This document shows positions 1 through 64,000 of a stretch of 64,000 nucleotides of DNA, piece by piece; the first letter of the stretch is position 1; every line of letters begins with the position of its first letter. Made by a program: the position numbers and the translations under genes. The notes under the pieces are model-generated. The model worked only from the letters and a program-made list of their open reading frames with translations, did not search any database and had not been told where the DNA came from. Source of the stretch: Candidatus Hydrogenedentota bacterium (GTDB lineage Bacteria > UBA8481 > J006). Location of the stretch: positions 82,600 through 146,599 of the forward strand of contig RFFU01000074.1 of NCBI GenBank assembly GCA_003697085.1. Direction: 5' to 3'.

Positions 1-470
1 CGGTTTGGAAGGTTGTGAACGCGTTGTTGGGAGGGCGCAGTTCCTCGCGAATGTATATTCGGATCCGCCGGGAACGGGCCTTGGCGTATTCGGTCGGTTC
101 CTTCTTTCCCACACGCCGTCTCGGCTCTCACCTTGTGCTCTACGCCGCAACCCGACCGAAGGCCCTGGAAGAAGTTCGGACTCTTATGGATCATCTCTTC
201 GATAGGCCGCGTGAGGAGGAGGTGGCTCGGGCAAAGCGGCTTCTTCTCGGAGAATTCGATCTCGACCACGAACGCACCGAACGGCGGGTCTGGTATCGGG
301 GATGGTATGAGGCCTTGGGGAAGGGGTACCGTTTCGACACGGAATACCGCGAGAAGGTAAACGCGGTGACGGCCGATGATGTCGAACGTGTTTTGGAAAT
401 CTTGCGCCGAGAGAAACCGATCGAATATATTCTCGGGAAAATCGAGGAATCACGGAACGGAGAGCAATAG
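1..470 (+). CDS. C-terminal fragment of an M16-family (pitrilysin/insulinase-like) zinc peptidase; the 5' end lies outside the window
   Basis: The frame is open from base 3. A RERALAYSVGSF-type segment matches the conserved GLAYSV block of the M16 inactive/C-terminal domain. Stop is TAG at 468-470. Confidence 0.55.
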   Translation, partial: VWKVVNALLGGRSSSRMYIRIRRERALAYSVGSFFPTRRLGSHLVLYAATRPKALEEVRTLMDHLFDRPREEEVARAKRLLLGEFDLDHERTERRVWYRGWYEALGKGYRFDTEYREKVNAVTADDVERVLEILRREKPIEYILGKIEESRNGEQ

Positions 471-472
471 AG

Positions 473-1813
473 ATGAACGGGGAGCCGGGGAAGGCGAATG
501 CGGATTCGATGCGAAAGAGTATTGCTCCGGCGGGATGGAAAACGTTTCTCCGGAAATTCGCGGCTTGGTTTCTTCTCCTTTGCGTCCTTTATCTCCTTCG
601 CCATCTCTTTCCCGTGATCTTTCTGACCTTTATTCTCGGGTACATCGGCAATGGGATTGTCAAAAAAATCGAGCGCGTGATCCGGTATCGCCGGCTTTCC
701 TTGACCCTGATCTACTTTCTCTTTCTGGGATTGTTGATACTGATCGTCGGAACGGTTATTCCACGGATTTACGATGAAGCGCGAGCGCTGGCGCAACATT
801 ACATTACGGCTCCTTTGACCTCCTCAGCGGAGGCATCGGGACCTTCCGGAGATGTTACGGAGCCGCCTTCGACAATGCCGGAGCTTTCGATTCCAACGCC
901 TCCCCTCCTTTCCGCCGGAGGGAAAACCATTCCGGAAAGCGAGACCTTTGCGCTGGCGGAGTCGGTGGATACGAAGAGCCTTTCCCCGGAGGAGTGGGTC
1001 CTCGTCTCACGGGTCGGTGAGACATTGGACGAATACGGCCCGCGGATTCTTGGAGCGGAGGGCTACGCCAATTTCCGGAAATCCGAGGCCTTCAAACAGA
1101 TGCTGGGGAACGTCGAGGAGTGGTTATTGGCGCTCGTTCCGAAGATTGCGGAGAATGTCCGAGATTTCGCCAATGCGGTCTTAGGCCTGATCTTCCAGTT
1201 CTTTCTGGCGATTCTCTTCTCGTTCCTGATTCTGTGGGATCTCCAATGTCTCAAGGATATGGTTCGTGCGCTCGAACGCGGGCGGTTTTCCGGGTGGTAT
1301 GCCGAGGTGGCCCCGGGGATCGCCAGTTTCGCCGGAATGCTGGGACGCGCATTTGAGGCGCAATCGTTGATCGCCTTGGTAAACGCTCTTTTGACGACGG
1401 TGGGCTTCTTCTTCCTCGGGCTTCCTTCTCTCGAACTTCTCGCCGTCATCGTCTTTTTCTGCTCGTACGTTCCTGTTTTGGGAGTTATCCTTTCCACGCT
1501 TCCGGCCGTATTATTGGCGTTGAAGGTCGGGGGTGTGATGAAAGTGGTGTGGGTGATCGCAATCGTGCTGTTGGTGCACGCCGTCGAGGCGTACGGTCTC
1601 AATCCGCTTATTTACGGCCACCATATGCGGATGCATCCCGTCGTGGTTCTCGTTGTGCTCCTGATTGGAGAACATCTTTTCGGAATTTGGGGGCTTCTGT
1701 TGGCCGTTCCCGTGGCGGCGTGGATCGCGCAGTTGGTCACCGGAAATGGGGAGGAACGGGAACTTTTTGATGAGGGTGGAGGAGCGACCGAAGAAGCGGA
1801 GGGAGCCGGATGA
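473..1813 (+). CDS. AI-2E family transporter (UPF0118/PerM-like permease)
   Basis: Multi-TM protein of 446 aa. The C-terminal block NPLIYGHHMRMHPVVVLVVLLIGEHLFGIWGLLLAVPVAAWI is typical of AI-2E/YhhT-family permeases. Confidence 0.7.
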   Translation: MNGEPGKANADSMRKSIAPAGWKTFLRKFAAWFLLLCVLYLLRHLFPVIFLTFILGYIGNGIVKKIERVIRYRRLSLTLIYFLFLGLLILIVGTVIPRIYDEARALAQHYITAPLTSSAEASGPSGDVTEPPSTMPELSIPTPPLLSAGGKTIPESETFALAESVDTKSLSPEEWVLVSRVGETLDEYGPRILGAEGYANFRKSEAFKQMLGNVEEWLLALVPKIAENVRDFANAVLGLIFQFFLAILFSFLILWDLQCLKDMVRALERGRFSGWYAEVAPGIASFAGMLGRAFEAQSLIALVNALLTTVGFFFLGLPSLELLAVIVFFCSYVPVLGVILSTLPAVLLALKVGGVMKVVWVIAIVLLVHAVEAYGLNPLIYGHHMRMHPVVVLVVLLIGEHLFGIWGLLLAVPVAAWIAQLVTGNGEERELFDEGGGATEEAEGAG

Positions 1814-2208
1814 AGATCGATCTGGGAAAGCTCGAGAACCTGGCACGATTGATGGAGGAGAATGACCTCGTAGAGTTGGAGATCGAGGATGGCGAGACCA
1901 TGATGGCGTTGGAGCGGGAGGAGGGATCCGGCGCGTTGCGGCGGGGCGGCGCCCTCTCGGCGGGGATCGAGGAGGGGGACGGAAGCGTAACCGTGACATC
2001 GAGCCACGTGGGAGTCTTCACGCGTCACCGAAGCGCGGGGGAGAGCGTCGCGGCGGGAGATCTTCTCGGAGAAGTGAGAGTGATGGACGTGAAATATCGT
2101 GTTCTTTCGCCCGTGGCGGGAGTAATCGAGGAGGTTCTCGTGGAGGACGGGATCGGCGTCGAGTACGGTCAGGCGCTTTTTCGTATCACGCGGACGGAAC
2201 GGAATTAG
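1810..2208 (+). CDS. accB: biotin carboxyl carrier protein-like (AccB-like), with a non-canonical biotinylation motif
   Basis: 132 aa, directly upstream of accC and overlapping it by 4 nt. The C-terminal biotinyl/lipoyl-type hairpin GDLLGEVRVMDVKYRVLSPVAGVIEEVLVEDGIGVEYGQALFRI aligns with the AccB EAMKM region. The canonical AMKM is replaced by VMDVK. Confidence 0.6.
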   Translation: MKIDLGKLENLARLMEENDLVELEIEDGETMMALEREEGSGALRRGGALSAGIEEGDGSVTVTSSHVGVFTRHRSAGESVAAGDLLGEVRVMDVKYRVLSPVAGVIEEVLVEDGIGVEYGQALFRITRTERN

Positions 2209-2214
2209 AAACCG

Positions 2215-3558
2215 ATGTTTCGGAAGATTCTCGTGGCGAACCGCGGTGAGATTGCCGTGCGGATATTGCGGGCGTGCCGCGAACTGGGGATCGAGACGGT
2301 GGCGGTTCATTCCGACGTCGATGCCGATGCCTTTCACGTGAAGTTGGCCGACGAAAGTGTTTGCATCGGCCCCGCCGCGGTCCGCGAATCTTATTTGAAC
2401 ATTCCAGCAATTCTTTCCGCGGCGAAGATCACCGGTGCCGACGCCGTGCACCCGGGATACGGATTCCTGGCCGAGAACGACCGTTTCGCGGAGTTGACCG
2501 GTCACAGCGGCATCCGTTTCATCGGTCCGGCCGCCTCCGCCATTCGGACGATGGGAAACAAGAAAGAGGCGCGGAGGCACGTTGCTGCCGCCGGCGTGCC
2601 CGTCGTGCCCGGAATGGATATCTCTTCGGAGACGGATCCGAGGGAAGTGATCGAGAAGGTCGGCTTGCCGCTTATGATCAAGGCCGCCGCTGGCGGCGGC
2701 GGGAAGGGGATGCGGCTGGTGCGCGAGGCGGAAGACCTCCCGCGGGCCTTGTCCCGCGCCACGTCGGAGGCGATGGCGTCCTTCGGGAGTGGGGAAGTGT
2801 ATGCCGAACGGTATCTTGAGGGAGTGCATCACGTCGAGATTCAAGTTGCGGGGGATCGGTACGGGAATGTGATCCATCTGGGGGAGCGGGATTGTTCGAG
2901 TCAGCGGCGACACCAAAAACTCCTCGAGGAAGCCCCGTCCCCGGTCGTGACACCCGAACTGCGGCGCGCGATGGGGCAGGCGGCCGTCAGGGCGGCGCGC
3001 AGTGTCGATTACGATACCGTCGGGACCGTCGAGTTTCTTCTTCTTCCACCCGATGAATTCTACTTTCTCGAAATGAACACGCGGATTCAAGTCGAGCATT
3101 CGGTGACCGAGGAGTTGACGGGGGTCGATCTCGTCAAACTCCAGATCACGCTCGCCGCCGGAAACCGTCTCGAGATTCCCTCGTTCGACGAGATTCCGTC
3201 CCGTCACGTCCTGGAATGCCGCATCAATGCGGAAGATTATACGAAGGGATTTCTTCCGCGGGGGGGCACTATCCGGACTTTTCATCTCCCGGGCGGTCCC
3301 GGTATTCGGATCGATACGCACATCTATGCGGGCTATCGTATTCCGGTGAACTACGATTCCCTTTTGATGAAGATCATCGCGGTGGGGCATGATCGGAACG
3401 AGGCGATCGTGCGGATGCGCCGTGCCCTCGAGGAACTCGTCGTCGAAGGAGTTCCGACGACCGCTCCGTTTCACCTGCGCTTTTTGGAGGACGAAACGTT
3501 CCGGCAGGGCAAGGTCGATACCGGATACGTCGAGCGTTGGCTCGGGTCTATCCAATAA
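2215..3558 (+). CDS. accC: acetyl-CoA carboxylase biotin carboxylase subunit
   Basis: MFRKILVANRGEIAVRILRACRELGIETVAVHSD, an ATP-grasp glycine-rich loop, and the EMNTRIQVEHSVTE catalytic-region motif. Length is 447 aa. Confidence 0.95.
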   Translation: MFRKILVANRGEIAVRILRACRELGIETVAVHSDVDADAFHVKLADESVCIGPAAVRESYLNIPAILSAAKITGADAVHPGYGFLAENDRFAELTGHSGIRFIGPAASAIRTMGNKKEARRHVAAAGVPVVPGMDISSETDPREVIEKVGLPLMIKAAAGGGGKGMRLVREAEDLPRALSRATSEAMASFGSGEVYAERYLEGVHHVEIQVAGDRYGNVIHLGERDCSSQRRHQKLLEEAPSPVVTPELRRAMGQAAVRAARSVDYDTVGTVEFLLLPPDEFYFLEMNTRIQVEHSVTEELTGVDLVKLQITLAAGNRLEIPSFDEIPSRHVLECRINAEDYTKGFLPRGGTIRTFHLPGGPGIRIDTHIYAGYRIPVNYDSLLMKIIAVGHDRNEAIVRMRRALEELVVEGVPTTAPFHLRFLEDETFRQGKVDTGYVERWLGSIQ

Positions 3559-4223
3559 TCGCTCCCCGGGATGTCCGGGAGGCTCCGGAAGCCGTTCGAG
3601 AATTGCTTGACTTGAAGGTCCCGTTTCTCCAGATAAGGGGAGAGGAGCCGGCGGAGGTTTTGGCTGCGGCTCGAAGGATTCTGGAATGGCGGAAAGGATC
3701 GGGGCCGCGCCTCGTCATCAACGATTTTCTCGAGGTCGCGCAGGAGTTGGGAGCCGGACTTCACATCGGACAGGAGGACGGCGTCGATCCGAAAACGGCG
3801 AGGAAGCATTTGGGGCCCGAGGTGCCGTTGGGGTTCAGCACCCATTCGGTCGAGGAATTTCGGTCGGCGTTGAAAGAATACGGTTCGGTGCTCACGAGTC
3901 TTTCCCTTGGGCCGGTCTTCCCGACGCGTTCGAAACCGGACGCTCGTCCTCCTATCGGGATCGCACCGGTACGTGAGACGCGGAGAATGCTTGATCGTTT
4001 TTCCGGACCCGTTCCGGGGTTCCTTGTGGCGATCGGCGGAATCACATCCCACAACGCCGCCGATGTTTTCGCGGCGGGCGCCGATCTTGTTGCGGTCATC
4101 GGAGCCTTGCGGGACCACAGCGGTCTGCTTTCGAGGGATGTTCGAAAACGGATCGAGGAGTTTGAGGAGCGTGTTGGAGGAAAACTTCGTTCGATCACGA
4201 TCCGCTCCAGGACCGCCTCCTGA
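3537..4223 (+). CDS. thiE: thiamine-phosphate synthase (TMP-TENI family)
   Basis: 228 aa with the blocks LVINDFLEVAQELGAGLHIGQED, STHSVEEF, LGPVFPTRSK and VAIGGIT, characteristic of ThiE. It overlaps the end of accC. Confidence 0.7.
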   Translation: MARVYPIIAPRDVREAPEAVRELLDLKVPFLQIRGEEPAEVLAAARRILEWRKGSGPRLVINDFLEVAQELGAGLHIGQEDGVDPKTARKHLGPEVPLGFSTHSVEEFRSALKEYGSVLTSLSLGPVFPTRSKPDARPPIGIAPVRETRRMLDRFSGPVPGFLVAIGGITSHNAADVFAAGADLVAVIGALRDHSGLLSRDVRKRIEEFEERVGGKLRSITIRSRTAS

Positions 4224-4290
4224 AATCGCGGGGGAAAATCGGCTGTCGAAGAAGGCGAAATCCGTTAAGATGGATCCTTGGTGAACCGCA

Positions 4291-5472
4291 ATGACGGGAG
4301 AAAGAGTTTACGAAACGATCGTTATTGGAGGAGGTCCAGCGGGGGCGACGGCCGCGCGTCGACTGGCGCTGGCCGGCCGCCACACTCTTCTCATTGATGC
4401 AGCCCGCTTTCCACGCCCGAAAGCGTGTGGCGGAGGCCTTACAGGAAACGTGCAACGTTTTCTCGATTTTCCCATCGATTCCGTCGTCGAGAACGCCGTG
4501 ACGGAGACGCTCTGTATGTTTCGGGGGCGGAGGACGATTCTTCTCAAGCCCGTCGGGCTCAACGTCGCGATGGTGCGTCGAGACCTCTTCGACCATCTCC
4601 TCGTGAAAAAGGCTCTCGAAGCCGGCGCGAATCTCAAGGACGGCACGCGTGTCCGGCGGCTCGAGAGAAAGAACGACCGATGGAGAGTCGAAACGACGAA
4701 GGGAGCCTATGAGTCGCAGACGGTTATCGGGGCGGACGGCGCGGCGGGGCGGACGGGCGAAGCGGCGGGTTTGCGCCGGGAGAAACGCCTTGGAATCGCG
4801 CTCGACTGCGAGGTATCGGTTCCCCGCGAGCGGTTCGAGCGGTTCAAGAGGAGAGCGATATTCGATTTCGGCATCGTGCCTCGAGGGTACGGATGGTCGT
4901 TCCCCAAGGGAGATCGTTTCTCGATCGGTGTCGGAACGACGGAAAAGCATTTTCCGGAGGCGAGGGAGCACCTGAGGCTTTTGATCGCGCGGCACGAGTC
5001 GTTACGCGGCGCGAAGGTGTTGGATACCCGCGGCGCTCCGTTGCCGTTCTGGAAGGGGTTCGAACCTCTTGCGCGGCAAGGAGTTTTTCTTGTCGGAGAC
5101 GCGGCCGGGCTCGTCGATCCGCTTTCCGGCGAGGGGATCTCTTACGCGATCCGTTCCGGGATTTTGGCGGCGCGGTTCGTGGACGAAAAAATTTCGGGGG
5201 GGGCGAATGCGGAGGGGGGGTATACGGAAACCGTCGAGAAGGAGATTTCCCGGGGATTTGCCTTTGCGCTGAGGCTGGCGGAGATATTCTTCACGCATCC
5301 GCGGCTTTGTTATTTCATCGGAGTTCGTTCGATCAGCGTGAACAATGTCTTTGCACGGCTGATCTCCGGAGAAATCGATTACGCGCAACTCTACGAGGAA
5401 CTGGCGGCTTCGTTTCCCGGCCGCGTTTATCGCGCGCTCAAACCGGTTCTCAAGAGGTGGAAGGCAGCGTGA
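4291..5472 (+). CDS. geranylgeranyl reductase family FAD-dependent oxidoreductase
   Basis: N-terminal Rossmann fold YETIVIGGGPAGATAARRLALAG and the GG-reductase-type CGGGL motif. A GDAAG FAD-binding block is present. Confidence 0.8.
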   Translation: MTGERVYETIVIGGGPAGATAARRLALAGRHTLLIDAARFPRPKACGGGLTGNVQRFLDFPIDSVVENAVTETLCMFRGRRTILLKPVGLNVAMVRRDLFDHLLVKKALEAGANLKDGTRVRRLERKNDRWRVETTKGAYESQTVIGADGAAGRTGEAAGLRREKRLGIALDCEVSVPRERFERFKRRAIFDFGIVPRGYGWSFPKGDRFSIGVGTTEKHFPEAREHLRLLIARHESLRGAKVLDTRGAPLPFWKGFEPLARQGVFLVGDAAGLVDPLSGEGISYAIRSGILAARFVDEKISGGANAEGGYTETVEKEISRGFAFALRLAEIFFTHPRLCYFIGVRSISVNNVFARLISGEIDYAQLYEELAASFPGRVYRALKPVLKRWKAA

Positions 5473-5604
5473 GACCGGAACAGGTGGCGGTTCTCTTCCT
5501 CGTTCTGGCGGGTATCGCCGTGTTTCTCTTCTTTCTCTTCAATCAGGCATGGTTCGTTTCGGGAGCGCTCTTTTTCCTCGCCGGACTGATCGCTTTCGCG
5601 GCGA

Positions 5605-6030
5605 TTGGTTCGCGTCTGTCCTGACGAAATGACGGTTCCCGGTATCGATGTGTCCGACGCCGAGGCATGGCGGCGGCTTTATGCCGTTCCAACGGCCTTG
5701 CGCGTGGCGCTTATCGCTCAAGGAATATTGTTTCTGGTCTGGGGCCGGGCTTGGCGCCGCCGGCCTCCCTCCCCCGATTCCCTCATCGCGCTTCGGTTCC
5801 GTGTTTGCCGAGCGCTTCCGGAACTGCACGAGGCCGTTCATCGAAGGATGGGCAACTGGTTCCTTCTTCTTGGAATTTTTTTCCTGATCCCGTTTCCGAA
5901 TCTCGTCTGGACCTGGCGGGTTCAGATGCCGTTGATCGCGTTGGTGGGCGGCGCAGCGTTGTTGGAGACGTTACTCTGGGCGGAACGCAGAAAGAGAGAG
6001 GAGGAGAAAAAGCGTCTTAAGTCCTCCTAA
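5605..6030 (+). CDS. hypothetical small membrane protein
   Basis: 141-aa ORF with 3-4 hydrophobic segments and a Lys/Glu-rich tail. No recognisable family. A second possible 51-aa membrane ORF (GTG start near 5469) lies just upstream. Confidence 0.35.
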   Translation: MVRVCPDEMTVPGIDVSDAEAWRRLYAVPTALRVALIAQGILFLVWGRAWRRRPPSPDSLIALRFRVCRALPELHEAVHRRMGNWFLLLGIFFLIPFPNLVWTWRVQMPLIALVGGAALLETLLWAERRKREEEKKRLKSS

Positions 6031-6046
6031 CGGGAAAGGACGGCGA

Positions 6047-6868
6047 TTATGAGGAAGAAGGCGGCAGGGAGGAGGAGGTTTCGGCAGACGCGGTTTCTTC
6101 CGTGACGCCGCGCCTCCGCTGCCGAAGCGTCATCAGATGCCAGATAGGGCCGGAGATATAATAGAGGGTGCCGAGAACGAGCCACGTCTCGACGAACCGG
6201 TAGATGAGAAGGACGAAGACGAGCAGTACGAGCACCAGCGATCGAAAGGGCCGGGGCGTATCCGGGCGGAGAATTTTTCGGAGTGAGGGATAATCGATTG
6301 AACTCAGCATCAGGCAGGAGAAGAGGAAGAGGACGGTCACGACGACGCGGCGTTGCGGTTCATAGGAGAGGGAATCGAGCAGAAGCACGAAGCCGACGAT
6401 CATTCCCGCCGGAGCGGGTATCGGGGTTCCGCGGAAGTTGCGAGCGGCCTGCGGAGCGTCGAACGCGTTGTAGCGGGCCAGACGGAGCGCTCCGGCGACG
6501 ACGTAAAAGAGAGGAAAGATCCAGAAGGGATGGTTCCCGAGGTGAAACCGATAGATGACGAGAATCGCGGGAGCAACTCCGAAGGAGACGACGTCGGCGA
6601 GGGAGTCGATCTGTTTCCCGAAGGAGGAATCGTGTTTGATGAAGCGGGCCGTGGCCCCATCGAGAACGTCGGCGAACATTGCGGCGATGAGGAAGAGGCA
6701 AGCGGTTCGGAAATGTCCTTCAACGGAGAAGAGGATGGCGAGGAAGCCGCAGGAAAGGTTGGTTAGGGTCATCAGGGTCGGCACGAGGAAGATGCCGCGC
6801 CGTACTCGTTCGAGGCGTTCCCGGGAGCGGCGACTTCCGCGTCGCTTTCGCCGGAACGCCCGCGCCAT
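6047..6868 (-). CDS. pssA: CDP-diacylglycerol--serine O-phosphatidyltransferase (CDP-alcohol phosphatidyltransferase family)
   Basis: CDP-alcohol phosphatidyltransferase signature D-G-x2-A-R...G...D-x3-D, seen as FADVLDGATARF...GKQIDSLADVVSFGVAPA. Multiple TM segments. Confidence 0.85.
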   Translation of the reverse strand: MARAFRRKRRGSRRSRERLERVRRGIFLVPTLMTLTNLSCGFLAILFSVEGHFRTACLFLIAAMFADVLDGATARFIKHDSSFGKQIDSLADVVSFGVAPAILVIYRFHLGNHPFWIFPLFYVVAGALRLARYNAFDAPQAARNFRGTPIPAPAGMIVGFVLLLDSLSYEPQRRVVVTVLFLFSCLMLSSIDYPSLRKILRPDTPRPFRSLVLVLLVFVLLIYRFVETWLVLGTLYYISGPIWHLMTLRQRRRGVTEETASAETSSSLPPSSS

Positions 6869-6871
6869 CCG

Positions 6872-7624
6872 TTATTTCTCCGTCTTCGTGGTCTCTTCTT
6901 CGGAGGCCTTATCCTTTGCCCTTCCCGAGGCTTTCCGAGGAGCGCGGGTTCGCTTTCCCGCGCGTTTCCTGGGAACGGATTTCTTCGGCGGACTTTCCGC
7001 CAAAGCCGTGATTCCCGCCAGCGTTCGGTCGCCGATATCGACCATCAAGCGAAAATCACGGGGAAAATAGACATCGACCCGGGAACCGAAAAGGATGATT
7101 CCGAAACGTTCCCCTTGCCGCACAACATCCCCCGGCTCCGGCCGACAAACGATCTGGCGTGCGACGAGGCCGGCGACCTGACGCACCGCCGTCTTGAATT
7201 CCCCCTCGATTCCCAGCGTGGCGCGGCGGTTCTCCTCGGAGGCCCGATCGTCCCAAGCCGCCAGGAACGTTCCCTCGGAGCGCGACTTATGGATGACGGT
7301 ACCGTCCACGGGATTCCGATTCACATGGCAATCCGCGAGGCTCATAAAGATCGAGACGCGGCGCACGGGTTCGTTGAAGAATTCCGGTAGTTCGACTTCG
7401 TCGATTCGGATGATCTTACCGTCGGCCGGGGCCAAGACCCCGTTTTCGATTGGAATGATCATTCTGTCGGGATCCCGGAGGAACCATCCCAAGCCGGCGC
7501 TCAAAAGCGTGCCCAGCGTTCCAAGTCTGCGGAGGAAACGCGAGCCGGAGAGGAGGAAGACCAAGGACGCCACCGCGGTTCCAAAGACATAAGGCTGCCC
7601 TTCCCGGGCGATCGGGATTTTCAT
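6872..7624 (-). CDS. psd: phosphatidylserine decarboxylase proenzyme (short form)
   Basis: The GKIIRIDEV...HVNRNPVDGTV...FGSRVDVYFP blocks, including the GS-type self-cleavage region, match Psd. It sits 3 nt from pssA on the same strand, forming an operon. Confidence 0.8.
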   Translation of the reverse strand: MKIPIAREGQPYVFGTAVASLVFLLSGSRFLRRLGTLGTLLSAGLGWFLRDPDRMIIPIENGVLAPADGKIIRIDEVELPEFFNEPVRRVSIFMSLADCHVNRNPVDGTVIHKSRSEGTFLAAWDDRASEENRRATLGIEGEFKTAVRQVAGLVARQIVCRPEPGDVVRQGERFGIILFGSRVDVYFPRDFRLMVDIGDRTLAGITALAESPPKKSVPRKRAGKRTRAPRKASGRAKDKASEEETTKTEK

Positions 7625-7990
7625 CTTTCCTCGCTTTCCTCCCTGTCCGAACGGGATTTTTCCTGCTGTCGAACACTATATAGGACGACTATCTCGATGC
7701 AAGGAAAAAGGGGAAATGGAGAAAGGCGCAGTTTTGACTTGTAGGTAGGTTTGGACAGTCGCAAACGCCTTGGAACGGGTTCACGAGCCGTTGGAAATTC
7801 CCAGGGATGGACCTTGAGGTGTATGCCTCGGCGGGGTGGGACGGACGAGGGCATCCGCCCCCTCCACTGCTGATTCACCGATGGAGGTCCCGACGTCCTC
7901 GCCGGGATGAGCACGGAAGAGAAAAAGCGCGGTAGCGTCTTTTTCCGGCCCTACTCCTGCCTTCGCCCCCGTCCTTGATCCTTCTCCTTT

Positions 7991-8030
7991 TTGCCCTTGT
8001 GCTTGCCCTTGCCGCTGCCCTTGCCCTCCC
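7991..8030. repeat. degenerate hexanucleotide tandem repeat (GCCCTT-like, about 6 units) inside a 1.1-kb non-coding region
   Basis: The string tgcccttg tgcttg cccttg ccgctg cccttg ccctcc is visible directly in the sequence. Confidence 0.4.
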
Positions 8031-8710
8031 TGTTACGCTGGCCGGGTGACTACCTACAAAATAAAATCGCACCCGGGGAAGAGGACAAATTGTTGGCGGG
8101 ATGTTCAATTTCGTGAATAAGCCTTTTTCGGATCGGGTATCTTGTCCACAGGAGTGGTGCGCAGGTTCTCCACCCCTCGGATGCGAGGGCGGGCGAGGAC
8201 GCCCGGGCCTGGTGTCATTTCGAGGAGGGCGTGGACCGACACCTCCCCTGTCATTCCGAGAGAGGCGGCGCGGAGCGATGCCGAAGAGGAATCCCCAAAG
8301 ATCGTCAGCAACAACGTTATTTTCCCTCGCCCCGCCGGGGCCCCGCCTGCCGCGGCGCATCGCGGCGCAGGCAGGGAGGGCCGGGCTGATGAGGCGCCCC
8401 CGGCTGCAAGATACCTCGGGAAGGGATCCCCCACGGAGCCTATCCCGAGCGAATGCGAGGGATTCGAAATGACAAGAGAGACCCCGGCGGCGGTACCGAG
8501 GCATGCTCAGACGAGGGCGCGGAAAACGCGTGGCTTTTCCCGGAAGTGCAGGCATCTTGCCTGCAAGAACGGCTTCGTAAACGCTTCCCTTTCGGCAGCG
8601 TTCTTTCTTTCCCGTGACCGAGGGACCTAGTAGAGTCTGGGAAAGAAAAAGGAGCGTTTCGGCCTTCGGTATCGGCCGAGTCTTTTCGAGAAAGCAGGAA
8701 GGAGAGAGAA

Positions 8711-11254
8711 ATGGAACGGGACGGAATTAAGCGGAAACGTCGGTGGCGTGGAGTCGGTCGAACGAAAGGCGCGGGTTTGTGTACCATCGGGGATTCCACC
8801 GGGGTTTCGGCCTTGATTGTCTGTTTTCTGTTTGCGTTGAGTTTCCGGGCGTGCGCCCCCTTGTCGGCGAAGACCGAGGGAACAGCCGTGCCGGATTCCG
8901 GTTCGGCCGCCGCGCCTTCCAAAGAGGCGGGTCTTTCGTCCGCTGCGGGTTCCTTCTTCGGATGGATTCCCGTGCAATACGCGACGGCGGGGGTCGAGTC
9001 ATCGTTGGACTTGAAGCGGTTCCTTGCGGTCGGCTCGCAGGGAAGCCTTCGTGTAGAAAATGGTCCGGACTACAGAGCCTCGATCGATACGATGAACGGG
9101 GTTCTTCATCTTACTCCTTCGAAATACCGGCAGGGATTGCTCGAGATTCCGCTGATTTTCGAGAATGGCGGAGAAGAGAAGCGGACGGTAATCGAGTTTG
9201 TGGTGGTGCGCCGGGCCGCACACCGTTTTCGGTATGAACCGGGGCATAAGATTGATCGGGCCGTGGTGGCGGGTTCCTTCAACGGTTGGAATCAGGGGGC
9301 GACGGTCCTGGAGGATCCGGACGGAGACGGTATTTACGAAGCCGTGGTCTTTCTGGATCCGGGAACGTACCCGTACAAGTTTGTTGTCGATGGAAAATGG
9401 ATCCCGGACCCACGGAATCCCGACAAAGTCCCCGATGGTTTTGGAGGGTTCAACTCGGTTTTTACAGTAAAAGGCGGTCCCGCGGGCCCGCCGCCTTCCC
9501 TCTTTGCAGCCTTCAGGAACGAGAACGAGGTGGCGGTTCGTCTGATTCCCGGAAGCAGTCCTGTCACGGATGTCTCGGTCGTCGAGGAGGGACGAGAGGG
9601 GACGGTACGGAGGATCGATTTTGAACGCGTGGAGCAGGGAATTCGCATTCCACTCGAGAACCTCGACACCGCTTCCTGGGTGCGTGTCACGGCCGTTGAT
9701 GCGGCGGGACGGGTCGGGAACGTCGTTCGATTTCCCGTAACGGACTCTCCGCGTTTCGAATGGAAGGACGCAATCGTTTATTTTGCTTTCACCGATCGTT
9801 TTTCGAACGGCAAGAAGGAGAACGATCGGCCCGTGCCCGATTCGAGGGTCCTTCCGCCGGCCAATTTTCACGGTGGCGATTTCGAGGGGATCCGGCGGAA
9901 GATCGAGGAGGGATATTTCGATGAACTCGGAATCAATACGCTCTGGATCTCGCCGGTCAATCGCAATCCTGACGGCGCTTATCGAGAATACTTGGCACCG
10001 TACCGGTATTACACCGGTTACCATGGTTATTGGCCGGTTTCGCCGACGGAGGTCGATCCCCGTTTCGGCACTCTCGAGGAACTGCGCTCGCTCGTTGAAA
10101 CCGCTCATCGGCATGGAATCAGGGTCATCGCTGACCTGGTCCTCAATCACGTTCACAAGGAGCATCCGTGGTGGAAGAAGCATCGGGACTGGTTCGGAAG
10201 ATTGGAACTACCGGACGGGACACGGAACTTGCGCCGTTTTGACGAATACCCCTTTACGACATGGTTCGAGCCTTTCCTGCCGTCGTTCGATTTCGGAAAT
10301 CCCAATGCGGTCGCGGCTCTTCTCCGAAATACCCGTTACTGGCTGGAGGAAACGGATCTCGACGGCTTTCGACTCGATGCGGTGAAGCATATTCCGCGGG
10401 AGTTCTGGAACAGGTTTCGGGAGTATCTCCGCGCAACGGTGGAACGGCCGCGCGGGCGAAGACTCTTTCTTATCGGAGAGACCTTCCTGGATCGAGCGGG
10501 AATCGCCTCGTACGTCGGACCAAACCGGCTCGACGGTCAGTTCGACTTTCCGCTCTATGACGCTTTGGTTTCGACCTTCGCGATGCGAAAGACGGGGTTC
10601 AATCATCTGGAGAAGGCGTTGGAAGAGTCGGAACGCGTGTACGGGAAGGAGAGCACGATGGCTCCGCTTCTGGGCAACCACGACAAGGCGCGTTTTATGG
10701 CTTATGCCGACGGAGACCTGCCCGACCCGACGGAGTCGGACGAAGAGGAGGTGGGCTGGAAACGGCCGCCTCGGGTCGATCACGATACGGCTTACGGGCG
10801 GTTGAAGCAGGCCTTCGTCTTCTTGATGTCGATCGACGGGGCGCCGACGATCTATTACGGTGACGAGATCGGGATGACCGGCGCGGGAGACCCGGACAAC
10901 CGGCGGGATATGAGGTTTGGTTCCGCGGTGAAGCCGGAGGAAGAGGGTGTGAAAGAGACGGTTGCGTCTGTGGCGCGGGCGCGCCGAAAACATCCAGCCT
11001 TGCGTTACGGAAGTCGCCGGCCGATCATGGTGACGAAGGATTTCTATGCATTCGTGCGCGCGTGGTTCGAGGATCGGGCCTTGGCAGCCTTTAATCGAAC
11101 GGAGAAACCCGAGACGATCTCGGTGGAGAACGTTCCGGAGTTGCCGAACGGGGTTTACCGTGATGCGGTTTCGGGGCGCGTGGTGGAGCTGAAGGAAGGG
11201 GGCCGTTTTGTCGAGGTTCCTGCCGGTTCCGCCGTCCTTCTGGTTCGGGAATGA
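8711..11254 (+). CDS. secreted GH13-family alpha-amylase/pullulanase-like glycoside hydrolase with an N-terminal CBM48-like module
   Basis: GH13 conserved regions are GIRVIADLVLNHV, GFRLDAVKHI, LIGETF and LLGNHDKARF, plus IYYGDEIGM. An upstream CBM48/AMPK-beta-like block reads VAGSFNGWN...DPDGDGIYEAVVFLDPGTYPYKFVVDGKWIPDP. The N-terminus is hydrophobic and signal-like. Confidence 0.85.
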   Translation: MERDGIKRKRRWRGVGRTKGAGLCTIGDSTGVSALIVCFLFALSFRACAPLSAKTEGTAVPDSGSAAAPSKEAGLSSAAGSFFGWIPVQYATAGVESSLDLKRFLAVGSQGSLRVENGPDYRASIDTMNGVLHLTPSKYRQGLLEIPLIFENGGEEKRTVIEFVVVRRAAHRFRYEPGHKIDRAVVAGSFNGWNQGATVLEDPDGDGIYEAVVFLDPGTYPYKFVVDGKWIPDPRNPDKVPDGFGGFNSVFTVKGGPAGPPPSLFAAFRNENEVAVRLIPGSSPVTDVSVVEEGREGTVRRIDFERVEQGIRIPLENLDTASWVRVTAVDAAGRVGNVVRFPVTDSPRFEWKDAIVYFAFTDRFSNGKKENDRPVPDSRVLPPANFHGGDFEGIRRKIEEGYFDELGINTLWISPVNRNPDGAYREYLAPYRYYTGYHGYWPVSPTEVDPRFGTLEELRSLVETAHRHGIRVIADLVLNHVHKEHPWWKKHRDWFGRLELPDGTRNLRRFDEYPFTTWFEPFLPSFDFGNPNAVAALLRNTRYWLEETDLDGFRLDAVKHIPREFWNRFREYLRATVERPRGRRLFLIGETFLDRAGIASYVGPNRLDGQFDFPLYDALVSTFAMRKTGFNHLEKALEESERVYGKESTMAPLLGNHDKARFMAYADGDLPDPTESDEEEVGWKRPPRVDHDTAYGRLKQAFVFLMSIDGAPTIYYGDEIGMTGAGDPDNRRDMRFGSAVKPEEEGVKETVASVARARRKHPALRYGSRRPIMVTKDFYAFVRAWFEDRALAAFNRTEKPETISVENVPELPNGVYRDAVSGRVVELKEGGRFVEVPAGSAVLLVRE

Positions 11255-11269
11255 TCCGCGGCGGGAGAA

Positions 11270-11289
11270 CGCGGATTCTCCGGTCCGCG
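11270..11289. repeat. copy 1 of a dispersed palindromic hairpin motif (CGCGGAYTCTCCRRTCYGCG)
   Basis: cgcggatt-ctcc-ggtccgcg, 8-bp arms allowing G-U pairs, 16 nt after the amylase stop codon. Confidence 0.45.
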
Positions 11290-11347
11290 AACCAAGGGGC
11301 TGCTCTTCGCAGGTTGAAGAACCTGCGCCCCATCTCCATTTCGGCAT

Positions 11348-11371
11348 GGAGCGCGGACTCTCCAGTCTGCG
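11348..11371. repeat. copy 2 of the palindromic hairpin motif, with a GGAG 5' extension
   Basis: ggag-cgcggact-ctcc-agtctgcg. The string is identical to the copy at 28470 except for one loop base. Confidence 0.5.
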
Positions 11372-11530
11372 AATTGCCGTTCCGCTCGTTCACCCCACCA
11401 TCGATGCTCTACTGATGGAGGTCCCGGCGGCATTGCCGGGGCAAGCAAGGAAGGGGCAAAGGCAACGAAAATTCTTTCCTGGGAACGCACTCCTGCCTGC
11501 CGTTAGGCAGGCATCTCGCCTGAAGTGAAG

Positions 11531-11550
11531 CGCGGACTCTCAATGACGCG
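11531..11550. repeat. degenerate copy 3 of the motif
   Basis: cgcggactctcaatgacgcg shares the left arm and CTC loop start. The right arm has diverged. Confidence 0.3.
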
Positions 11551-11714
11551 AACCAACGTCCGGCAACGCTGATTTTTCGGCATCGGAGAAATTCTCATCT
11601 TTGTTCAAGTTGGAAAGAAAGGATGTCGATAGAAGGAAGAGAGGGAGAGACCGGGCTCTTTCGAAGAAGGGACACGGTCGAACCTGACAAACGTTTGAGG
11701 AAGTAGGGCGAGGA

Positions 11715-12560
11715 ATGGATCGAGGGCTATACACCGGAGCGTTGGCGATGCTGGCGCGGGTGACGGATACAGACGTCATTTCGAACAATCTGGCGAATCT
11801 CAATACCGTCGGATACAAGAGGGACACGACCGTCTATCGCGACTTTCCCTCGATTCTGGCTCACCGACTCCACGACGAAAAATTCTACACGCCTTTGCAC
11901 ATCTTCGATCGAGCCCCGTTCGTCGGGAGAATGGGGACGGGGGTTCAGGTGGACGATATCGTGACCGAGCATGATATTTCTCCATCGCTACGCCAGACTG
12001 ATCAGCCGCTGGACATGGCTCTGGAAGGGATTCCGGGGGTCAAGAGATCCTATGCCTTCTTCGAGATTATGACGCCGCAGGGGCTGCGTTATACCCGTGC
12101 CGGAAATTTCACCGTCAATGCGGACGGATATTTGGTGACACAGGACGGGGCTCAAGTCTTGGGAGAGAAAGGCCCCATCCAGATCAATCTTCAAAACGTC
12201 CGTTTTCAGCCCGATGGAACGATTCTTTACAACGCCCAGTACAACGGAACCGGCGTGAATATGTGGGAACAGCCGCGGGAGCTGGACAAATTGCGGATCG
12301 TCTCGTTCGAGAACGTCGGAGGACTGGAAAAGGTCGGATACACCTTCTTCAAGGCCACGAAGGAGTCCGGGCCTCCGCAGACGGTGCTCTTCGGAGTGAA
12401 ACTGCGGACGGGAATGCTGGAGGTGTCGAACGTGAATCCGGTTCGTGAGATGGTGGACTTGATCAAGTCTCAGAGGGCCTATGAAGCGGCCTCGAAGGTC
12501 ATCACCACGCACGACAATCTCCTCGGCCAGGCGATCAACAACGTCGGTCGTGTGGGATGA
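11715..12560 (+). CDS. flgG: flagellar basal-body rod/hook family protein (FlgG/FlgF-like)
   Basis: The N-terminal block ISNNLANLNTVGYKR and the C-terminal block EMVDLIKSQRAYEAASKVITTHDNLLGQAIN are the conserved termini of flagellar rod/hook proteins. Length is 281 aa. Confidence 0.8.
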   Translation: MDRGLYTGALAMLARVTDTDVISNNLANLNTVGYKRDTTVYRDFPSILAHRLHDEKFYTPLHIFDRAPFVGRMGTGVQVDDIVTEHDISPSLRQTDQPLDMALEGIPGVKRSYAFFEIMTPQGLRYTRAGNFTVNADGYLVTQDGAQVLGEKGPIQINLQNVRFQPDGTILYNAQYNGTGVNMWEQPRELDKLRIVSFENVGGLEKVGYTFFKATKESGPPQTVLFGVKLRTGMLEVSNVNPVREMVDLIKSQRAYEAASKVITTHDNLLGQAINNVGRVG

Positions 12561-12762
12561 CATTACCGTACGCGATGACATTCTTTTTCTTTTTCTGACC
12601 GGGGCGATGCCGACGGCGGGCAAGGAACAACGACGCGAACGGAGATTGGAATAGAATCGGTAAACACGCTCGTGCGCCGTGCCGATGGTAGCCCGAAGGA
12701 GAGCCGGGAGGGGGGCGCGTGCCGGTTTTGACGGCGGCGCGAGAGTTTGGTAAATTGCCGTT

Positions 12763-13143
12763 ATGCGATTTCTTCACACAATGATTCGGGTGCGGAATCT
12801 CGAGGCCTCGATCGAGTTCTATCGCTTGCTGGGGCTGGAACTGCGTCGGAAGAATGATTATCCGGGCGGGAAATTCACGCTCGCTTTTCTCGCGGCTCCG
12901 GACGAAGGGGGCGAGATCGAATTGACGTACAATTGGGATCGCGAGGAACCCTACGAATTGGGTGATGCCTGGGGGCACCTTGCCTTCGCCGTCGACGACA
13001 TCTATGCCACCTGCGCCGCGTTGAAGGAAAAAGGAGTCGAGATTACGCGCGAACCGGGACCAATGAAGCACGGAACGACGGTCATCGCTTTCTTGAAGGA
13101 TCCCGATGGCCATACAATCGAACTGATCGAAAAGCGTGATTGA
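12763..13143 (+). CDS. gloA: lactoylglutathione lyase (glyoxalase I)
   Basis: 126 aa. MRFLHTMIRVRNLEASIEFY...GHLAFAVDDIYATCAALKEKGVEITREPGPMKHGTTVIAFLKDPDGHTIELIE is a typical GloA sequence. Confidence 0.9.
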   Translation: MRFLHTMIRVRNLEASIEFYRLLGLELRRKNDYPGGKFTLAFLAAPDEGGEIELTYNWDREEPYELGDAWGHLAFAVDDIYATCAALKEKGVEITREPGPMKHGTTVIAFLKDPDGHTIELIEKRD

Positions 13144-13185
13144 GGTGAACGAAAGCGAAACTGAGCGGGACGGATTTTTCGAGAG

Positions 13186-13509
13186 ATGAAAGTGAAGAGG
13201 AAGAAGGATTCGAGGATTTACCGTATTTCCTATTCGAAGGATGGCGAAACCACGTGTGAAATTCATGCGCGCAATGTAAGAACTTCCGAGATATTCGGGT
13301 TCGTCGAGATATCGGAATTCGTGCAACCGAAGAAGACCTCGATCATCATTCGCCCCGATTCAGCGCGCGTGGAGGAGGAATTCCGCGGGGTCTTTCGAAC
13401 CTTAATTCCGATTCGAGATATTCGTCGAATCGACGTGCTTTCGGAGGAGGAGTTCGAGGTGGAGGCGGGGCCGTTGAAGGTGGTGGAATTCCGCGCGCGC
13501 GGAGGCTGA
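13186..13509 (+). CDS. hypothetical protein
   Basis: 107-aa ORF with an ATG start and reasonable charged/hydrophobic composition. No family recognised. Confidence 0.45.
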   Translation: MKVKRKKDSRIYRISYSKDGETTCEIHARNVRTSEIFGFVEISEFVQPKKTSIIIRPDSARVEEEFRGVFRTLIPIRDIRRIDVLSEEEFEVEAGPLKVVEFRARGG

Positions 13510-13639
13510 GACGAAGATTCCTGGAACCAAAGAAGAACCGGGTTCGGAAACGGAAAAACGCGGTGGAGCGATTCTAGAGAAGGAGAAACGTAAGGGCCTC
13601 CTTGGCCGGGGGCGCCGCGCTTTTGGGTTCTGGGGAGCG

Positions 13640-14719
13640 GTGCTGTTGGGTCTGGAGATCGGCGTGCGGCTTGCGGCCTCGGTTTCACCGACGGGCCCCG
13701 GGTTTTTCTTGAAACCTTCTCCACCGACTCCCGGCCTTCTTCACGTGAAGGACCCGGATTTGGAGTACCTTTTGTCCCCGGAAAGGGACCGTTCCGGGGG
13801 ATACGGTTTCGAAACCGCTCCGTTGAGGATTCTTTGCATCGGCAATTCCAATGTGTGGGGACAATACGTCCGTGAGGAAGAGAGTTTCCCTTATCGGCTT
13901 TATCAGATGTTAAGGGAAAGCGGCGTTCAGGCCTTCGTCGTGAACGCGGGTGTTCCGGGACATCGAGCGCGGAATATCCGCCGTCATCTCGAATACGAGT
14001 GGAAGAAGCGTTCCTACAATGTCGTGGTCTTCACCGCGGGCTGGAATGATCTTCACGCATCTGTTCTCACACCACGACTTCGTGCTCTGACCGCTCACGG
14101 CCCCCCTCCGGGCTGGATGGGGCGGATTGGGATTCTGCGTTTGGCGGACGGTCTGCTCGAACGGCTTCTCCCTCATCTCCTTGCACCCGACCGCTGGGAC
14201 GAAACGGTGCTGGATGCGGCGATGCTTGAGATCGAGAAGATCGTTCGTTTTTCACGCAATCGCGGAGCCCTCGTCCTCGCGGTCGATCTCCCGTGCAGTC
14301 TGGCTCCGGACGGAGGGAGCGAAGTCCACGGGAGCGCGGAACCGGTGGTGTATCCTCCCGTCCGGCGCTTCAGCCCCGCCGCCTACCGACGACTTTTCGA
14401 GGCGTTATCGCGTCGTTACCGCGAAACCTTGGAGAGGATGGGAGTTCCGATCGTGAAAAGCGGTCTCGAGTACGAAGTTCCGTGGAAAGAGAAAAAATTC
14501 CTTATTTTTGATCAATGCCATCCGAGCCGCGAGGGACATCGGCGCATCGCGGAAGCGATTCAGAAGGCTCTTACGGCGGGAAGGAGCGAGGTTCAGGGAT
14601 TGATGCCGAGCGTCGAGAGAGTCCGCTCCCAGCATTTGTCGGGCGGCGTTCGGAAGACGAGGGACGGATCGACTTCCGCCAGGAACCAGAAGCCGCCCGC
14701 CAATTCCGCTTCCAACTGA
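13640..14719 (+). CDS. SGNH/GDSL-family hydrolase
   Basis: Block I ILCIGNSNVWG (the Ser nucleophile in a GNS context), block III GWNDL, and block V DQCHPSREGH. The start is GTG and uncertain. The C-terminal ~50 aa are low-complexity and overlap the next gene on the opposite strand. Confidence 0.65.
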   Translation: MLLGLEIGVRLAASVSPTGPGFFLKPSPPTPGLLHVKDPDLEYLLSPERDRSGGYGFETAPLRILCIGNSNVWGQYVREEESFPYRLYQMLRESGVQAFVVNAGVPGHRARNIRRHLEYEWKKRSYNVVVFTAGWNDLHASVLTPRLRALTAHGPPPGWMGRIGILRLADGLLERLLPHLLAPDRWDETVLDAAMLEIEKIVRFSRNRGALVLAVDLPCSLAPDGGSEVHGSAEPVVYPPVRRFSPAAYRRLFEALSRRYRETLERMGVPIVKSGLEYEVPWKEKKFLIFDQCHPSREGHRRIAEAIQKALTAGRSEVQGLMPSVERVRSQHLSGGVRKTRDGSTSARNQKPPANSASN

Positions 14720-15129
14720 CGCGGCGCCCAGCCGGCGTAACCGAGAAAGATACGGTAGGAGCCGGCGGGTTCGAGAAAGAAGGCACGGACCGCCGCTGCA
14801 TCCGAGGAGAAGAGGATTCCGTTACCCAAATCCTTCGTCACCCCGGCCCCTCGGGCTCCGTCGTGAAGGCACCATACCGTGTCCCGTGCCACGGGGCCGC
14901 CTTCCCAAGCGTGTTCCGGGGCCGTTCCGCCGCCCCACGAGAGGTTCAACTTGCGTGCCATCTCCTGAAGTGTGATCCGAAGAGGGCGATTGATGATCAA
15001 ACCGAAAGCGCCGTCCTCGTCATGATGAACGATCAACACCACGGTCTCGCGGAAGTTCGGATCGATCAGATTGGGATGCGCGACCAACGCCATTCCCGTG
15101 CACCGAATTTCTTTTTCCGGATCCTTCAT
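14593..15129 (-). CDS. YqgE/AlgH family protein (UPF0301)
   Basis: ALVAHPNLIDPNFRETVVLIVHHDEDGAFGLIINRP and GGFWFLAEVDPSLVF are hallmark blocks of the YqgE/AlgH family. Start is taken at the internal MKDPEKE. Confidence 0.8.
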   Translation of the reverse strand: MKDPEKEIRCTGMALVAHPNLIDPNFRETVVLIVHHDEDGAFGLIINRPLRITLQEMARKLNLSWGGGTAPEHAWEGGPVARDTVWCLHDGARGAGVTKDLGNGILFSSDAAAVRAFFLEPAGSYRIFLGYAGWAPRQLEAELAGGFWFLAEVDPSLVFRTPPDKCWERTLSTLGINP

Positions 15130-15431
15130 GGCAACCTCGATTATAACACAGTGTCGCAAGGGAACGGAAGACGACGATCGTTTTTTGTAGGTGAAAAAGA
15201 TGAGCCTCGGTAAAATACGTTTCGCCTTCGCTTTCGTTCTTCGCTTCTCGTTTTTCGTCCGCCGCCAAATCCCAAAGAATGAACGTCAAGCGGAAGACGG
15301 CGGCGGTGGCGGCGGTTTCTCATCTCCGTTTGGTCTGTGTCGTTTTTTCTAGGCCGTTCGCGCAAGTCTGGTTAGGATGTCTCGAAACTGTCAAATTGGA
15401 AGAATGACACCTTTTTTGGAAGGGAAGGCGG

Positions 15432-15977
15432 ATGCGACGATTTCAACCGGTGGAGAGACGACATGCCTTGAGATTGGTCAACCACGGGGCGGTGATAATG
15501 GTGTCCACTGGAACGGGTTCGGAGGTCGCCTTGATGCCGGCTGCGTGGAATACGCCGCTCAGCCACGATCCTCCGCTTTTCGGTGTCGCGATCGGCGCCG
15601 GAAGGAGTACGCTTGAGATCGTTCGAGAGTACGGCGAAATGGTTATCAATCTTCCGGGAAAGGAACTTTTGGGTGCTGTTATGTTGAGCGGGAAAACCTC
15701 GTCGCGTGCCGTGGACAAATTCAAGGCGGCGGGACTGACGCGGCGTCCGTCGAGGAAACTGAATTCCCCCGGCATCGAGGAAGCGCGGGCGCATCTGGAA
15801 TGCCGCGTCGTCCGGGAATGTCCTCTCGGCGATCACGTTCTGGTCGTGGGAGAGGTCGTCTTCGCGGACGCGCTCGAAGGAACTTTTGGCGAAACCTGGC
15901 TTTCCTCCCCGGAGGGGATTCATCATCTGGGCGGCGCGGCGGTCTGTTTCACGGGGGAGAGAATCGAGGTAAGATAG
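15432..15977 (+). CDS. flavin reductase-like domain protein (NAD(P)H-flavin oxidoreductase family)
   Basis: 181 aa. VSTGTGSEVALMPAAWNTPLSHDPPLFGVAIG and ECRVVRECPLGDHVLVVGEVV match the flavin reductase / RutF-like fold. Confidence 0.75.
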   Translation: MRRFQPVERRHALRLVNHGAVIMVSTGTGSEVALMPAAWNTPLSHDPPLFGVAIGAGRSTLEIVREYGEMVINLPGKELLGAVMLSGKTSSRAVDKFKAAGLTRRPSRKLNSPGIEEARAHLECRVVRECPLGDHVLVVGEVVFADALEGTFGETWLSSPEGIHHLGGAAVCFTGERIEVR

Positions 15978-15987
15978 CAGGGCGGGC

Positions 15988-16401
15988 GTGCGCCGAGGAG
16001 GAGCGAGGCGAAGGAAAGGGGTAGAACGAATGGCGGCTGATACTCCGATCACTTCGGCGGCGGCTTCGACGAATGTCGTTCCGGATGGATCTAGGCGCGA
16101 GCCGACCGCGGAAGAACGGAAGGAAACGAAAGAGGAACAGGAAGAGGAGGCAAAAACCTGGGATTGGGAGGATCTTCTCGAGGAGGTTCGAAAGGCCAAC
16201 GAGCATTATCAGATACGAAAGATTCCGATTCGCCTCTCGCTTCACCGTCATTTCGGAAAGATTTATCTTCAGGTCGTGGACGACCGTCCGGACCGTCCGG
16301 GCCCGCGAAGGCACTTTCGCGTCGTCGAGGAGAAGGATTTCGAAGGGCTCCTGCGTGATGTCGCCGAGACGCACGGCCTGATCTTCGATGCCAGCGGTTG
16401 A
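15988..16401 (+). CDS. hypothetical acidic protein, possibly FlaG-like
   Basis: The C-terminal half IRLSLHRHFGKIYLQVVDD...RHFRVVEEKDFEGLLRDVAETHGLIFD resembles the FlaG family pattern (L.F..h...g...V.V.D..T.EVIR.IP.EE.L). The likely start is the internal ATG at 16030. Confidence 0.4.
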   Translation: MRRGGARRRKGVERMAADTPITSAAASTNVVPDGSRREPTAEERKETKEEQEEEAKTWDWEDLLEEVRKANEHYQIRKIPIRLSLHRHFGKIYLQVVDDRPDRPGPRRHFRVVEEKDFEGLLRDVAETHGLIFDASG

Positions 16402-16617
16402 AGGCGGTTTTGAGAGCGCGGGCATCCGACCCGCAAGAAGATCCGCCCCCGACCCGGCTGTCCCTGGGAACGCGGCATCCCACCTGCGGAAGGGGAGCGC
16501 TGGTTTTCCAACTGTTGTAAGGCTTGCGGTTTCGCGGCGACGAATTCCGGTGAAGGCCGAGGGATCGGTGAGGTCATTCTTGAGGCTGTTTCGACGAGAA
16601 GAGATGAGGGTAGGAAC

Positions 16618-17736
16618 GTGGAAGCATTCGTGATGCTGTGTCTTTTCGGGATCGCCTTTTACAACGGGGCGAATGACAACTTCAAGGGGGGCGCGACGCT
16701 TTTGGGGTCGCGGACGGCCGATTACCCGACGGTTCTCGGTTGGGTGACCTTGACGACCTTCGCGGGATCGGTGACGGCGTTTTTTCTCTCGCGGGGACTC
16801 CTGAAGGCTTTCTCGGGAGCGGGGTTCGTTCCGGCCGACGTTCTTCACGAACCGGGGTTCCTTGCGGCGACGGCGTTCGGTGCGGTCGCTACCTTGCTTG
16901 TGGCGACGAAGGCCGGGCTTCCCGTTTCGACGACCCATGGTCTTATCGGGGCGCTCGTCGGTGCCGGATTTGCTTTTGCGGGAAATGGTCTGGCCGTGGG
17001 CCGAATACTTCAGAAATTCCTTCTTCCTCTTCTGATAAGTCCGCTCTTGGCCGTGGCCGGGGCTCTTCTCGTCTATCCGATTTTGCGGCGAGTAAGGGGT
17101 TTGTTGGGCGTTGAGCGGGAATCGTGTATCTGTGTCGAGGGGAGGATGATTCCGGTGGGCGCGCGTTCGTTTCCGGAAGGGGAGGCCGCCGCCGTCGCCG
17201 TCGAAGGGACGGTGGTGCCGGCGATTTCCGCTTCGCGATCCGGTTGCGTGGAGCGATATACCGGACGTATTCTCGGTGTCTCGGCGCAGGGGGTTCTCTC
17301 CGTGATGCATTTTCTTTCGGCGGGCGCGCTTTCGTTCGCCCGAGGGCTCAACGATACACCCAAGAACGCGGCTCTGTTGCTCTCTATGGCGGTTCTTCCC
17401 GCACAACAAAGCCATCTCACGGTCGGGCTGCTTATTGCTCTGGGAGGAATTGTTTCCCCCCGGCGTGTCGCGGAGACCGTCTCGTGGAGAATCACCGAAA
17501 TGAATCCTGGCCAGGGATTCACGGCGAACAGCATCGCCGCCTTTCTCGTGATCGTCGCCTCGCGATGGGGAGTTCCCGTCTCTACGACCCACGTTTCCTG
17601 CGGAGCGCTCTTCGGAATAGGTACCGTGACGGGCCGAGCCGAGTGGAAGACGATCCGGGCGATCTTGGGAGCCTGGATCGGAACGCTGCCTCTGGCTGCG
17701 GTTCTTTCCTTTCTCTTCGCGAGTGTTCTGGGGTAG
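16618..17736 (+). CDS. pit: inorganic phosphate transporter, PiT family
   Basis: The duplicated PiT signature appears as GANDNFKGGATLLG/GLPVSTTHGLIGALVGAG and GLNDTPKN/GVPVSTTHVSCGALFGIG. About 10 TM segments. Confidence 0.9.
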   Translation: MEAFVMLCLFGIAFYNGANDNFKGGATLLGSRTADYPTVLGWVTLTTFAGSVTAFFLSRGLLKAFSGAGFVPADVLHEPGFLAATAFGAVATLLVATKAGLPVSTTHGLIGALVGAGFAFAGNGLAVGRILQKFLLPLLISPLLAVAGALLVYPILRRVRGLLGVERESCICVEGRMIPVGARSFPEGEAAAVAVEGTVVPAISASRSGCVERYTGRILGVSAQGVLSVMHFLSAGALSFARGLNDTPKNAALLLSMAVLPAQQSHLTVGLLIALGGIVSPRRVAETVSWRITEMNPGQGFTANSIAAFLVIVASRWGVPVSTTHVSCGALFGIGTVTGRAEWKTIRAILGAWIGTLPLAAVLSFLFASVLG

Positions 17737-17996
17737 GCCGCGAGGGGCTGCCGCGGTGGGCGGGAAAGGAAGAGAAAGAAGCAGGCGATCCTTTTGGCGC
17801 GCGGTTGAGGCCTTCAAGGAATGAAAGGCCGCCGCGAAAACCTCTTCGACAATCTCGGGGGCGTTGACCCTGGGAGAATCCGAAAAAACGGCGGGACCCG
17901 AAAGACGGCGGGAACGTTCATTCCACGAAAGGTTGCGAATCGGGGAAGGGGAACGCAAATTCGGTTTTCGTTGCTTCCGGACGGCGGAACGGTTCT

Positions 17997-19253
17997 TCAG
18001 GCGGCGCGGAGGATGACGATGTCCGGAACCTCGGCGAGAGAGATCGGTGCAATCGTTTCGGAATTCTTCCGCAGAACAACCGGTCGATACGGGAGGCGGG
18101 AATCCGCGGCGAGAACAACGGCGGTGGAGCCGTCCGAGAGGATGACATCGGAGCCGATCGGATAGAGACCGACGGCGCGGAGAAAGGCGGAGAGGATCGT
18201 TGGATCGAAGCGCTGTCCGCTTTCCGAAAGAATCTTCCGCATTGCCTCGTAGGGGCGAAGCGGCTTGCGGTGCGGCCGGGGGCTGGTGCGGCCGGCGAAA
18301 TAGTCGGCGACGGCGACGATCCGCGCGAAGACCGCGATGCCGTGACCTCGTTTTCCTCGCGGGTAGCCTTCTCCGTTCCAATGTTCGTGATGTTGGTAGG
18401 CGACAACCTCGGTCCAGAAAGCGGTTTCAGAGATCTGCGAAAGAATATCAGCGCCATGGAGAACGTGTTTTTGAATCTCGAGGCGTTCATTCAAGGGAAG
18501 ATGTTCGGCGCGCCGCCAGAGGCGCGGGCGGACTCGGATCATTCCGATATCGTGAAGGAGAGCAGCCTCGCAAAGGTCGCAAAGAGTTTTCTCGTCGTAC
18601 CCGAGTTCACAGCCGATCAGAACGCTGTAAAGCGCGGTGCGGAGGGCTTGATCAACGAGCTGATCGTCGTAGGAGCGCAGGACGAGCATCGCGGTGAAGA
18701 CGATCGGGTTTTCGGCTCCCGTGGAAACGAAATTCGAGATGAAATCGCGAAGCGAACAGAAATCGACCTGATTTCCTCCAGCGAAGCGGACGAACGCATC
18801 GCGGCAGACCTCGATGGCCTTTCGGCGGAGCGAGACGGCCTGGTACCAACAGCGGCGCAGGGTCTTCTCGTCTCGGGGGAGAGTCGGGATGCGTGAGCGG
18901 TGGTTTCGCACGACCGGTTCTTCTCCCACGCGAACCTTTTCGTCGATGCGGGAGGAGAGATTCCGAATCTCGGTCTCCGTGAAGGATCGAAGGCGAAGGA
19001 AGCGATGCCAATCGATGGGAGCGGGATCTCGTTCGATCGGATGCTCCGGATCGGCGAGGCGAAGGGCGGTGATTCCGTTGGAACGGAGGTGATGGAGACG
19101 GCGTTGTGTTAACACGGCTCCCGCGGGGAGAAGGATATTCCCCGAGGAATCGAAGACCGGTTCCGACAGGACGTCGCCGGGCTCGACCGAATCGATGGGA
19201 ACATTGTTTCGTATTCCGAGCACGCTCGCCCCTCCTCGAGGATCGATCCGCAA
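17997..19253 (-). CDS. HD-GYP domain phosphodiesterase (c-di-GMP hydrolase family)
   Basis: The HD motif reads LLHDIGM. The HHEHWNGEGYP block provides the GYP signature. The conserved VADYF region is also present. Confidence 0.85.
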   Translation of the reverse strand: MRIDPRGGASVLGIRNNVPIDSVEPGDVLSEPVFDSSGNILLPAGAVLTQRRLHHLRSNGITALRLADPEHPIERDPAPIDWHRFLRLRSFTETEIRNLSSRIDEKVRVGEEPVVRNHRSRIPTLPRDEKTLRRCWYQAVSLRRKAIEVCRDAFVRFAGGNQVDFCSLRDFISNFVSTGAENPIVFTAMLVLRSYDDQLVDQALRTALYSVLIGCELGYDEKTLCDLCEAALLHDIGMIRVRPRLWRRAEHLPLNERLEIQKHVLHGADILSQISETAFWTEVVAYQHHEHWNGEGYPRGKRGHGIAVFARIVAVADYFAGRTSPRPHRKPLRPYEAMRKILSESGQRFDPTILSAFLRAVGLYPIGSDVILSDGSTAVVLAADSRLPYRPVVLRKNSETIAPISLAEVPDIVILRAA

Positions 19254-19477
19254 TTTTCTCCTGCGGGTCGATAAAGAATTTATTGATGTGGATAATACTA
19301 TGTCAAGAAAAAATAAACAATATCAAGGGTGACGCGGGTATTTGAACCACGACATATAGGTGGCTATTTTTTATAAGTAGCCGTCCACGTAAGTGTCATA
19401 GGTGAAGTCAAGCGGTGGAATCTGATTTGGAGCCATTGCTTTCTTTTCGGACCAGTACTTTCTTCTCAAAGAGACAA

Positions 19478-22400
19478 TCAACGGATCACCATCAATTTTT
19501 TGATCATTCGCTCACCCGAGTCTGTTTCGATAACGATGAGATACATTCCGGAGGCAAGGGGCCGGCCGTCGTCGGAGCGGACATCCCAGTGGAGTCGTCC
19601 TTCGGCGGAATTCTTCTCGATACGGCTCACAATTTTTCCCGCGAGGTTGTAAACCGTGATGCGAGCCTGAGAAGTGAGGTTATCGAAGAGGACTCCCGAG
19701 GCGGGATCGGAGGAAGACCACGGGCGTCCGGTTCGATCGTTGTTATCGAAAGGGATATACGGGTTCGGATAAACAACGACATTATCGAGAGAGCCGGCGG
19801 CGTTGGTGGCGGCGAGGACGGCGAAGAGTGTGAAGTGCCGGATGGTCGCCGTCACCGTGTTGTGAACGGGATCGACGATCGAGGAGTTCTCTTTGATCCA
19901 GAGGTTTGAGCCTTCGTCGAAGTGATAGATGGCCAAGGCTGCTTCGAGGATATTCGAATCGCCGACTTGATCGTTCTCCGGATCCGTATCGGGGTACGGC
20001 AATGTCAGAGTCAAGGTTTTTTGAAACGAGCGTGCCCCATCCTCGCGGATCAACTTTCGAACAACCGCTTGAACGGGAACCGAGAGAGAGGTTCCCAAAG
20101 GTGCGGTGTCGGGGATATCAGCGAGAGAGATCATCCGAATCCAAACGGTGTCCGCAACGGCCCCGGAAGGAAGAGAAAGTATCGACGGGCCGAAATTTTC
20201 GACGAGAAGAATCGTTGCGGAGGAATCAGGAAAAATCCTTTGGCGCGTGGCGGGTTCTCCGGCCGTGGTGAGAAATCCATCGACGACGGAATCAGCGTTG
20301 GAGATGGAGACGAGAAGGGGGGCGGGGTTGGTATCGACCGTTCCGAAGAGATCGGTTCCGACGGCGCGCAACTCGTAAAGGCCATCGGGGAGTGAAGAGA
20401 CATCCCAGAGAAAACTCCAGAAGGGTCCCGTGGTGTCAGGATTGCTATTGTCGGGCGAGGAAGCCTTTACCCAGGTTCCATTGATCGGTCGGTATTCGAA
20501 ACGCACTTTGGTGATCGTATCCGAGAAACCTGCGCTGACGGAAACCGCGTTGCCGGAGAGGGAATAGGGAGCGAGGCCGGTTTCGGAGATCGTAACGAGC
20601 GAGGGCGATGTATCGAGCACGGTAACCGTCATCGAAAAAGAGTCGGAGTTTCCTTGCGCGTCGCGGAGGATCACGGAAAGGGAGGAGGTTCCTCCGGAAA
20701 CGGTGGTGTCGGTGACGAAGGTGAGGATCCAGGTCGTATCGGAATTCTTCGCCAGCGGGGTCGAAGCCCCCCCGCCCAGTGGAGTGAGGTCGATCAGAAT
20801 TTCAAAGACGCCGGTGGAATCCGTGGCGGAGACGGAGAAGGAAAGGGTGTTTGTTTCGCTGTTGGAAATGGAATTGGGAGAGACACGGCTGTCGAGGAGC
20901 AGCGGAGGGGTTGTATCGACGGCGGAGACAACGAAGAAACCGAAAACAGCGCTCGTATTGCCCGCGTTGTCTTCCGTGATAATCTCCCAGAACCAGGTAT
21001 CGGGTCGAAGGCGAACGAAGGTATCGGGTTTCAGAAAAACAGTATCAGCGGTCAAGGGGAGAGAGAAGGAGAGTTCGGTATCGATGAGAAGCCTATAATG
21101 TTTCAATCCGGAACCGGAATCGGCGGAAGGCGTCCAATCGAGGAAAGCGGGGGCGACGACGGTGGTCCCGCCCGTGGGGGTGAGAGGTTCAGGGAGCAAC
21201 GGAGGAAGAATGTCGGTTAAGAATCGCGAATCGCCGGCGACCGTCGTATTCCCACTCGCATCCGTTGCAATCACGCGCCAGAAGAATGTGTCGTTTGCAC
21301 CAGCGATCACGGTGACGTTCGTTTCCGCCAAGGTTGTGTCGATGGCGAACGGCGCGAAGAGGTCGGTGTCAACCAAAAGCCGGTAGGAGACGGAGGAGGA
21401 GTCGACCGCCTCGCTCCAGCGAAAGGTTATCTGAAGTTCACGAGTCTCCGCACCGTCGGAGGGAGAAAGGAGCAAGAAGGGACCGGGGGGGGTTGTGTCC
21501 GGCGGAAGCACGACAACGAAGCTTTCCGGCCCCTTTGTGTCGGTGTTGCCGGCCCCGTCGGTTACGATGACTCTCCAGAAATAGGTATCGGCCGCGAGAA
21601 GAAGTGTGGTGTCGGGCAGGGACTGAAAACCATCAAGGAGCGTCGATAATGGAGAAAAGGTGCCGACGGTATCCAATTGGAAGTGGTAAGTGAGGGAGGA
21701 GGAGAAGGAATCCGAGGCGGCGGACCATGTGAAGTCAACCGGGGAGAGCACGGATTCCCCGTTGGCAGGAGATGTGAGGGAGAGACCGGAGGGCGGGAGG
21801 GTATCGATGAGGAAGTACGAATCCCCCGCGGGAGTCGTGTTTCCGTTGATGTCCGTGGCGATCACCCGCCAGAGGTAAGAATCATTGGGGGAGAGTGTGA
21901 TGGTGAGGAACGTATCGGCGACCTTTGAATCGACGGCGTACGGAAACGACATATCGGTGTAGACGAGAACCGAATAGGAGACGGAATTAGAATCGAACGC
22001 ATCCGTCCAGCGAAGCGGGATCGTCGTCGCCGAGGTTTCCGTGCCATTTGTTGGAGCCGTCAGGGTGAAGGAATCGGGAGGGACGAGGTCGGCGGTTCCC
22101 ACGACGACGAAACTTTCCATAGTGGAGGCCGAAGTGTTCCCGGCGTCATCCACTGTAATAATCCTCCAAAACCACGTGTCCAGGGAAAGGGCGACGGTGG
22201 AGTCGACGGAGGTCTGAAAGCCGTCGAGAAAAGGGGCGAAAAAAAGGCCTGTGGTGTCGACCTGGAGTCGGTAGCCGGCAAGACCGGATGGTGTATCCGA
22301 AACCGCCGTCCATTGGAGCGGGACGGGAGAAAGAACAGAGGTACCCGCCGTGGGGGAAAGGAGGAGGGAGGACGGAGGAGGGAGGGTGTCGATGATCAAC

Positions 22401-25400
22401 AGAGAGGTGGTTGTCGTTGTGGTATTTCCGACGTTGTCGGAAACGAGAATTCTCCAGAAGAAGGTGTCGTTGGCGGCGAAGGTGAGGGTTCCCGTGGTAT
22501 TCCTCCCCGTGCTGGAATCATCGAGAAGGGAGAGGAAGGTTCCGGCGGTGTCGGTTTGGATACGATATTCCCCGACTCCCGTCAGAGTGTCACTTACGGC
22601 ATTCCAGGAGAAAACGAGTGAACGGGAGGAAGTTTCGGTCGGGTTGGTGGGGGTGACCACGCCGGGAGCCGGAGGCGGCTCCGTATCAACGATGATTCGG
22701 GAATCTCCGGAGGGCGTGGTGTTCCCGGCGTCATCGGCGGCGATCACCCGCCAATACCAGGTATCCGCCGCGGGGAAGACGAGGATTCCGGTTGTCGAGG
22801 AAGAGGTGGAGGAGTCGATCAGGTCGAGCGTGAAGACCGTGTCCCGGGCGGCCTGAAGCCGGTAGGTTACGACGGAAGAGATACTGTCAGCCGCGGCCGA
22901 CCACGTGAAGGTTATCGACGCGGACCGGGTTTCGAATTGGTCCGCGGGCAGAAGCGGTTTGGGAGCCGTCGGCGGTCCCGTATCGACGGTGAAAGAATCG
23001 AATGGTATCGGCCCCCCTGCGATATTTCCGAGGGAATCCGCCGCTTGAACCCGCCAGTAATAGACACCCTGGGGCAGCGGAGAAGCAAGAAGCGTTTGCG
23101 TGTCGGGAGGAGTGGTCGTTTCGGAAGCGAGAATCGTCGAGAAGGAAGACGAATCGGAAACAAGCAAGAGGTAGAAGGCCGTTCCGATACCGCCGTCCGA
23201 AGCACGGGACCAGGAAAAGGTCGGAGTCCGCGGGGCCAAGGCACCGCCGATCGGCGAGAGAGGAAGGACGGTATCCGGAGGCAAGGTGTCGGCGCGGAGA
23301 AGAATGAGCACGGAGTCGGAAGTTCCGGAGGTGTCATAGGCCGTGGCGACGACGATGGTGTCGGTTTTGTGCCGGAATTTGATGTGAAAGACGGCGGTGA
23401 AGGGCGAGGAAGCATCGGTTTGAAGCGGCGAATCGAAGGCTTGGGAAAAAGTAACCGAATCGGGATTCGGGGAGGTAAAGTCCACGGTGACCGTGAGTGT
23501 TTGTGTTTCGTTGGAGTACCAGACCGTGTCCCTACCGGTTGTTGTATCGAAGGACACCGGGGGGGAGATGCGGAGCGGCGTGTCGGAGGAAACGGTGAGG
23601 CTTGTGATGACCGGCGTCTCGACGACCGTCGCGGTGCTGCTGCTGTCTCCGGTCCATCGGATGTCGTCGAGATAAATGACCGCAGAGGCGGACGGATTGA
23701 CAAAGCGAAAGGATTGGACGAGGTGTCCCCAATCCATCGTCCCGTCCCCCCCGGCTCCGGAATTGATGGTGAAATCGCTTTTTCGGATTTGGAATCGCGT
23801 CCAAGAATCGGCTGTCGTGACGGTGACAATTTTCTCGGCGATATCGCCGGCCCCGAAGGTTCCATCGATCGCGCCGATCGTGAAACTGACCCCCGCGACA
23901 TTGGAACGTGCGAGGAATGTAAAGGTGTCGAAGGGATTCGCGTTCAGTGGGAAATCCTGGTCCTCCATCCAAACAACACCGAACCCTCCCCCCCCTCCGG
24001 ATTTCGTGTAGGTGATCTTCAGAGACATGTCACCCTCGCCGGCGGGGATATCATCGGCGAGCCGATCGATGGAGATGGCGTCCCCTCCGCCCGCCGCATA
24101 AGAAATCGGAGACTGGTGGCCGTCCCCGTAACGATTTCCATAGAGGATGAGGTCCCCGATCGTCAGAACTTCCGTGGGAGCGTTGCTCAATCCGGGTGCG
24201 GAGGCATCGATCGATACGGACTCGAGCTCCGTGTCCCACAGGGTCGTATAGGCGACTCCGCTTTCAAAAATGGGGGTCGACGTCCCAAGATGGACCGAGT
24301 TCGGGGACTGGGTGCCGTGTTCCGTGATGGTGATCGTGACATTTCCGGAATAAGAACGGTCAATTCTATTAGACGCGTCCAAGGCCCAGACTGAGACGAG
24401 GATCGTCTCTCCCGCCGCGGCAAAGTCCCGCGCCATGAGACGAAGATGCGTCGCCGCTGTGAAAACGGCGTAGGAATCACGAAAGGAGGACGTTACCGAA
24501 CGAGGGAAACGATTCGTACCGCTCGCATCAATGCCCACCACCCCGAACCACTCTTCCTGCATCCCATTGTCGGTGTACTGAGTATTCGTCCAGGAAACCG
24601 TATTGTCATGCGTCGAATTGTTTCCGGCTTTCCACCACTCATCGAGAAATTCGAAGGCCGTATGGGCTACAAGAATTCCTCCCGCGGAATCCTCGGCAAG
24701 ATTGGCGAAGATCTCATCGAGTTGCGGGTCGATTTCCGCTTTCTGCATCGCTTGGTCTTCGGAGGCGCTTCCCGTGTTGTAGGCATCGGCGCCGTGTTCC
24801 GAAATCCAAAAGGGCTTCGAAGAAAGCCCCGGATACGTGACCCAAAGCGTCGAGAATCCTCCCCCACGATAAATGTTGCCGCCCCAAATGTCCAGGTTGG
24901 TCATAGAGGCGTCGTCCGAGCCGACCCCCGGATCGCCCAGGTTCGCAATGTCACCGTTCGCGGATGCGACCGGATGAAAGGAATCCTCCGCTTTCAACTC
25001 GCCCGCGGCTTCGTTCAAAAGAGAATACCAACAACTCAAGGGATAACCGTCGTAGTTCTCTTCGTTTCCGAAACTCCAAAAGAGAAGTGCGGGATGCCCC
25101 TTGTGCTGTCGCATCATATTTCGGAGATGTTTCTTGAGAGTGGAGCGTGTCGAAGCATCACAGAAATCGGAACCCGCCGGCGGCAAGTAGTTCATTATGA
25201 CATAAAGTCCGTACGCCGAAGCAGAATCCATTACCAAATCCCGCGTTACGGGATGATAGGTTCGGATAACATCGGCATTGAACGATTTCAGCAACGGGAA
25301 GTCCACGGTATGCGTCCGTGTTCCGTCTTCTTCCCACGCATATCCGCCTCCTTCTCCCACCGGTGTCGAAGAATAGGCGAAACCATGAGCCGTGTAGGGA

Positions 25401-25543
25401 AGACCCTCAACGAGTAATTGGCGGCCGGCCGTGCTGACTTTCGTCGGACCGGCGAGACCGCTCGTTGAGAAAAAAACGGCAAGATTGAAGGAAAGAAGGA
25501 ATCGGAAGAGATGACGACCCCGAAATGCGGTGGATAGAATCAC
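19478..25543 (-). CDS. giant secreted multidomain protein (2021 aa): signal peptide, N-terminal clan GH-A (GH2-type TIM-barrel) glycosidase domain, about 10 tandem FN3/Ig-like ~90-aa repeats, and a C-terminal T9SS (FlgD-Ig-type) sorting domain
   Basis: N-terminal signal peptide. LLFWSFGNEENY (acid/base NE) and WISEHGADAYNTGS (GH2-type nucleophile context). Repeated modules end in TW/FWRVIA.D.AGN.S......F.VDT.PP. The C-terminus VVYPNPYIPFDN...ARITVYNLAGKIVSRI...GMYLIVIETDSGERMIKKLMVIR matches T9SS type-A CTDs. Confidence 0.9.
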   Translation of the reverse strand: MILSTAFRGRHLFRFLLSFNLAVFFSTSGLAGPTKVSTAGRQLLVEGLPYTAHGFAYSSTPVGEGGGYAWEEDGTRTHTVDFPLLKSFNADVIRTYHPVTRDLVMDSASAYGLYVIMNYLPPAGSDFCDASTRSTLKKHLRNMMRQHKGHPALLFWSFGNEENYDGYPLSCWYSLLNEAAGELKAEDSFHPVASANGDIANLGDPGVGSDDASMTNLDIWGGNIYRGGGFSTLWVTYPGLSSKPFWISEHGADAYNTGSASEDQAMQKAEIDPQLDEIFANLAEDSAGGILVAHTAFEFLDEWWKAGNNSTHDNTVSWTNTQYTDNGMQEEWFGVVGIDASGTNRFPRSVTSSFRDSYAVFTAATHLRLMARDFAAAGETILVSVWALDASNRIDRSYSGNVTITITEHGTQSPNSVHLGTSTPIFESGVAYTTLWDTELESVSIDASAPGLSNAPTEVLTIGDLILYGNRYGDGHQSPISYAAGGGDAISIDRLADDIPAGEGDMSLKITYTKSGGGGGFGVVWMEDQDFPLNANPFDTFTFLARSNVAGVSFTIGAIDGTFGAGDIAEKIVTVTTADSWTRFQIRKSDFTINSGAGGDGTMDWGHLVQSFRFVNPSASAVIYLDDIRWTGDSSSTATVVETPVITSLTVSSDTPLRISPPVSFDTTTGRDTVWYSNETQTLTVTVDFTSPNPDSVTFSQAFDSPLQTDASSPFTAVFHIKFRHKTDTIVVATAYDTSGTSDSVLILLRADTLPPDTVLPLSPIGGALAPRTPTFSWSRASDGGIGTAFYLLLVSDSSSFSTILASETTTPPDTQTLLASPLPQGVYYWRVQAADSLGNIAGGPIPFDSFTVDTGPPTAPKPLLPADQFETRSASITFTWSAAADSISSVVTYRLQAARDTVFTLDLIDSSTSSSTTGILVFPAADTWYWRVIAADDAGNTTPSGDSRIIVDTEPPPAPGVVTPTNPTETSSRSLVFSWNAVSDTLTGVGEYRIQTDTAGTFLSLLDDSSTGRNTTGTLTFAANDTFFWRILVSDNVGNTTTTTTSLLIIDTLPPPSSLLLSPTAGTSVLSPVPLQWTAVSDTPSGLAGYRLQVDTTGLFFAPFLDGFQTSVDSTVALSLDTWFWRIITVDDAGNTSASTMESFVVVGTADLVPPDSFTLTAPTNGTETSATTIPLRWTDAFDSNSVSYSVLVYTDMSFPYAVDSKVADTFLTITLSPNDSYLWRVIATDINGNTTPAGDSYFLIDTLPPSGLSLTSPANGESVLSPVDFTWSAASDSFSSSLTYHFQLDTVGTFSPLSTLLDGFQSLPDTTLLLAADTYFWRVIVTDGAGNTDTKGPESFVVVLPPDTTPPGPFLLLSPSDGAETRELQITFRWSEAVDSSSVSYRLLVDTDLFAPFAIDTTLAETNVTVIAGANDTFFWRVIATDASGNTTVAGDSRFLTDILPPLLPEPLTPTGGTTVVAPAFLDWTPSADSGSGLKHYRLLIDTELSFSLPLTADTVFLKPDTFVRLRPDTWFWEIITEDNAGNTSAVFGFFVVSAVDTTPPLLLDSRVSPNSISNSETNTLSFSVSATDSTGVFEILIDLTPLGGGASTPLAKNSDTTWILTFVTDTTVSGGTSSLSVILRDAQGNSDSFSMTVTVLDTSPSLVTISETGLAPYSLSGNAVSVSAGFSDTITKVRFEYRPINGTWVKASSPDNSNPDTTGPFWSFLWDVSSLPDGLYELRAVGTDLFGTVDTNPAPLLVSISNADSVVDGFLTTAGEPATRQRIFPDSSATILLVENFGPSILSLPSGAVADTVWIRMISLADIPDTAPLGTSLSVPVQAVVRKLIREDGARSFQKTLTLTLPYPDTDPENDQVGDSNILEAALAIYHFDEGSNLWIKENSSIVDPVHNTVTATIRHFTLFAVLAATNAAGSLDNVVVYPNPYIPFDNNDRTGRPWSSSDPASGVLFDNLTSQARITVYNLAGKIVSRIEKNSAEGRLHWDVRSDDGRPLASGMYLIVIETDSGERMIKKLMVIR
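21000..23650 (-). repeat. array of about 9-10 FN3-like ~90-aa protein repeats inside the 2021-aa gene (approximate bounds)
   Basis: Recurrent D.W(Y/F)WRV.A.D..GN.S (and similar) blocks with PP-terminated linkers are read in the translation. Confidence 0.6.
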
Positions 25544-25728
25544 GGGCGGGTGAACAATCTCAGGCTAGCGGTGCAGAGGCGATTCGGAGGAGGGAAAGGA
25601 CGCCGTTGAAGGCGGAGAGTCCTTCCCGTCCTTTCGCCATTAATTCTTTCGTGGTGACGGGCGGTCTTCCTCATATTTTCCTTCTCATCACTCCCCGACG
25701 CGCCGGCCAGGAATTCCCTCGAAAGAGG

Positions 25729-25752
25729 CGTGATATTGAACGTGATATTGAA
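25729..25752. promoter_or_regulatory. perfect tandem direct repeat 2 x CGTGATATTGAA, about 190 bp upstream of the giant minus-strand gene and about 600 bp upstream of msrAB
   Basis: cgtgatattgaacgtgatattgaa is seen directly. It sits in an 800-bp divergent intergenic region. Confidence 0.3.
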
Positions 25753-26353
25753 AAATGACGACTCATCTTTTCTGTAACAGACATGGAATATTATAGCAAA
25801 GGCGGCGCACCTATGCAACCGCTTGCACAATCGGCGTCGGTTTTCTTGAATTTGGTGTCTTGTGCCCTGCGAGCTCATCGTTCTTCCCCTCACCCCCCCC
25901 CCCTCTTTCCTCCTCCCTCCAGGTGGCTCACTGTGTACCTGCGCATTTCCCCCTTACATCTTTCCCTATTCCCCGGAGGTCTGTTCACCACAAGAGTTCA
26001 CAGAGAGCACGAAAGGCAAGGAAGGAGAAGGGAGGCAGCTTTTTCTCAAAGAAGGCTTTTCACCCATCAGGTGAAAATAAGGGTGAACTTCCCGTCTACC
26101 CCGTCTTCGCGTCAAATCCCGCCTCATTTCCGCTTTTTCTTTATTTCTTCTCTGTTTTCTTCTCTTGTGATCTCTCGTGTACTCTCGTGGTGAAATCTTC
26201 TTCGGGGATTCAGGTCTCCCTCGTCTTGAAAACGGATGGCGAAAGTGGTATTATTGGTTCGAATGGATGGGGGGGCGCGAAGGAGAAAGGAAAAATTTCG
26301 AATACCGGGAAGAGGCGGGAAGATTTCACAGGGCCGGAAGAAAGGAAAGGGAG

Positions 26354-27604
26354 ATGCACAAATCGCAAAACCGATGGATGGGACGGACTTTTCTTTCGGG
26401 TGCGTTTTTCCTTCTTCTTGTCGGAACGGTCTTTAGTCGTGGAGAGGCGGAAGCCGTGAAGGGAGACGCGGGAAAGGCGCCTTCGAGCGCCGATGCCGTG
26501 GAGCCCGAGACGGATTCCGATTCAGCGGAGGCGATCTTTGCCGGGGGGTGTTTCTGGTGCGTGGAAGCGGACTTCGAAAAATTGCCGGGAGTACGCGAGG
26601 CGATTTCAGGTTACACGGGAGGCAACGCTCCGAATCCGACTTACGAGCAGGTCTGTTCGGGAACGACGGGGCATTACGAGGCGGTGTTGGTGCGTTACGA
26701 TCCCGCGCGAGTCGGCTACAAGGAACTGGTCGAATATTTTCTAAAACACATCGACCCGACGGACGGAGGGGGGCAGTTTGCGGATCGAGGCGCTCAATAT
26801 CGACCGGCGATCTTTTACGGCACCGAGAGGGAGAAGGCCGAAGCGGAGGAGGCGCTGAACGCCCTGGCTCGTTCCGGCCTCTTTTCCGAACCTCCGGCCG
26901 TTGCGGTTCTTCCCGTAGCGCCGTTCTATCCCGCGGAGGAATATCACCAGGACTATTACAAGAAGAACCCGTTTCGATACCGGCGGTATCGGTATGGTTC
27001 AGGGCGGGAGGCGTTTCTCGAGAGTCAAGATTGGAGTCGCGTCAAATTCTCGGTGGAACGTGGGGGAGAAGAGAGGGAACGCGCCGGTGGACGGGAAGAA
27101 GCGGCGCGTGGAGAGGAGAAGCGGCGGCAGGGCCGAGCCGTTGGCGAATCGCGGGAGTGGTGGAGAAAGAAGCCGATTCCGCCGGACCAGGTGCTTCGGG
27201 AGCGCCTGACGCCGTTGCAGTACAAGGTCATTCGGAAGAACGGAACGGAGCCCCCCTTTCAGAACGAATACTGGAACCTCGATGCCGAAGGAATCTACGT
27301 GGATCGTGTTTCGGGCGAGCCGCTTTTCTCTTCACGCGACAAGTTTCATTCAGGGACGGGATGGCCGAGCTTCACGCGGCCTTTGGAGCCGCGGAACATC
27401 GTCGAACGAGAGGATCGAAGTCTTTTTCTGCGACGGACGGAGGTTCGGAGTCGATATGCCGACTCCCATCTCGGCCACGTCTTCCCGGACGGGCCGCCCC
27501 CGACCGGGTTACGTTACTGTATCAATTCGGCGGCTTTGCGATTCATTCCGAAGGATCGTCTGGCCGAACAGGGGTATGGGAAGTACCTAAAACTTTTCGA
27601 ATAG
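26354..27604 (+). CDS. msrAB: bifunctional peptide methionine sulfoxide reductase MsrA-MsrB fusion with an N-terminal signal peptide
   Basis: MsrA active site [11 protein letters not shown]...[15 protein letters not shown]. MsrB domain with RYCINSAAL and HLGHVFPDG after a Glu/Arg-rich linker. A hydrophobic leader follows the ATG at 26354. The ORF-track start at 26177 is probably too far upstream. Confidence 0.9.
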
Positions 27605-27615
27605 GCCAGTTTCGG

Positions 27616-28296
27616 TCATTTCATCGCGAAGGCGGGAGGGCTTCCGTCGGGGAGCCGGTAGATCGTCTCGTTGGGGTAAGCCATATTGAGTTCGTCGCGT
27701 GCAAGGCGTTCGATCGTGTGCGGGTCCCGCGTGAGGCGATCCACCTCGGTAGCAAGCGCATCGCGTTCGCGGCGAAGAGATTCAACGTGTTCTTCTTCCC
27801 GTGCGACGATGCCGGCGAGACGGTGGCGCGCAAGGTAGCCCGTGGGGGAGAAGAGGTAGAGATAGGTGCAGAGGAAGGAGGCGAGGAGCAGAAGCGATAC
27901 GATGAGCCGCCGACGTCGCGCGGGGGGAATGAGGGAGACGATGTCATAGAGGGAAAGGGAACGTTTTTGCGGGCGTCGGGGGGAAGGAGGTCGTCGTGAC
28001 GGCCGGTGTTCTCGAGACGTTTGCGTGCGGAACCCGGGAACACGGACGCGGGCGGCAACGCGCTGAAGGAGGGGGAGAAGAGCAAGAGGGGAGAGGATTT
28101 TCCGGAGGAGGAACGAGAGAATCGCGAGAAGGGGGCGAAGCGTGAGGAAAAACCATCCCGAGGTCTTTCGGCCGCGGTGCCTTCGGGGGCCTCGTTGCGG
28201 AACCGCGTGCAGACTTCGCGTTCGGGCACGAGGTCGGCTGGAGTTTTGAAGCCGCCGTGCGCAATTTCCAGAAACGATGTAACGAAACGAAGCCAT
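27616..28296 (-). CDS. ftsB: septum formation initiator family protein (FtsB/DivIC-like); N-terminal extent uncertain
   Basis: The C-terminal ~105 aa contain a TM segment (LIVSLLLLASFLCTYLYLF), a coiled coil, and DPHTIERLARDELNMAYPNETIYRL, matching the FtsB C-terminal block. The upstream 120 aa of the ORF are low-complexity Arg/Pro-rich. No internal ATG/GTG start is available. Confidence 0.55.
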   Translation of the reverse strand: MASFRYIVSGNCARRLQNSSRPRARTRSLHAVPQRGPRRHRGRKTSGWFFLTLRPLLAILSFLLRKILSPLALLPLLQRVAARVRVPGFRTQTSREHRPSRRPPSPRRPQKRSLSLYDIVSLIPPARRRRLIVSLLLLASFLCTYLYLFSPTGYLARHRLAGIVAREEEHVESLRRERDALATEVDRLTRDPHTIERLARDELNMAYPNETIYRLPDGSPPAFAMK

Positions 28297-28469
28297 ACAT
28301 TCCGGCTATCGGGAGCGGAAGCAGCCGACTTGAGAGAGGAAGACGTGAGAGAGCAGGCTTTTCAGAAATCGCCCGAACGAATTTTATACAAAACTACACA
28401 AACCTGCTTCGGTACCTTGATTTCAAAGCGAGAAACTGTCCTGGAGAACGAATCGTTCCGCCCGCAATT

Positions 28470-28493
28470 GGAGCGCGGACTCTCTAGTCTGCG
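28470..28493. repeat. copy 4 of the palindromic hairpin motif (ggag-cgcggact-ctct-agtctgcg)
   Basis: Near-identical to the copy at 11348. It is followed immediately by a 13-bp-stem hairpin at 28493..28524. Confidence 0.5.
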
Positions 28494-28614
28494 GGGCGCC
28501 GGTGGACGATCCGCCGGTCGCCCCTACAGAACCGGTGGGGGGGGCGACGGGGATCGCCGCGTCCGCGTGCCAGTGTCCCGCAGGTTAGGAACACAACTTC
28601 CGTTGGAGCGAACC

Positions 28615-29481
28615 TCAGACGACTCCCGTTTCGCCTATCGTTTCCGTTCCAGACGAGACGGCGACGGCGTCTTCGGTTCCGCCGGCTCCGCTCTCGTCCT
28701 GTTTGTTTCCGCTCTGAAGGCGTTCAAGAACGGATTTTCGGAATTCGTCTAGGAGATCGCCGATGATGTCCCGGGTGGCCGAGATGCGATTCTTCTTCTC
28801 GTCGGGGATTTCACCGTTGAAGTGTTTTCCAAGGATCTTTTTTGCTTTCGAAAACCCTTCGTCGATCGCCCCCTCGACGATTCCGAGAAACTTGTCGAGT
28901 GTGTCCTTCGACTCGCCGTCGTGAGCCTTCGAGAAGGCGTCGTAGAACTTCAACGCGAAATCCACGATCCGCTTCGCCGTTTTTTCCGGCGTGAACGGAT
29001 CCTCCTTTTCGGCGTGCTCGGTTTCCTTCGGCGCCTCCGCGGTCTCGATGTTTCTGAAGGCTTGTCTTATCTGCAACGTACTCTTTTCTTGAAGGATCAT
29101 CAGAGTCGTCCCGTCCCCCGGTTGTAACCCTCGGGAATTCCCGGTATCGAGGATGTCGCGGAGAGAGGGGGGGAGGGAATCGATGCCTTCGAAGGTTTCC
29201 TTGGTCGAAGAATCAGGATGATCCAGGGTATTCGGTTGTGCCTGCCGCACGATGCCTTTTCCGTTGGGATCGTAGAGAACCGCCAAGGTCCGTGAGTAAG
29301 TCGCTTCCAGGGATTGATAACCGGCCAGAGCCTGCATGATGCGCCCTCCTTGAAGTTTTGTGTCGCGGGAATCCTTTCCCGCCGCCAGTCTTCCTATCGG
29401 ACGTTTTTGAACAAACTTGAGCAAAAATGAAGAATTTTTTTCAAGGGAGGAAAAGACGAGGAAGGCCGGGGCCGGGATCAA
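28615..29481 (-). CDS. hypothetical protein
   Basis: 288-aa ORF. The C-terminal two thirds are helical-looking and Lys/Asp/Glu-rich (FALKFYDAFSKAHDGESKDTLDKFLGIVEGAIDEGF...). Start ambiguous (29481 or the internal ATG near 29337). No family recognised. Confidence 0.45.
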   Translation of the reverse strand: MIPAPAFLVFSSLEKNSSFLLKFVQKRPIGRLAAGKDSRDTKLQGGRIMQALAGYQSLEATYSRTLAVLYDPNGKGIVRQAQPNTLDHPDSSTKETFEGIDSLPPSLRDILDTGNSRGLQPGDGTTLMILQEKSTLQIRQAFRNIETAEAPKETEHAEKEDPFTPEKTAKRIVDFALKFYDAFSKAHDGESKDTLDKFLGIVEGAIDEGFSKAKKILGKHFNGEIPDEKKNRISATRDIIGDLLDEFRKSVLERLQSGNKQDESGAGGTEDAVAVSSGTETIGETGVV

Positions 29482-30470
29482 ATCTTTTCCGCGATGATTC
29501 TTGCCGTCAGGCGATGCCCTTCCTCGGTGGGATGCACGGGGTCGTTCATTACGAAAAGCGCCGCTCCGCCGTTCTCCTGAAACGGTTTCCAGAGATCGAT
29601 GACACGGACGCGCCGTCTTTCAAGAAAGCGGGTCAGAGTCCGTTGGGCTCCGGTATCGTCGCCCATAAACTGGGTTGCCAGAGGAAAGAAGACGACGGTC
29701 AAATCGAGATCATTTGTTCCGCAGTAGGCGGCCATTCGATCGAGGGTATCGAGCACGGCGTGATAGCGGGGTTCCTCGGGGCGGTACATATCCAGAACGC
29801 GCCGGCAGTACGGCGCATAGTCTCCGATGGGAGGTTTGCGATTCCGACGGATGAAGAGGGATTGCAGAAAGCGGCCGGTCCGAACGACGAGTCGGCTGCG
29901 GCGGAGGAAGACGCCGAGGGAGAATCGCGCCGGTTTCAGCGCTCCCCCCTCGTCTACGGCTCCCGGCGGGAGGATGTCGTTGAGGCAGAAACCGTAAACG
30001 ACGCTGTCGGGCTCGACGAGGGGCGAATCGAGTTGGAGGCTCCGGAAAACCTGTTCGACATTATAACCGGTTACGCCTCCATTGATCGCCTCGATCGGCT
30101 TTTTCGTTCGGGCGCGGAGTCGTTCGACGAGAGCGGGGTAAACGATGTCGTCATCGCGGGCTCCGTCCGTGATCGAATCCCCGATGAAAAGAACCCGCGG
30201 CCTGCCGGGTCTCTTCGGCCCGATCTCCGGCCCCCGGAATCCCAGCGAGTTGTAATGCACGTTCCAACCGGGCCGTTCGAGAGAGAAGGAAGGGATGTGA
30301 GCATAGATCAGGATCGGGTCGTCGATTTTTCGGATCGTCTTGACGGGGGCGGGAGTGATGACGCGAAGGACGATCTCGACGAGAAGAAGTGCGAAAAGGA
30401 GGCCGAGCGAAAGAAGAAGGATTCGGGCGGCGAGGCGATGAGAGGATGGGTGAACGGAATTCGCGCTCAC
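29478..30470 (-). CDS. SGNH/GDSL-family hydrolase with an N-terminal membrane anchor
   Basis: N-terminal TM ILLLSLGLLFALLLVEIVL. Block I is VLFIGDSITDGARDDD. DPVHPTEEGHRL matches the DxxH block V. Confidence 0.7.
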   Translation of the reverse strand: MSANSVHPSSHRLAARILLLSLGLLFALLLVEIVLRVITPAPVKTIRKIDDPILIYAHIPSFSLERPGWNVHYNSLGFRGPEIGPKRPGRPRVLFIGDSITDGARDDDIVYPALVERLRARTKKPIEAINGGVTGYNVEQVFRSLQLDSPLVEPDSVVYGFCLNDILPPGAVDEGGALKPARFSLGVFLRRSRLVVRTGRFLQSLFIRRNRKPPIGDYAPYCRRVLDMYRPEEPRYHAVLDTLDRMAAYCGTNDLDLTVVFFPLATQFMGDDTGAQRTLTRFLERRRVRVIDLWKPFQENGGAALFVMNDPVHPTEEGHRLTARIIAEKI

Positions 30471-30928
30471 GCGTGCCGAACCTGACTACCGGGAAGCAGC
30501 GTTTCGAGCGTGGCCGGGAGGTGTTCCACGAAACGGCGTATCTCGTCGCGCACGCGGCGGTAAACATCGAGCGCTTCTTGGTCCGTGTCGCAATCGAGGG
30601 CAAGGCGCGGAGGATCGTCGAAGGGTTGGTGGATCAGGCAGGGAGCATTTGGAAAGGCCGGGCAGAGATCGTGGGCCTTCCCGCAGACGGTCACGACGGC
30701 GTCGAAGGAGACGGGCCCGAGCTCCGCGATGGTCTTCGAACGATGGGAGGAGATGTCGATGCCGACTTCCTTCATGACTTGCACGGCGAAAGGGTTGAGG
30801 CCTTGCGCGACGAGCCCGGCGGACGCGACGTCATAGCGGTCGCCGAGGATGTGCCGCGCCCAGCCTTCGGCCATCTGGCTCCGGCAGGAATTTCCCGTGC
30901 AGAGAAAGAGGATTCTTTTCTTCGTCAC
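30467..30928 (-). CDS. arsC: arsenate reductase / low-molecular-weight protein-tyrosine phosphatase family (thioredoxin-coupled ArsC type)
   Basis: The P-loop CTGNSCRSQMAEGW is the CX5R LMW-PTP signature. Downstream Cys residues (VVTVCGKAHDLC) are typical of the Trx-coupled ArsC family. A GTG start at 30928 gives 153 aa. The longer ORF-track frame to 31201 has junk-like translation and contains the palindromic repeat. Confidence 0.8.
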   Translation of the reverse strand: MTKKRILFLCTGNSCRSQMAEGWARHILGDRYDVASAGLVAQGLNPFAVQVMKEVGIDISSHRSKTIAELGPVSFDAVVTVCGKAHDLCPAFPNAPCLIHQPFDDPPRLALDCDTDQEALDVYRRVRDEIRRFVEHLPATLETLLPGSQVRHA

Positions 30929-31098
30929 GCGCTCTCCTCCCAGTCCACTGGATTTTCCGTAAGGGAATTCCTTCGCGAAAGAGACTATACCGGAAAAGGA
31001 GAAGTCGCATTTCAAAAAAAGGGCGAGGGGGACAGGAAAGAGTAACGTAGATTTCCGGAGGGGATATGAGAATGAGGTTTCTCCATTCCGCCAGGGAG

Positions 31099-31118
31099 CG
31101 CGGATTCTCCAATCCGCG
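31099..31118. repeat. copy 5 of the palindromic hairpin motif (cgcggatt-ctcc-aatccgcg, perfect 8-bp arms), extendable to about 31092..31129
   Basis: Seen directly. It lies in the intergenic region between arsC (minus) and the YihY-family gene (plus). Confidence 0.5.
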
Positions 31119-31326
31119 GCGCTCCCAGGGATCGCACCGCTTGCAGGTCTTTTTGGAGGCAAGGATGCCAGCGATTCCATGTTGGAACAGCCGCGCTCCA
31201 CCTTCGCCGAGTTGAGGACGCCTCTTGCTCGCGGAAAAGGACTCGTTGAGGGCTTTTGCGTTCGGCCGGGCTCGGAAGGATTCGCGATTGCCCGGTATCG
31301 TGAGCGGAGATAGAGTCAGCAAACCG

Positions 31327-32226
31327 ATGCCGAAAGGGTTCGAAAAACGTCTTTGGCGATGGGTCGAGAACACGCGCGCGGTGGGAAAGCAGGTTCTTGA
31401 CGATCATCTCTTCGGACATGCCGCGGAGATTGCGTTCTATGAGTTAATCGCGCTCGTGCCGCTCTTCGGTCTTCTGATGCAGTTGGTCAGTCTTCTTCCA
31501 AGACAGGGCGTGATGGATCGAGTCCTGGAGGTAATGGCGAGGTACATTCCGGCGCAGGCCGTGACTCTGATCGAGAACTGGCTTTCCGTTCCCAGTGCCA
31601 CCGGGAAGGCCTCGCTTCTTTCGGCCGGCGCGGTTGTGATGATCTGGGTCGGCTCGGCCGCCGTCGGGGCCTTCGTCGACGCGCTCGACAAAATCTATCA
31701 CCTGGAAGGGCGGATCAAGAGGCCGTTCGTCCACCGGGCGACGGTGCGTGTCACCTTCACGCTCTTCGGCGGGCTCGCCTTGCTCGTCCTCGTCTTTCTC
31801 CAGATCGTTGTTCCTCCGCTCCTGGAGTTCTTCCTCGAGGCCTTCCGGCTTGAGGCGGCCTGGGCCTGGGCGTGGCATTTCGTCCGCGGCCCCGTCGTCC
31901 TTCTCGGGATGGTTCTAGGTCTTTGTTGTTTCTACCATTTTCTCGAGCCCTTGGGGCTGCGGTGGAGGGATCACTTGCCGGGCGCCTTTCTCGGGACGAT
32001 GCTCTTTCTCATCAGCTCGGCGCTCTTCAGTCTCTATGTCTCGAACGTGGCGAACTTCGACGCGGTTTATGGAGGAATGGGGGCGCTGGTTGTTTTCCTC
32101 TTCTGGTTGCAATTCCTCAACCTCTCCGTTTTAATCGGCGCCTCCTGGAACGCGCAGTCGTGTGGTTCGGGAAGCGTTCCGTTGGGGCCGCCGGACAGCC
32201 CTCCCCGTTACAAGCCTCCGGTGTGA
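31327..32226 (+). CDS. YihY/virulence factor BrkB family membrane protein
   Basis: 6-TM protein with the conserved YihY N-terminal block LFGHAAEIAFYELIALVPLF. The ATG at 31327 is preferred over the ORF-track start at 31225. Confidence 0.7.
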   Translation: MPKGFEKRLWRWVENTRAVGKQVLDDHLFGHAAEIAFYELIALVPLFGLLMQLVSLLPRQGVMDRVLEVMARYIPAQAVTLIENWLSVPSATGKASLLSAGAVVMIWVGSAAVGAFVDALDKIYHLEGRIKRPFVHRATVRVTFTLFGGLALLVLVFLQIVVPPLLEFFLEAFRLEAAWAWAWHFVRGPVVLLGMVLGLCCFYHFLEPLGLRWRDHLPGAFLGTMLFLISSALFSLYVSNVANFDAVYGGMGALVVFLFWLQFLNLSVLIGASWNAQSCGSGSVPLGPPDSPPRYKPPV

Positions 32227-32371
32227 TCGGAGGAAAGCGGAGAAGCCGGGGAAAAGGGTTTCGCCGGGTGGGGGGAAGAGGTGAAACCGGGGGGGGAAGA
32301 GAACGGAGAGAGCGGTGCCGGTGGAGAAATGTGTTTAGGGAAGCGAGGACGGGGGGGCGGGAGGAAGAAAA

Positions 32372-33874
32372 ATGACGGACATCTTGAAGAAACGCGGCGC
32401 GGGGATCCTTCTGCACCCGACCTCGTTGCCCGGGCCCTATGGAATCGGGGAGATGGGAGAGTTCGCGTACGGCTTTCTCGAATTTCTTTCGCGCGCGGGC
32501 CAGTCTTTCTGGCAGACGCTTCCCTTAGGCCCGACGAGTTACGGCGATTCTCCGTATCAATGTTTTTCCGCTTCGGCGGGTAATCCGCTCCTCATTTCAC
32601 TCCGGCGCCTTGTGGAGGAGGGACTTCTCGAGGAAAAAGATCTCGCGTCGGATCCGGGAGTCGAGGCGGCGGTCGATTACGGAACGGTTATCCCGTGGAA
32701 GACGACGGTCCTGCGGAGGGCCTTTGAGCGGTGGCGGGGGCGTGGCGGCGCGGAGAGCGAGGAGTTTCTCCGATTCCGATCCGAGCAAGGGGAGTGGCTT
32801 TCGGAGTACGCGCTGTTCATGGCGATCAAGGATTCGCAAGAAGGACGAAGTTGGGTCGAATGGCCGGAGGAGTACCGAAAGCGGGAGCCGGCGGCCTTGG
32901 AAGCGGCGCGGAGCGAATTGGAAACCGGAATCCTCTTCCACGAATTCCTGCAGCACCTCTTTTTCCGGCAATGGTCCGATCTTCGCCGGGCCGCGAATGA
33001 AAGAGGAATCCGGATCATTGGAGATGCTCCGATCTTCGTCGCGCTCGACAGCGCGGACGTTTGGAGCCGGCAGGACCTGTTCTATCTCGACGACGAAGGC
33101 CGGCCGACCGTTGTGGCGGGGGTTCCTCCCGACTATTTCAGCGAGACGGGGCAGCGTTGGGGAAATCCGTTGTATCGTTGGGACCGCCTGGCGGCGGAGG
33201 GGTTTCGCTGGTGGAAGCGGCGGATCGAGGTTCTGTTGAAGATGGTGGATGTGATCCGGATCGATCATTTTCGTGGATTCGAGGCGTACTGGGAGATTCC
33301 CGCGACGGAGCCGACTGCGGTGAAGGGAAACTGGGTCAAGGTTCCAGGCGAAACCCTCTTTGCGAGCCTGAGGGAGTTGGGTGAGGTTCCGGTCATCGCG
33401 GAGAACCTCGGTGTGATTACGGAAGAGGTGGAACAGTTGCGGCGAAGAGCCGGGTTTCCCGGGATGAGCGTTCTTCAGTTCGCCTTTGAGGGACGCGATC
33501 CGGAGAATCCCTTTCTTCCGCACAACTGTGATCCGGAGACGGTGGTGTACACCGGAACTCATGATAACGACACGACGCGGGGGTGGTTTTCGGGGTTGAG
33601 CGCGGAGGATCGGGAATGGTTTTGGCGATATTCCGGAGCGGCGGCGGGTGAAGAGCCGGAGTGGGAGATGATTCGATTGGCGCAAGGATCGGTGGCGCGC
33701 CAGGCGATCATTCCGATGCAGGATTATCTCGGCTTGGGAAGCGAAGCGCGTATGAACTATCCGGGACGGAAGGGGGGGAATTGGACGTGGCGGTGTCGGG
33801 CGGGCGCATTCTCGGAGGCGTTGGCGGACCGAATCCGAGAAATCACGCACCGATACGGGCGGCTGAATGGGTAA
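32372..33874 (+). CDS. malQ: 4-alpha-glucanotransferase (amylomaltase, GH77)
   Basis: GILLHPTSLPGPYGIGEMG at the N-terminus. GH77 catalytic blocks IIGDAPIFV, RIDHFRGF and PVIAENLG are present. 500 aa. Confidence 0.92.
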   Translation: MTDILKKRGAGILLHPTSLPGPYGIGEMGEFAYGFLEFLSRAGQSFWQTLPLGPTSYGDSPYQCFSASAGNPLLISLRRLVEEGLLEEKDLASDPGVEAAVDYGTVIPWKTTVLRRAFERWRGRGGAESEEFLRFRSEQGEWLSEYALFMAIKDSQEGRSWVEWPEEYRKREPAALEAARSELETGILFHEFLQHLFFRQWSDLRRAANERGIRIIGDAPIFVALDSADVWSRQDLFYLDDEGRPTVVAGVPPDYFSETGQRWGNPLYRWDRLAAEGFRWWKRRIEVLLKMVDVIRIDHFRGFEAYWEIPATEPTAVKGNWVKVPGETLFASLRELGEVPVIAENLGVITEEVEQLRRRAGFPGMSVLQFAFEGRDPENPFLPHNCDPETVVYTGTHDNDTTRGWFSGLSAEDREWFWRYSGAAAGEEPEWEMIRLAQGSVARQAIIPMQDYLGLGSEARMNYPGRKGGNWTWRCRAGAFSEALADRIREITHRYGRLNG

Positions 33875-34011
33875 AGTGACGGAAGGGGAGATTGTCATCA
33901 AGGAAAAGAAAACGAGATTGGTTCAATGCCTCAAAGTTGCTTCGAAGTTGCAGAATGATGGGAATTGGAATTTGGAGGAAGAATCGGGTATCTGGGAAGG
34001 TGGAGTCGGAG

Positions 34012-34317
34012 TCAGGGGTTTTTGAGTTTCTCCTCGACACTGCGGATTTTCGCTTCAATTGATTCGGCGCGGTCGGTGCGCGTTCCCACGCGGATCGTCG
34101 TTGAGATGCGGGGCACGCCCATTCTGTGAACGGCTTCGTGGCAGGCTTTGACGACGCGGAAGACCTCGTCCCACTCCCCTTCGATGTTGGTTCCGTATCC
34201 GTGAAGACGGTACGTCAGACCCGAATCGCGAATGATCCTTTCGCATTCGGCGACATATCTCGAAAGAGAGACACCGACACCGATCGGAACAACACAGAGA
34301 TCGACGATGACTTTCAT
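34012..34317 (-). CDS. MTH1187/YkoF family protein (UPF0045, thiamine/ligand-binding ACT-like)
   Basis: 101 aa. MKVIVDLCVVPIG...YVAECERIIRDSGLTYRLHGYGTNIEGEWDEVFRVVKACHEA matches the YkoF/MTH1187 family. Confidence 0.8.
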   Translation of the reverse strand: MKVIVDLCVVPIGVGVSLSRYVAECERIIRDSGLTYRLHGYGTNIEGEWDEVFRVVKACHEAVHRMGVPRISTTIRVGTRTDRAESIEAKIRSVEEKLKNP

Positions 34318-34390
34318 AGAATATATTTTCTCACCTTTCCTCCCGGTAAAAAAGAAAAAAGAAGATATTCACTTTCGAAAAACGCCTTGT

Positions 34391-35413
34391 TCAGAATGTC
34401 GTGTCCCTTTGTATGAGCGATACCGGAAGGACATAATGGTATCGGCGGATTTTTTTACCGGCGATTATTTTGAGAAGAAGATCCGCGGCTTTATAGCCCA
34501 TTTGCCACGCAGGAACCCGGATGGTCGTTAATCCGATCGCCTGAGTGTAACGCCAACTCACATCGTTGTAGCCGACGATTCCGGCTTCTCCAGGAACGGA
34601 AAGGCCCGCCTCGGAAAGGATTTCCAGGAGAGGAAGTGCGAACTCGTCGATCGAAAGAAAAAAACCGGCGGTATGGGATTTCCTTTTGAGAATATTCCGG
34701 AGTTTCTGTAACGGGGCTTTACCCGATTCATCGACATTGACGAAAATGACCGGTTGAGGATCAAGTCCCTTTTGAAATCCGGCCAATTTTTGTTTTTGGC
34801 TGTAACTCGAAGAAAGAGAGAGAAAATAGTATTTTTCATAACGCCCCCGCTTCAGTACGCGTGCTGCTTGTATTCCTCCATCAAAGGCGTCGGCCATGAC
34901 AGAGGGAACCATGTCAAGAGAATCGTTGCGGAAATTGACGAACACGAACGGAAAAGACCGGGAGATTAATTGGCGCAGTTCACCGGGTTTTATTCTTTCT
35001 CCGAAAAATAGTCCCCCGTCGACCCGGCCTTCCCGGATCGCTCGAAGATAATTCGGGGTCTTATCAAGACGGGAAGTATTTTCTAGAGTGGAAGCAAGTT
35101 GAACGTAATAATTGGATTTTTCCAGTAAATGGGCCGCACCCGAAAGAACCAACGAATGGTACGGCGCCGCTGCTGAGTAAAGTTCGTCGCTTACGAAGAG
35201 AATGTTGGACGTTCTGCTCATTACCAGACCGCGGGCGGCCGCGTTGGGGTAATAGTGATTCGCTTTACAAACCTCAAGAACCCTTTTTCTCGTCTTGGGA
35301 GCAAACGGTACCTTTTTGTCTGGATCGTTGAGAATGCGCGAAACGGTCGAAATGGAAACTCCCGCTCTTTTTGCGATCTCTTTGATTCCTACACGCGTTC
35401 TCGATTGCCCCAT
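34391..35413 (-). CDS. LacI family transcriptional regulator
   Basis: N-terminal HTH IKEIAKRAGVSISTVSRILN followed by a periplasmic-binding-protein-like sugar-binding domain. 340 aa. Confidence 0.9.
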   Translation of the reverse strand: MGQSRTRVGIKEIAKRAGVSISTVSRILNDPDKKVPFAPKTRKRVLEVCKANHYYPNAAARGLVMSRTSNILFVSDELYSAAAPYHSLVLSGAAHLLEKSNYYVQLASTLENTSRLDKTPNYLRAIREGRVDGGLFFGERIKPGELRQLISRSFPFVFVNFRNDSLDMVPSVMADAFDGGIQAARVLKRGRYEKYYFLSLSSSYSQKQKLAGFQKGLDPQPVIFVNVDESGKAPLQKLRNILKRKSHTAGFFLSIDEFALPLLEILSEAGLSVPGEAGIVGYNDVSWRYTQAIGLTTIRVPAWQMGYKAADLLLKIIAGKKIRRYHYVLPVSLIQRDTTF

Positions 35414-35463
35414 AGTCTCATCCTGGTTCTCACCGCTATATCTTCAAACCTCATCATTCAAAA

Positions 35464-35476
35464 TGCAACGTTTGCA
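35464..35476. promoter_or_regulatory. candidate LacI-family operator (TGCAACGTTTGCA, near-palindrome with a CG centre)
   Basis: It lies 50 bp upstream of the LacI-family gene start, in the divergent region shared with the ABC transporter operon. It fits the LacI/GalR/CcpA operator consensus TGnAAnCGnTTnCA except for one missing base in the left half. Confidence 0.4.
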
Positions 35477-35867
35477 CTTTTTTGAGGATTGACGTGTTCC
35501 GGGTCCTTTCCGGCCCTTCGAACCGCAGTGTTTTCAAGGCGGAACACACAAAAATCCCCATTGCAACAATCTTTAATAGTAAGATGAGAGAAAAACAAGA
35601 AAAAAATGAAATTTAGGGAAGAACCAGGAAGGGAGGGCGATGTGACGCGGAACGATTCTCCTCTCATTTGATTTCACGGCGTTGAGGAGCCGGGATTCTC
35701 GATGACAGAAGATCGGGAAGGCCGCGCGGTGGCGTGCCGTTACAAAAAGAAATGATTCTGGCCGATATCCGAGACATTGAATAATATTTTTAGAGGAATT
35801 AAAACGTGCCAAGTAAAAAATACTGGAAGAGGTTCAGGTAAACGAATAAAATCACGGTGAGAGGGAA

Positions 35868-38531
35868 ATGGAACCCGGCGAGGACGTAAATTTAGGGAAC
35901 GAGCGTTGGCGCGCGTGGCAGATTCTGGGGTGGATCGGAATTGCTTTGGTAGCCTGTATTGTACTTCTCTTTGGTTCCCATAAAGAAACCGTTGTGGAGA
36001 AGGGCGTTGTCCTTCACTTGAAGGAACGTCCCGAGTTTAGTTACGACAATTTGGAAGTCCGCGCGGAAAAAGCGGTTTTTAAGGAGTTCATTAGAAGACA
36101 TCCGGAAATTACGCTTCGGAATACCTCGGACCTAAAGGTGCCGAATACGCCGAGCACCGAGCTGCTTTCCATCGCCGGCAACATCGCACCGGATGTCTTT
36201 CGCGTCTCCTTTTCCCAGATGCGGAGTTATATTGAAGAGGGCTTTGTCGCCGATATTACTGATGATTTGGACACGGAATATCGCAGGAATATCCCGGAGA
36301 AGATATGGAAGATTGCGGAGAAGGAGGGGCGCTATTACGGAATTCCCGCGGAGTATATGAACGCAGGATTGATTTACAACAAACAACTCGTTGCGGAAGC
36401 CGGGTTGGATCCTGAAAAGCCTCCCCAAACATGGGAGGAACTCTTTTATTGGGCGCAAGTGTTGACGGATCGGGACAAGATTATGCATTGGGGGGATAAA
36501 ACTTTGGTTGGGCGATGGGGACTGGGTTGGCTGCTGGGGGAAGCGATCGAAGATCGAAATTTTACGACGACGGCGGGAGAATTTTTCGCGAATTTGGTGT
36601 GGCAATATGGCGGAAAAATGGCTGTCGAAAAGGACGGGAAATACAGGGTGTCCTATGCCTCACCCGCCGGAAAAAAAGCTCTGGATCTGATCTGGAAATT
36701 CAAATGGGCACACTGGTTCAAGGATGAACAGGGCCGCGTTATTACGTTGCGGGATGCCTCCGGAAATGTGGTGGTGACCCGGGACCAGTTTGAAAAACTC
36801 GCCGCCCGTGGACCGTACAGAGACGAATACGGCCAAAAGTGGGATTTGCGAAAATTGGATTCGGAAAGAAGAATTATTCGCGGCGTGATCAATGGTAGCG
36901 CTTCCGGCGAAGAGGCCTTAGGAGGAACGAGTCGAGGGTTCGTGCTCTTTGCCGTGGGCGCCGAACGCTGCGCAATGGCGATCGGCTATCCGCGTAGAAA
37001 TTTGGTCAAAATGGTCCAAGGATACGGCCATAAGGACCTCTATGGTTTCGCCCCTTTGCCCGTCGTCAAAGGGGGAAGGCCTGCTAACATGGTTCGCGGT
37101 TTTGTTTATGCCGTGAATGCTCAGATTCGGGATCCGAAGATTCGAAAGGCGGCCGTAGAGTACATCAAATTCCTCTGCTCTGAAGAAGCGAATCGAATGC
37201 GGACGGAACAGTACCTCGCGGAGGACTGGGGTATCCTTGTCCGACCGGATTGGCTTAGAAAATTCGGGTACAACGATGTCTATGAACAGATTCCAAAGGA
37301 ATGGCGGGAGTCCTATCAAAAGATGATGGCGCATTCCCGTTTGGCTCCGCTCTTTGGAAAATACGCCCAAATCCAGTCGAACGAGCTCAAAGAACCGCTC
37401 CAAAGGATTCTGTTGGCGGATGCGGAAAAGCCGGATTTGATGCGGTTGTTGAAAACTTCCGAAAAACGGGCCAATACGATGGTGTTGGGAATGCGCGATC
37501 CAAAGGATATGGCCCGGAAACGACGGATCGCGATAATTGTGCTTTCGTTGGCCGTGTTGGTAATCGGCTTTATCGTTGTTCGGTATTTGAGAGAGCTGAC
37601 TCAGGCCTATTCTTCGGACACGGGGCCGGCCGCCGTCAGCGGCCGGAAAGGGGGGTGGACACATCACGTCGGAGCATGGATTTTCTTGATTCCGGCAGTT
37701 CTGACTATACTTCTTTTTCAGTACTATCCACTCCTTCGCGGCTCGGCGATGGCATTTTATGATTGGAAACTCCTGGGGCCGAAAACTTTTGTAGGACTCG
37801 ATAATTTTATCGAGGCCTTCAGCCAACCGCTCTTTTATAAGGTGGTCAAGAATACTTTGTATTACGTCGGGCTTACAATGTCCCTTGGATTTGTTGCACC
37901 GGTGATTCTCGCTATTCTCCTCGCGGAGGTCCCCAAGGGGAAGATATTCTTTCGTGTCATTTACTATATCCCGTACGTGACGACTGGGCTGGTTATTCTT
38001 TTTCTCTGGAAGATGCTTTACTATCCGGGAGAGAGCGGCTTTCTGAATACGTTGTTGGCCCATTTCGGTCTGGGCCCCTATCGCTGGCTTGAGGATCCGA
38101 AACTTGCGATGATTTGTGTTGTACTTCCGGGAATTTGGGCCGGTGCCGGTGCCGGATCGATAATTTATCTTGCAGCTCTTGCAGGAATCCCTGAAGAAGT
38201 TTATGAAGCAGCGGATCTTGACGGGGCCGGAGTCTTTGACAAGATCATCAAGATTACAATTCCGTTTCTCAAACCTTTGTTGATTATTAATTTCGTCGGG
38301 GCGTTTATCGGGGCGTTTCACGCGTCCGCCAACATATTAATGATGACAGGAGGAGGTCCGCTTAATGCAACGAATGTTTTGGGAACGGAGATTTTCATTA
38401 AATCGTTTATCTATTTGAAGTTTGGTTATGCTACCGCGCTCGCCTGGATCCTCGGAGCGTTCCTTATCGGATTTACACTGCAGCAACTAAAGATTATGAA
38501 GAATCTCGAATATCGTACGACGGGGAAATAG
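35868..38531 (+). CDS. carbohydrate ABC transporter component: fusion of a solute-binding protein domain with a MalF/UgpA-type permease
   Basis: N-terminal TM anchor, then an extracytoplasmic SBP-like domain of about 500 aa (family-1 SBP-like). A TM segment (IAIIVLSLAVLVIGFIVV) is followed by a 6-TM permease with the EAA loop EAADLDGAGVFDKIIKITIPFLKP. The 887-aa ORF is continuous. Confidence 0.8.
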   Translation: MEPGEDVNLGNERWRAWQILGWIGIALVACIVLLFGSHKETVVEKGVVLHLKERPEFSYDNLEVRAEKAVFKEFIRRHPEITLRNTSDLKVPNTPSTELLSIAGNIAPDVFRVSFSQMRSYIEEGFVADITDDLDTEYRRNIPEKIWKIAEKEGRYYGIPAEYMNAGLIYNKQLVAEAGLDPEKPPQTWEELFYWAQVLTDRDKIMHWGDKTLVGRWGLGWLLGEAIEDRNFTTTAGEFFANLVWQYGGKMAVEKDGKYRVSYASPAGKKALDLIWKFKWAHWFKDEQGRVITLRDASGNVVVTRDQFEKLAARGPYRDEYGQKWDLRKLDSERRIIRGVINGSASGEEALGGTSRGFVLFAVGAERCAMAIGYPRRNLVKMVQGYGHKDLYGFAPLPVVKGGRPANMVRGFVYAVNAQIRDPKIRKAAVEYIKFLCSEEANRMRTEQYLAEDWGILVRPDWLRKFGYNDVYEQIPKEWRESYQKMMAHSRLAPLFGKYAQIQSNELKEPLQRILLADAEKPDLMRLLKTSEKRANTMVLGMRDPKDMARKRRIAIIVLSLAVLVIGFIVVRYLRELTQAYSSDTGPAAVSGRKGGWTHHVGAWIFLIPAVLTILLFQYYPLLRGSAMAFYDWKLLGPKTFVGLDNFIEAFSQPLFYKVVKNTLYYVGLTMSLGFVAPVILAILLAEVPKGKIFFRVIYYIPYVTTGLVILFLWKMLYYPGESGFLNTLLAHFGLGPYRWLEDPKLAMICVVLPGIWAGAGAGSIIYLAALAGIPEEVYEAADLDGAGVFDKIIKITIPFLKPLLIINFVGAFIGAFHASANILMMTGGGPLNATNVLGTEIFIKSFIYLKFGYATALAWILGAFLIGFTLQQLKIMKNLEYRTTGK

Positions 38532-38535
38532 AGCG

Positions 38536-40854
38536 ATGCCAATCATTGCCAAGGTCGGCCGGAAGGATATCGGGGTTCGCTTTACGATTCTTGCCATTTA
38601 CCTGCTGTTGATCTTGGGAGGGATTACGATGGTGTATCCCTTCCTCCTAATGGTGAAAATTTCAATTTCATCCAAAATGGACAATGATGATTATGGATTG
38701 CCCCGCTTTCTTTACGATGAAAACCTCCTGATGGCGAAATACTTGAATGAAAGGCATTCCTACTGGACTGGGCCGATGGCGTTACGTTACCACCGTGACT
38801 ACGGCATCTGGAAAGATCTGATAACTCCTGTAGCTCAAAAAGTGTATCCGCTGGATGACTCCACCCGCGTTGATCGGATTCGAAAAGCTGCGGAAAAATT
38901 GAAAAACGATTTGGAGGCACGGATTCATCCGAAAGACCAAAGGTTGATTACCGCGAAAAACCTGATACTGAGTCATCTTCAACGTATTTTGGCGAGAAAA
39001 ACGCCTTATGACGACCCTCTTCTCACTCGGCTCTTTGAAAGAAATTATGTGGAATTGGGGGAAAGGCTGGGCGAAATAAGGGATCCGAAACATTCGTCCG
39101 TTCTCCGGATTATTCGAAAGGATATCAAGAATCTCGAAGCGTTACGTTCCCCGAAATTCGATCTGAATGACAAGAAGGTGATGGCGGATGTTCAACGGTT
39201 GGGAATTGAGTGGCTGAATTATAAAAAGACGCTTCCGTTGGAATTGAAACAAGTGAATTTTATGAACTACAGTAACAATGGGAAAAACCAACGGGCGTTT
39301 CAGGAGTTTGTTAAGAAAAAATACGGAGGGGATATTTCGAGGGTAAATCGAATTTACGAGGACGGTGTCACCTATTTTTCGGAAATTCTTGCCCCTCATG
39401 GAGGCAGTATCTTTGGTGTGGTCCGTTCTCGTTATTCTGCGAAGGATCGAGATTGGATCGCGTTTAATAAAACGTTGAAGGAAGAGGAATTCTGTGTCCG
39501 TTACTGGGAGGGAAATGAAGCGCGTTGGGGGGAATTTTTTGCCGATCAAGTGAAACGTTATGCCCTGAAAAATGCTCCGGAGAAGTACCATCGATGGGAG
39601 GCCTATTTCAATACGGAGTACAGCGTGGAAGCCATCAACGATATTTTGGGGACCTCTTTTATTCAGGCAAGTTGTCTCTCGCTTCCACTCCCTGACAAAG
39701 GATTGCTGAAAAATAGAGTCGTTCGCGGTATATGGAAAAGGTTTCTTCTGGAAAATCGGGAAAATCTCAATTTCCTCAGGATCAACGTTACAAAGAAACT
39801 TCAGGAGCGGTTTTCGGAATATCTTCAAAAAAAATATGGAACCGTCTCGCGGCTTAATCGGGTATTGTCCCGGGAATTGTCAGAGGGGGGGACGAAGTTT
39901 CGGAGGTTTGAAGATTATGAATTGGCCGCCAATCGCCCGTTGGAGACGATGGCGATGCGGAGAGATTGGGATGAATTTGTGCGGACTCAGTGTCCTATTG
40001 AATATATTCAATATTATTCCTACGAGGCGCGGTGGCGGGACTACCTGAGACAAAAATACGCGAAGATTGAGAACTTCAATAAAACTCTTAAAACACGGCG
40101 TTACCGGTCGTTCTCAGAGGTTCCAGCCCCCTTTGCAGAATATGACCTCTATGATTATCTCAAGCATAGAAAAGGGTTGCGTTGGCGTTTTGTATGGGCG
40201 AATTATCGGTATGCCTTGGATCGCCTCTTCTTTAATGGAAGGGCGGCCTATAATACTCTTGTCCTCGTGGCCTTATCCCTGTTTACTGCGCTGACGGTGA
40301 ATCCGCTTGCGGCTTATGCACTTTCGAGATTTCGTTTGAGTTACGCCCATAAAGTTCTCCTTTTCTTTTTGGCGACGATGGCGTTTCCCCCCGAGGTGAC
40401 GATGATTCCGAATTTCCTTTTGATAAAAGAATTGGGCCTCCTGAACTCGTACGCGGCTCTCGTGCTTCCCGGGATGGCGAATGGCTTTTCAATCTTTCTT
40501 CTGAAAGGGTTCTTTGACAGTATTCCGTTGAGTTTGTATGAGGCGGCAGAGCTTGATGGGGCCAACAATTTTCAAATGTTTTATAAAATCACACTTCCCT
40601 TGTCGAAACCTGTCTTGGCCGTCATTGCGTTGAACACGTTCATGTATGTCTACGGAAGCTACCTGTGGGCGTTGCTGATTTGTCCGGCCAGAAAATTTTG
40701 GACGATTATGGTTTTTGTTACACAATTTCAACAGGTGCAACTTCCTCATCAAACAATGGCGGCGTTGGTCCTGGCTGCATTGCCCCCCTTGATTGTCTTT
40801 GTGCTTTGCCAAAAGGTGATTATGCGCGGGATTGTCATTCCCCAGTCGAAGTGA
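38536..40854 (+). CDS. carbohydrate ABC transporter permease (MalG/UgpE-type) with a ~480-aa periplasmic insertion after TM1
   Basis: The C-terminal 270 aa are a canonical permease with the EAA motif YEAAELDGANNFQMFYKITLP. The N-terminal TM FTILAIYLLLILGGITMVYPFLLMV is followed by a long helical, Trp/Tyr/Arg-rich domain that is not recognisable. Confidence 0.8.
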   Translation: MPIIAKVGRKDIGVRFTILAIYLLLILGGITMVYPFLLMVKISISSKMDNDDYGLPRFLYDENLLMAKYLNERHSYWTGPMALRYHRDYGIWKDLITPVAQKVYPLDDSTRVDRIRKAAEKLKNDLEARIHPKDQRLITAKNLILSHLQRILARKTPYDDPLLTRLFERNYVELGERLGEIRDPKHSSVLRIIRKDIKNLEALRSPKFDLNDKKVMADVQRLGIEWLNYKKTLPLELKQVNFMNYSNNGKNQRAFQEFVKKKYGGDISRVNRIYEDGVTYFSEILAPHGGSIFGVVRSRYSAKDRDWIAFNKTLKEEEFCVRYWEGNEARWGEFFADQVKRYALKNAPEKYHRWEAYFNTEYSVEAINDILGTSFIQASCLSLPLPDKGLLKNRVVRGIWKRFLLENRENLNFLRINVTKKLQERFSEYLQKKYGTVSRLNRVLSRELSEGGTKFRRFEDYELAANRPLETMAMRRDWDEFVRTQCPIEYIQYYSYEARWRDYLRQKYAKIENFNKTLKTRRYRSFSEVPAPFAEYDLYDYLKHRKGLRWRFVWANYRYALDRLFFNGRAAYNTLVLVALSLFTALTVNPLAAYALSRFRLSYAHKVLLFFLATMAFPPEVTMIPNFLLIKELGLLNSYAALVLPGMANGFSIFLLKGFFDSIPLSLYEAAELDGANNFQMFYKITLPLSKPVLAVIALNTFMYVYGSYLWALLICPARKFWTIMVFVTQFQQVQLPHQTMAALVLAALPPLIVFVLCQKVIMRGIVIPQSK

Positions 40855-40924
40855 TCGCCGGAACATAAACGAATACAACTTTCGAGGGGAAAAGGGGGAT
40901 TTTTTGAAAAAAAAGGAGGAAACG

Positions 40925-42004
40925 ATGGTTTCGGAAAATAGGTCTTTTATGGAAAACCTGGCTGTCTTGAAAAGGGCAAGAACCCGTTCCATCAGTCCAG
41001 AGAATTTTTCCGGGGAGAAAGGAAAGGGCGGAATGGCCACGGAAGGAACGGGTAAAGAATGTGCACGTGATTTAGGACAGGGCTGGAAGATATCACCGAG
41101 TGTTGTGATTGGTTCGGGGACCACGTTTGTGTTGGCCGAAATAGAAGGTCCCGGGGTGATTCAGCAGATTTGGCTTACGCCAACCGGGAATTGGCGCCAT
41201 CAAATCCTCCGGATTTTCTGGGATGATCAAGAAGTTCCGTCGGTTGAATCGCCCGTGGGGGATTTTTTCGCTATGGGGTGGGGGAGATTCGCCCCGATTT
41301 CCTCGTTGGCTGTCTGTGTTAATCCGGGAAGTGCCTTCAATTGTTATTGGGCGATGCCATTTCGAAGGAAATGTCGCATTACTTTGGAGAATATTTCGGA
41401 GGAGGATGTTGTTCTTTATTATCAGATTAACTATTCATTGGAGGATGTTTCCGAAGAGTGCGCGTACTTTCATGCGCAGTTTCGTCGCACGAATCCCCTG
41501 CCCTATAAACAGGTTTATACCATTTTAGACGGTGTCCGCGGCCGCGGACATTATGTGGGGACTTATATGGCCTGGGGTGTCAATAACAATGGATGGTGGG
41601 GGGAAGGGGAGATTAAGTTTTATTTGGACGGGGACGGGAAATTTCCAACGATTTGCGGAACCGGAACGGAGGACTACTTTTGCGGTTCCTATAATTTTGA
41701 AAACCGTGAGACGAAACAGTACCAGGAGTTTTCGACACCTTATTCCGGCTTGCACCAGGTAATTCGTCCCGACGGCGTCTATCAGTCTCAAACGCGTTTT
41801 GGGCTCTATCGCTGGCATCTTGTTGATCCGATCCGTTTTGAACAGGATCTGCAGGTTACCATACAAGCGTTGGGATGGCGAGGAACATCGGGGCGTTACC
41901 TTCCGCTCCAGGATGATATCGCTTCCGTGGCGTATTGGTATCAGACTTTACCGACGGCTCCTTTTCCGAGACTCCCAGACAAAGATTACCTGGAGGTGAT
42001 ATGA
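40925..42004 (+). CDS. DUF2961 family protein (glycoside hydrolase family GH172-like)
   Basis: About 360 aa with a beta-rich composition. Blocks GPGVIQQIWLT, YYQINY and GTGTEDYF are recalled from DUF2961/GH172 proteins. The ATG at 40925 is preferred over the ORF-track start at 40832. Confidence 0.55.
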   Translation: MVSENRSFMENLAVLKRARTRSISPENFSGEKGKGGMATEGTGKECARDLGQGWKISPSVVIGSGTTFVLAEIEGPGVIQQIWLTPTGNWRHQILRIFWDDQEVPSVESPVGDFFAMGWGRFAPISSLAVCVNPGSAFNCYWAMPFRRKCRITLENISEEDVVLYYQINYSLEDVSEECAYFHAQFRRTNPLPYKQVYTILDGVRGRGHYVGTYMAWGVNNNGWWGEGEIKFYLDGDGKFPTICGTGTEDYFCGSYNFENRETKQYQEFSTPYSGLHQVIRPDGVYQSQTRFGLYRWHLVDPIRFEQDLQVTIQALGWRGTSGRYLPLQDDIASVAYWYQTLPTAPFPRLPDKDYLEVI

Positions 42005-42007
42005 ACC

Positions 42008-44227
42008 TTGAGGGCGGGCTCGGCCTATCCAAGTAGAGAAGAACACGGAAGTCCGGAGGCGATTGTTCTCGAAGACGAACGATTGACGTTCCTTGCGGCG
42101 ATTCCGTCACTTGGGGAAGAACCACCCCATTTTGTTCGCGGGGAAGAGGAGGGGTGGAAGAATTTGAGGTTTGCCTGGGATCTCCGGGAGCCCGTGCAAC
42201 AAGATTCACTGGAGGTCGTGTTTACGCTTCAGGGATTGATAAAGTTTTTCCGGGGCGCCGCATCTTGTCCCGTGTGACGGAAACTGTATTCCCCGCGAAG
42301 TGTTTCGGTCTCCAGCACTTATTGCGGGGGACGGGACGGCCATCGTAGCGCTTGTGCCGGATTTGCAGGTCTGTGAACGATATCCCTTGCGGCCGTGGTT
42401 TCTCGATGTGGATGCTTCCGAGCAGAAGTTTGTATTTGGGATTTCCCGAGCGGAAACTGAGGGGCATGTGGGCTTTCGGAAGGTAGGGGGCACGGTATTC
42501 CCGAAGGGGAGAACGGAAATCGGCTTTTATTGGAGGGGATTTCGTGTCAAAGAAGGCATTAAAGACCCTTGGGAAGCGGTAAGCCGGTTTTTATGGCGGA
42601 AATATGGCCGGCCTCTTTTTCAACAGGGCCAACCGTCTAAGATTCCGTTGGACCGCTATGTTGAAACGGCGTACGGGTGGGCCTTTAACCGGTGGGAAAA
42701 GATCGTTTGGCGGGAATTTCAAATGGGAGAAACAAAGGTCGGAGCCTGTCGCCTGATCGTCACCGCAAGCGATTCGCCGAATTCACCGGGAAAACGTCCT
42801 TCGTGGGAGAAAGATTCGATCTGGAATCAAGCGTGGTTCAGCTCATTGCGGAGCGCATCGGGACTTTACCGGTATGCGCGCCGTACCGGCAATGTGGCTT
42901 TGAAGGAAAGAGCATGTATGACGAAGGAATTGGCGCTTTCGGCCCCTCAGAGGGCGGAGGGAATCTTTCCTTCCGTGTTTCTGGCGAGTGATCGATATTC
43001 CGAAGACGGAGTGCAATCGTGGGAGGAGGGGCGCTGGAGTAATTCGGATCGGGTCCCCGCTGAGCGCGGAATAACCAGGGAATGGTATCATGTATTGGAC
43101 ACCTCATGGACGGCTTTACAGGTGGTGCGATGGTACCGGGAATTGGAAGGAGATGAACGACTGCTCCGATATGCAAAACGGTATGCGGATTTCCCACTTG
43201 AGCGTCAAGAGGAGAAGGGCTTTTTTCCGGCTTGGTTGCATCCTGAAACTCTCGAACCAGCAAAGATTCTTTTCGAATCGCCGGAAACGTCGTTGAGTGT
43301 AACTTTCCTTTTGGAGTTGGCCGATCAGAAAACTGGGAGGGGTGAAGCCTATCGGAAGGCGGCGCTAAAAGGGATGGATGCCGTGATCGATGAAATTATT
43401 CCGGACGGTCGCTGGGAAGATTTTGAAACATATTGGTCCTGCAGTCCTTTTGGAAGAGAAGAATATTATGGTAAAAAGATCGAGCGTAGTGGAATGTATA
43501 AGCAGTGAAATTTGTCGATGTACTGGACAGCGGAAGCGTTGTTGAAGTGCTTTCGCGCTACCGGGGAAAAGAAGTATCTTCTCTGGGGGGAAAGAACAAT
43601 TCACGAACTGAGTATGACACAGCAGATTTGGCAACCTCCCTTTGTTGCTGTTCCGACGTTGGGAGGCTTTGGAGTGATGAACTTTGACGGAGAATGGAAT
43701 GATGCTCGCCAGAGTCTCTTTGCGGAGTTGTTTCTCGATTACTATCGGGTGACAGGAGAGGCGGAATTGTTTGAAAGAGGCGTGGCCGCCTTAAAGGCCG
43801 GATTCATCATGATGTACTGTCCAGAGAATCCCGCGGTGAAAAAATGTATGAAAAAGCCCATCCATTTTTTGGAAGAGAAGATTACGGTTTTATGATGGAA
43901 AATTTCGGACATTTTGGAATCTTGACCCCTCCTGAAAAGGGCATCGGAAATTTTACTCTTTACGATTGGGGACCGGGTTCTGCATGTAAGGCGTGGTGTC
44001 GAATCAGAGACCATTATGGGGATGCCTACGTGGACCTCGGACGCAATCGTGCCTTTGGTATTAATTCTGTATCGGTAGATCTGGATAAGAGAAATATTTT
44101 GGTCCGTGATGCTTCTGTTGGGACCGACGGGCGGTCGCGCGATATCAAGGTCGTTTTCAGCGATGGAAAGGAGAGAAACATTGAATTGCCTCGGGAAGGA
44201 AAAGTAGAAATTCCAAAGGCGATTTAA
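42008..44227 (+). pseudogene. disrupted ~740-aa putative glycosidase-like gene: pieces in frames 2, 0, 0 and 2, joined by two homopolymer-associated frameshifts and one in-frame TGA
   Basis: ORFs 42008..42277, 42300..43508 (open from 42243), 43512..43895 and 43844..44227 read as one continuous protein-like sequence. Junctions are at the T5 run near 42245-42249, at an in-frame TGA at 43506-43508 (aag cag TGA aat), and at the A6 run near 43839-43844. Confidence 0.55.
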
Positions 44228-44789
44228 AAATTGGCCGAGAGTGTGGAATAACCGAACGGTTTATCAGCCTGGAAGGGAGGCGATCGGAGGAGAGAGGGCG
44301 GCGGGGGTCGGAAGCGCGTGTCAGAATACAAGGATAAGCGGAAGAGAGGGCTGTAAATACAGGTGCTTTTTCAATGAGATCGTTTTTCGACGATAAAGCA
44401 AAAGCGGCAGTACGGGCGGCCGGAAGAAAAGAGAAGAAGGAAGGCACGGGGGCGAAGAGGGGGTCGGATTCAGTGTAAGCAGGCTTGAAAATTACGGCTC
44501 TTGTGCGGCAAAGCAAAATAATCTTTACATTAGAACGATTTAAATATTAGATAAAGAATATTTGTGTGGGCAACCGAGAGACGACGGGGTCCCCCCAAGG
44601 CCCCGTATTTTGGGAAGGAACCACTGGGCAAGGAGGGGAAGCGCGGCCGGGCGCTATACGGGGGAGGTTTTGCAAAGCGGATGCGGTTCCGCGCCTCGCG
44701 CGGGTGCCGGCAGAACGTGGGACTGGAAAGGTGTATCTGCGGGACGGTCTGTAAAGCGGCTGGCGTCGATTGATGAAAAGGAGGATGGG

Positions 44790-46253
44790 ATGGTGAAAAG
44801 CGGGATTAAGGTCGGGATATTGACGTTTGGTGACGGGCGGGATTTTTTGGCGGAACCATTGCGTGAGGTCAACGAGCATTTTCTGAGACAACTTTCGCGG
44901 AGGTTGGAGGATTCCGGACACGAAGTTATCACCGGCACCGAGGTCATCTGGCGGAATGAAATCGCCGTTCGTGAGGCGAAGCGGATGGCGGCGGCCGATG
45001 TTGACGTCGTCATTTACAATTATTCCGTCTGGGCATGGCCGCAGTATGCGCGGTTGGCCGCGCAGTTTCTCCCGCAGCCTGTGATACTCTTTTCGAATGT
45101 GAATCCTGAAAAACCGGGTTTGGTCGCCATGCTTGCGCACGCGGGGTCTTTGGATCAGGTGGGGATTTCGTTCTGCAAATTATTTGGTGACATAATGCAG
45201 AACGAGGTTCTTGAGGCTGTCAACAGGAAGATTAACGCCATTGCCGCGAAGACGCGTTTGAGGGGAAAGACATTCGCGCTGATCGGTGGGCGTTCCCTGG
45301 GGATCGACACGACGGTTTCGGATCCGGCTCTTTGGATGAAACTGTTTGGTATTGATGTGGATCACGTCGACCAGTTTGAGGTTTACCGGCGTGCGGAGGA
45401 GGAGTGTCGGAAAGGGGAGCGTGTAAATGCGGCTCTGGACTATTTGAAAAAGAAGGTACGAAAGATTCATTGGACGAAGCCGGATGCACAGATGAGGCTG
45501 ACCGAGGACCTTCTTCGGAAGCAGTTGGGAATGTATTACGCCGTTTACGATCTCTGTGAGGAGTTCAATTACGACTTCTGCGGTATCAAAGGCCAAAGGG
45601 AGATGACGGAGCATTACGCAACCGCCGATGTGGCGGAGGCCTTTTTGAACGATCCGTATGGTCCTGAGGGGGAGCCAAAGCGAGTGATCGTCTGTTCCAC
45701 GGAAGCGGATATGGACGCGGCATTGACGATGCAGGTTCTGCATCACCTTTCGGGAACGCCGGTGCTTTTCGCCGACGTCCGACATTATCACCAGGACGTG
45801 GGTGTGTGGGATCTCTGCAACTCCGGGCAGCATGCGACCTACTTTGCAGGTAAGTCTTTTGATCCGGAGGTCAACCTGGCGAAGACGGAGTTTCGACCGG
45901 AAGGGTTTTACTTTCCCGCCGGCGGCGCCGCCGTCTTCCATATCGCCCATCCCGGGAAGATGACCTTGGCTCGGTTGACGCGGGGGGGGGACACGAATCG
46001 GTATCGGATGACCTTTTTCACGGGCGAGTGCAAGGACTTCGGCGAGGAGAAGAATATGGCCCTGGCCGAAGGAGTTCAGGACAATTGGCCGCATGCATTT
46101 TTGGAATTTTCCTGTTCGATGCGGGAGTTTATTGACAATTTTCACTGCAATCATATTCACGCGGTATACGGCGATTATCGTGAAGAATTGCGTGAGTTCT
46201 GTCGTTGCTCCGGTATCGAAGCCGTCGAATTGGGCCTCTCCGGAAAGAAATGA
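44790..46253 (+). CDS. L-fucose isomerase family sugar isomerase (FucI/D-arabinose isomerase-like, short form)
   Basis: GILTFGDGRD (compare FucI GIRPVIDGRR) and LFADVRHYHQDVGVWDLCNSG (compare FucI VFADVRTYW). 487 aa from the ATG at 44790, with an AAGGAGG RBS 5-13 nt upstream. The ORF-track frame extends upstream with junk-like translation. Confidence 0.75.
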   Translation: MVKSGIKVGILTFGDGRDFLAEPLREVNEHFLRQLSRRLEDSGHEVITGTEVIWRNEIAVREAKRMAAADVDVVIYNYSVWAWPQYARLAAQFLPQPVILFSNVNPEKPGLVAMLAHAGSLDQVGISFCKLFGDIMQNEVLEAVNRKINAIAAKTRLRGKTFALIGGRSLGIDTTVSDPALWMKLFGIDVDHVDQFEVYRRAEEECRKGERVNAALDYLKKKVRKIHWTKPDAQMRLTEDLLRKQLGMYYAVYDLCEEFNYDFCGIKGQREMTEHYATADVAEAFLNDPYGPEGEPKRVIVCSTEADMDAALTMQVLHHLSGTPVLFADVRHYHQDVGVWDLCNSGQHATYFAGKSFDPEVNLAKTEFRPEGFYFPAGGAAVFHIAHPGKMTLARLTRGGDTNRYRMTFFTGECKDFGEEKNMALAEGVQDNWPHAFLEFSCSMREFIDNFHCNHIHAVYGDYREELREFCRCSGIEAVELGLSGKK

Positions 46254-46268
46254 GGAGGATTGAAAGGA

Positions 46269-47930
46269 ATGAGTGAGCCTGTCTTCAGCATAGGAGTTGA
46301 TTACGGGACAAACGCGGTTCGCGTTTTGGTGGTGCGGTGCGATACAGGCGAGGAAATCGGTGCAGCGGTCTACGATTACAAGCATGGTGAAAAGGGGATA
46401 TTGGCGGGGAAAGGGGAAATGCACCTGGCGCGTCAGAGTCCCCGTGATTATATCGACGGACTGAACGAGGCCTTGGGGAAGGCTCTGGCTCAGGCAGATG
46501 GCGCCGAGGCCTTTTCCAGAGAGCGGATCGTCGGTATCGGCGTTTCTGCTACAGCAAGTACTCCGGTGCCCGTGGACAGAGAGGCTGTTCCTTTGGGTGT
46601 ACGGGACGAGTTTCAAGAGGATTTGTCAGCGCAAGCCTGGCTCTGGAAGGACCACACCAGTATAGCGGAGGCGGAGGAGATAGTAGAGGTTGTCAAAAAG
46701 AAGGAATTACCGTATCTGAAATTTTACAGCGGCTTGATGTCTCCGGAGTGGTTTTGGCCGAAGGCGTTGAAGTTTATTCGGTCGGCACCGGAAGTGGTCC
46801 GGAAGGCCACCGCGGCTTGGTTGGAATTGACAGATCTGGTACCGGCTTACCTCACCGGGGTGTCGGTTGCTGATGATGTCGTTCGGGGAATCTGCTCCGC
46901 CGGCTTCAAAGGAATGTACTCAGAAGAGTGGGGAGGGTATCCGCCTAAGGATTTTTTGAAGAACTTTTCGGAAGAAGTGGCGCGATTGGCAGGGAGAAGT
47001 CCGGTTTTCAAGGGCCCTGGGGAGAGTGTCGGATCGTTATCGGATGAGATGGCCTCACGGTACGGATTATCCCGAAAGGTGCAGGTCAGTGCGGGAATCA
47101 TCGATGCTCATTCCGGCGCCTTGGGAAGCGGAGTCGGAGAACGCTCCCTGGTCAGTGTTATGGGGACTTCCTCGTGTAACATCGGTTTGATTCCTTACGA
47201 GCGGTATCGCGGACCGATTCCGGGAATTTCCGGCGTCATCAAAGACGGTGTTGTTCCGGGGATGTATGCTGTTGAATCGGGTCAGGGAGCGGTTGGTGAT
47301 ATCTTTGCTTGGTTTGTCGAACGGATCCTCGGCGGAAGGTGCAGTCACGAAGAACTTACCGAACGGGCGCGGAATATGGGACCCGGTGAGACGGGATTGG
47401 TGGCTCTGGATTGGCACAACGGAAATCGCAATGTTCTGATGGATATGGAATTATCCGGGTTGATCGTCGGACTGCGGCTGGATACGACTGTGGAGCAGAT
47501 CTACCGGGCTTTGATTGAAGCAACGGCTTTCGGGCTGAGGACGATCATCGAGCGAAAAAAGGAATACGGCTATGAAGTGGAGAATTTGATAGCGTGTGGT
47601 GGGATCGCCAAAAAAAACGACCTGGTGTGCCGGATCTACGCGGATGTTCTTGGAGTTCCTGTTCACGTGGCCGGATCGAGCGAGGCGTGTGCGTTGGGGG
47701 CAGCCGTCTGCGGCGCTGTAGCCGGGGGTGCGTTTCAAAGCTTATCGGCCGCTCAGGAGAAGATGGTCCCGAAGGCGCGAGGAAGTTTTGAACCGAATCT
47801 TGGACAAAGGGGAATCTGGGATGAGGTGTATGGGATTTATCGCGATCGTTACGAACATTATTCACGCGGCGGCGGCGGCGGAGACATCATGAAGTCTCTT
47901 TTGGCACTGCGTGACGAAGCGCAAGCGTAA
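46269..47930 (+). CDS. araB: ribulokinase (FGGY carbohydrate kinase family, AraB-type)
   Basis: FSIGVDYGTNAVRVLVVRCDTGEEIGAAVYDY and LWKDHTSIAEAEEI parallel E. coli AraB [23 protein letters not shown] and LWKDHTAVEEAEEI. 553 aa. AGGAGG RBS upstream of the ATG at 46269. Confidence 0.85.
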   Translation: MSEPVFSIGVDYGTNAVRVLVVRCDTGEEIGAAVYDYKHGEKGILAGKGEMHLARQSPRDYIDGLNEALGKALAQADGAEAFSRERIVGIGVSATASTPVPVDREAVPLGVRDEFQEDLSAQAWLWKDHTSIAEAEEIVEVVKKKELPYLKFYSGLMSPEWFWPKALKFIRSAPEVVRKATAAWLELTDLVPAYLTGVSVADDVVRGICSAGFKGMYSEEWGGYPPKDFLKNFSEEVARLAGRSPVFKGPGESVGSLSDEMASRYGLSRKVQVSAGIIDAHSGALGSGVGERSLVSVMGTSSCNIGLIPYERYRGPIPGISGVIKDGVVPGMYAVESGQGAVGDIFAWFVERILGGRCSHEELTERARNMGPGETGLVALDWHNGNRNVLMDMELSGLIVGLRLDTTVEQIYRALIEATAFGLRTIIERKKEYGYEVENLIACGGIAKKNDLVCRIYADVLGVPVHVAGSSEACALGAAVCGAVAGGAFQSLSAAQEKMVPKARGSFEPNLGQRGIWDEVYGIYRDRYEHYSRGGGGGDIMKSLLALRDEAQA

Positions 47931-48438
47931 TCGGTGGAGATTTAATCAATGGAAAAAGAAACCATGAAGAACACCGGAACGCGTTCCATTGTGAGACCTT
48001 TTGCTCGGCCCAGAGATGAAGATAAGAAAGATGTGGGTGGTGTCTTGAGGGGGAAGAGTAGGGGTCGGGAGATCGGCGTGAAAGGCGGATCCGAACGGTG
48101 TTTGAGATGACGTGTTTTTACAAAAATAGAAGAGAAGCAAAAGGCGAAAAAGGGAATCATCCGAAATGATATCGAGGAAGGATTAAGAATAAAGAATTTT
48201 TTTGGTGTTCGGAGAACCGATGCGCGAATATTTTCGGAGAACATCCGGCCTCTTCGAGGTCCCGTTCCGCCGTCGATACCGGGTCGTATCGATTTGGAGC
48301 AGCCCCCAGCCCAAGGAGCAACCGGATGTCCGCTCGTTCGACAGCGTTTCGTGAGGGTCAGGGCGTATACATTGCGTGTACGGTTTATTTAGAGATGTAT
48401 AAATAAATGCTTTTAATGAGACTTGAAATTTCGGTTGA

Positions 48439-51400
48439 ATGATGTTAATCTTTTTATTTAAGATGGTGAAAAAGAGAAAAAGAGCAACACCTGCTTTTAT
48501 AAGTACCTGGTGTTGGCCGTGCGCCCTGGTGTCCTTTCTTCTCGGAAACTTGATTTTTGGTGTCGCGCCTCCGGCTCGTGCCGCGATAGAAGTCTTCAAT
48601 ATTACGCCGACGATTGTGAAGGCGGGAAGCGGGGCGCCGATAATTATTTCGGGGCAGAATTTTTCCTCGACAACGCCGGTGAAAATCGGTGACAAACCTG
48701 TGTCCCCGGTGGTGTATCTCAATTCGCATACGCTCAAGGTCTCGGTACCGACCTCGCTTGACTCAGGTGTCTATTCGATTACGGTGGGTTCGGGGGCGGA
48801 TTCCGCGACGCTCGTGAATCCGCGGCTCCACGTGCTTTCTTTCGCGGCGGAGGTGGCCTATATCGCCGGAGGGAACGACACCCTGGCTGTCGTCAACCTT
48901 GATGACGGCTCGATCATTACGACCGTGTCGATGCCGGGAATCCTTGGAGGTTCCAACCAGCTTCCTGTTGGAATGGCGGCCGCCCCGGACGGAAACAAGA
49001 TTTTTATCGCCTCCTTTGATGGGGCGTTTCCCAGAAAAATTTACGTGTTTTCGACCGTTTCGAATACTATTGTGGATGAGATTTCCGTCAGTGATCCGGT
49101 TCGGATCCGTATGTTTCCGGGGGGAGAAACATTGGCGGTCATCAGTAATGATCCACCGAATAATGTTCACTTCTTTCGGTTGTCGGATACGACGGAAGTG
49201 TACAGTGGCGGGAGCGTCAGCTGGAACGGCACCGATCTGGCGATGCATCCATCCGGAAAGTACTTTTATGCCATCTATTCAAGTGGAAGCTATATTTCTG
49301 TCATTGATGCCAGGGATGGAACGACGGTGGACAGCATCTCTGTTACTTACAGTGGTGTCGGACCGCATTTCTTGACGATCTCGCCGACGGGGGATTCTCT
49401 GTATGTCAGTTTTTCGGAACAGAATGCGTTCGCGGCGGTGGGGCTAACCGACACGGGGATGATTCGAGGAGACACCGCGGTGATTCCGAAGGCGACGGGG
49501 GTGATGAACAATGCCGTGATGGTAATGAATCTGGATGGAACAAAGCTCTTTTATGGCGGGAATCGGGTTGCGTCGTATGGGGTTACGAATCTAAAGACGG
49601 GAGTCGCGTCGACGATTACAGGAACTTGGAATAATACGAATGGATCTGCAAGGAGTTCCGATGGTCAATACATCTGGGCGACGAATTATTCGACGGAAAC
49701 ATTGAACAAGATTCGAATTTCGGATGATGTCGAGGAAAGTACGATAGACATCACGTCGGCAGGGGGGATCGGAGGGATGGGAATTCTTACGCTGCCGCGA
49801 GTGATTCCGATGAACGATTCGATGATACCGTATATTCAATCGGTATCGCTTTATGTTCCCGTAGGCGGCGAAGTGACGATCAACGGTTTTTTTGACAGTG
49901 CGTCACACTATGGTTTCACCTCCACGGATACGGTTTGGATTGGAGGAATTCCGGTGGAGACAATGACGGTTCTCGGCCAAACTCTGATCAAGGCGACGTT
50001 ACCGTCGTCGATCCCCGCTGATACAGTGGTGGATGTTCTGGTCAAGAATGTCGTTTCGGGCATGACGTCCGATTCTCTTGGGTTTCAACCTCAGGATACG
50101 GTGACGGTGACCGGGCCGGCGCCGACGATTACGGCGATCGTTCCTGACAGCGGTTATTCTGGGGCCGTTACGCCGGTGACCATCACGGGGACCAACTTTG
50201 ATCCGGTGTTGACAAAAGCCTATATTGAAGGAACGGAACTGGCGAACGTAACCTATGTGTCACCAACGCAACTTACAGCGGAGATTCCCAATGGACAAAG
50301 TCCAGGAGTGCACAACATCAGTGTGGCGAACTATCCGGTAAATGAACAGTGGGATACGCTGTGGAACGCCTTTACGGTCAATCAGACACAGATGGAAATT
50401 TCCGGAGCGCTTCCAAGAAATCCCGTGCTCAAAGGCGACTCCTTTTGGATGTGGATCTACGGTTCAGGTTTCGACACGTCCATGGTTCCGACGGTTACAC
50501 TCGGAGGGGTCGCGCTGAGTCGAGTCAAAGTCCCAAATACCAAGGTGATCACGGCTTTTTATGACGGTGTAACGCCGCTGGCTACGGGATGGAACAACGT
50601 GACCGTGAGTTATGGGGCGTTTCCAGATAGTCAGGCGCAGTTGGTTAATGCTGTCGAGGTTTTCGACAGCGGCGCACAGTACATTTATCTGCTTCCTTAC
50701 CTCGATGCTTCCTCCGATTCCCTGTATGTTGTCGATGTCGCCAAGAATGAAGTTGTCGACACCATAGAAGTAGGAAATGTCGGCTTTGATGGAGCGTTGG
50801 ACATTTCTCCGGACGGAGAATATTTGTTGGTTACGGCGTCCGATGGAAAGACCTTGAAGGTCGTTCGCTTGTCGGACAATACAATTGTTTCAACGAAAAC
50901 GTTTTCACAAGTTGTCACGTGCGGGGTCTTTTCGCAGGATGGTTCGGCTGTTTACGTAGGGTACGCTCCTGTTTCGGCTTCCGCCGCGATCAATAAATAT
51001 TCCTTTCCTGGTTTCTCCCTCTTGAAATCCTATCCGACGTCGGGGTCGGTTCTGGACTTTGTGGCAATCTCCCCGTTGGAAGATTATGCTGCTTATGGTC
51101 GGAAATGGGATCCCACGATGAAACTGATGGATTTATCCACGGGAGCCGAGACGATACTGGCGGGAACATATGTCAACGGTTCGGACCGGGATATTTATTT
51201 TTCTCCGGACGGATCGAAACTCTATGTTACCAGTGTTAACGGGGGAGCGACGACGGATTCGCTCGTCGTCGTCGATGTGGCGACAAACACCGTCCTTTAT
51301 GATACGCTTCTTCCTGTGTTGACGGGGGGACAGAACGGCGCCTACAGCCTCGTGTTTCATCCATCAGGCGACACCTACTTTGTGTCCTCTTTCGGCGGCT

Positions 51401-54400
51401 TTATAGCCTTCGATGCAGCGACAAACAGGTTGCTGGATTCCGCCGCCCTCGGTTCACAATCAGGTGGGATCGATATTCTTCCGGACGGAACACGCGTCTA
51501 CCAAGGGGTATCATCGTGGTCCGGATGGGATGGTTGGATTTACGCACCGGTGACCTATCCGGGGGGAAATGTTTCCTTGGGGACCCCCGTTCACACGGGA
51601 ATCCCGGGTGATATTCGTGTTATCCCCAGGGGGGTGAAATATGTCTTTCGCGGCTTGGTACCGCCGCATCTTACGATTGCTTCTCCGGACAGTGGAATAG
51701 AAAATGAAACGCAGACGATTACGTTATACGGAAGCGATTTTTCTCCTACACCGACAGTATATTTCGGGGGAGTGGTCTCTTCTTCCGTTACCTATGTAAG
51801 CTCGACGGAGTTGACGGTCGTAGCCCCCGCATTAACGGCAGGTACCTATGCTATTCGCATTGTCAATCCGGATCTGGGTGAAAGTACGAAAGACAGCGCG
51901 TACACTGTTTATCCCGCTGCGGCTTTCGTTCCGGACACGGCCTTTGGCAGTTTTTACAAGGATCCTTCCCTAAGGGATTCCGTAAGCCTCTTCGTGCCGG
52001 GTGATACGGTGTATTTTCAAGTGGGGGATACGAACCCCAATACGAATGCGGCGCGGCAGGAAACGTTGACGGTGGTGATCATCACGGCAGAAGGGGACAG
52101 CGCATCCCTCCTACTCTATGAGGATGGGGTCTCTTCGGAGACGTTTACCAGCGAAACCACACCTCTCTTTATCACGGACGATGCGGGGATCGGGGTGAAC
52201 GGGACGGACACCTACCTTTACGCAGTGTCTGGGGACACATTTTTTGTTATTTACTCGGATCCCCAGGACACCTCGGATACCTTCTTCTTGGTCGCGATGG
52301 TTCTTTCAGGGGCATCGGTCGGCGTTGTTTCTCTTGACAACGGTCAATACAGCCTCGATTCAACCGTAACGGCCACGGTAATCGACACCGACCAGAACAA
52401 GAACGCGGTACTGGCGGAGACGGTGACAGTTCGGTTGGTGTCGGAGGTCGGAAACGACACGGAATGGCTTATTTTGACGGAGACAGGGAACAACACCAAT
52501 GTTTTTGACAACAGTGGTGCTCCGGTTGCGCTTTCGGATACGACGGGGGCCGATTCGGGTTACGACGGAATTTTGAGGGTCGGGGGGGCGGACACGATCC
52601 ACCTTTTTTACGCGGATCAGTCCGGTAATATTGAAACTTCGGCGGTGACTGTCCCGCGGCAAACCGCTTCTTCGGTCGCATTTGCTTTATCGGAGTACCG
52701 TATTGACTCTTCCGTCACGGTTACGGTGACGGACCCGGACGAGAATCTGAATCCGACGGTAAAGGATCAAGTCCTGGTTTTCTTAACGGAGTTATCGACA
52801 GGTGATACGGAAACGGTGACGTTGACGGAGACGATGGACACGTCGGGAGTCTTTGTCTCGGTGGCAGGTGTCTTTCTTTCTGACACCTACGGGGCGGATT
52901 CGGGCCAGGACGGCGTTCTTCTCTGTGGAGATGCCGATTCGATTCAGGTTCTGTACTGGGATCGAAATTTTTCGGCTGCGGCAGACACGGCGGTGGATAC
53001 GACGAGTGTCTTTTTCAACTCCGGAGCGGGGACCGTGACGTTCATGGCTGTTAATGAGGAACTGGCTATAGGAAGCGAATCCATCGTTATTGTTGTATAT
53101 GATAGAGATGGGAACAAAAATCCGCGCCTCCAGGACAGTGTCTATGTTGAAGTAACCGTTGACGGGACAGCACGGGACACCGAACACCTTGTTCTTTACG
53201 AAACGGGAGATACGACGGCGACGTTTTCGGATTCGGTGGTCGGCTTGGTGTCGCCGCTGAAATCCCAAGAAAACGAAACAGGGACAGCCGACAACGGAAT
53301 CGTCGAGTGGTTGGTTGGAGATATTTTGCGTGTCACATATAGAGATTCCGACGGCGTCAGCCCAGCGGTTCAAGATACGGTTACAGGGGTTTCGTCGGCC
53401 TCGATCGGAAGTTTTTTTGGGATCAAGCTCGTGTACGAACTGGACTCCGCGGTCCTGATCGGTCTCTCGGATACGGATCAAAATCGGAATCTTTCCGCAT
53501 CCGAGACTGTCGAAGTTGTCGTCTTCGATGAGTCGTCGAATGATACCGAGATCGTTGTCCTGACAGAACGTGGAGTAGATTCCTGGTTGTTTGATAACAG
53601 CGGATCGTTGTTGAAATTATCAGACACCTCCGGCGGCGTAGTAGAGAATGATGGAATTCTTTTGGTAGGTGTGGGTGACACGATCCATTTCCGTTACCAG
53701 GATCAATCAGGTTTAATCGATACAACGACGACGACATTATCCCGGCAGACGCTTGCTTCGGTGTCCTTTTCGGTTTCGGAGTATCGAATTGATTCACGAG
53801 TGGTGGGAATAACCGTTTCGGATGCGGACGAGAATTTGTCCCCGCGCCGGAAAGATGTTGTAAAAGTTCTCCTGCGCAGCAATCTTTCCGGCGATACGGA
53901 ATATGTGCTTTTGGAAGAGACGACGGAGACGTCGGGTGTCTTTGTCGACACTGCCGGAGGCGTTCGTCTTTCCGACACGACGGGAAGGCTCTCTCCGTGG
54001 GACGGCGTGATTCTGGCGGGAGCGCCGGACAGCATCACCGTTACTTACGTTGATGAAAACAATGACGCCCTCGCGGACAGTGCCGTCGATAGTGTGACGG
54101 TTCTTTTTTATCCTGGTGCTGCGTCTGTAATCATTGATTCTTCCAACGGAGTCATTCAGACAGGTGCGGAATCTCTGGTGATTTTCGTCTTCGACAGGGA
54201 TCAAAATGCCGATCCGACGGTTCGGGACACGGTATTTGTTCTGGTGACGTTGGATACGCGTTATGCGGACACGGAATATCTTATTCTTCGCGAGACAGCA
54301 GAGACCTCCGGGATTTTCTCGGATTCCATTGCAGGGATCGTTAGGGCTCTGAGCACTGAGAATAATGCTGTTGGAACAGTAAACGACGGCGTTCTGCAGA

Positions 54401-57400
54401 CGATTCTTTTTGATACGATTGTAGTAATTTACAGCGATTCCGATGGAGTCAGTAGCGCTGCTTTTGCAACGATTCGGACGGTAGAACCGATTGTGGCCTC
54501 CCCGTCGTCGATCTCTTTTGGGCTTTCCGCCTATGCTTTGGATTCGTCCCTGACGGTGATTTTGATCGACACCGACCAAAACAGAACGCCGTTTGCTGTG
54601 GAAACCTCAGCAGTGGTTCTCATGGATACCGAAACAAACGATTCGCTTGTGTTGTACCTTACGGAAGCTAATGCCAATAATTCAACTTTCGCTGGAGGTG
54701 CCGTTGATCTTTCCGATACGCTTTCCGGCAGCGGCCGTTTGTTGGTGGGAATGCTCGATCAGGTGATCGTTCAGTATGACGACGGGGACGCGCCGGGCGC
54801 GGGTACAGACTCTTCAACGGCCGTAATGACGATTCTCTTTACAGCTTCAAACGGGGCACTGAACCTTGCAGCGGATACGGTTACACCGGGAGGTACGGGT
54901 CTTTTGGTGACGGTTGAAGATCGTGACAGAAATATGGATCCTGTTTCTCCTGATACGTTAGAGGTGACGTTGAGGACGGTCATACCTGCTCCGGACACAG
55001 AAGTTCTCATCCTAACAGAGACGACGGATACATCGGGGATGTTTACCGGGACGCAATACGTGTCGGATACCACGGGGGCAGGCGTTGGAGACGGGATCTT
55101 GTTAGGACGGGTCGGGGAAACAATCTGGATTCTGTATAGTGATACGAGAGAAGGGCAAACGGATAGCGCCGAGGCAACGGTTCTTATAGAACCTGTCGAG
55201 GAAAGTTCACGGACAGCATTTGATACGGCGGTTTATCTTCAAGATTCGTTCGCCACGGTATTCGTTACCGATGCGGACCAAGACATAGATCCATTTTCTC
55301 CTGACACCGTATTGATTACCTTGAGCAACGGAGTTTTAGGCGCGGAAACGGAAATAGTTGTTTTGACGGAGACAACGGATTCAAGCGGGATCTTTTCGGG
55401 AACGGCGGTTATTTCGTCGAATGTTCTCGATTCCGTTGCCGGAAACGGAAGGCTTTTTGCGGGAGTCGGGGATTCGATTGTGGCGTTTTATACTGATCCG
55501 ACGCGACAGAGTGATACATCGGTGGATACGGCCCTTGTGTTAGCCGTTCCAAGTGTTTCAACGGTGATTCTGGACGATTTGGGGTATGCTTGGGATTCCG
55601 CAGTGACCGTAACAGTGGTGGATACGGATCAGAATCGGAATCGTAATCTTCAAGAAACAGTGACCGTAATCGTATCCGACACAGAAACGAATGATAGTGT
55701 TGTTATTGTGTTGACCGAGTCGGGAGTTAACAGTTCGCTTTTCACGTCGTCGGCTTTGCGGCTTTCGGACACGGCGGGGGGGGAGAGCACGCTTTTGGCC
55801 GGGGCGGGAGATTTATTTAGTGTTGAGTATGAAGACAGGGATTTCCCCGGGATCGGAAATGATACTTCTTTTGGAATAGCCACGGTGCTTTTTATCCCGT
55901 CGTCCGGCACTTTGTCGCTTGCTTCAGACACTGTATCTCCGGGGGCGACCGTTGTGGTGACCGTTGCGGATGCTGATGAAAACATGGATCCTTTGGTCCG
56001 CGATACTCTTGAGGTCATTCTCGTAACCACTGTTCCGGGGGATGATACGGAAATCTTAGAATTGACTGAGACGACGGAGACCTCCGGGATCTTTGCCAAC
56101 GGAAACGGCCAGTGGGTGTCGGATACGACGGGAGCAGGGGTTGGGGACGGTATTCTCCTCGGGCGTATCGGATCGCAAATCCGGGTCGTGTATTCGGATA
56201 CGAGGAACGGCCAGAATGATCGTTCGGAAACAACGGTAACGATTGAAGTAGTGCGAAGTTCGGCGGTCCTGACGTTCGATTTGAGTAAATATACCCCGGA
56301 TACTCCCGTTCGGATCACTGTGACCGATTTCGATCAGAATTTGAATTCTTTTGCAACGGAAACGGTATTTGTGATTCTTGAAAATTTGAACGTGGCGTCG
56401 GAAACGGAAATTTATGAATTGAGAGAAACAACGGAATCGAGCGGAATCTTCCTTGGGACCGCCTCCCTTTCCGATACACCAACGGATTCGGGAGTTTATG
56501 GGGACGGCGTTTTGTATGCGGAACCGGGTCATTTGATTCGAGCGATGTATCAGGATTCCGTCGCGGCGAGCGATACGGCAGCGGAAACGGCCGCAGTGGT
56601 GTCACGGGTTCCCCCTACGGCCAGCACGATCCAGCTTGATAGTACCGACTATCGATTGACAGAGCGTTTTACGATAACGGTTACGGATCCGGATGAGAAT
56701 CAAAAAGGATGGGTTGTGGATCAGGTGACGGTGAGGGTGGTATCAAATGGACCTTTGGCGGATACGGAGACGTTTACTTTGACGGAACAGAGCCCCAATG
56801 CCGGGATATTTGTTTCGAATCCGATAGACCTTTCTGATACCAATACGACTGAGGGGGATGGTATCCTTGGAATAACGGTCGGGGCAACACTGACGGCGTC
56901 CTATGTTGATAAGGATGACGCGACGGATTCGGCCAGTGTTCAGGCCACAGCTGTAGCGGTGTTGACACATTCCATTTCAGAATTTGTGGATCAGGGGGGA
57001 GTCGCGAGATCATCCTTCATAATGGGAACGGACACGATTCAAATCCGGGTTGTCGATGCCAACCAGAATAAAAACTCCTTGGCGATCGAGACGATCAATC
57101 TCGGACCTGTTTTTACTTCCGCCTCCGGTGATGCAAATTCCGTGACGCTCACCGAAAGTGATTCCGCCAGTGGAATATTCTTATCGCAGGAATTTTCGAT
57201 GGATACGGGGGCCAATGCTGATAACGCCGTTGTGAGTGTCGACACCTCTTTGGAGCAGATCACATTTGTGTATACGGATCCTGATGATCCGGCCGATACT
57301 TCCATGATTTCGGCGCAGGTGGTGTTCGCTATCCCGCCGATAGCCGCTTTGAAGTTTGAAGCCGTTCCGGGAAATGGAGGGACCACGGTGATCAACATCT

Positions 57401-58419
57401 ATCCTTTGACTTCGGCTGGTGATACTTCTGTGAGTTATGATGGAGCGCAGGTGCTGGCGACGCAGAAAAATTTTGGGACGGCAACAGGAGGCCTGCTGGA
57501 TACGGGAGGTTTCATCTCAAATGGGAAGGTTGCAGTAGGGTATGACAAGATTGAAAATGCGCGCCTCTATCTCGCGATCACGATACAAGGAACGCTTTTT
57601 AATGGCGTCGTGAATCTTTCGGATCGACCGAATGGAAAGGTTGATTTTGTATCTCAAATGGAAACGGGGGGCGTATTCTTGGTTTTGAACGTGGACTCGC
57701 GCATTACAAGCGGGGTCGATTCCTTTTCCATCGTTGGAAATTCCGGGTTCAATGACTCGCAGTTAATATATATTCAAACGGGAGATACGCTTTTGGAGCA
57801 GATCCCGGGCCGGGTCTTACTGCGAAAGGTATCGGGTGGGGAAGTCCTTCCGGAATTTTCCGTATTGGCGATAAGAGATTCTGGAATTCAGATTCATGAA
57901 TTCTCAGATACCCCCTTGGTTGTTCGCATCTACTATCCGGATGCCGACAACGACGGATACGTCGATACCACGGCAGGAAAGGTTTTGGAAAAGAGTCTGC
58001 TGATGTACTCTATGGAGGAATCGGAGACGGGGGCTCGGCGTTGGACGCGCGTTGAAGGAGCGCGAGTGAATGCAGAGGAAAATTTCGTCGAGGCGACAGT
58101 ATATCATTTGACACTCTTTACTCTTGTAGGAGGAACGGCGACGAAGTCGCTGTCTTCATTCATCGTATATCCGAATCCGTTTCGTCCGAAATTGGGGCAC
58201 AAGAGTGTTATCTTCGATAATCTTCCTTCGGGGGCGACGGTGCAGATTTATACGATTTCCGGTGATTTGGTCGACGAAAAGGTGGTCCCTGCGGGGAGTA
58301 ATCGTTTGCAATGGGACGGACGCAACGCCTTCGGCCGACTCGTTGTTAGTGGGGTTTATATCTATCGGATCTCCACAACGAGTGAGAGTAAAGTAGGAAA
58401 GTTATTCGTGATTCGGTGA
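48439..58419 (+). CDS. giant secreted adhesin-like protein (3326 aa): signal peptide, IPT/TIG domains, YVTN-type beta-propeller repeats, about 15 tandem ~110-aa DxDxNxN repeats, a conserved pre-CTD module, and a T9SS (FlgD-Ig-type) C-terminal sorting domain
   Basis: The ORF is continuous. N-terminal signal and TM-like segment. IPT-like IEVFNITPTIVKAGSGAPIIISGQNFS and ITAIVPDSGYSGAVTPVTITGTNFD. YVTN-like repeats (AVVNLDDGSIITTV..., IYVFSTVSNTIVDEISV). The C-terminus IVYPNPFRPKLGHKSVIFDNLPSGATVQIYTISGDLV...GVYIYRISTTSESKVGKLFVIR matches T9SS type-A CTDs. Confidence 0.92.
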   Translation: MMLIFLFKMVKKRKRATPAFISTWCWPCALVSFLLGNLIFGVAPPARAAIEVFNITPTIVKAGSGAPIIISGQNFSSTTPVKIGDKPVSPVVYLNSHTLKVSVPTSLDSGVYSITVGSGADSATLVNPRLHVLSFAAEVAYIAGGNDTLAVVNLDDGSIITTVSMPGILGGSNQLPVGMAAAPDGNKIFIASFDGAFPRKIYVFSTVSNTIVDEISVSDPVRIRMFPGGETLAVISNDPPNNVHFFRLSDTTEVYSGGSVSWNGTDLAMHPSGKYFYAIYSSGSYISVIDARDGTTVDSISVTYSGVGPHFLTISPTGDSLYVSFSEQNAFAAVGLTDTGMIRGDTAVIPKATGVMNNAVMVMNLDGTKLFYGGNRVASYGVTNLKTGVASTITGTWNNTNGSARSSDGQYIWATNYSTETLNKIRISDDVEESTIDITSAGGIGGMGILTLPRVIPMNDSMIPYIQSVSLYVPVGGEVTINGFFDSASHYGFTSTDTVWIGGIPVETMTVLGQTLIKATLPSSIPADTVVDVLVKNVVSGMTSDSLGFQPQDTVTVTGPAPTITAIVPDSGYSGAVTPVTITGTNFDPVLTKAYIEGTELANVTYVSPTQLTAEIPNGQSPGVHNISVANYPVNEQWDTLWNAFTVNQTQMEISGALPRNPVLKGDSFWMWIYGSGFDTSMVPTVTLGGVALSRVKVPNTKVITAFYDGVTPLATGWNNVTVSYGAFPDSQAQLVNAVEVFDSGAQYIYLLPYLDASSDSLYVVDVAKNEVVDTIEVGNVGFDGALDISPDGEYLLVTASDGKTLKVVRLSDNTIVSTKTFSQVVTCGVFSQDGSAVYVGYAPVSASAAINKYSFPGFSLLKSYPTSGSVLDFVAISPLEDYAAYGRKWDPTMKLMDLSTGAETILAGTYVNGSDRDIYFSPDGSKLYVTSVNGGATTDSLVVVDVATNTVLYDTLLPVLTGGQNGAYSLVFHPSGDTYFVSSFGGFIAFDAATNRLLDSAALGSQSGGIDILPDGTRVYQGVSSWSGWDGWIYAPVTYPGGNVSLGTPVHTGIPGDIRVIPRGVKYVFRGLVPPHLTIASPDSGIENETQTITLYGSDFSPTPTVYFGGVVSSSVTYVSSTELTVVAPALTAGTYAIRIVNPDLGESTKDSAYTVYPAAAFVPDTAFGSFYKDPSLRDSVSLFVPGDTVYFQVGDTNPNTNAARQETLTVVIITAEGDSASLLLYEDGVSSETFTSETTPLFITDDAGIGVNGTDTYLYAVSGDTFFVIYSDPQDTSDTFFLVAMVLSGASVGVVSLDNGQYSLDSTVTATVIDTDQNKNAVLAETVTVRLVSEVGNDTEWLILTETGNNTNVFDNSGAPVALSDTTGADSGYDGILRVGGADTIHLFYADQSGNIETSAVTVPRQTASSVAFALSEYRIDSSVTVTVTDPDENLNPTVKDQVLVFLTELSTGDTETVTLTETMDTSGVFVSVAGVFLSDTYGADSGQDGVLLCGDADSIQVLYWDRNFSAAADTAVDTTSVFFNSGAGTVTFMAVNEELAIGSESIVIVVYDRDGNKNPRLQDSVYVEVTVDGTARDTEHLVLYETGDTTATFSDSVVGLVSPLKSQENETGTADNGIVEWLVGDILRVTYRDSDGVSPAVQDTVTGVSSASIGSFFGIKLVYELDSAVLIGLSDTDQNRNLSASETVEVVVFDESSNDTEIVVLTERGVDSWLFDNSGSLLKLSDTSGGVVENDGILLVGVGDTIHFRYQDQSGLIDTTTTTLSRQTLASVSFSVSEYRIDSRVVGITVSDADENLSPRRKDVVKVLLRSNLSGDTEYVLLEETTETSGVFVDTAGGVRLSDTTGRLSPWDGVILAGAPDSITVTYVDENNDALADSAVDSVTVLFYPGAASVIIDSSNGVIQTGAESLVIFVFDRDQNADPTVRDTVFVLVTLDTRYADTEYLILRETAETSGIFSDSIAGIVRALSTENNAVGTVNDGVLQTILFDTIVVIYSDSDGVSSAAFATIRTVEPIVASPSSISFGLSAYALDSSLTVILIDTDQNRTPFAVETSAVVLMDTETNDSLVLYLTEANANNSTFAGGAVDLSDTLSGSGRLLVGMLDQVIVQYDDGDAPGAGTDSSTAVMTILFTASNGALNLAADTVTPGGTGLLVTVEDRDRNMDPVSPDTLEVTLRTVIPAPDTEVLILTETTDTSGMFTGTQYVSDTTGAGVGDGILLGRVGETIWILYSDTREGQTDSAEATVLIEPVEESSRTAFDTAVYLQDSFATVFVTDADQDIDPFSPDTVLITLSNGVLGAETEIVVLTETTDSSGIFSGTAVISSNVLDSVAGNGRLFAGVGDSIVAFYTDPTRQSDTSVDTALVLAVPSVSTVILDDLGYAWDSAVTVTVVDTDQNRNRNLQETVTVIVSDTETNDSVVIVLTESGVNSSLFTSSALRLSDTAGGESTLLAGAGDLFSVEYEDRDFPGIGNDTSFGIATVLFIPSSGTLSLASDTVSPGATVVVTVADADENMDPLVRDTLEVILVTTVPGDDTEILELTETTETSGIFANGNGQWVSDTTGAGVGDGILLGRIGSQIRVVYSDTRNGQNDRSETTVTIEVVRSSAVLTFDLSKYTPDTPVRITVTDFDQNLNSFATETVFVILENLNVASETEIYELRETTESSGIFLGTASLSDTPTDSGVYGDGVLYAEPGHLIRAMYQDSVAASDTAAETAAVVSRVPPTASTIQLDSTDYRLTERFTITVTDPDENQKGWVVDQVTVRVVSNGPLADTETFTLTEQSPNAGIFVSNPIDLSDTNTTEGDGILGITVGATLTASYVDKDDATDSASVQATAVAVLTHSISEFVDQGGVARSSFIMGTDTIQIRVVDANQNKNSLAIETINLGPVFTSASGDANSVTLTESDSASGIFLSQEFSMDTGANADNAVVSVDTSLEQITFVYTDPDDPADTSMISAQVVFAIPPIAALKFEAVPGNGGTTVINIYPLTSAGDTSVSYDGAQVLATQKNFGTATGGLLDTGGFISNGKVAVGYDKIENARLYLAITIQGTLFNGVVNLSDRPNGKVDFVSQMETGGVFLVLNVDSRITSGVDSFSIVGNSGFNDSQLIYIQTGDTLLEQIPGRVLLRKVSGGEVLPEFSVLAIRDSGIQIHEFSDTPLVVRIYYPDADNDGYVDTTAGKVLEKSLLMYSMEESETGARRWTRVEGARVNAEENFVEATVYHLTLFTLVGGTATKSLSSFIVYPNPFRPKLGHKSVIFDNLPSGATVQIYTISGDLVDEKVVPAGSNRLQWDGRNAFGRLVVSGVYIYRISTTSESKVGKLFVIR
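51970..57300 (+). repeat. array of about 15 tandem ~110-aa protein repeats (approximate bounds) with the signature [VI]x[DT]xDxNxN...DTExxxLTETxxxSGxF...LSDTxG...DG[IV]L...GDxIxxxYxD
   Basis: The repeat units are read directly in the translation (e.g. IDSSVTVTVTDPDENLNPTVKDQVLVFLTELSTGDTETVTLTETMDTSGVFVSVAGVFLSDTYGADSGQDGVLLCGDADSIQVLYWD). Units are divergent at the DNA level. Confidence 0.7.
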
Positions 58420-59588
58420 TGGAGAACATGGCAACAAGAAACAAACGGATGCTGCTTTCGGCGTTATTATTCCTTTTGATGTTAATATCAGCGACGGGAG
58501 GAGCCGGCCCGGCGAAGGCCTTGACCCCCGATCCTCTGGCAGGGACATCCGGGGTTCAGTTTTTGAATTTCGGGCGCGGCCCGCAGATTATCGCGCTGGG
58601 AGAGAGCTACAATGCGCGTGTATTAGGAGCGGCCGGAATATTTGGGAATCCCGCGTCGATTAGTTTTGCTCAAGACGCTGAAATGATGTTCAGTTTTAAC
58701 CGAATGATAGCGGACATAAATCACAGTCTCTTTTCTTATGTCTCGCCGAATATGATCCATGATCGCTATTCTTTCGCCCTGGGCGCAATTTATACATCGT
58801 TCGGTCGTATTACTGCTCGGGATGCAACAGGGTTCGAACTGGGAAGGAAGCAAGCGTATTCGGCAGCGGTGTTGGCGACAATCTCCGCGAAGTATAATGA
58901 ACATTTTTCGGCGGCCGTTACGTTCAAGGGGATTGGAGAGAGGATCGCGGATGTATACGGGACGGGAATCGCTTTTGACGGAGGCATATATTTCCGGAAC
59001 GTGTTGATTCCGAATCTCGATTTCGGTGCATCGGTGCAAAACATCGGACCTGGTTTGACATTCGACAAAGAAAGCACGCCGTTAACACTGATTTACGGCG
59101 GGGGCTTTTCCTACCGGCCGCCGCGGATCCCGTTGCGCATTTCTCTGGATTTTCAAAAACCTCGCGATGAGAAAACCTCCGCCATGCTGGGGGCGGAGTG
59201 GGACGTGAGGAATCTTCTTTACCTTCGTGGTGGGTGGCGGGAGCGTAGTGGCGCGCGAAGCCATTTTTCGGCCGGAATGGGAATCAGGGTCAATAACGTG
59301 GTTCTGGATTATTCGTATGTCAGGTCGGAGTTTTTAGGCAATACACACAGCATTGCGCTCCGGTATGAGTTTTGGCCGAAGAAGCATTCAGGGGAATCCA
59401 AAAGATACCGTACGGTGGAAAAGGCGGGAAAATATGTGACCGTTGAAGAATCGCCTGGTTCGAGAAGTAATAACTCCGAAAAAACGGAAAAGTCGGTTTC
59501 GAAAAAGGAATCGACCGGAAATGAAAAAACGTCGGCACCGACGCCGCAAAAAACTCCCAGCGAGGGCGAGGATCTATTGGAATTCTGA
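58416..59588 (+). CDS. outer-membrane beta-barrel protein translationally coupled to the giant T9SS cargo gene (PorP/SprF- or PorV-like position); Lys/Glu/Ser-rich C-terminal tail
   Basis: The ATG at 58419 overlaps the upstream TGA stop (TGATG). N-terminal signal peptide LLSALLFLLMLISATGGAGPAKA. Alternating amphipathic beta-strand pattern. The barrel ends in the aromatic-terminal strand HSIALRYEF, followed by a ~70-aa low-complexity tail. Confidence 0.65.
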   Translation: MMENMATRNKRMLLSALLFLLMLISATGGAGPAKALTPDPLAGTSGVQFLNFGRGPQIIALGESYNARVLGAAGIFGNPASISFAQDAEMMFSFNRMIADINHSLFSYVSPNMIHDRYSFALGAIYTSFGRITARDATGFELGRKQAYSAAVLATISAKYNEHFSAAVTFKGIGERIADVYGTGIAFDGGIYFRNVLIPNLDFGASVQNIGPGLTFDKESTPLTLIYGGGFSYRPPRIPLRISLDFQKPRDEKTSAMLGAEWDVRNLLYLRGGWRERSGARSHFSAGMGIRVNNVVLDYSYVRSEFLGNTHSIALRYEFWPKKHSGESKRYRTVEKAGKYVTVEESPGSRSNNSEKTEKSVSKKESTGNEKTSAPTPQKTPSEGEDLLEF

Positions 59589-59592
59589 AAAG

Positions 59593-59621
59593 CGGCTGAT
59601 TAAAACATTTGAAATCAGCCG
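59593..59621 (+). terminator. hairpin downstream of the cargo/OMP gene pair (cggctgat-N13-atcagccg)
   Basis: 8-bp perfect stem seen directly, 5 nt after the stop at 59588. There is no canonical U-tract, so it is weak as an intrinsic terminator. Confidence 0.25.
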
Positions 59622-59692
59622 ATCAATCGAAAAAATACCGGTATCCTTTTTGGGAAAAGAGAAGAAATCATTCATCAAAGGGAGATTAAAGA

Positions 59693-61939
59693 GTGTCGGC
59701 TCGAAACCGTCGGAGCAAGTCCGTTTCATTTCATTCTTCAAATCTTGGAAAAAAGGATTTACAGCTCTTCGGTGACAGTGTCCGCGGACAGGTGACTTTG
59801 CTTGAGGGGGATATCTTCCGCATTTTTCTTTGGAAGAACGAAGAGGATGAACAAAAGAAAAGCGTTGTTCTTAAGCAGGGCGGGTTAGGAACTTTCGATC
59901 TTCGGCGTGAAAACGACTCCCTTTTCTTGTCGGGAAATTCTGAAAGGTCTTTGAGGATTGATCTGAAGCCGTTTTCCTGGGATTGGGACGGTGTGAGGGG
60001 GGGGATAAAGCTGTTTCAGGATGAACGGACCGGCCAAGGTTTGGTTATGGTTTTGGAAGAAGGGAGCGGGCGGCGTTACTATGGTTTGGGGGAACGCGTA
60101 GGGCGTTTGAATAAAAAGGGGCGCATTTGGACGAATTGGAACACCGATCCAAAGAGGGGGGTGCGTTTGAACACGGATCCGTTATACCAATCACATCCTT
60201 TTTTGATTGGTGTGGAAGAGAAGCGGGCGTTCGGGCTTTATCTGGACGAGTCATGGGAAACGAGATTTGACTTAGCCGCCTCTTCCGGAGGGCGGTCGAA
60301 GATTGCAACATGTGGTCCGACATTCGATCTCTATTTGATTCCAGGCCCGTCGATCAAGGAAGTTGTGAGGAGATTTACGACGTTGAGCGGCAAGGCTCCG
60401 CTTCCTCCGCTTTGGGCGTTCGGTTATCACCAATGTCGTTGGGGATATAAAAGCGAAAAGTTTGTCGGAAGAGTGGTGCAGCAGTTTCGAAAATATCAGA
60501 TTCCTTTGGAGTCGATATGGTTGGATATTGATTATATGAGGGGTTATCGGGTGTTTTCATTCGATGAGAGGAAATTTCCGGATCCAAAAAGGATGATAAA
60601 ACGTATGCGGGATCAGAATATTCGCACAGTGGTGATCGTTGATCCGGGAGTGAAATTCGATAAACGGTGGCCTGTCTTCAAGGAGGGCTTGGAGAAAGAG
60701 GCATTCTTGAAGAAGATGAACGGGGAAATTTATGTCGGGAAAGTGTGGCCTGGTAATACGGTGTTTCCGGATTTTTCAAGGGACGACGTGAGAAAATGGT
60801 GGGGGGAGAAGCATCGATTTTATCTGAAAAACGGGGTCGCAGGGATATGGAATGATATGAACGAGCCGACTTCCTTTTCCGGACCGGAGAATTCAGTTCC
60901 CTTTGATACGCTGCATTCTTCCGGAACGACACATGCGAAACTTCATAACCTCTATGGTTATTATATGAATCAGGCCTGTTTTGAAGCCTTGAAAAGAGCG
61001 CGGCCACGAACGAGACCGTTTATCTTGACCAGAAGTGGATTTTCCGGGGTCCAAAAATTCGCGTGGGTGTGGACGGGAGATAATAGAAGCGATTGGAAAC
61101 ACCTTTCGATGTCAATTCCAATGCTGTTGAACCTCGGGCTCTCGGGTGTTCCTTTTGTAGGGGCGGATATCGGCGGTTTCGGGGGTGATTGCGACGGAGA
61201 GCTGTTTGCCCGATGGATGTGGTTGGGGGCGTTTTATCCTTTTATGAGAAACCATTCGTCGACGGGGACCATTCGACAAGAACCGTGGTGTTTTGGAAGA
61301 AAAATTCTCCGAATTGCTCGAGACGCCATTCGATTTCGGTATCGTCTCCTTCCGTATCTTTATACCGTCGCTGAAGAAGCGTGCCGAACGGGAATCCCCG
61401 TTTTGCGTCCGCTCTGTTTGGAATATCCGGACGACGAGAAATGTGCAGAGATAGAGGACGAGTTCCTATTGGGGAATGATCTCCTTGTAGCGCCGGCGCT
61501 GAAGAAAAATCAGAAATGGCGTCGTGTTTATCTGCCGGAGGGCCAATGGGAAGATTTTTGGAGCGGAAGCCGCTATCTTGGACAAAAGTCCATTCGGGTC
61601 GATACGCCGTTGGAATCGATTCCGCTGTTTCTTCGGGCAGGAGCGGCTGTTCCGCTTACCGAAGCATCACTTAACACAAAAAGGGCTGTTTGGAAACCTC
61701 TGATCTGGCGGGTGTCCTTGGCGGAGAGGGTAACGGGGCGGGTGTACGAGGACGAAGGAGAAGGTTTTAAAAAAGGCAGAGTTCGAAAGATCCGCGGTTC
61801 ATTTCGGAAAGGGACTTTGAAATTGACACAAGGAAAGAGTGGGACGACCGGAAAGGTGTTTGTCCTCATCGGTTCGGGGAAACGTTATCCTCTGGGAGGA
61901 AGGAGCCTTGTATTAAGGATACGAGAGAAGAAGATATAG
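59693..61939 (+). CDS. GH31 family alpha-glucosidase
   Basis: GH31 blocks WLDIDYM (catalytic nucleophile region), GIWNDMNEP, and FILTRSGFSGVQKFAWVWTGDN (acid/base region). 748 aa. Confidence 0.88.
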   Translation: MSARNRRSKSVSFHSSNLGKKDLQLFGDSVRGQVTLLEGDIFRIFLWKNEEDEQKKSVVLKQGGLGTFDLRRENDSLFLSGNSERSLRIDLKPFSWDWDGVRGGIKLFQDERTGQGLVMVLEEGSGRRYYGLGERVGRLNKKGRIWTNWNTDPKRGVRLNTDPLYQSHPFLIGVEEKRAFGLYLDESWETRFDLAASSGGRSKIATCGPTFDLYLIPGPSIKEVVRRFTTLSGKAPLPPLWAFGYHQCRWGYKSEKFVGRVVQQFRKYQIPLESIWLDIDYMRGYRVFSFDERKFPDPKRMIKRMRDQNIRTVVIVDPGVKFDKRWPVFKEGLEKEAFLKKMNGEIYVGKVWPGNTVFPDFSRDDVRKWWGEKHRFYLKNGVAGIWNDMNEPTSFSGPENSVPFDTLHSSGTTHAKLHNLYGYYMNQACFEALKRARPRTRPFILTRSGFSGVQKFAWVWTGDNRSDWKHLSMSIPMLLNLGLSGVPFVGADIGGFGGDCDGELFARWMWLGAFYPFMRNHSSTGTIRQEPWCFGRKILRIARDAIRFRYRLLPYLYTVAEEACRTGIPVLRPLCLEYPDDEKCAEIEDEFLLGNDLLVAPALKKNQKWRRVYLPEGQWEDFWSGSRYLGQKSIRVDTPLESIPLFLRAGAAVPLTEASLNTKRAVWKPLIWRVSLAERVTGRVYEDEGEGFKKGRVRKIRGSFRKGTLKLTQGKSGTTGKVFVLIGSGKRYPLGGRSLVLRIREKKI

Positions 61940-61999
61940 GGGGCCGCATGGAGGAAGGCGTACAATAAAAACAAGAAGCGAAAGGAGGAAGGGAGAAAA

Positions 62000-62644
62000 G
62001 TGTTATTGGAACATGGAACAAAGTTGCTGTTCATCGGAGATTCTATTACGGATGCAGGACGAGACCGGGAATGGGGAAATGGGGGATTGGGAAATGGTTA
62101 TGTTATGTTTGTTGATGCCCTGTTGGCGGTTCTGTATCCGGAGAGGCGGATAAAGGTGGTTAACCGTGGTGTGAGCGGCGACCGGATCACGGATCTTCGA
62201 AAACGTTGGAAAACGGACGTTCTGGATGAGAGGCCGGATTGGTTGACGGTGATGATCGGAATCAACGATGTGTGGAGGCAATTCGATTGGGCCGAAGAGG
62301 AACTTAACACACGGGAGGAGTTCAAGGAGATCTATTTATCCCTTTTGGAACAGCTAAGAGGAGAGATGAAAGGCATTATCCTGATGAGCCCTTTTTATCT
62401 GGAAAAAAATCGAGAAGAACCGATGCGGAAAATGATGGATGATTATGGGAGCGCCGTCAAAGAGGTTGCCGAGGAAACGGGAGCGCTTTTTATTGATACA
62501 CAACGCGAGTTCGACGAACTGTTAACCGTTCGACCGACACAAGCCGTGTCTTATGACAGAATTCACCCCTTTCCGGTCGGACATATGATTCTGGCAAAGA
62601 GTTTCCTGAGGGCGATTGGTGCAGAAGGAAATAAGAAGGTGTGA
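62000..62644 (+). CDS. SGNH/GDSL-family hydrolase (cytoplasmic type; GTG start)
   Basis: KLLFIGDSITDAGRD is block I. GVSGDR is block II. IGINDVW is block III. RIHPFPVGH matches the DxxH block V. AGGAAGGGAG RBS upstream of the GTG at 62000. Confidence 0.75.
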   Translation: MLLEHGTKLLFIGDSITDAGRDREWGNGGLGNGYVMFVDALLAVLYPERRIKVVNRGVSGDRITDLRKRWKTDVLDERPDWLTVMIGINDVWRQFDWAEEELNTREEFKEIYLSLLEQLRGEMKGIILMSPFYLEKNREEPMRKMMDDYGSAVKEVAEETGALFIDTQREFDELLTVRPTQAVSYDRIHPFPVGHMILAKSFLRAIGAEGNKKV

Positions 62645-62783
62645 ACGGTATTGTCTCTGTTCGGGAATGAATTTTGCAGGACGAAAGAGGTGATGACTCG
62701 AGACAGAGGAAGTGTGGAAGGCGATTTCAACCAAAATTAGGTGAGGGTCTTAAACGGCAGAATTGGAGTTGAAGGGTGTTGTA

Positions 62784-64000
62784 ATGGAAAGAATATCGGA
62801 TTTTAACAAACAGGACGGGGTGGGAAAGTCAAGGGGGTTTGGAATGTCCGGGAGATGGGAAAGGCCGGGAACGGAACGGATTTTTGGAGAAAGGGGGAGA
62901 GGATTTCCGGCAATCGTCGCAGCGGTGATATGTTTTGTCGTCTTCACGGTGTGGTCTCCCGTTTATGCGGATTGTTTTATTTTTAGGGAGAAGATGCCGG
63001 ACCAATTGGTGCTGGAGGGCATGGAATTAGCGGAGAACAAGGAGGAAGCCTTTCAGGGAGAAAATTGTCTTATGGCGCAAGGGACGAAAGAGGAGCCGCC
63101 CGAAATTCTTTTCCAGCCCTGTGACATTTCTCATGCGAAAGCGATAAGATTTTTCATCAAAACTCTCGGTACGGAGCCGCTTCCATCCATCGTGATTGAA
63201 AGTTTTTCCGGAAAAAACAGTGATGTTTTGGATTTGAATGATTTTCGATCGGAAACGGGGAGGGGGGGGGGATACGTCGAAATAAGCATTCCGATATCTG
63301 CTTTTCAACGGCGGGGAGAGGACATCTCTTCGGTGAAAGGACTGAAATTTCTCCCGGCGACGGATTTTCAAATTTTTTTTCTCGATGACATTGAAATAAA
63401 GGGAGAGGTAAGGAAGGACGCGGAAAGCGAAGCGCGGACCTTTGGCGGGCCGACTCGTCGGCCTTGGAAGAAGGACGTCTCGGAGAGCGAGCAGGAGCAA
63501 ATGCAAGGGGGAGAAGGGGTGGGTGACGGAGAAGAGGTGGATTCTTCGCGGGGTGACTCTCTCGAGAAAGGTTTGAATCAGAATAAAGCGAAAGAGGAAG
63601 AGGAGGCTCCGCCGCCGGGTGTGCCGGCGAAGGGGGACAAGTGGGTTCTAATAAAGTACCGGCAATTGGTTCAGGTGCAAACGGCGAACAATGACGTTCT
63701 GGTTCTGGTATTCCGCGACAACGGGATGAATGATCCCCCCCCGCAGGATGCGAATGCCTACACGATAAACGGGGAAGCACCTCCGGTTGTCGGCCGGTAT
63801 TCGGCGCCGATTTTTGAGGGGCCGAATGTTGATTGGAAAACCCAGCGCTATCCGGTGATCGTGATGCATCGCATGTATCTTCCCTTGCCGAATAAGCAGA
63901 TGCTTGAGGAGGGAAAGACGTATCATATTACCTATCCGGGGGGAGAAACGACTATCGTCTTTTCATCGCGAACGGTTTTGTGTGAGTCGATAAAGGTTAA
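62784..64000 (+). CDS. hypothetical secreted/membrane-anchored protein, 3' truncated by the window end (not in the supplied ORF track because there is no in-window stop)
   Basis: The frame is open from the ATG at 62784 to the window end (>=405 codons). A hydrophobic anchor FPAIVAAVICFVVFTVWSPVYA is followed by domains of non-repetitive, protein-like composition. The frame is preserved across G10 (63262-63271) and C8 (63735-63742) homopolymers. Competing minus-strand ORFs (63027..63506, 63157..63780) translate to Pro/Arg/Ser-rich junk. Confidence 0.6.
   Translation, partial: MERISDFNKQDGVGKSRGFGMSGRWERPGTERIFGERGRGFPAIVAAVICFVVFTVWSPVYADCFIFREKMPDQLVLEGMELAENKEEAFQGENCLMAQGTKEEPPEILFQPCDISHAKAIRFFIKTLGTEPLPSIVIESFSGKNSDVLDLNDFRSETGRGGGYVEISIPISAFQRRGEDISSVKGLKFLPATDFQIFFLDDIEIKGEVRKDAESEARTFGGPTRRPWKKDVSESEQEQMQGGEGVGDGEEVDSSRGDSLEKGLNQNKAKEEEEAPPPGVPAKGDKWVLIKYRQLVQVQTANNDVLVLVFRDNGMNDPPPQDANAYTINGEAPPVVGRYSAPIFEGPNVDWKTQRYPVIVMHRMYLPLPNKQMLEEGKTYHITYPGGETTIVFSSRTVLCESIKV

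Follow-up and report, generated by a model that had tools for sequence, protein, structure and literature searches.

A very probable, fairly recent pseudogene of an uncharacterised six-hairpin glycosidase-like family in a sugar-utilisation operon of a Candidatus Hydrogenedentota bacterium

The six-hairpin (alpha/alpha)6 enzymes include the GH76 alpha-1,6-mannanases, the AGE/cellobiose 2-epimerase enzymes, GH88/GH105, GH8 and GH15, and epimerases, lyases and terpene cyclases are likewise built on this fold. Isomerases and kinases of the FucI/FucK type have a role in D-arabinose catabolism. A TGA codon that aligns with a cysteine codon of homologous genes is the classic signature of a selenoprotein. 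The GH172 enzymes are exo-alpha-D-arabinofuranosidases, and in the D-arabinan locus PUL42 of D. gadei a GH172 enzyme is found together with a highly expressed "fucose isomerase" (PMC10115798). In Microbacterium, GH172 acts with the GH116 exo-beta-D-arabinofuranosidase ExoMA2 in the degradation of D-arabinan (PMC10509167). The broken gene that is the subject of this study resembles PUL42 in that it adjoins a GH172 gene and shares an operon with a FucI-like isomerase and an FGGY kinase, two enzymes that would be expected in D-arabinose catabolism. With ordinary bacterial pseudogenes (annotated by NCBI PGAP as "frameshifted; internal stop") it has in common intact homologues, indels in short homopolymers, a nonsense substitution and intact neighbours; it does not differ from them in kind, and stands out only by belonging to a family that is itself uncharacterised.

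All positions refer to the window, which is the whole stretch of 64,000 nucleotides that was analyzed. The bacterium, a member of the Candidatus Hydrogenedentota from the Jinata hot spring, carries the broken gene in a LacI-regulated operon for sugar utilisation, in which the LacI regulator is followed by two ABC transporter proteins, GH172, the broken gene, the FucI-like isomerase and the FGGY kinase (table 1). A drop in GC content was observed near 34 kb within the window. A mobile-element boundary at this position was considered and rejected: the window contained no tRNA gene, a scan over its full length at the gathering thresholds gave no Rfam family, and the gene calls with Pfam families on the Logan contig described below included neither an integrase nor a transposase.

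Table 1. Features of the broken gene and its operon, with the evidence on which each assignment is based
Feature	Position	Strand	Basis
Whole pseudogene, relic of a six-hairpin glycosidase-like protein of ~739 aa	42008..44227	+	After two edits, 93-99% of the length aligns with homologues of 708-790 aa (more than 1,600, intact)
Piece 1, frame 2, TTG start, 89 aa, part of the N-terminal beta-sandwich	42008..42277	+	Homologue residues ~1-70
Piece 2, frame 0, 402 aa, remainder of the N-terminal domain and the greater part of the (alpha/alpha)6 barrel	42300..43508	+	ORF, homologue alignment
Piece 3, frame 0, last barrel helices	43512..43895	+	Invariant motifs WTAEA, LGGFGVMN, MMYCPEN
Piece 4, frame 2, 127 aa, last part of the barrel with the C-terminal beta-sandwich	43844..44227	+	ORF, homologue alignment
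Frameshift 1, one surplus base in TTTTTCCGGGG, shift from frame 2 to 0	42245..42255	+	Homologue alignment
Nonsense TGA, one substitution from a Cys codon	43506..43508	+	Homologue alignment; TGC in four metagenome relatives
Frameshift 2, loss of one A (A7 to A6), shift from frame 0 to 2	43839..43844	+	Restored A gives PENPAVKKMYEKAHPFFG, same length as PENPEAKALWEKVWPFFG of homologues
GH172 (DUF2961) gene, intact, directly upstream	40925..42004	+	Pfam PF11175, E 1.3e-96, profile 1-235/235; called in Logan contig
L-fucose-isomerase-like and FGGY sugar-kinase genes, intact, downstream	44790..47930	+	Pfam matches; gene calls
LacI-type regulator (-) and two ABC transporter proteins (+), all intact	34391..40854		Gene calls, Pfam

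The earlier note had read four ORF pieces as one protein of ~740 aa, interrupted by two frameshifts and an in-frame TGA, and had proposed a check by repairing one base at each of the two homopolymer runs. Removal of one base at 42245-42255 and addition of one A in 43839-43844 yields a single frame of 2,220 nt (739 codons) with one internal TGA, and the translated product aligns with homologues over its whole length. The repair thus recovers a full-length protein with database homologues and bears out the reading of the four pieces as one gene. Overall, the repaired protein matched 1,644 database proteins at E up to 0.001, and the best 120 of these 1,644 homologues are 692-790 aa long and show 48-56% identity at 87-99% query coverage. 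About 200 invariant columns of a 16-sequence alignment are kept along the whole repaired query. At the 5' end, an ATG at 42001 overlaps the upstream stop codon as ATGA and is preceded by a perfect GGAGGTGAT Shine-Dalgarno sequence; it lies in frame 1, which is closed by a stop after 11 codons, and the gene caller used for the Logan contig chose the TTG at 42008 as the start. A third frameshift at this ATG is possible but unproven, the N-termini of the homologues being unconserved.

At the first frameshift, frame 2 reads ...LIKFF and frame 0 reads ...GAPHLVP where the homologues have PDFWWAPHLAP, and the removal of one base restores equal length. Read against the homologues, the two frames therefore place one base too many within TTTTTCCGGGG. 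The earlier assignment of this switch to the T5 run (42245-42249) is plausible, but the T5 is not the only candidate, as the C2 and G4 are equally possible sites. A choice among the three runs was attempted and given up: the homologues have FWW at this position and no repair fits better than another. The second switch was located correctly at the A6 run, where one A is missing. With the A restored the sequence reads VKKMYEK, which is equal in length to AKALWEK of the homologues, and PENPAVKK joined to MYEKAHPFFG equals PENPEAKALWEKVWPFFG in length only if the run is A7.

The coordinates of the in-frame TGA were likewise confirmed, and the homologues align across it with sensible protein sequence on both sides. 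The residue at this position is Cys in 11 out of 15 and Asn in 4 out of 15 aligned homologues (YKQ[C/N]NFSMFW), and the codon is TGC in all four metagenome relatives (4/4) that were identified in the JGI scan with a degenerate pattern spanning the TGA codon. Judged from these alignments, a single C/T-to-A change would suffice to explain the TGA. Among the confident genes in the window 17 out of 25 terminate with TGA, which is therefore an ordinary stop codon in the window, and an alternative genetic code with TGA as a sense codon was rejected on the same count.

The parent family has more than 1,600 members in the Chloroflexota, Planctomycetota, Hydrogenedentota, Aminicenantes and Gemmatimonadota and, to our knowledge, has neither a CAZy family of its own nor a solved structure. 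Searches of the repaired protein against Pfam (E up to 0.1) and NCBIfam identified no family, and a sequence-profile search of the PDB with the family alignment gave 0 matches at E up to 1. Homologue P0001 was modelled confidently with AlphaFold2 from 54 sequences (pLDDT 90.3, pTM 0.92). In the model, an (alpha/alpha)6 barrel is framed by one beta-sandwich at the N-terminus and another at the C-terminus, and the barrel superposes on solved members of the six-hairpin (alpha/alpha)6 glycosidase-like fold. Identity to the six-hairpin enzymes (GH76 alpha-1,6-mannanases, AGE/cellobiose 2-epimerase, GH88/GH105, GH8 and GH15) is only 9-14%, and the family differs from GH76 and the others by the beta-sandwich domains that flank the barrel on its N- and C-terminal sides. 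A Foldseek search with the P0001 model also returned PL27, GH94, GH116 and GH63, all at a low TM-score. The profile of GH88 (Pfam PF07470) matched P0001 with 25.8 bits, below the cut-off of 26.6, over profile positions 204-344 out of 352, and weak GH88 matches were present in 45 out of 54 family members, together with fainter matches to other six-hairpin families. Membership in GH88 was rejected: the query has no match, and P0001 lies below the Pfam gathering threshold with partial coverage of the profile. The description of the gene as glycosidase-like in the earlier note consequently holds at the level of the fold only; among sequence families, the query matches no Pfam entry and the homologues lie near or below the GH88 cut-off.

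The Jinata metagenomes were sequenced on the Illumina HiSeq 4000 and co-assembled with MEGAHIT. A second assembly of the locus was found in Logan contig SRR7905022_15588 (31,418 bp), which originates from a run on source-pool sediment of Jinata Onsen (SRR7905022; Illumina HiSeq 4000, 2x100 bp). This contig contains all three lesions, and the gene was called in it as the same fragments, including the 89-aa product of piece 1 and an identical 402-aa product of piece 2. Compared with window positions 32945-50854, the contig differs by 3 SNPs and 0 gaps over 17,910 bp, and none of the 3 SNPs is located inside the broken gene. Two further stretches added 10 SNPs and no gap, for a total of 13 SNPs and 0 indels over 38.8 kb, which includes the G8-G10 and C8 runs of the shared stretch. 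The metagenome-assembled genome (MAG) and the Logan contig were probably built in part from the same reads of a single hot spring and represent independent assemblies, not independent populations. Exact-protein look-ups of the locus returned SRR7905022_15588 and no second contig, and a look-up for an 847-aa amylase-like protein gave no match. Within the window, 109 homopolymers of at least 6 bases were counted, and at least 78 of them are located inside open stretches of at least 300 codons. The last ORF of the window stays open across G10, T8 and C8 runs (62784-64000), in agreement with the earlier observation that the long G10 and C8 runs of this region keep their frame. The other genes that were tested show full-length coverage of their Pfam domains.

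Taken as a whole, the broken gene is very probably a genuine and fairly recently inactivated pseudogene. It is unlikely that the lesions are real but polymorphic, that is, distributed over different haplotypes or accompanied by a persisting intact allele, with the assemblies representing a majority or chimeric path. The SNPs between the two assemblies (13 in 38.8 kb) do point to strain variation at the site, and reads of 100 bp cannot phase lesions that are 0.3-1.3 kb apart. However, at each of the three sites both assemblies show the lesion, the Logan contig is unbroken through the gene, and the pseudogene itself is free of SNPs between the assemblies. Even if the lesions were polymorphic, most cells would have at least one inactivating lesion.

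A sequencing or assembly artefact, by which the gene would be intact in the cells and the run lengths and the TGA would be consensus errors, is highly improbable. Both frameshifts are located in or beside homopolymers, the source sequence is a MAG, and the MAG and the Logan contig may have reads in common, all of which an artefact would accommodate. Illumina chemistry is without systematic length errors at runs of 5-6 nt, which argues against such errors in these 2x100 bp data, and a different assembler applied to a single run reproduced all three lesions, with no indel between the two assemblies over 38.8 kb. The other runs of at least 6 bases that remain in frame (at least 78) speak against an artefact as well, and homopolymer errors do not account for a C/T-to-A substitution. 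It would be implausible for three errors to fall within one gene of 2.2 kb and for none to be detected in the other genes examined; three lesions in one such gene, one of which is a substitution, therefore do not fit a systematic artefact. The preference of the earlier note for a pseudogene over an artefact is accordingly upheld by the recurrence of the lesions in the second assembly, the other runs that stay in frame and the intact homologues.

Programmed recoding or phase variation, in which selenocysteine would be inserted at the UGA and a +1 slip at the T5 and a -1 slip at the A6, or reversible switches at these runs, would restore the protein, can be dismissed as exceedingly improbable, as the product would require three low-efficiency events in series (a +1 slip, selenocysteine insertion or readthrough, and a -1 slip) with a negligible yield. 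The TGA is aligned with the Cys of most homologues, as in the Cys/Sec pairs of bacterial selenoprotein families, and slippage by -1 on AAA AAA or by +1 on UUU U would in each case bring translation back into the frame of the homologues with the correct length. Unlike those pairs, the broken gene has no SECIS-like hairpin after the TGA (the minimum-free-energy fold of 43500-43580 has z = -0.64 compared with shuffled sequences), its Cys is not conserved, and two frameshifts are present as well; the Asn in 4 out of 15 homologues shows that the residue is not essential. A search of the sequence downstream of the TGA against Rfam at E up to 10 gave no match, and a tRNA search of the 64-kb window found none, tRNA-Sec included. 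With neither a SECIS hairpin nor an Rfam match, and with TGA as the main terminator in the window, selenocysteine at 43506-43508 was rejected. Programmed frameshifting of the dnaX/IS type (-1) or the prfB type (+1) was also rejected: G AAA AAA departs from the canonical heptamer X XXY YYZ, the folds downstream of the two frameshifts are ordinary and contain no stimulatory RNA structure (z = +1.02 and -1.46), and all homologues listed or aligned consist of one ORF with no shift. Phase variation is disfavoured by the shortness of the runs (5-6 nt) and by the combination of two switches with a nonsense codon, which are not revertible together. Furthermore, invariant residues have been lost in the gene, which also counts against recoding. 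The suggestion of the earlier note that the gene might be regulated by slippage is thus not upheld in view of the unsplit homologues listed or aligned, the absence of a stimulatory structure and the need for three recoding events.

Inactivation as a pseudogene would have started from an ancestral gene of ~739 codons that belonged to a widespread uncharacterised six-hairpin glycosidase-like family and was part of a sugar operon. The proposed lesions are a 1-nt insertion in TTTTTCCGGGG (42245-42255), a nonsense change from TGC/TGT to TGA at 43506-08 and a 1-nt deletion in an A7 run that is now A6 (43839-44), which presumably arose independently of one another. The first frameshift would end translation after 89 codons. 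No complete barrel could be made from such a gene and the enzyme would therefore be lost, with the neighbouring genes left intact. The order and timing of the lesions and the fixation of the broken allele are matters that we infer.

The age of the damage was approached through the divergence of the gene from its homologues. At columns that are at least 97% conserved, the window copy carries private changes in 19 out of 196 (among them H98E, E662K, N657P and R267W), whereas among 120 homologues the median number is 1 and the highest is 12; AccC of the same organism carries 3 private changes at 156 conserved columns. Seven core columns are privately deleted in the window copy, including a 6-residue beta-hairpin deletion, and no other sequence has more than 2 such columns. 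The window copy shares ~50% identity with relatives whose identity among themselves is 66-73%, whereas the GH172 neighbour is 66-68% identical to the GH172 of the same relatives. This relative-rate contrast with GH172 hints at extra divergence of the pseudogene, with the deep branching of the organism as a caveat, and the excess of private changes may be due in part to the deep-branching lineage rather than to relaxed selection. A scan of GTDB genomes for a close relative with an intact orthologue reached a best protein identity of 56%, and a search for close relatives in JGI metagenomes with the degenerate pattern across the TGA codon gave four matches, all at only ~67% DNA identity. For AccC, the entry of the organism's own MAG is 100% identical, and the best match apart from it reaches 71%.

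In the repaired frame, 5.2% of all possible substitutions create a stop codon. The presence of a single stop leaves room for fewer than ~100 neutral substitutions (P = 0.035 at 100), which amount to 4.5% of sites. With only one stop in the frame, the inactivation is therefore recent. Most of the divergence predates the inactivation and reflects the deep lineage, and a period of relaxed or altered selection may have contributed to it.

As a pseudogene, the locus is of little importance, being one decayed gene in a MAG of a type that annotation pipelines routinely flag. It does provide a clean case showing that frameshifts at homopolymers in a MAG from Illumina data can be genuine, and a recipe for telling real lesions from artefacts by a second assembly, the frame-keeping of other runs and the alignment of homologues. 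The large, well-conserved and uncharacterised six-hairpin family, which is often located beside GH172, is a reasonable target for CAZyme discovery by way of an intact homologue rather than the broken copy in the window.

A GH172 gene is located within 6 kb of a family member in 18 out of 80 genome loci, and a GH172 gene also adjoins homologue P0085. The family may supply a partner activity to GH172, which is a lead and not a result. The GH116 enzyme ExoMA2 shares with the family an architecture of a beta-sandwich and an (alpha/alpha)6 barrel, and GH116 structures were among the Foldseek matches. GH116 differs in having no detectable sequence similarity to the family of the broken gene; the functional link comes from gene neighbourhood only, and the copy in the window is dead. 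One speculative possibility, to which we give rather less credence than to its opposite, is that the parent family represents a glycoside-hydrolase family not yet described, whose members work with GH172 on furanosidic glycans, for example D-arabinofuranosides, in a manner analogous to GH116. If this were true, the lineage would recently have lost the partner step of GH172 and would have kept GH172, the FucI-like isomerase and the kinase.

The GH172 (DUF2961) gene, the six-hairpin family gene, the FucI-like isomerase gene and the FGGY kinase gene are found together at one locus, and this gene set, with the isomerase and the kinase included, recalls the D-arabinan utilisation loci described previously (PMC10115798, PMC10509167). 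A GH172 neighbor recurs beside members of the uncharacterised six-hairpin family in 18 out of 80 genome loci, among them loci L061, L073, L029 and L089. The window also encodes two ABC-transporter proteins that are unusually large and in which domains are fused; the N-terminal part of the 772-aa protein contains a faint GH42-like stretch. Downstream of the pseudogene, a purine-rich interval of 560 nt precedes the FucI-like gene; this interval contains neither a called gene nor an Rfam match.

Features of the window and sites of difference from the Logan assembly (window positions)
Feature	Position	Strand	Description
GH172, six-hairpin family gene, FucI-like isomerase, FGGY kinase	40925-47930		one locus
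ABC-transporter protein, 887 aa	35868-38531		SBP_bac_1 solute-binding domain fused to BPD_transp_1 permease domain
ABC-transporter protein, 772 aa	38536-40854		~500-aa N-terminal part, then permease domain
Gap 3' of pseudogene	44228-44789		
Giant ORF, 3326 aa	48439-58419		TIG/beta-propeller repeats, faint Por_Secre_tail
Giant ORF, 2021 aa	19478-25543	minus	
C11 tract	25893-25903		
msrA-msrB fusion gene	26177-27604		
FAD-dependent oxidoreductase gene	4291-5472		
tRNA-??? call	5006-5078		ARAGORN
SNPs, window vs Logan	33643, 34462, 38649; 10 more within 1-6558 and 49693-64000		

The G+C content is ~0.59 in the first 34 kb of the window and 0.46-0.54 from 34 to 64 kb, with the change at ~34000, and the low-GC part carries the sugar-utilisation genes and the giant TIG-repeat protein. 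Neither a tRNA nor an Rfam family was found at this boundary, and integrase and transposase families are absent from the gene calls in the area.

The longest homopolymer of the window, the C11 tract, is located in the intergenic region that separates the divergently oriented 2021-aa ORF and msrA-msrB fusion gene, and is possibly a phase-variable promoter tract. The tRNA-??? call has a two-base anticodon, lies within the gene for the FAD-dependent oxidoreductase and is almost certainly spurious.

A comparison of the window with the single-run Logan assembly identified 13 SNPs and no indels, which indicates strain-level variation within the Hydrogenedentota population at Jinata.

Follow-up and report, generated by a model that had tools for sequence, protein, structure and literature searches.

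The gene that follows and overlaps a giant T9SS cargo gene in a Hydrogenedentota MAG codes for a FadL-fold protein, a divergent PorV/PorQ family member that lies beyond ortholog-level PorV and PorQ, and many uncultured phyla show the same pairing of a gene for a cargo with a C-terminal T9SS sorting domain (CTD) and a barrel gene. We think it probable that the barrel is a partner dedicated to its neighbour, holding or shuttling the giant through its CTD. The features on which this reading draws lie at the following positions of the window, the whole 64-kb stretch of DNA that was analysed:

48439..58419, plus strand: giant cargo gene, 3326 aa, with its stop codon TGA at 58417-58419.
58165..58416, plus strand: type A T9SS CTD of the giant (residues 3243-3326), with VYPNPF inside and GKLFVIR at the end, matched by TIGR04183.
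58416..58421, plus strand: junction GTGATG, in which the giant's TGA overlaps the candidate barrel starts GTG 58416 and ATG 58419.
58419..58520, plus strand: signal peptide of the barrel protein (residues 1-34), read by eye, with a helix at residues 4-26 in the model.
58539..58679, plus strand: conserved N-terminal segment (residues 41-87) with AGTSG..FL..G and GNP(A) motifs, from alignment columns.
58680..59372, plus strand: predicted 14-stranded transmembrane beta-barrel (residues 88-318), from the AlphaFold2 strand list, Foldseek and NF033709.
59373..59585, plus strand: Lys/Ser/Glu-rich tail (residues 319-389, 71 aa) ending in EDLLEF, characterised by composition, alternative frames and pLDDT.
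59593..59621, plus strand: perfect 9-bp hairpin without a U tract, a few bases 3' of the barrel stop codon.
19478..25543, minus strand: second CTD giant, 2021 aa, its CTD with VYPNPY and a KLMVIR ending.

The barrel gene runs from 58416 or 58419 to 59588 on the plus strand, giving 389 aa from ATG 58419, and the GenBank MAG labels its product "hypothetical". GTG 58416 and ATG 58419 share one reading frame, which has a further ATG at 58428, and the overlap with the giant's gene, which an earlier note on this DNA had described, is indeed present, spanning 4 nt from the GTG or 1 nt from the ATG. A 31-kb contig from an independent Logan assembly of SRR7905022 gives identical products of 3326 and 389 aa, with the barrel starting at ATG 58419, and a 4-nt overlap is also found in six relatives. 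No promoter-like site lies immediately 5' of the junction, and the overlap of stop and start codons would favour roughly equimolar synthesis of the two proteins. The hairpin downstream (-13.8 kcal/mol, z-score -3.65, with 0 of 200 shuffles folding equally well) may mark the end of a two-gene unit.

The upstream product has the look of a large surface protein, with a signal-peptide-like N-terminus, TIG/IPT domains, a beta-propeller, choice-of-anchor Z repeats, repeats resembling the anammox S-layer glycoprotein and the C-terminal sorting domain. Pfam TIG scores 109 bits and NF058597 76 bits (cut-off 30), while NF052345 reaches 194 bits against a cut-off of 1400, so far below it that this match reflects shared repeats only. 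TIGR04183 matches residues 3243-3323 of 3326 with 27.6 bits on the whole protein (cut-off 23) and 35.8 bits on the last 130 aa, supporting the earlier view of the giant as T9SS cargo; Pfam PF18962 stays at 20.5, under its cut-off of 27, and the type B model (TIGR04131 / CHU_C) gives no match to the giant's tail. The tail also scores 55 bits with the PorZ model and 36 bits with the PorU model, in both cases in the CTD part only, so the giant is not PorZ. On the whole giant the PorU model again finds only the CTD part (28 bits against a cut-off of 420), showing that the gene upstream of the barrel is not porU.

The barrel protein begins with MENMATRNKRMLLSALLFLLMLISATGGAGPAKA/LTP, which by eye resembles a Sec signal peptide with probable cleavage following AKA. 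Its AlphaFold2 model (mean pLDDT 80) places short helices at residues 46-51, 55-59, 70-74 and 78-83, within the conserved segment 41-87, which, judging from the modelled fold, would take a position comparable to that of the N-terminal plug in FadL and PorV. The model then forms 14 strands within residues 88-317, with 10-residue blocks of the barrel ranging from 82 to 97 in pLDDT, the majority above 90. The final strand, HSIALRYEF, has F318 as its last residue, at the alignment column where most family members of about 300 aa have their C-terminal aromatic residue. The earlier note's outer-membrane beta-barrel, for which it had proposed strand prediction, its signal peptide (on the by-eye reading) and its C-terminal aromatic strand ALRYEF are thus all borne out.

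Which family this barrel belongs to had been left between PorP/SprF, PorV/PorQ-like proteins and others. In scans run at E<=10, the NCBIfam model of the PorV/PorQ family, NF033709, matches residues 43-318 over its whole length with 136.1 bits (E 2e-39; family cut-off 90 bits), and this, together with the structural matches to PorV, decides for the PorV/PorQ-like option. The two ortholog models are not reached: PorV (NF033710) gives 59 bits against a cut-off of 250, PorQ (NF033711) outscores it with 89.7 bits (E 2e-25) against a cut-off of 220, and none of 84 relatives attains either cut-off. Pfam returned no family at E<=10, neither PF11751, PF03349 nor the PorV family PF19572, the last being a limit of sensitivity because the closest relative matches it; the NCBIfam scan at the same threshold lists five families, with TIGR03519 (PorP/SprF) and BamG absent. 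A profile of the family finds the PorV sequence 6h3i_F with E 7e-35, and the nearest relative of the barrel protein is 33% identical. Searching with the AlphaFold2 model, Foldseek ranks two PorV chains first, 8gl6_F (E 5.9e-15) and 6h3i_F (E 9.6e-14), with TM-scores of 0.60-0.67, both from Flavobacterium SprA-PorV complexes, one of which includes a CTD substrate. Next come FadL and TodX, at E about 1e-8 and TM-scores of 0.5-0.56, and BamG stands lower, at E 9e-6. Membership of PorP/SprF, FadL and BamG was rejected on the HMM results: the PorP/SprF option falls with the missing PF11751 and TIGR03519 matches, and the FadL check gives no Pfam match and a likeness of fold only, weaker than that to PorV. 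The family itself is very large, with 47,301 clusters at 50% identity matching the profile, and canonical PorV and PorQ may make up a small share of it.

The association between barrel and cargo extends well beyond this locus. Relatives were collected with a profile from a five-sequence alignment, a single-protein query having given none. Across 85 loci, a CTD is present in 47 of 78 genes directly upstream of PorV-like genes (about 60%), compared with 11 of 80 downstream neighbours and 19 of 612 other genes (odds ratio 47, Fisher p 2e-36, for loci that are not independent, with crude gene calls and a CTD profile made from the same sequences). As an independent check, 44 of 65 upstream tails match TIGR04183 and 4 of 65 the type B model. 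Spacing is at most 60 nt in 39 of the 47 pairs and the genes overlap in 11; in three homologues the barrel gene comes, with a 4-nt overlap, after genes of 2305, 1654 and 1674 aa that end in a FlgD_ig/CTD-type tail. The passenger domains of the paired cargoes are diverse, making the CTD the constant element of the pair. The PorZ CTD model is commoner among paired CTDs, with 40 matches beside 44 to TIGR04183, than among unpaired CTDs of the same loci, with 12 beside 24. Pairs occur in MAGs labelled Elusimicrobia, Poribacteria and other phyla outside the Fibrobacteres-Chlorobi-Bacteroidetes (FCB) group, MAG labels being unreliable, and 13 Poribacteria loci hold the barrel in a syntenic context without a CTD gene, so the link to cargo is not universal in the family. 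MAGs are also the source of the sampled pairs in Bacteroidota and related phyla (Chitinophagales, Ignavibacteria), and complete Poribacteria and WOR-3 chromosomes (OZ242029.1, CP070705.1) are represented in the set of loci. Current T9SS models have type A cargo sharing one shuttle, PorV, with gene-linked private barrels (PorP/SprF) for type B; at the window locus and in roughly 60% of the sampled relatives, the non-independent set above, the gene for a type A cargo is immediately followed by a PorV/PorQ-type barrel gene of its own.

One could instead take the barrel for the organism's general PorV, the sole shuttle for all type A CTD cargo, with its adjacency to the giant incidental or serving co-expression only. 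Its family and its best structural matches would suit that role, as would the presence of one family gene in the 64-kb window against two giants with similar CTDs. The CTD of the second giant closely resembles that of the first (43 bits with the PorZ model), and the earlier note's statement that this giant has no barrel partner holds: among window ORFs of at least 100 aa from a crude gene call, the family HMM finds only the gene at 58419..59588, and the gene following the second giant encodes an HD-GYP-like response regulator. A similar CTD with no barrel beside it means that the CTD alone fails to explain the need for a private one. We nevertheless regard a general PorV as unlikely, given the 59 bits against an ortholog cut-off of 250, an upstream gene that is not porU (CTD part only, 28 bits against 420) and relatives that are multicopy per genome, each behind a different CTD gene. 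Multiple pairs occur in several genomes and, in two cases, within a single locus, which fits dedicated paralogues better than one housekeeping PorV. Overlap with a single cargo gene would also be unexpected of a general shuttle, PorV in P. gingivalis being far more abundant than any one partner (PMC5562754).

Similarly doubtful is a self-sufficient surface-display unit, in which the CTD protein and its barrel would manage without the canonical T9SS translocon and motor; this reading would account for the presence of such pairs in phyla without reported T9SS. The source of the window is Hydrogenedentota, related pairs lie in MAGs of non-FCB phyla, and our literature search for T9SS or PorV with Hydrogenedentota, Poribacteria or Elusimicrobia found nothing relevant. 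The T9SS core models match none of the window proteins scanned beyond the CTD part, and no T9SS core family appears in the neighbourhoods of the 85 loci, by a method that sees the most frequent families only. T9SS core genes are usually dispersed through the genome, however, and their absence near barrel genes is therefore weakly informative. Reviews place T9SS genes in the FCB group only (PMC11285876, PMC4793230), but the published surveys of where T9SS occurs are dated or drew on genomes of cultured organisms, and a plugged 14-stranded barrel offers no evident path for a protein of about 350 kDa. The barrel could also have no tie to the neighbouring gene and be either a channel of FadL type for hydrophobic substrates or a BAM-associated protein like BamG. 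This would fit the next-best structures (FadL and TodX, with BamG further down) but is very improbable, as the PorV/PorQ family model is passed, neither Toluene_X/FadL in Pfam nor the BamG model matches at E<=10, and a strong statistical tie to CTD genes would be unexpected for a lipid channel.

Known systems offer close parallels to a cargo-dedicated barrel. PorV (LptO) of P. gingivalis and F. johnsoniae (6H3I and 8GL6, chain F) shares with the window protein the family by HMM, the 14-stranded FadL-type fold and the N-terminal plug, the latter two as modelled, and binds type A CTDs; porU lies directly upstream of porV, so that there too a barrel gene comes after a CTD gene. PorV tethers the CTD protein PorU 1:1, and PorU-PorV and PorZ-PorQ are both 1:1 anchoring subcomplexes (PMC5562754). 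The window protein is about 21-22% identical to PorV in the structural alignment; it differs in its coupling to a giant cargo that resembles an adhesin or S-layer protein, where the partner of PorV is a sortase, in its 71-aa tail, which is predicted to be disordered, and in its host, Hydrogenedentota rather than Bacteroidota. PorQ, which anchors PorZ in the attachment complex of P. gingivalis, belongs to the same family and is dedicated to one CTD protein that keeps its CTD uncleaved (PMC5562754, PMC10202324); both giants of the window, the paired and the unpaired one, have CTDs that match the CTD part of the PorZ model.

PorP/SprF proteins, as in sprB-sprF, are cargo-specific barrels encoded beside their cargo and needed for its secretion or surface anchoring, and reviewers call them PorV-like (PMC10202324). 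The sprB-sprF comparison drawn in the earlier note holds for gene position and probable role and fails for family, with no PF11751 or TIGR03519 match, and for cargo type, the window cargo having a type A CTD and PorP/SprF cargo type B; with a barrel of PorV/PorQ rather than PorP/SprF type, the analogy is limited to those first two points. BamG of the Bacteroidota BAM complex is likewise a FadL-fold, 14-stranded barrel and a platform for surface-exposed proteins (PMC12578637), but the window barrel has no sequence-model match to it, and the partners of BamG are lipoproteins and BamA, not CTD proteins.

For a barrel dedicated to the giant, the following course can be proposed. Sec would export both proteins, whose signal peptides are visible in the sequence, and BAM would insert the barrel into the outer membrane. 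The type A CTD would direct the giant across this membrane via a putative translocon, and the extracellular loops of the barrel would, by analogy, bind the CTD. The barrel might then keep the giant on the cell surface permanently, as with PorV-PorU, PorQ-PorZ and PorP/SprF with type B cargo, or it might pass the giant on as a private shuttle; analogy would guide the choice between anchor and shuttle, and a 2023 review proposed that uncleaved CTDs are retained by cognate PorV-like barrels (PMC10202324). Should the barrels act as private anchors, they would account for the retention of very large surface proteins on the cell without lipid or LPS linkage, provide a simple genomic rule for predicting cell-bound CTD proteins and extend T9SS-type surface display to phyla where it is undescribed, such as Hydrogenedentota. 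As a long shot, a CTD protein with its own PorV/PorQ-type barrel could be an old and widespread display module outside the FCB group (Hydrogenedentota, Elusimicrobiota, Poribacteria), sometimes working without the canonical translocon or motor, of which PorU-PorV and PorZ-PorQ would be specialised descendants.

Finally, the tail that follows the barrel had been called unusual, which is true of its low-complexity composition, with K, S and E contributing 11 residues each (46% together), and not of the extension as such: most relatives end at the barrel, but C-terminal extensions (TPR, OmpA-like, SH3) recur in the family, and in the closest relatives the tail is equally long and TPR-like. Residues 319-389 are probably disordered, with pLDDT mainly 43-51 in the AlphaFold2 model except for a small hairpin at 329-344, and would lie in the periplasm. 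The alternative frames across the tail encode no TPR and nothing else, and an origin by frameshift was rejected, since these frames are empty and the independent assembly gives the same product. In relatives this place is taken by TPR, OmpA-like peptidoglycan-binding or SH3 domains, so that the tail may, speculatively, link the anchor with the wall or with a partner in the periplasm. Overall, the length of the cargo shows no significant correlation with that of the barrel (Spearman 0.11, p 0.44). In a post-hoc split, extended barrels go with seven of the eight largest cargoes, a hint only.

The barrel-gene ORF at 58416–59588 (+) was verified in both the ORF list and the raw sequence. Directly upstream, the 3326-codon ORF of the giant cargo protein (48439–58419) ends with a TGA stop at 58417–58419, and the junction reads GTGATG in the raw sequence, with a GTG at 58416 and an ATG at 58419 that both lie in the barrel-gene frame. 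The two genes overlap by 4 nt (GTG start) or 1 nt (ATG start), bearing out the stop/start overlap described in the earlier note. No promoter-like site was found just 5′ of the junction, and a perfect 9-bp hairpin lies 3′ of the barrel-gene stop (59593–59621). Both genes also appear in an independent Logan assembly of SRR7905022, where the called products are 3326 and 389 aa long, so the tail of the barrel protein is not an assembly error of a single record.

The barrel protein belongs to the PorV/PorQ family. Its N-terminus, judged by eye from the translation, is signal-peptide-like, in agreement with the signal peptide proposed earlier, and the translation contains conserved N-terminal motifs and a last strand HSIALRYEF. 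Among NCBIfam models, the PorV/PorQ family model NF033709 matches residues 43–318 with 136.1 bits (cut-off 90, E = 2e-39), and the ortholog-level models of PorQ (89.7 bits, cut-off 220) and PorV (59 bits, cut-off 250) score below their cut-offs. A 21-homologue profile matches PorV of the Flavobacterium johnsoniae translocon (6h3i_F, E = 7e-35), and an AlphaFold2 model built from the 21-homologue alignment (mean pLDDT 80, most 10-residue blocks in the barrel above 90) has short helices at residues 46–83 and 14 strands between residues 88 and 317. In a Foldseek comparison with the PDB, the top matches were the PorV chains 8gl6_F (E = 5.9e-15), which stems from a complex with bound RemA CTD, and 6h3i_F (E = 9.6e-14), with TM-scores of 0.60–0.67, followed by FadL, TodX and CymD at E ~1e-8 and, far lower, BamG. 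The 14-stranded model and the PorV matches confirm the outer-membrane beta-barrel, and HMM and Foldseek results settle its family, previously left between PorP/SprF, PorV/PorQ-like and other, as PorV/PorQ. PorP/SprF was ruled out, as the NCBIfam match list contains no such model (nor FadL or BamG models) and no Pfam match exists at E ≤ 10. The identical database protein is D6679_07945, a "hypothetical protein" of a Candidatus Hydrogenedentota MAG, and the next-best is 33% identical; current annotation pipelines would name the product "PorV/PorQ family protein", i.e. a known family.

This PorV-like family is very large, with 47,301 cluster representatives matching the family profile at E ≤ 1e-3 and 9,660 at E ≤ 1e-30. 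Named relatives are Calditrichaeota and Elusimicrobia proteins, and a scan of species-representative genomes found relatives under the MAG labels Poribacteria, Elusimicrobia, WOR-3, Zixibacteria, KSB1, FCPU426, Chitinophagales, Ignavibacteria and "Clostridia", the last, a doubtful label, being carried by the closest relatives. NF033709 is matched by 84/84 relatives tested, all of which score below the ortholog cut-offs of PorV and PorQ.

The giant combines TIG/IPT domains, a beta-propeller, choice-of-anchor Z repeats and repeats that also occur in the anammox S-layer glycoprotein family, and its extreme C-terminus is a type A T9SS sorting domain (CTD; TIGR04183 score 27.6 for the whole protein and 35.8 for the tail alone, cut-off 23). 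A very similar CTD is found on the second giant (19478–25543, −, 2021 aa), which, as previously noted, has no barrel partner: an HD-GYP-like response regulator comes next, and a family HMM search of the window detected no PorV-like ORF besides the barrel gene.

Recurrence of this barrel family downstream of other CTD proteins was examined in 85 related loci, with crude gene calls and a CTD profile built from those same loci. Three homologues had already shown the arrangement seen here: their upstream genes (2305, 1654 and 1674 aa) have FlgD_ig/CTD-type tails and a 4-nt overlap with the barrel gene.

CTD carriers by gene position in the 85 related loci
Directly upstream of the PorV-like gene: 47/78
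Directly downstream of the PorV-like gene: 11/80
All other genes in the loci: 19/612

Upstream genes carry a CTD far more often than other genes (odds ratio 47, Fisher p = 2e-36), a comparison to be read with the phylogenetic non-independence of the loci, the crude calls, the training of the profile on the same data and 13 Poribacteria loci that have no CTD gene. Curated models, independent of our profile, gave a similar picture, with 44/65 upstream C-terminal tails matching TIGR04183 and 4 the type B model. In 39 of the 47 cargo-barrel pairs the spacing is at most 60 nt, and 11 of the 47 overlap. Passenger domains of the paired cargos form many unrelated clusters, and the CTD is therefore the constant element of the pair. 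The giant is the largest cargo sampled. Several genomes contribute at least two loci each, and two loci (L023 and L040) contain two pairs each, which fits cargo-dedicated paralogues.

These observations suggest that the barrel is probably a dedicated partner of the giant. It would bind the giant's CTD at the cell surface, after which the giant may be either kept there or shuttled on by the barrel. Experimental precedents are PorU and PorZ, CTD proteins with uncleaved CTDs that are anchored 1:1 by PorV and PorQ (PMC5562754), and the gene-linked PorP/SprF barrels needed by type B cargo; a 2023 review also suggested a protective and CTD-retaining role for cognate PorV-like barrels (PMC10202324). 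Consistent with such a role, PorZ-model matches are commoner in paired CTDs (40 beside 44 TIGR04183 matches) than in unpaired CTDs of the same loci (12 beside 24), but the unpaired second giant of the window matches the PorZ model as well.

That the barrel is instead the organism's housekeeping PorV seems unlikely, given its sub-threshold ortholog scores, an upstream gene that is not porU, and relatives that are multi-copy, one per cargo. We consider it equally unlikely that the pair forms a module working without the canonical T9SS. In favour of such a module, reviews limit T9SS genes to Bacteroidota, with other FCB phyla as possible additions (PMC11285876, PMC4793230), our literature search found no paper tying T9SS to Hydrogenedentota, Poribacteria or Elusimicrobia, and no T9SS core genes were seen among the commonest gene families near the pairs; against it, a plugged 14-stranded barrel is an improbable channel for a ~350 kDa protein. 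A FadL-type channel or BamG-like barrel was rejected on model scores and gene context and is very improbable.

The literature searched does not describe the coupling of a type A CTD cargo gene with a PorV/PorQ-type barrel gene of its own, how often cargo-barrel pairs occur over many uncultured phyla (including non-FCB), recurrent periplasmic extensions on PorV/PorQ-type barrels, or a 3326-aa cargo with a disordered-tail barrel in Hydrogenedentota.

The 71-residue tail of the barrel protein (46% K + S + E; other frames across this region encode nothing) is mostly of low confidence in the AlphaFold2 model, except for a small hairpin at residues 329–344. It had been called unusual, which holds in that the majority of family members have nothing beyond the final barrel strand. 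C-terminal extensions are nevertheless found repeatedly: the six closest relatives have a helical, TPR-like tail equal in length to that of the window barrel, homologue P0009 has a long TPR region, and others have OmpA-like peptidoglycan-binding or SH3 domains. Both termini of a 14-stranded barrel are periplasmic; with the periplasmic type of the added domains, this places the tail most probably in the periplasm. The window barrel's extension matches that of its closest relatives in length but shows no recognisable domain, and may be a degenerate or disordered form of theirs. Among pairs with cargo of at least 1400 aa, 7/8 have extended barrels vs 18% of remaining pairs, in a split set post hoc; the overall rank correlation of cargo and barrel size was not significant. 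The tail ends in EDLLEF (59568–59585), with an aromatic residue at the very C-terminus although the barrel is already complete before it; in the closest relatives, the TPR-like tails finish with RLLLEE plus R or Y. Calditrichaeota-labelled members of ~410 aa (P0004, P0011) have an extra C-terminal domain of ~100 aa.

The pair's neighbours at 40832–47930 and 59693–62644 are sugar-utilisation genes (DUF2961, fucose-isomerase-like, ribulokinase, GH31 alpha-glucosidase, GDSL esterase), so the giant may have a polysaccharide-binding role. An ABC sugar transporter and a LacI-type regulator are encoded farther upstream. Two very long ORFs, of 887 aa (35868–38531, +) and 772 aa (38536–40854, +), have ABC sugar permease domains of the UgpA and UgpE types at their C-termini. 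The former also matches MalE/UgpB-type binding proteins over a short stretch, and both may be binding protein–permease fusions. Two ORFs have no Pfam or NCBIfam match, one of 402 aa (42300–43508, +) and one of 810 aa (15949–18381, −), the latter overlapping the response-regulator ORF by ~385 nt, which makes its true start uncertain.

About 13 Poribacteria loci (L015–L021, L024–L027, L029) have a PorV-like gene in conserved synteny without a CTD gene, followed by glutamine amidotransferase and MiaB and, in four loci, preceded by a 147-aa VapC-like gene; here it may be a housekeeping family member. One locus (L007, 886–4987) has the reversed order and a different CTD type, with the barrel gene upstream of a cargo matching CHU_C (type B). 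In ten loci (L078 1579–8951, L035 2143–9002, L036 2168–8939 and ~7 more), the gene two positions ahead of the barrel gene encodes a SusC-like TonB-dependent receptor, with the CTD protein in between, an order resembling a polysaccharide-utilisation locus with a CTD protein, not a lipoprotein, as surface partner. Finally, cyclic-nucleotide signalling genes directly adjoin CTD cargo or cargo-barrel pairs: the HD-GYP-like response regulator after the second giant (17997–19253, −), a response regulator and GGDEF cyclase after the barrel gene in L010 (9146–11802), ORFs of matching size in equivalent positions in L012 (4462–7116), and an sCache-HAMP-guanylate cyclase after the barrel gene in L001 (11933–13324).
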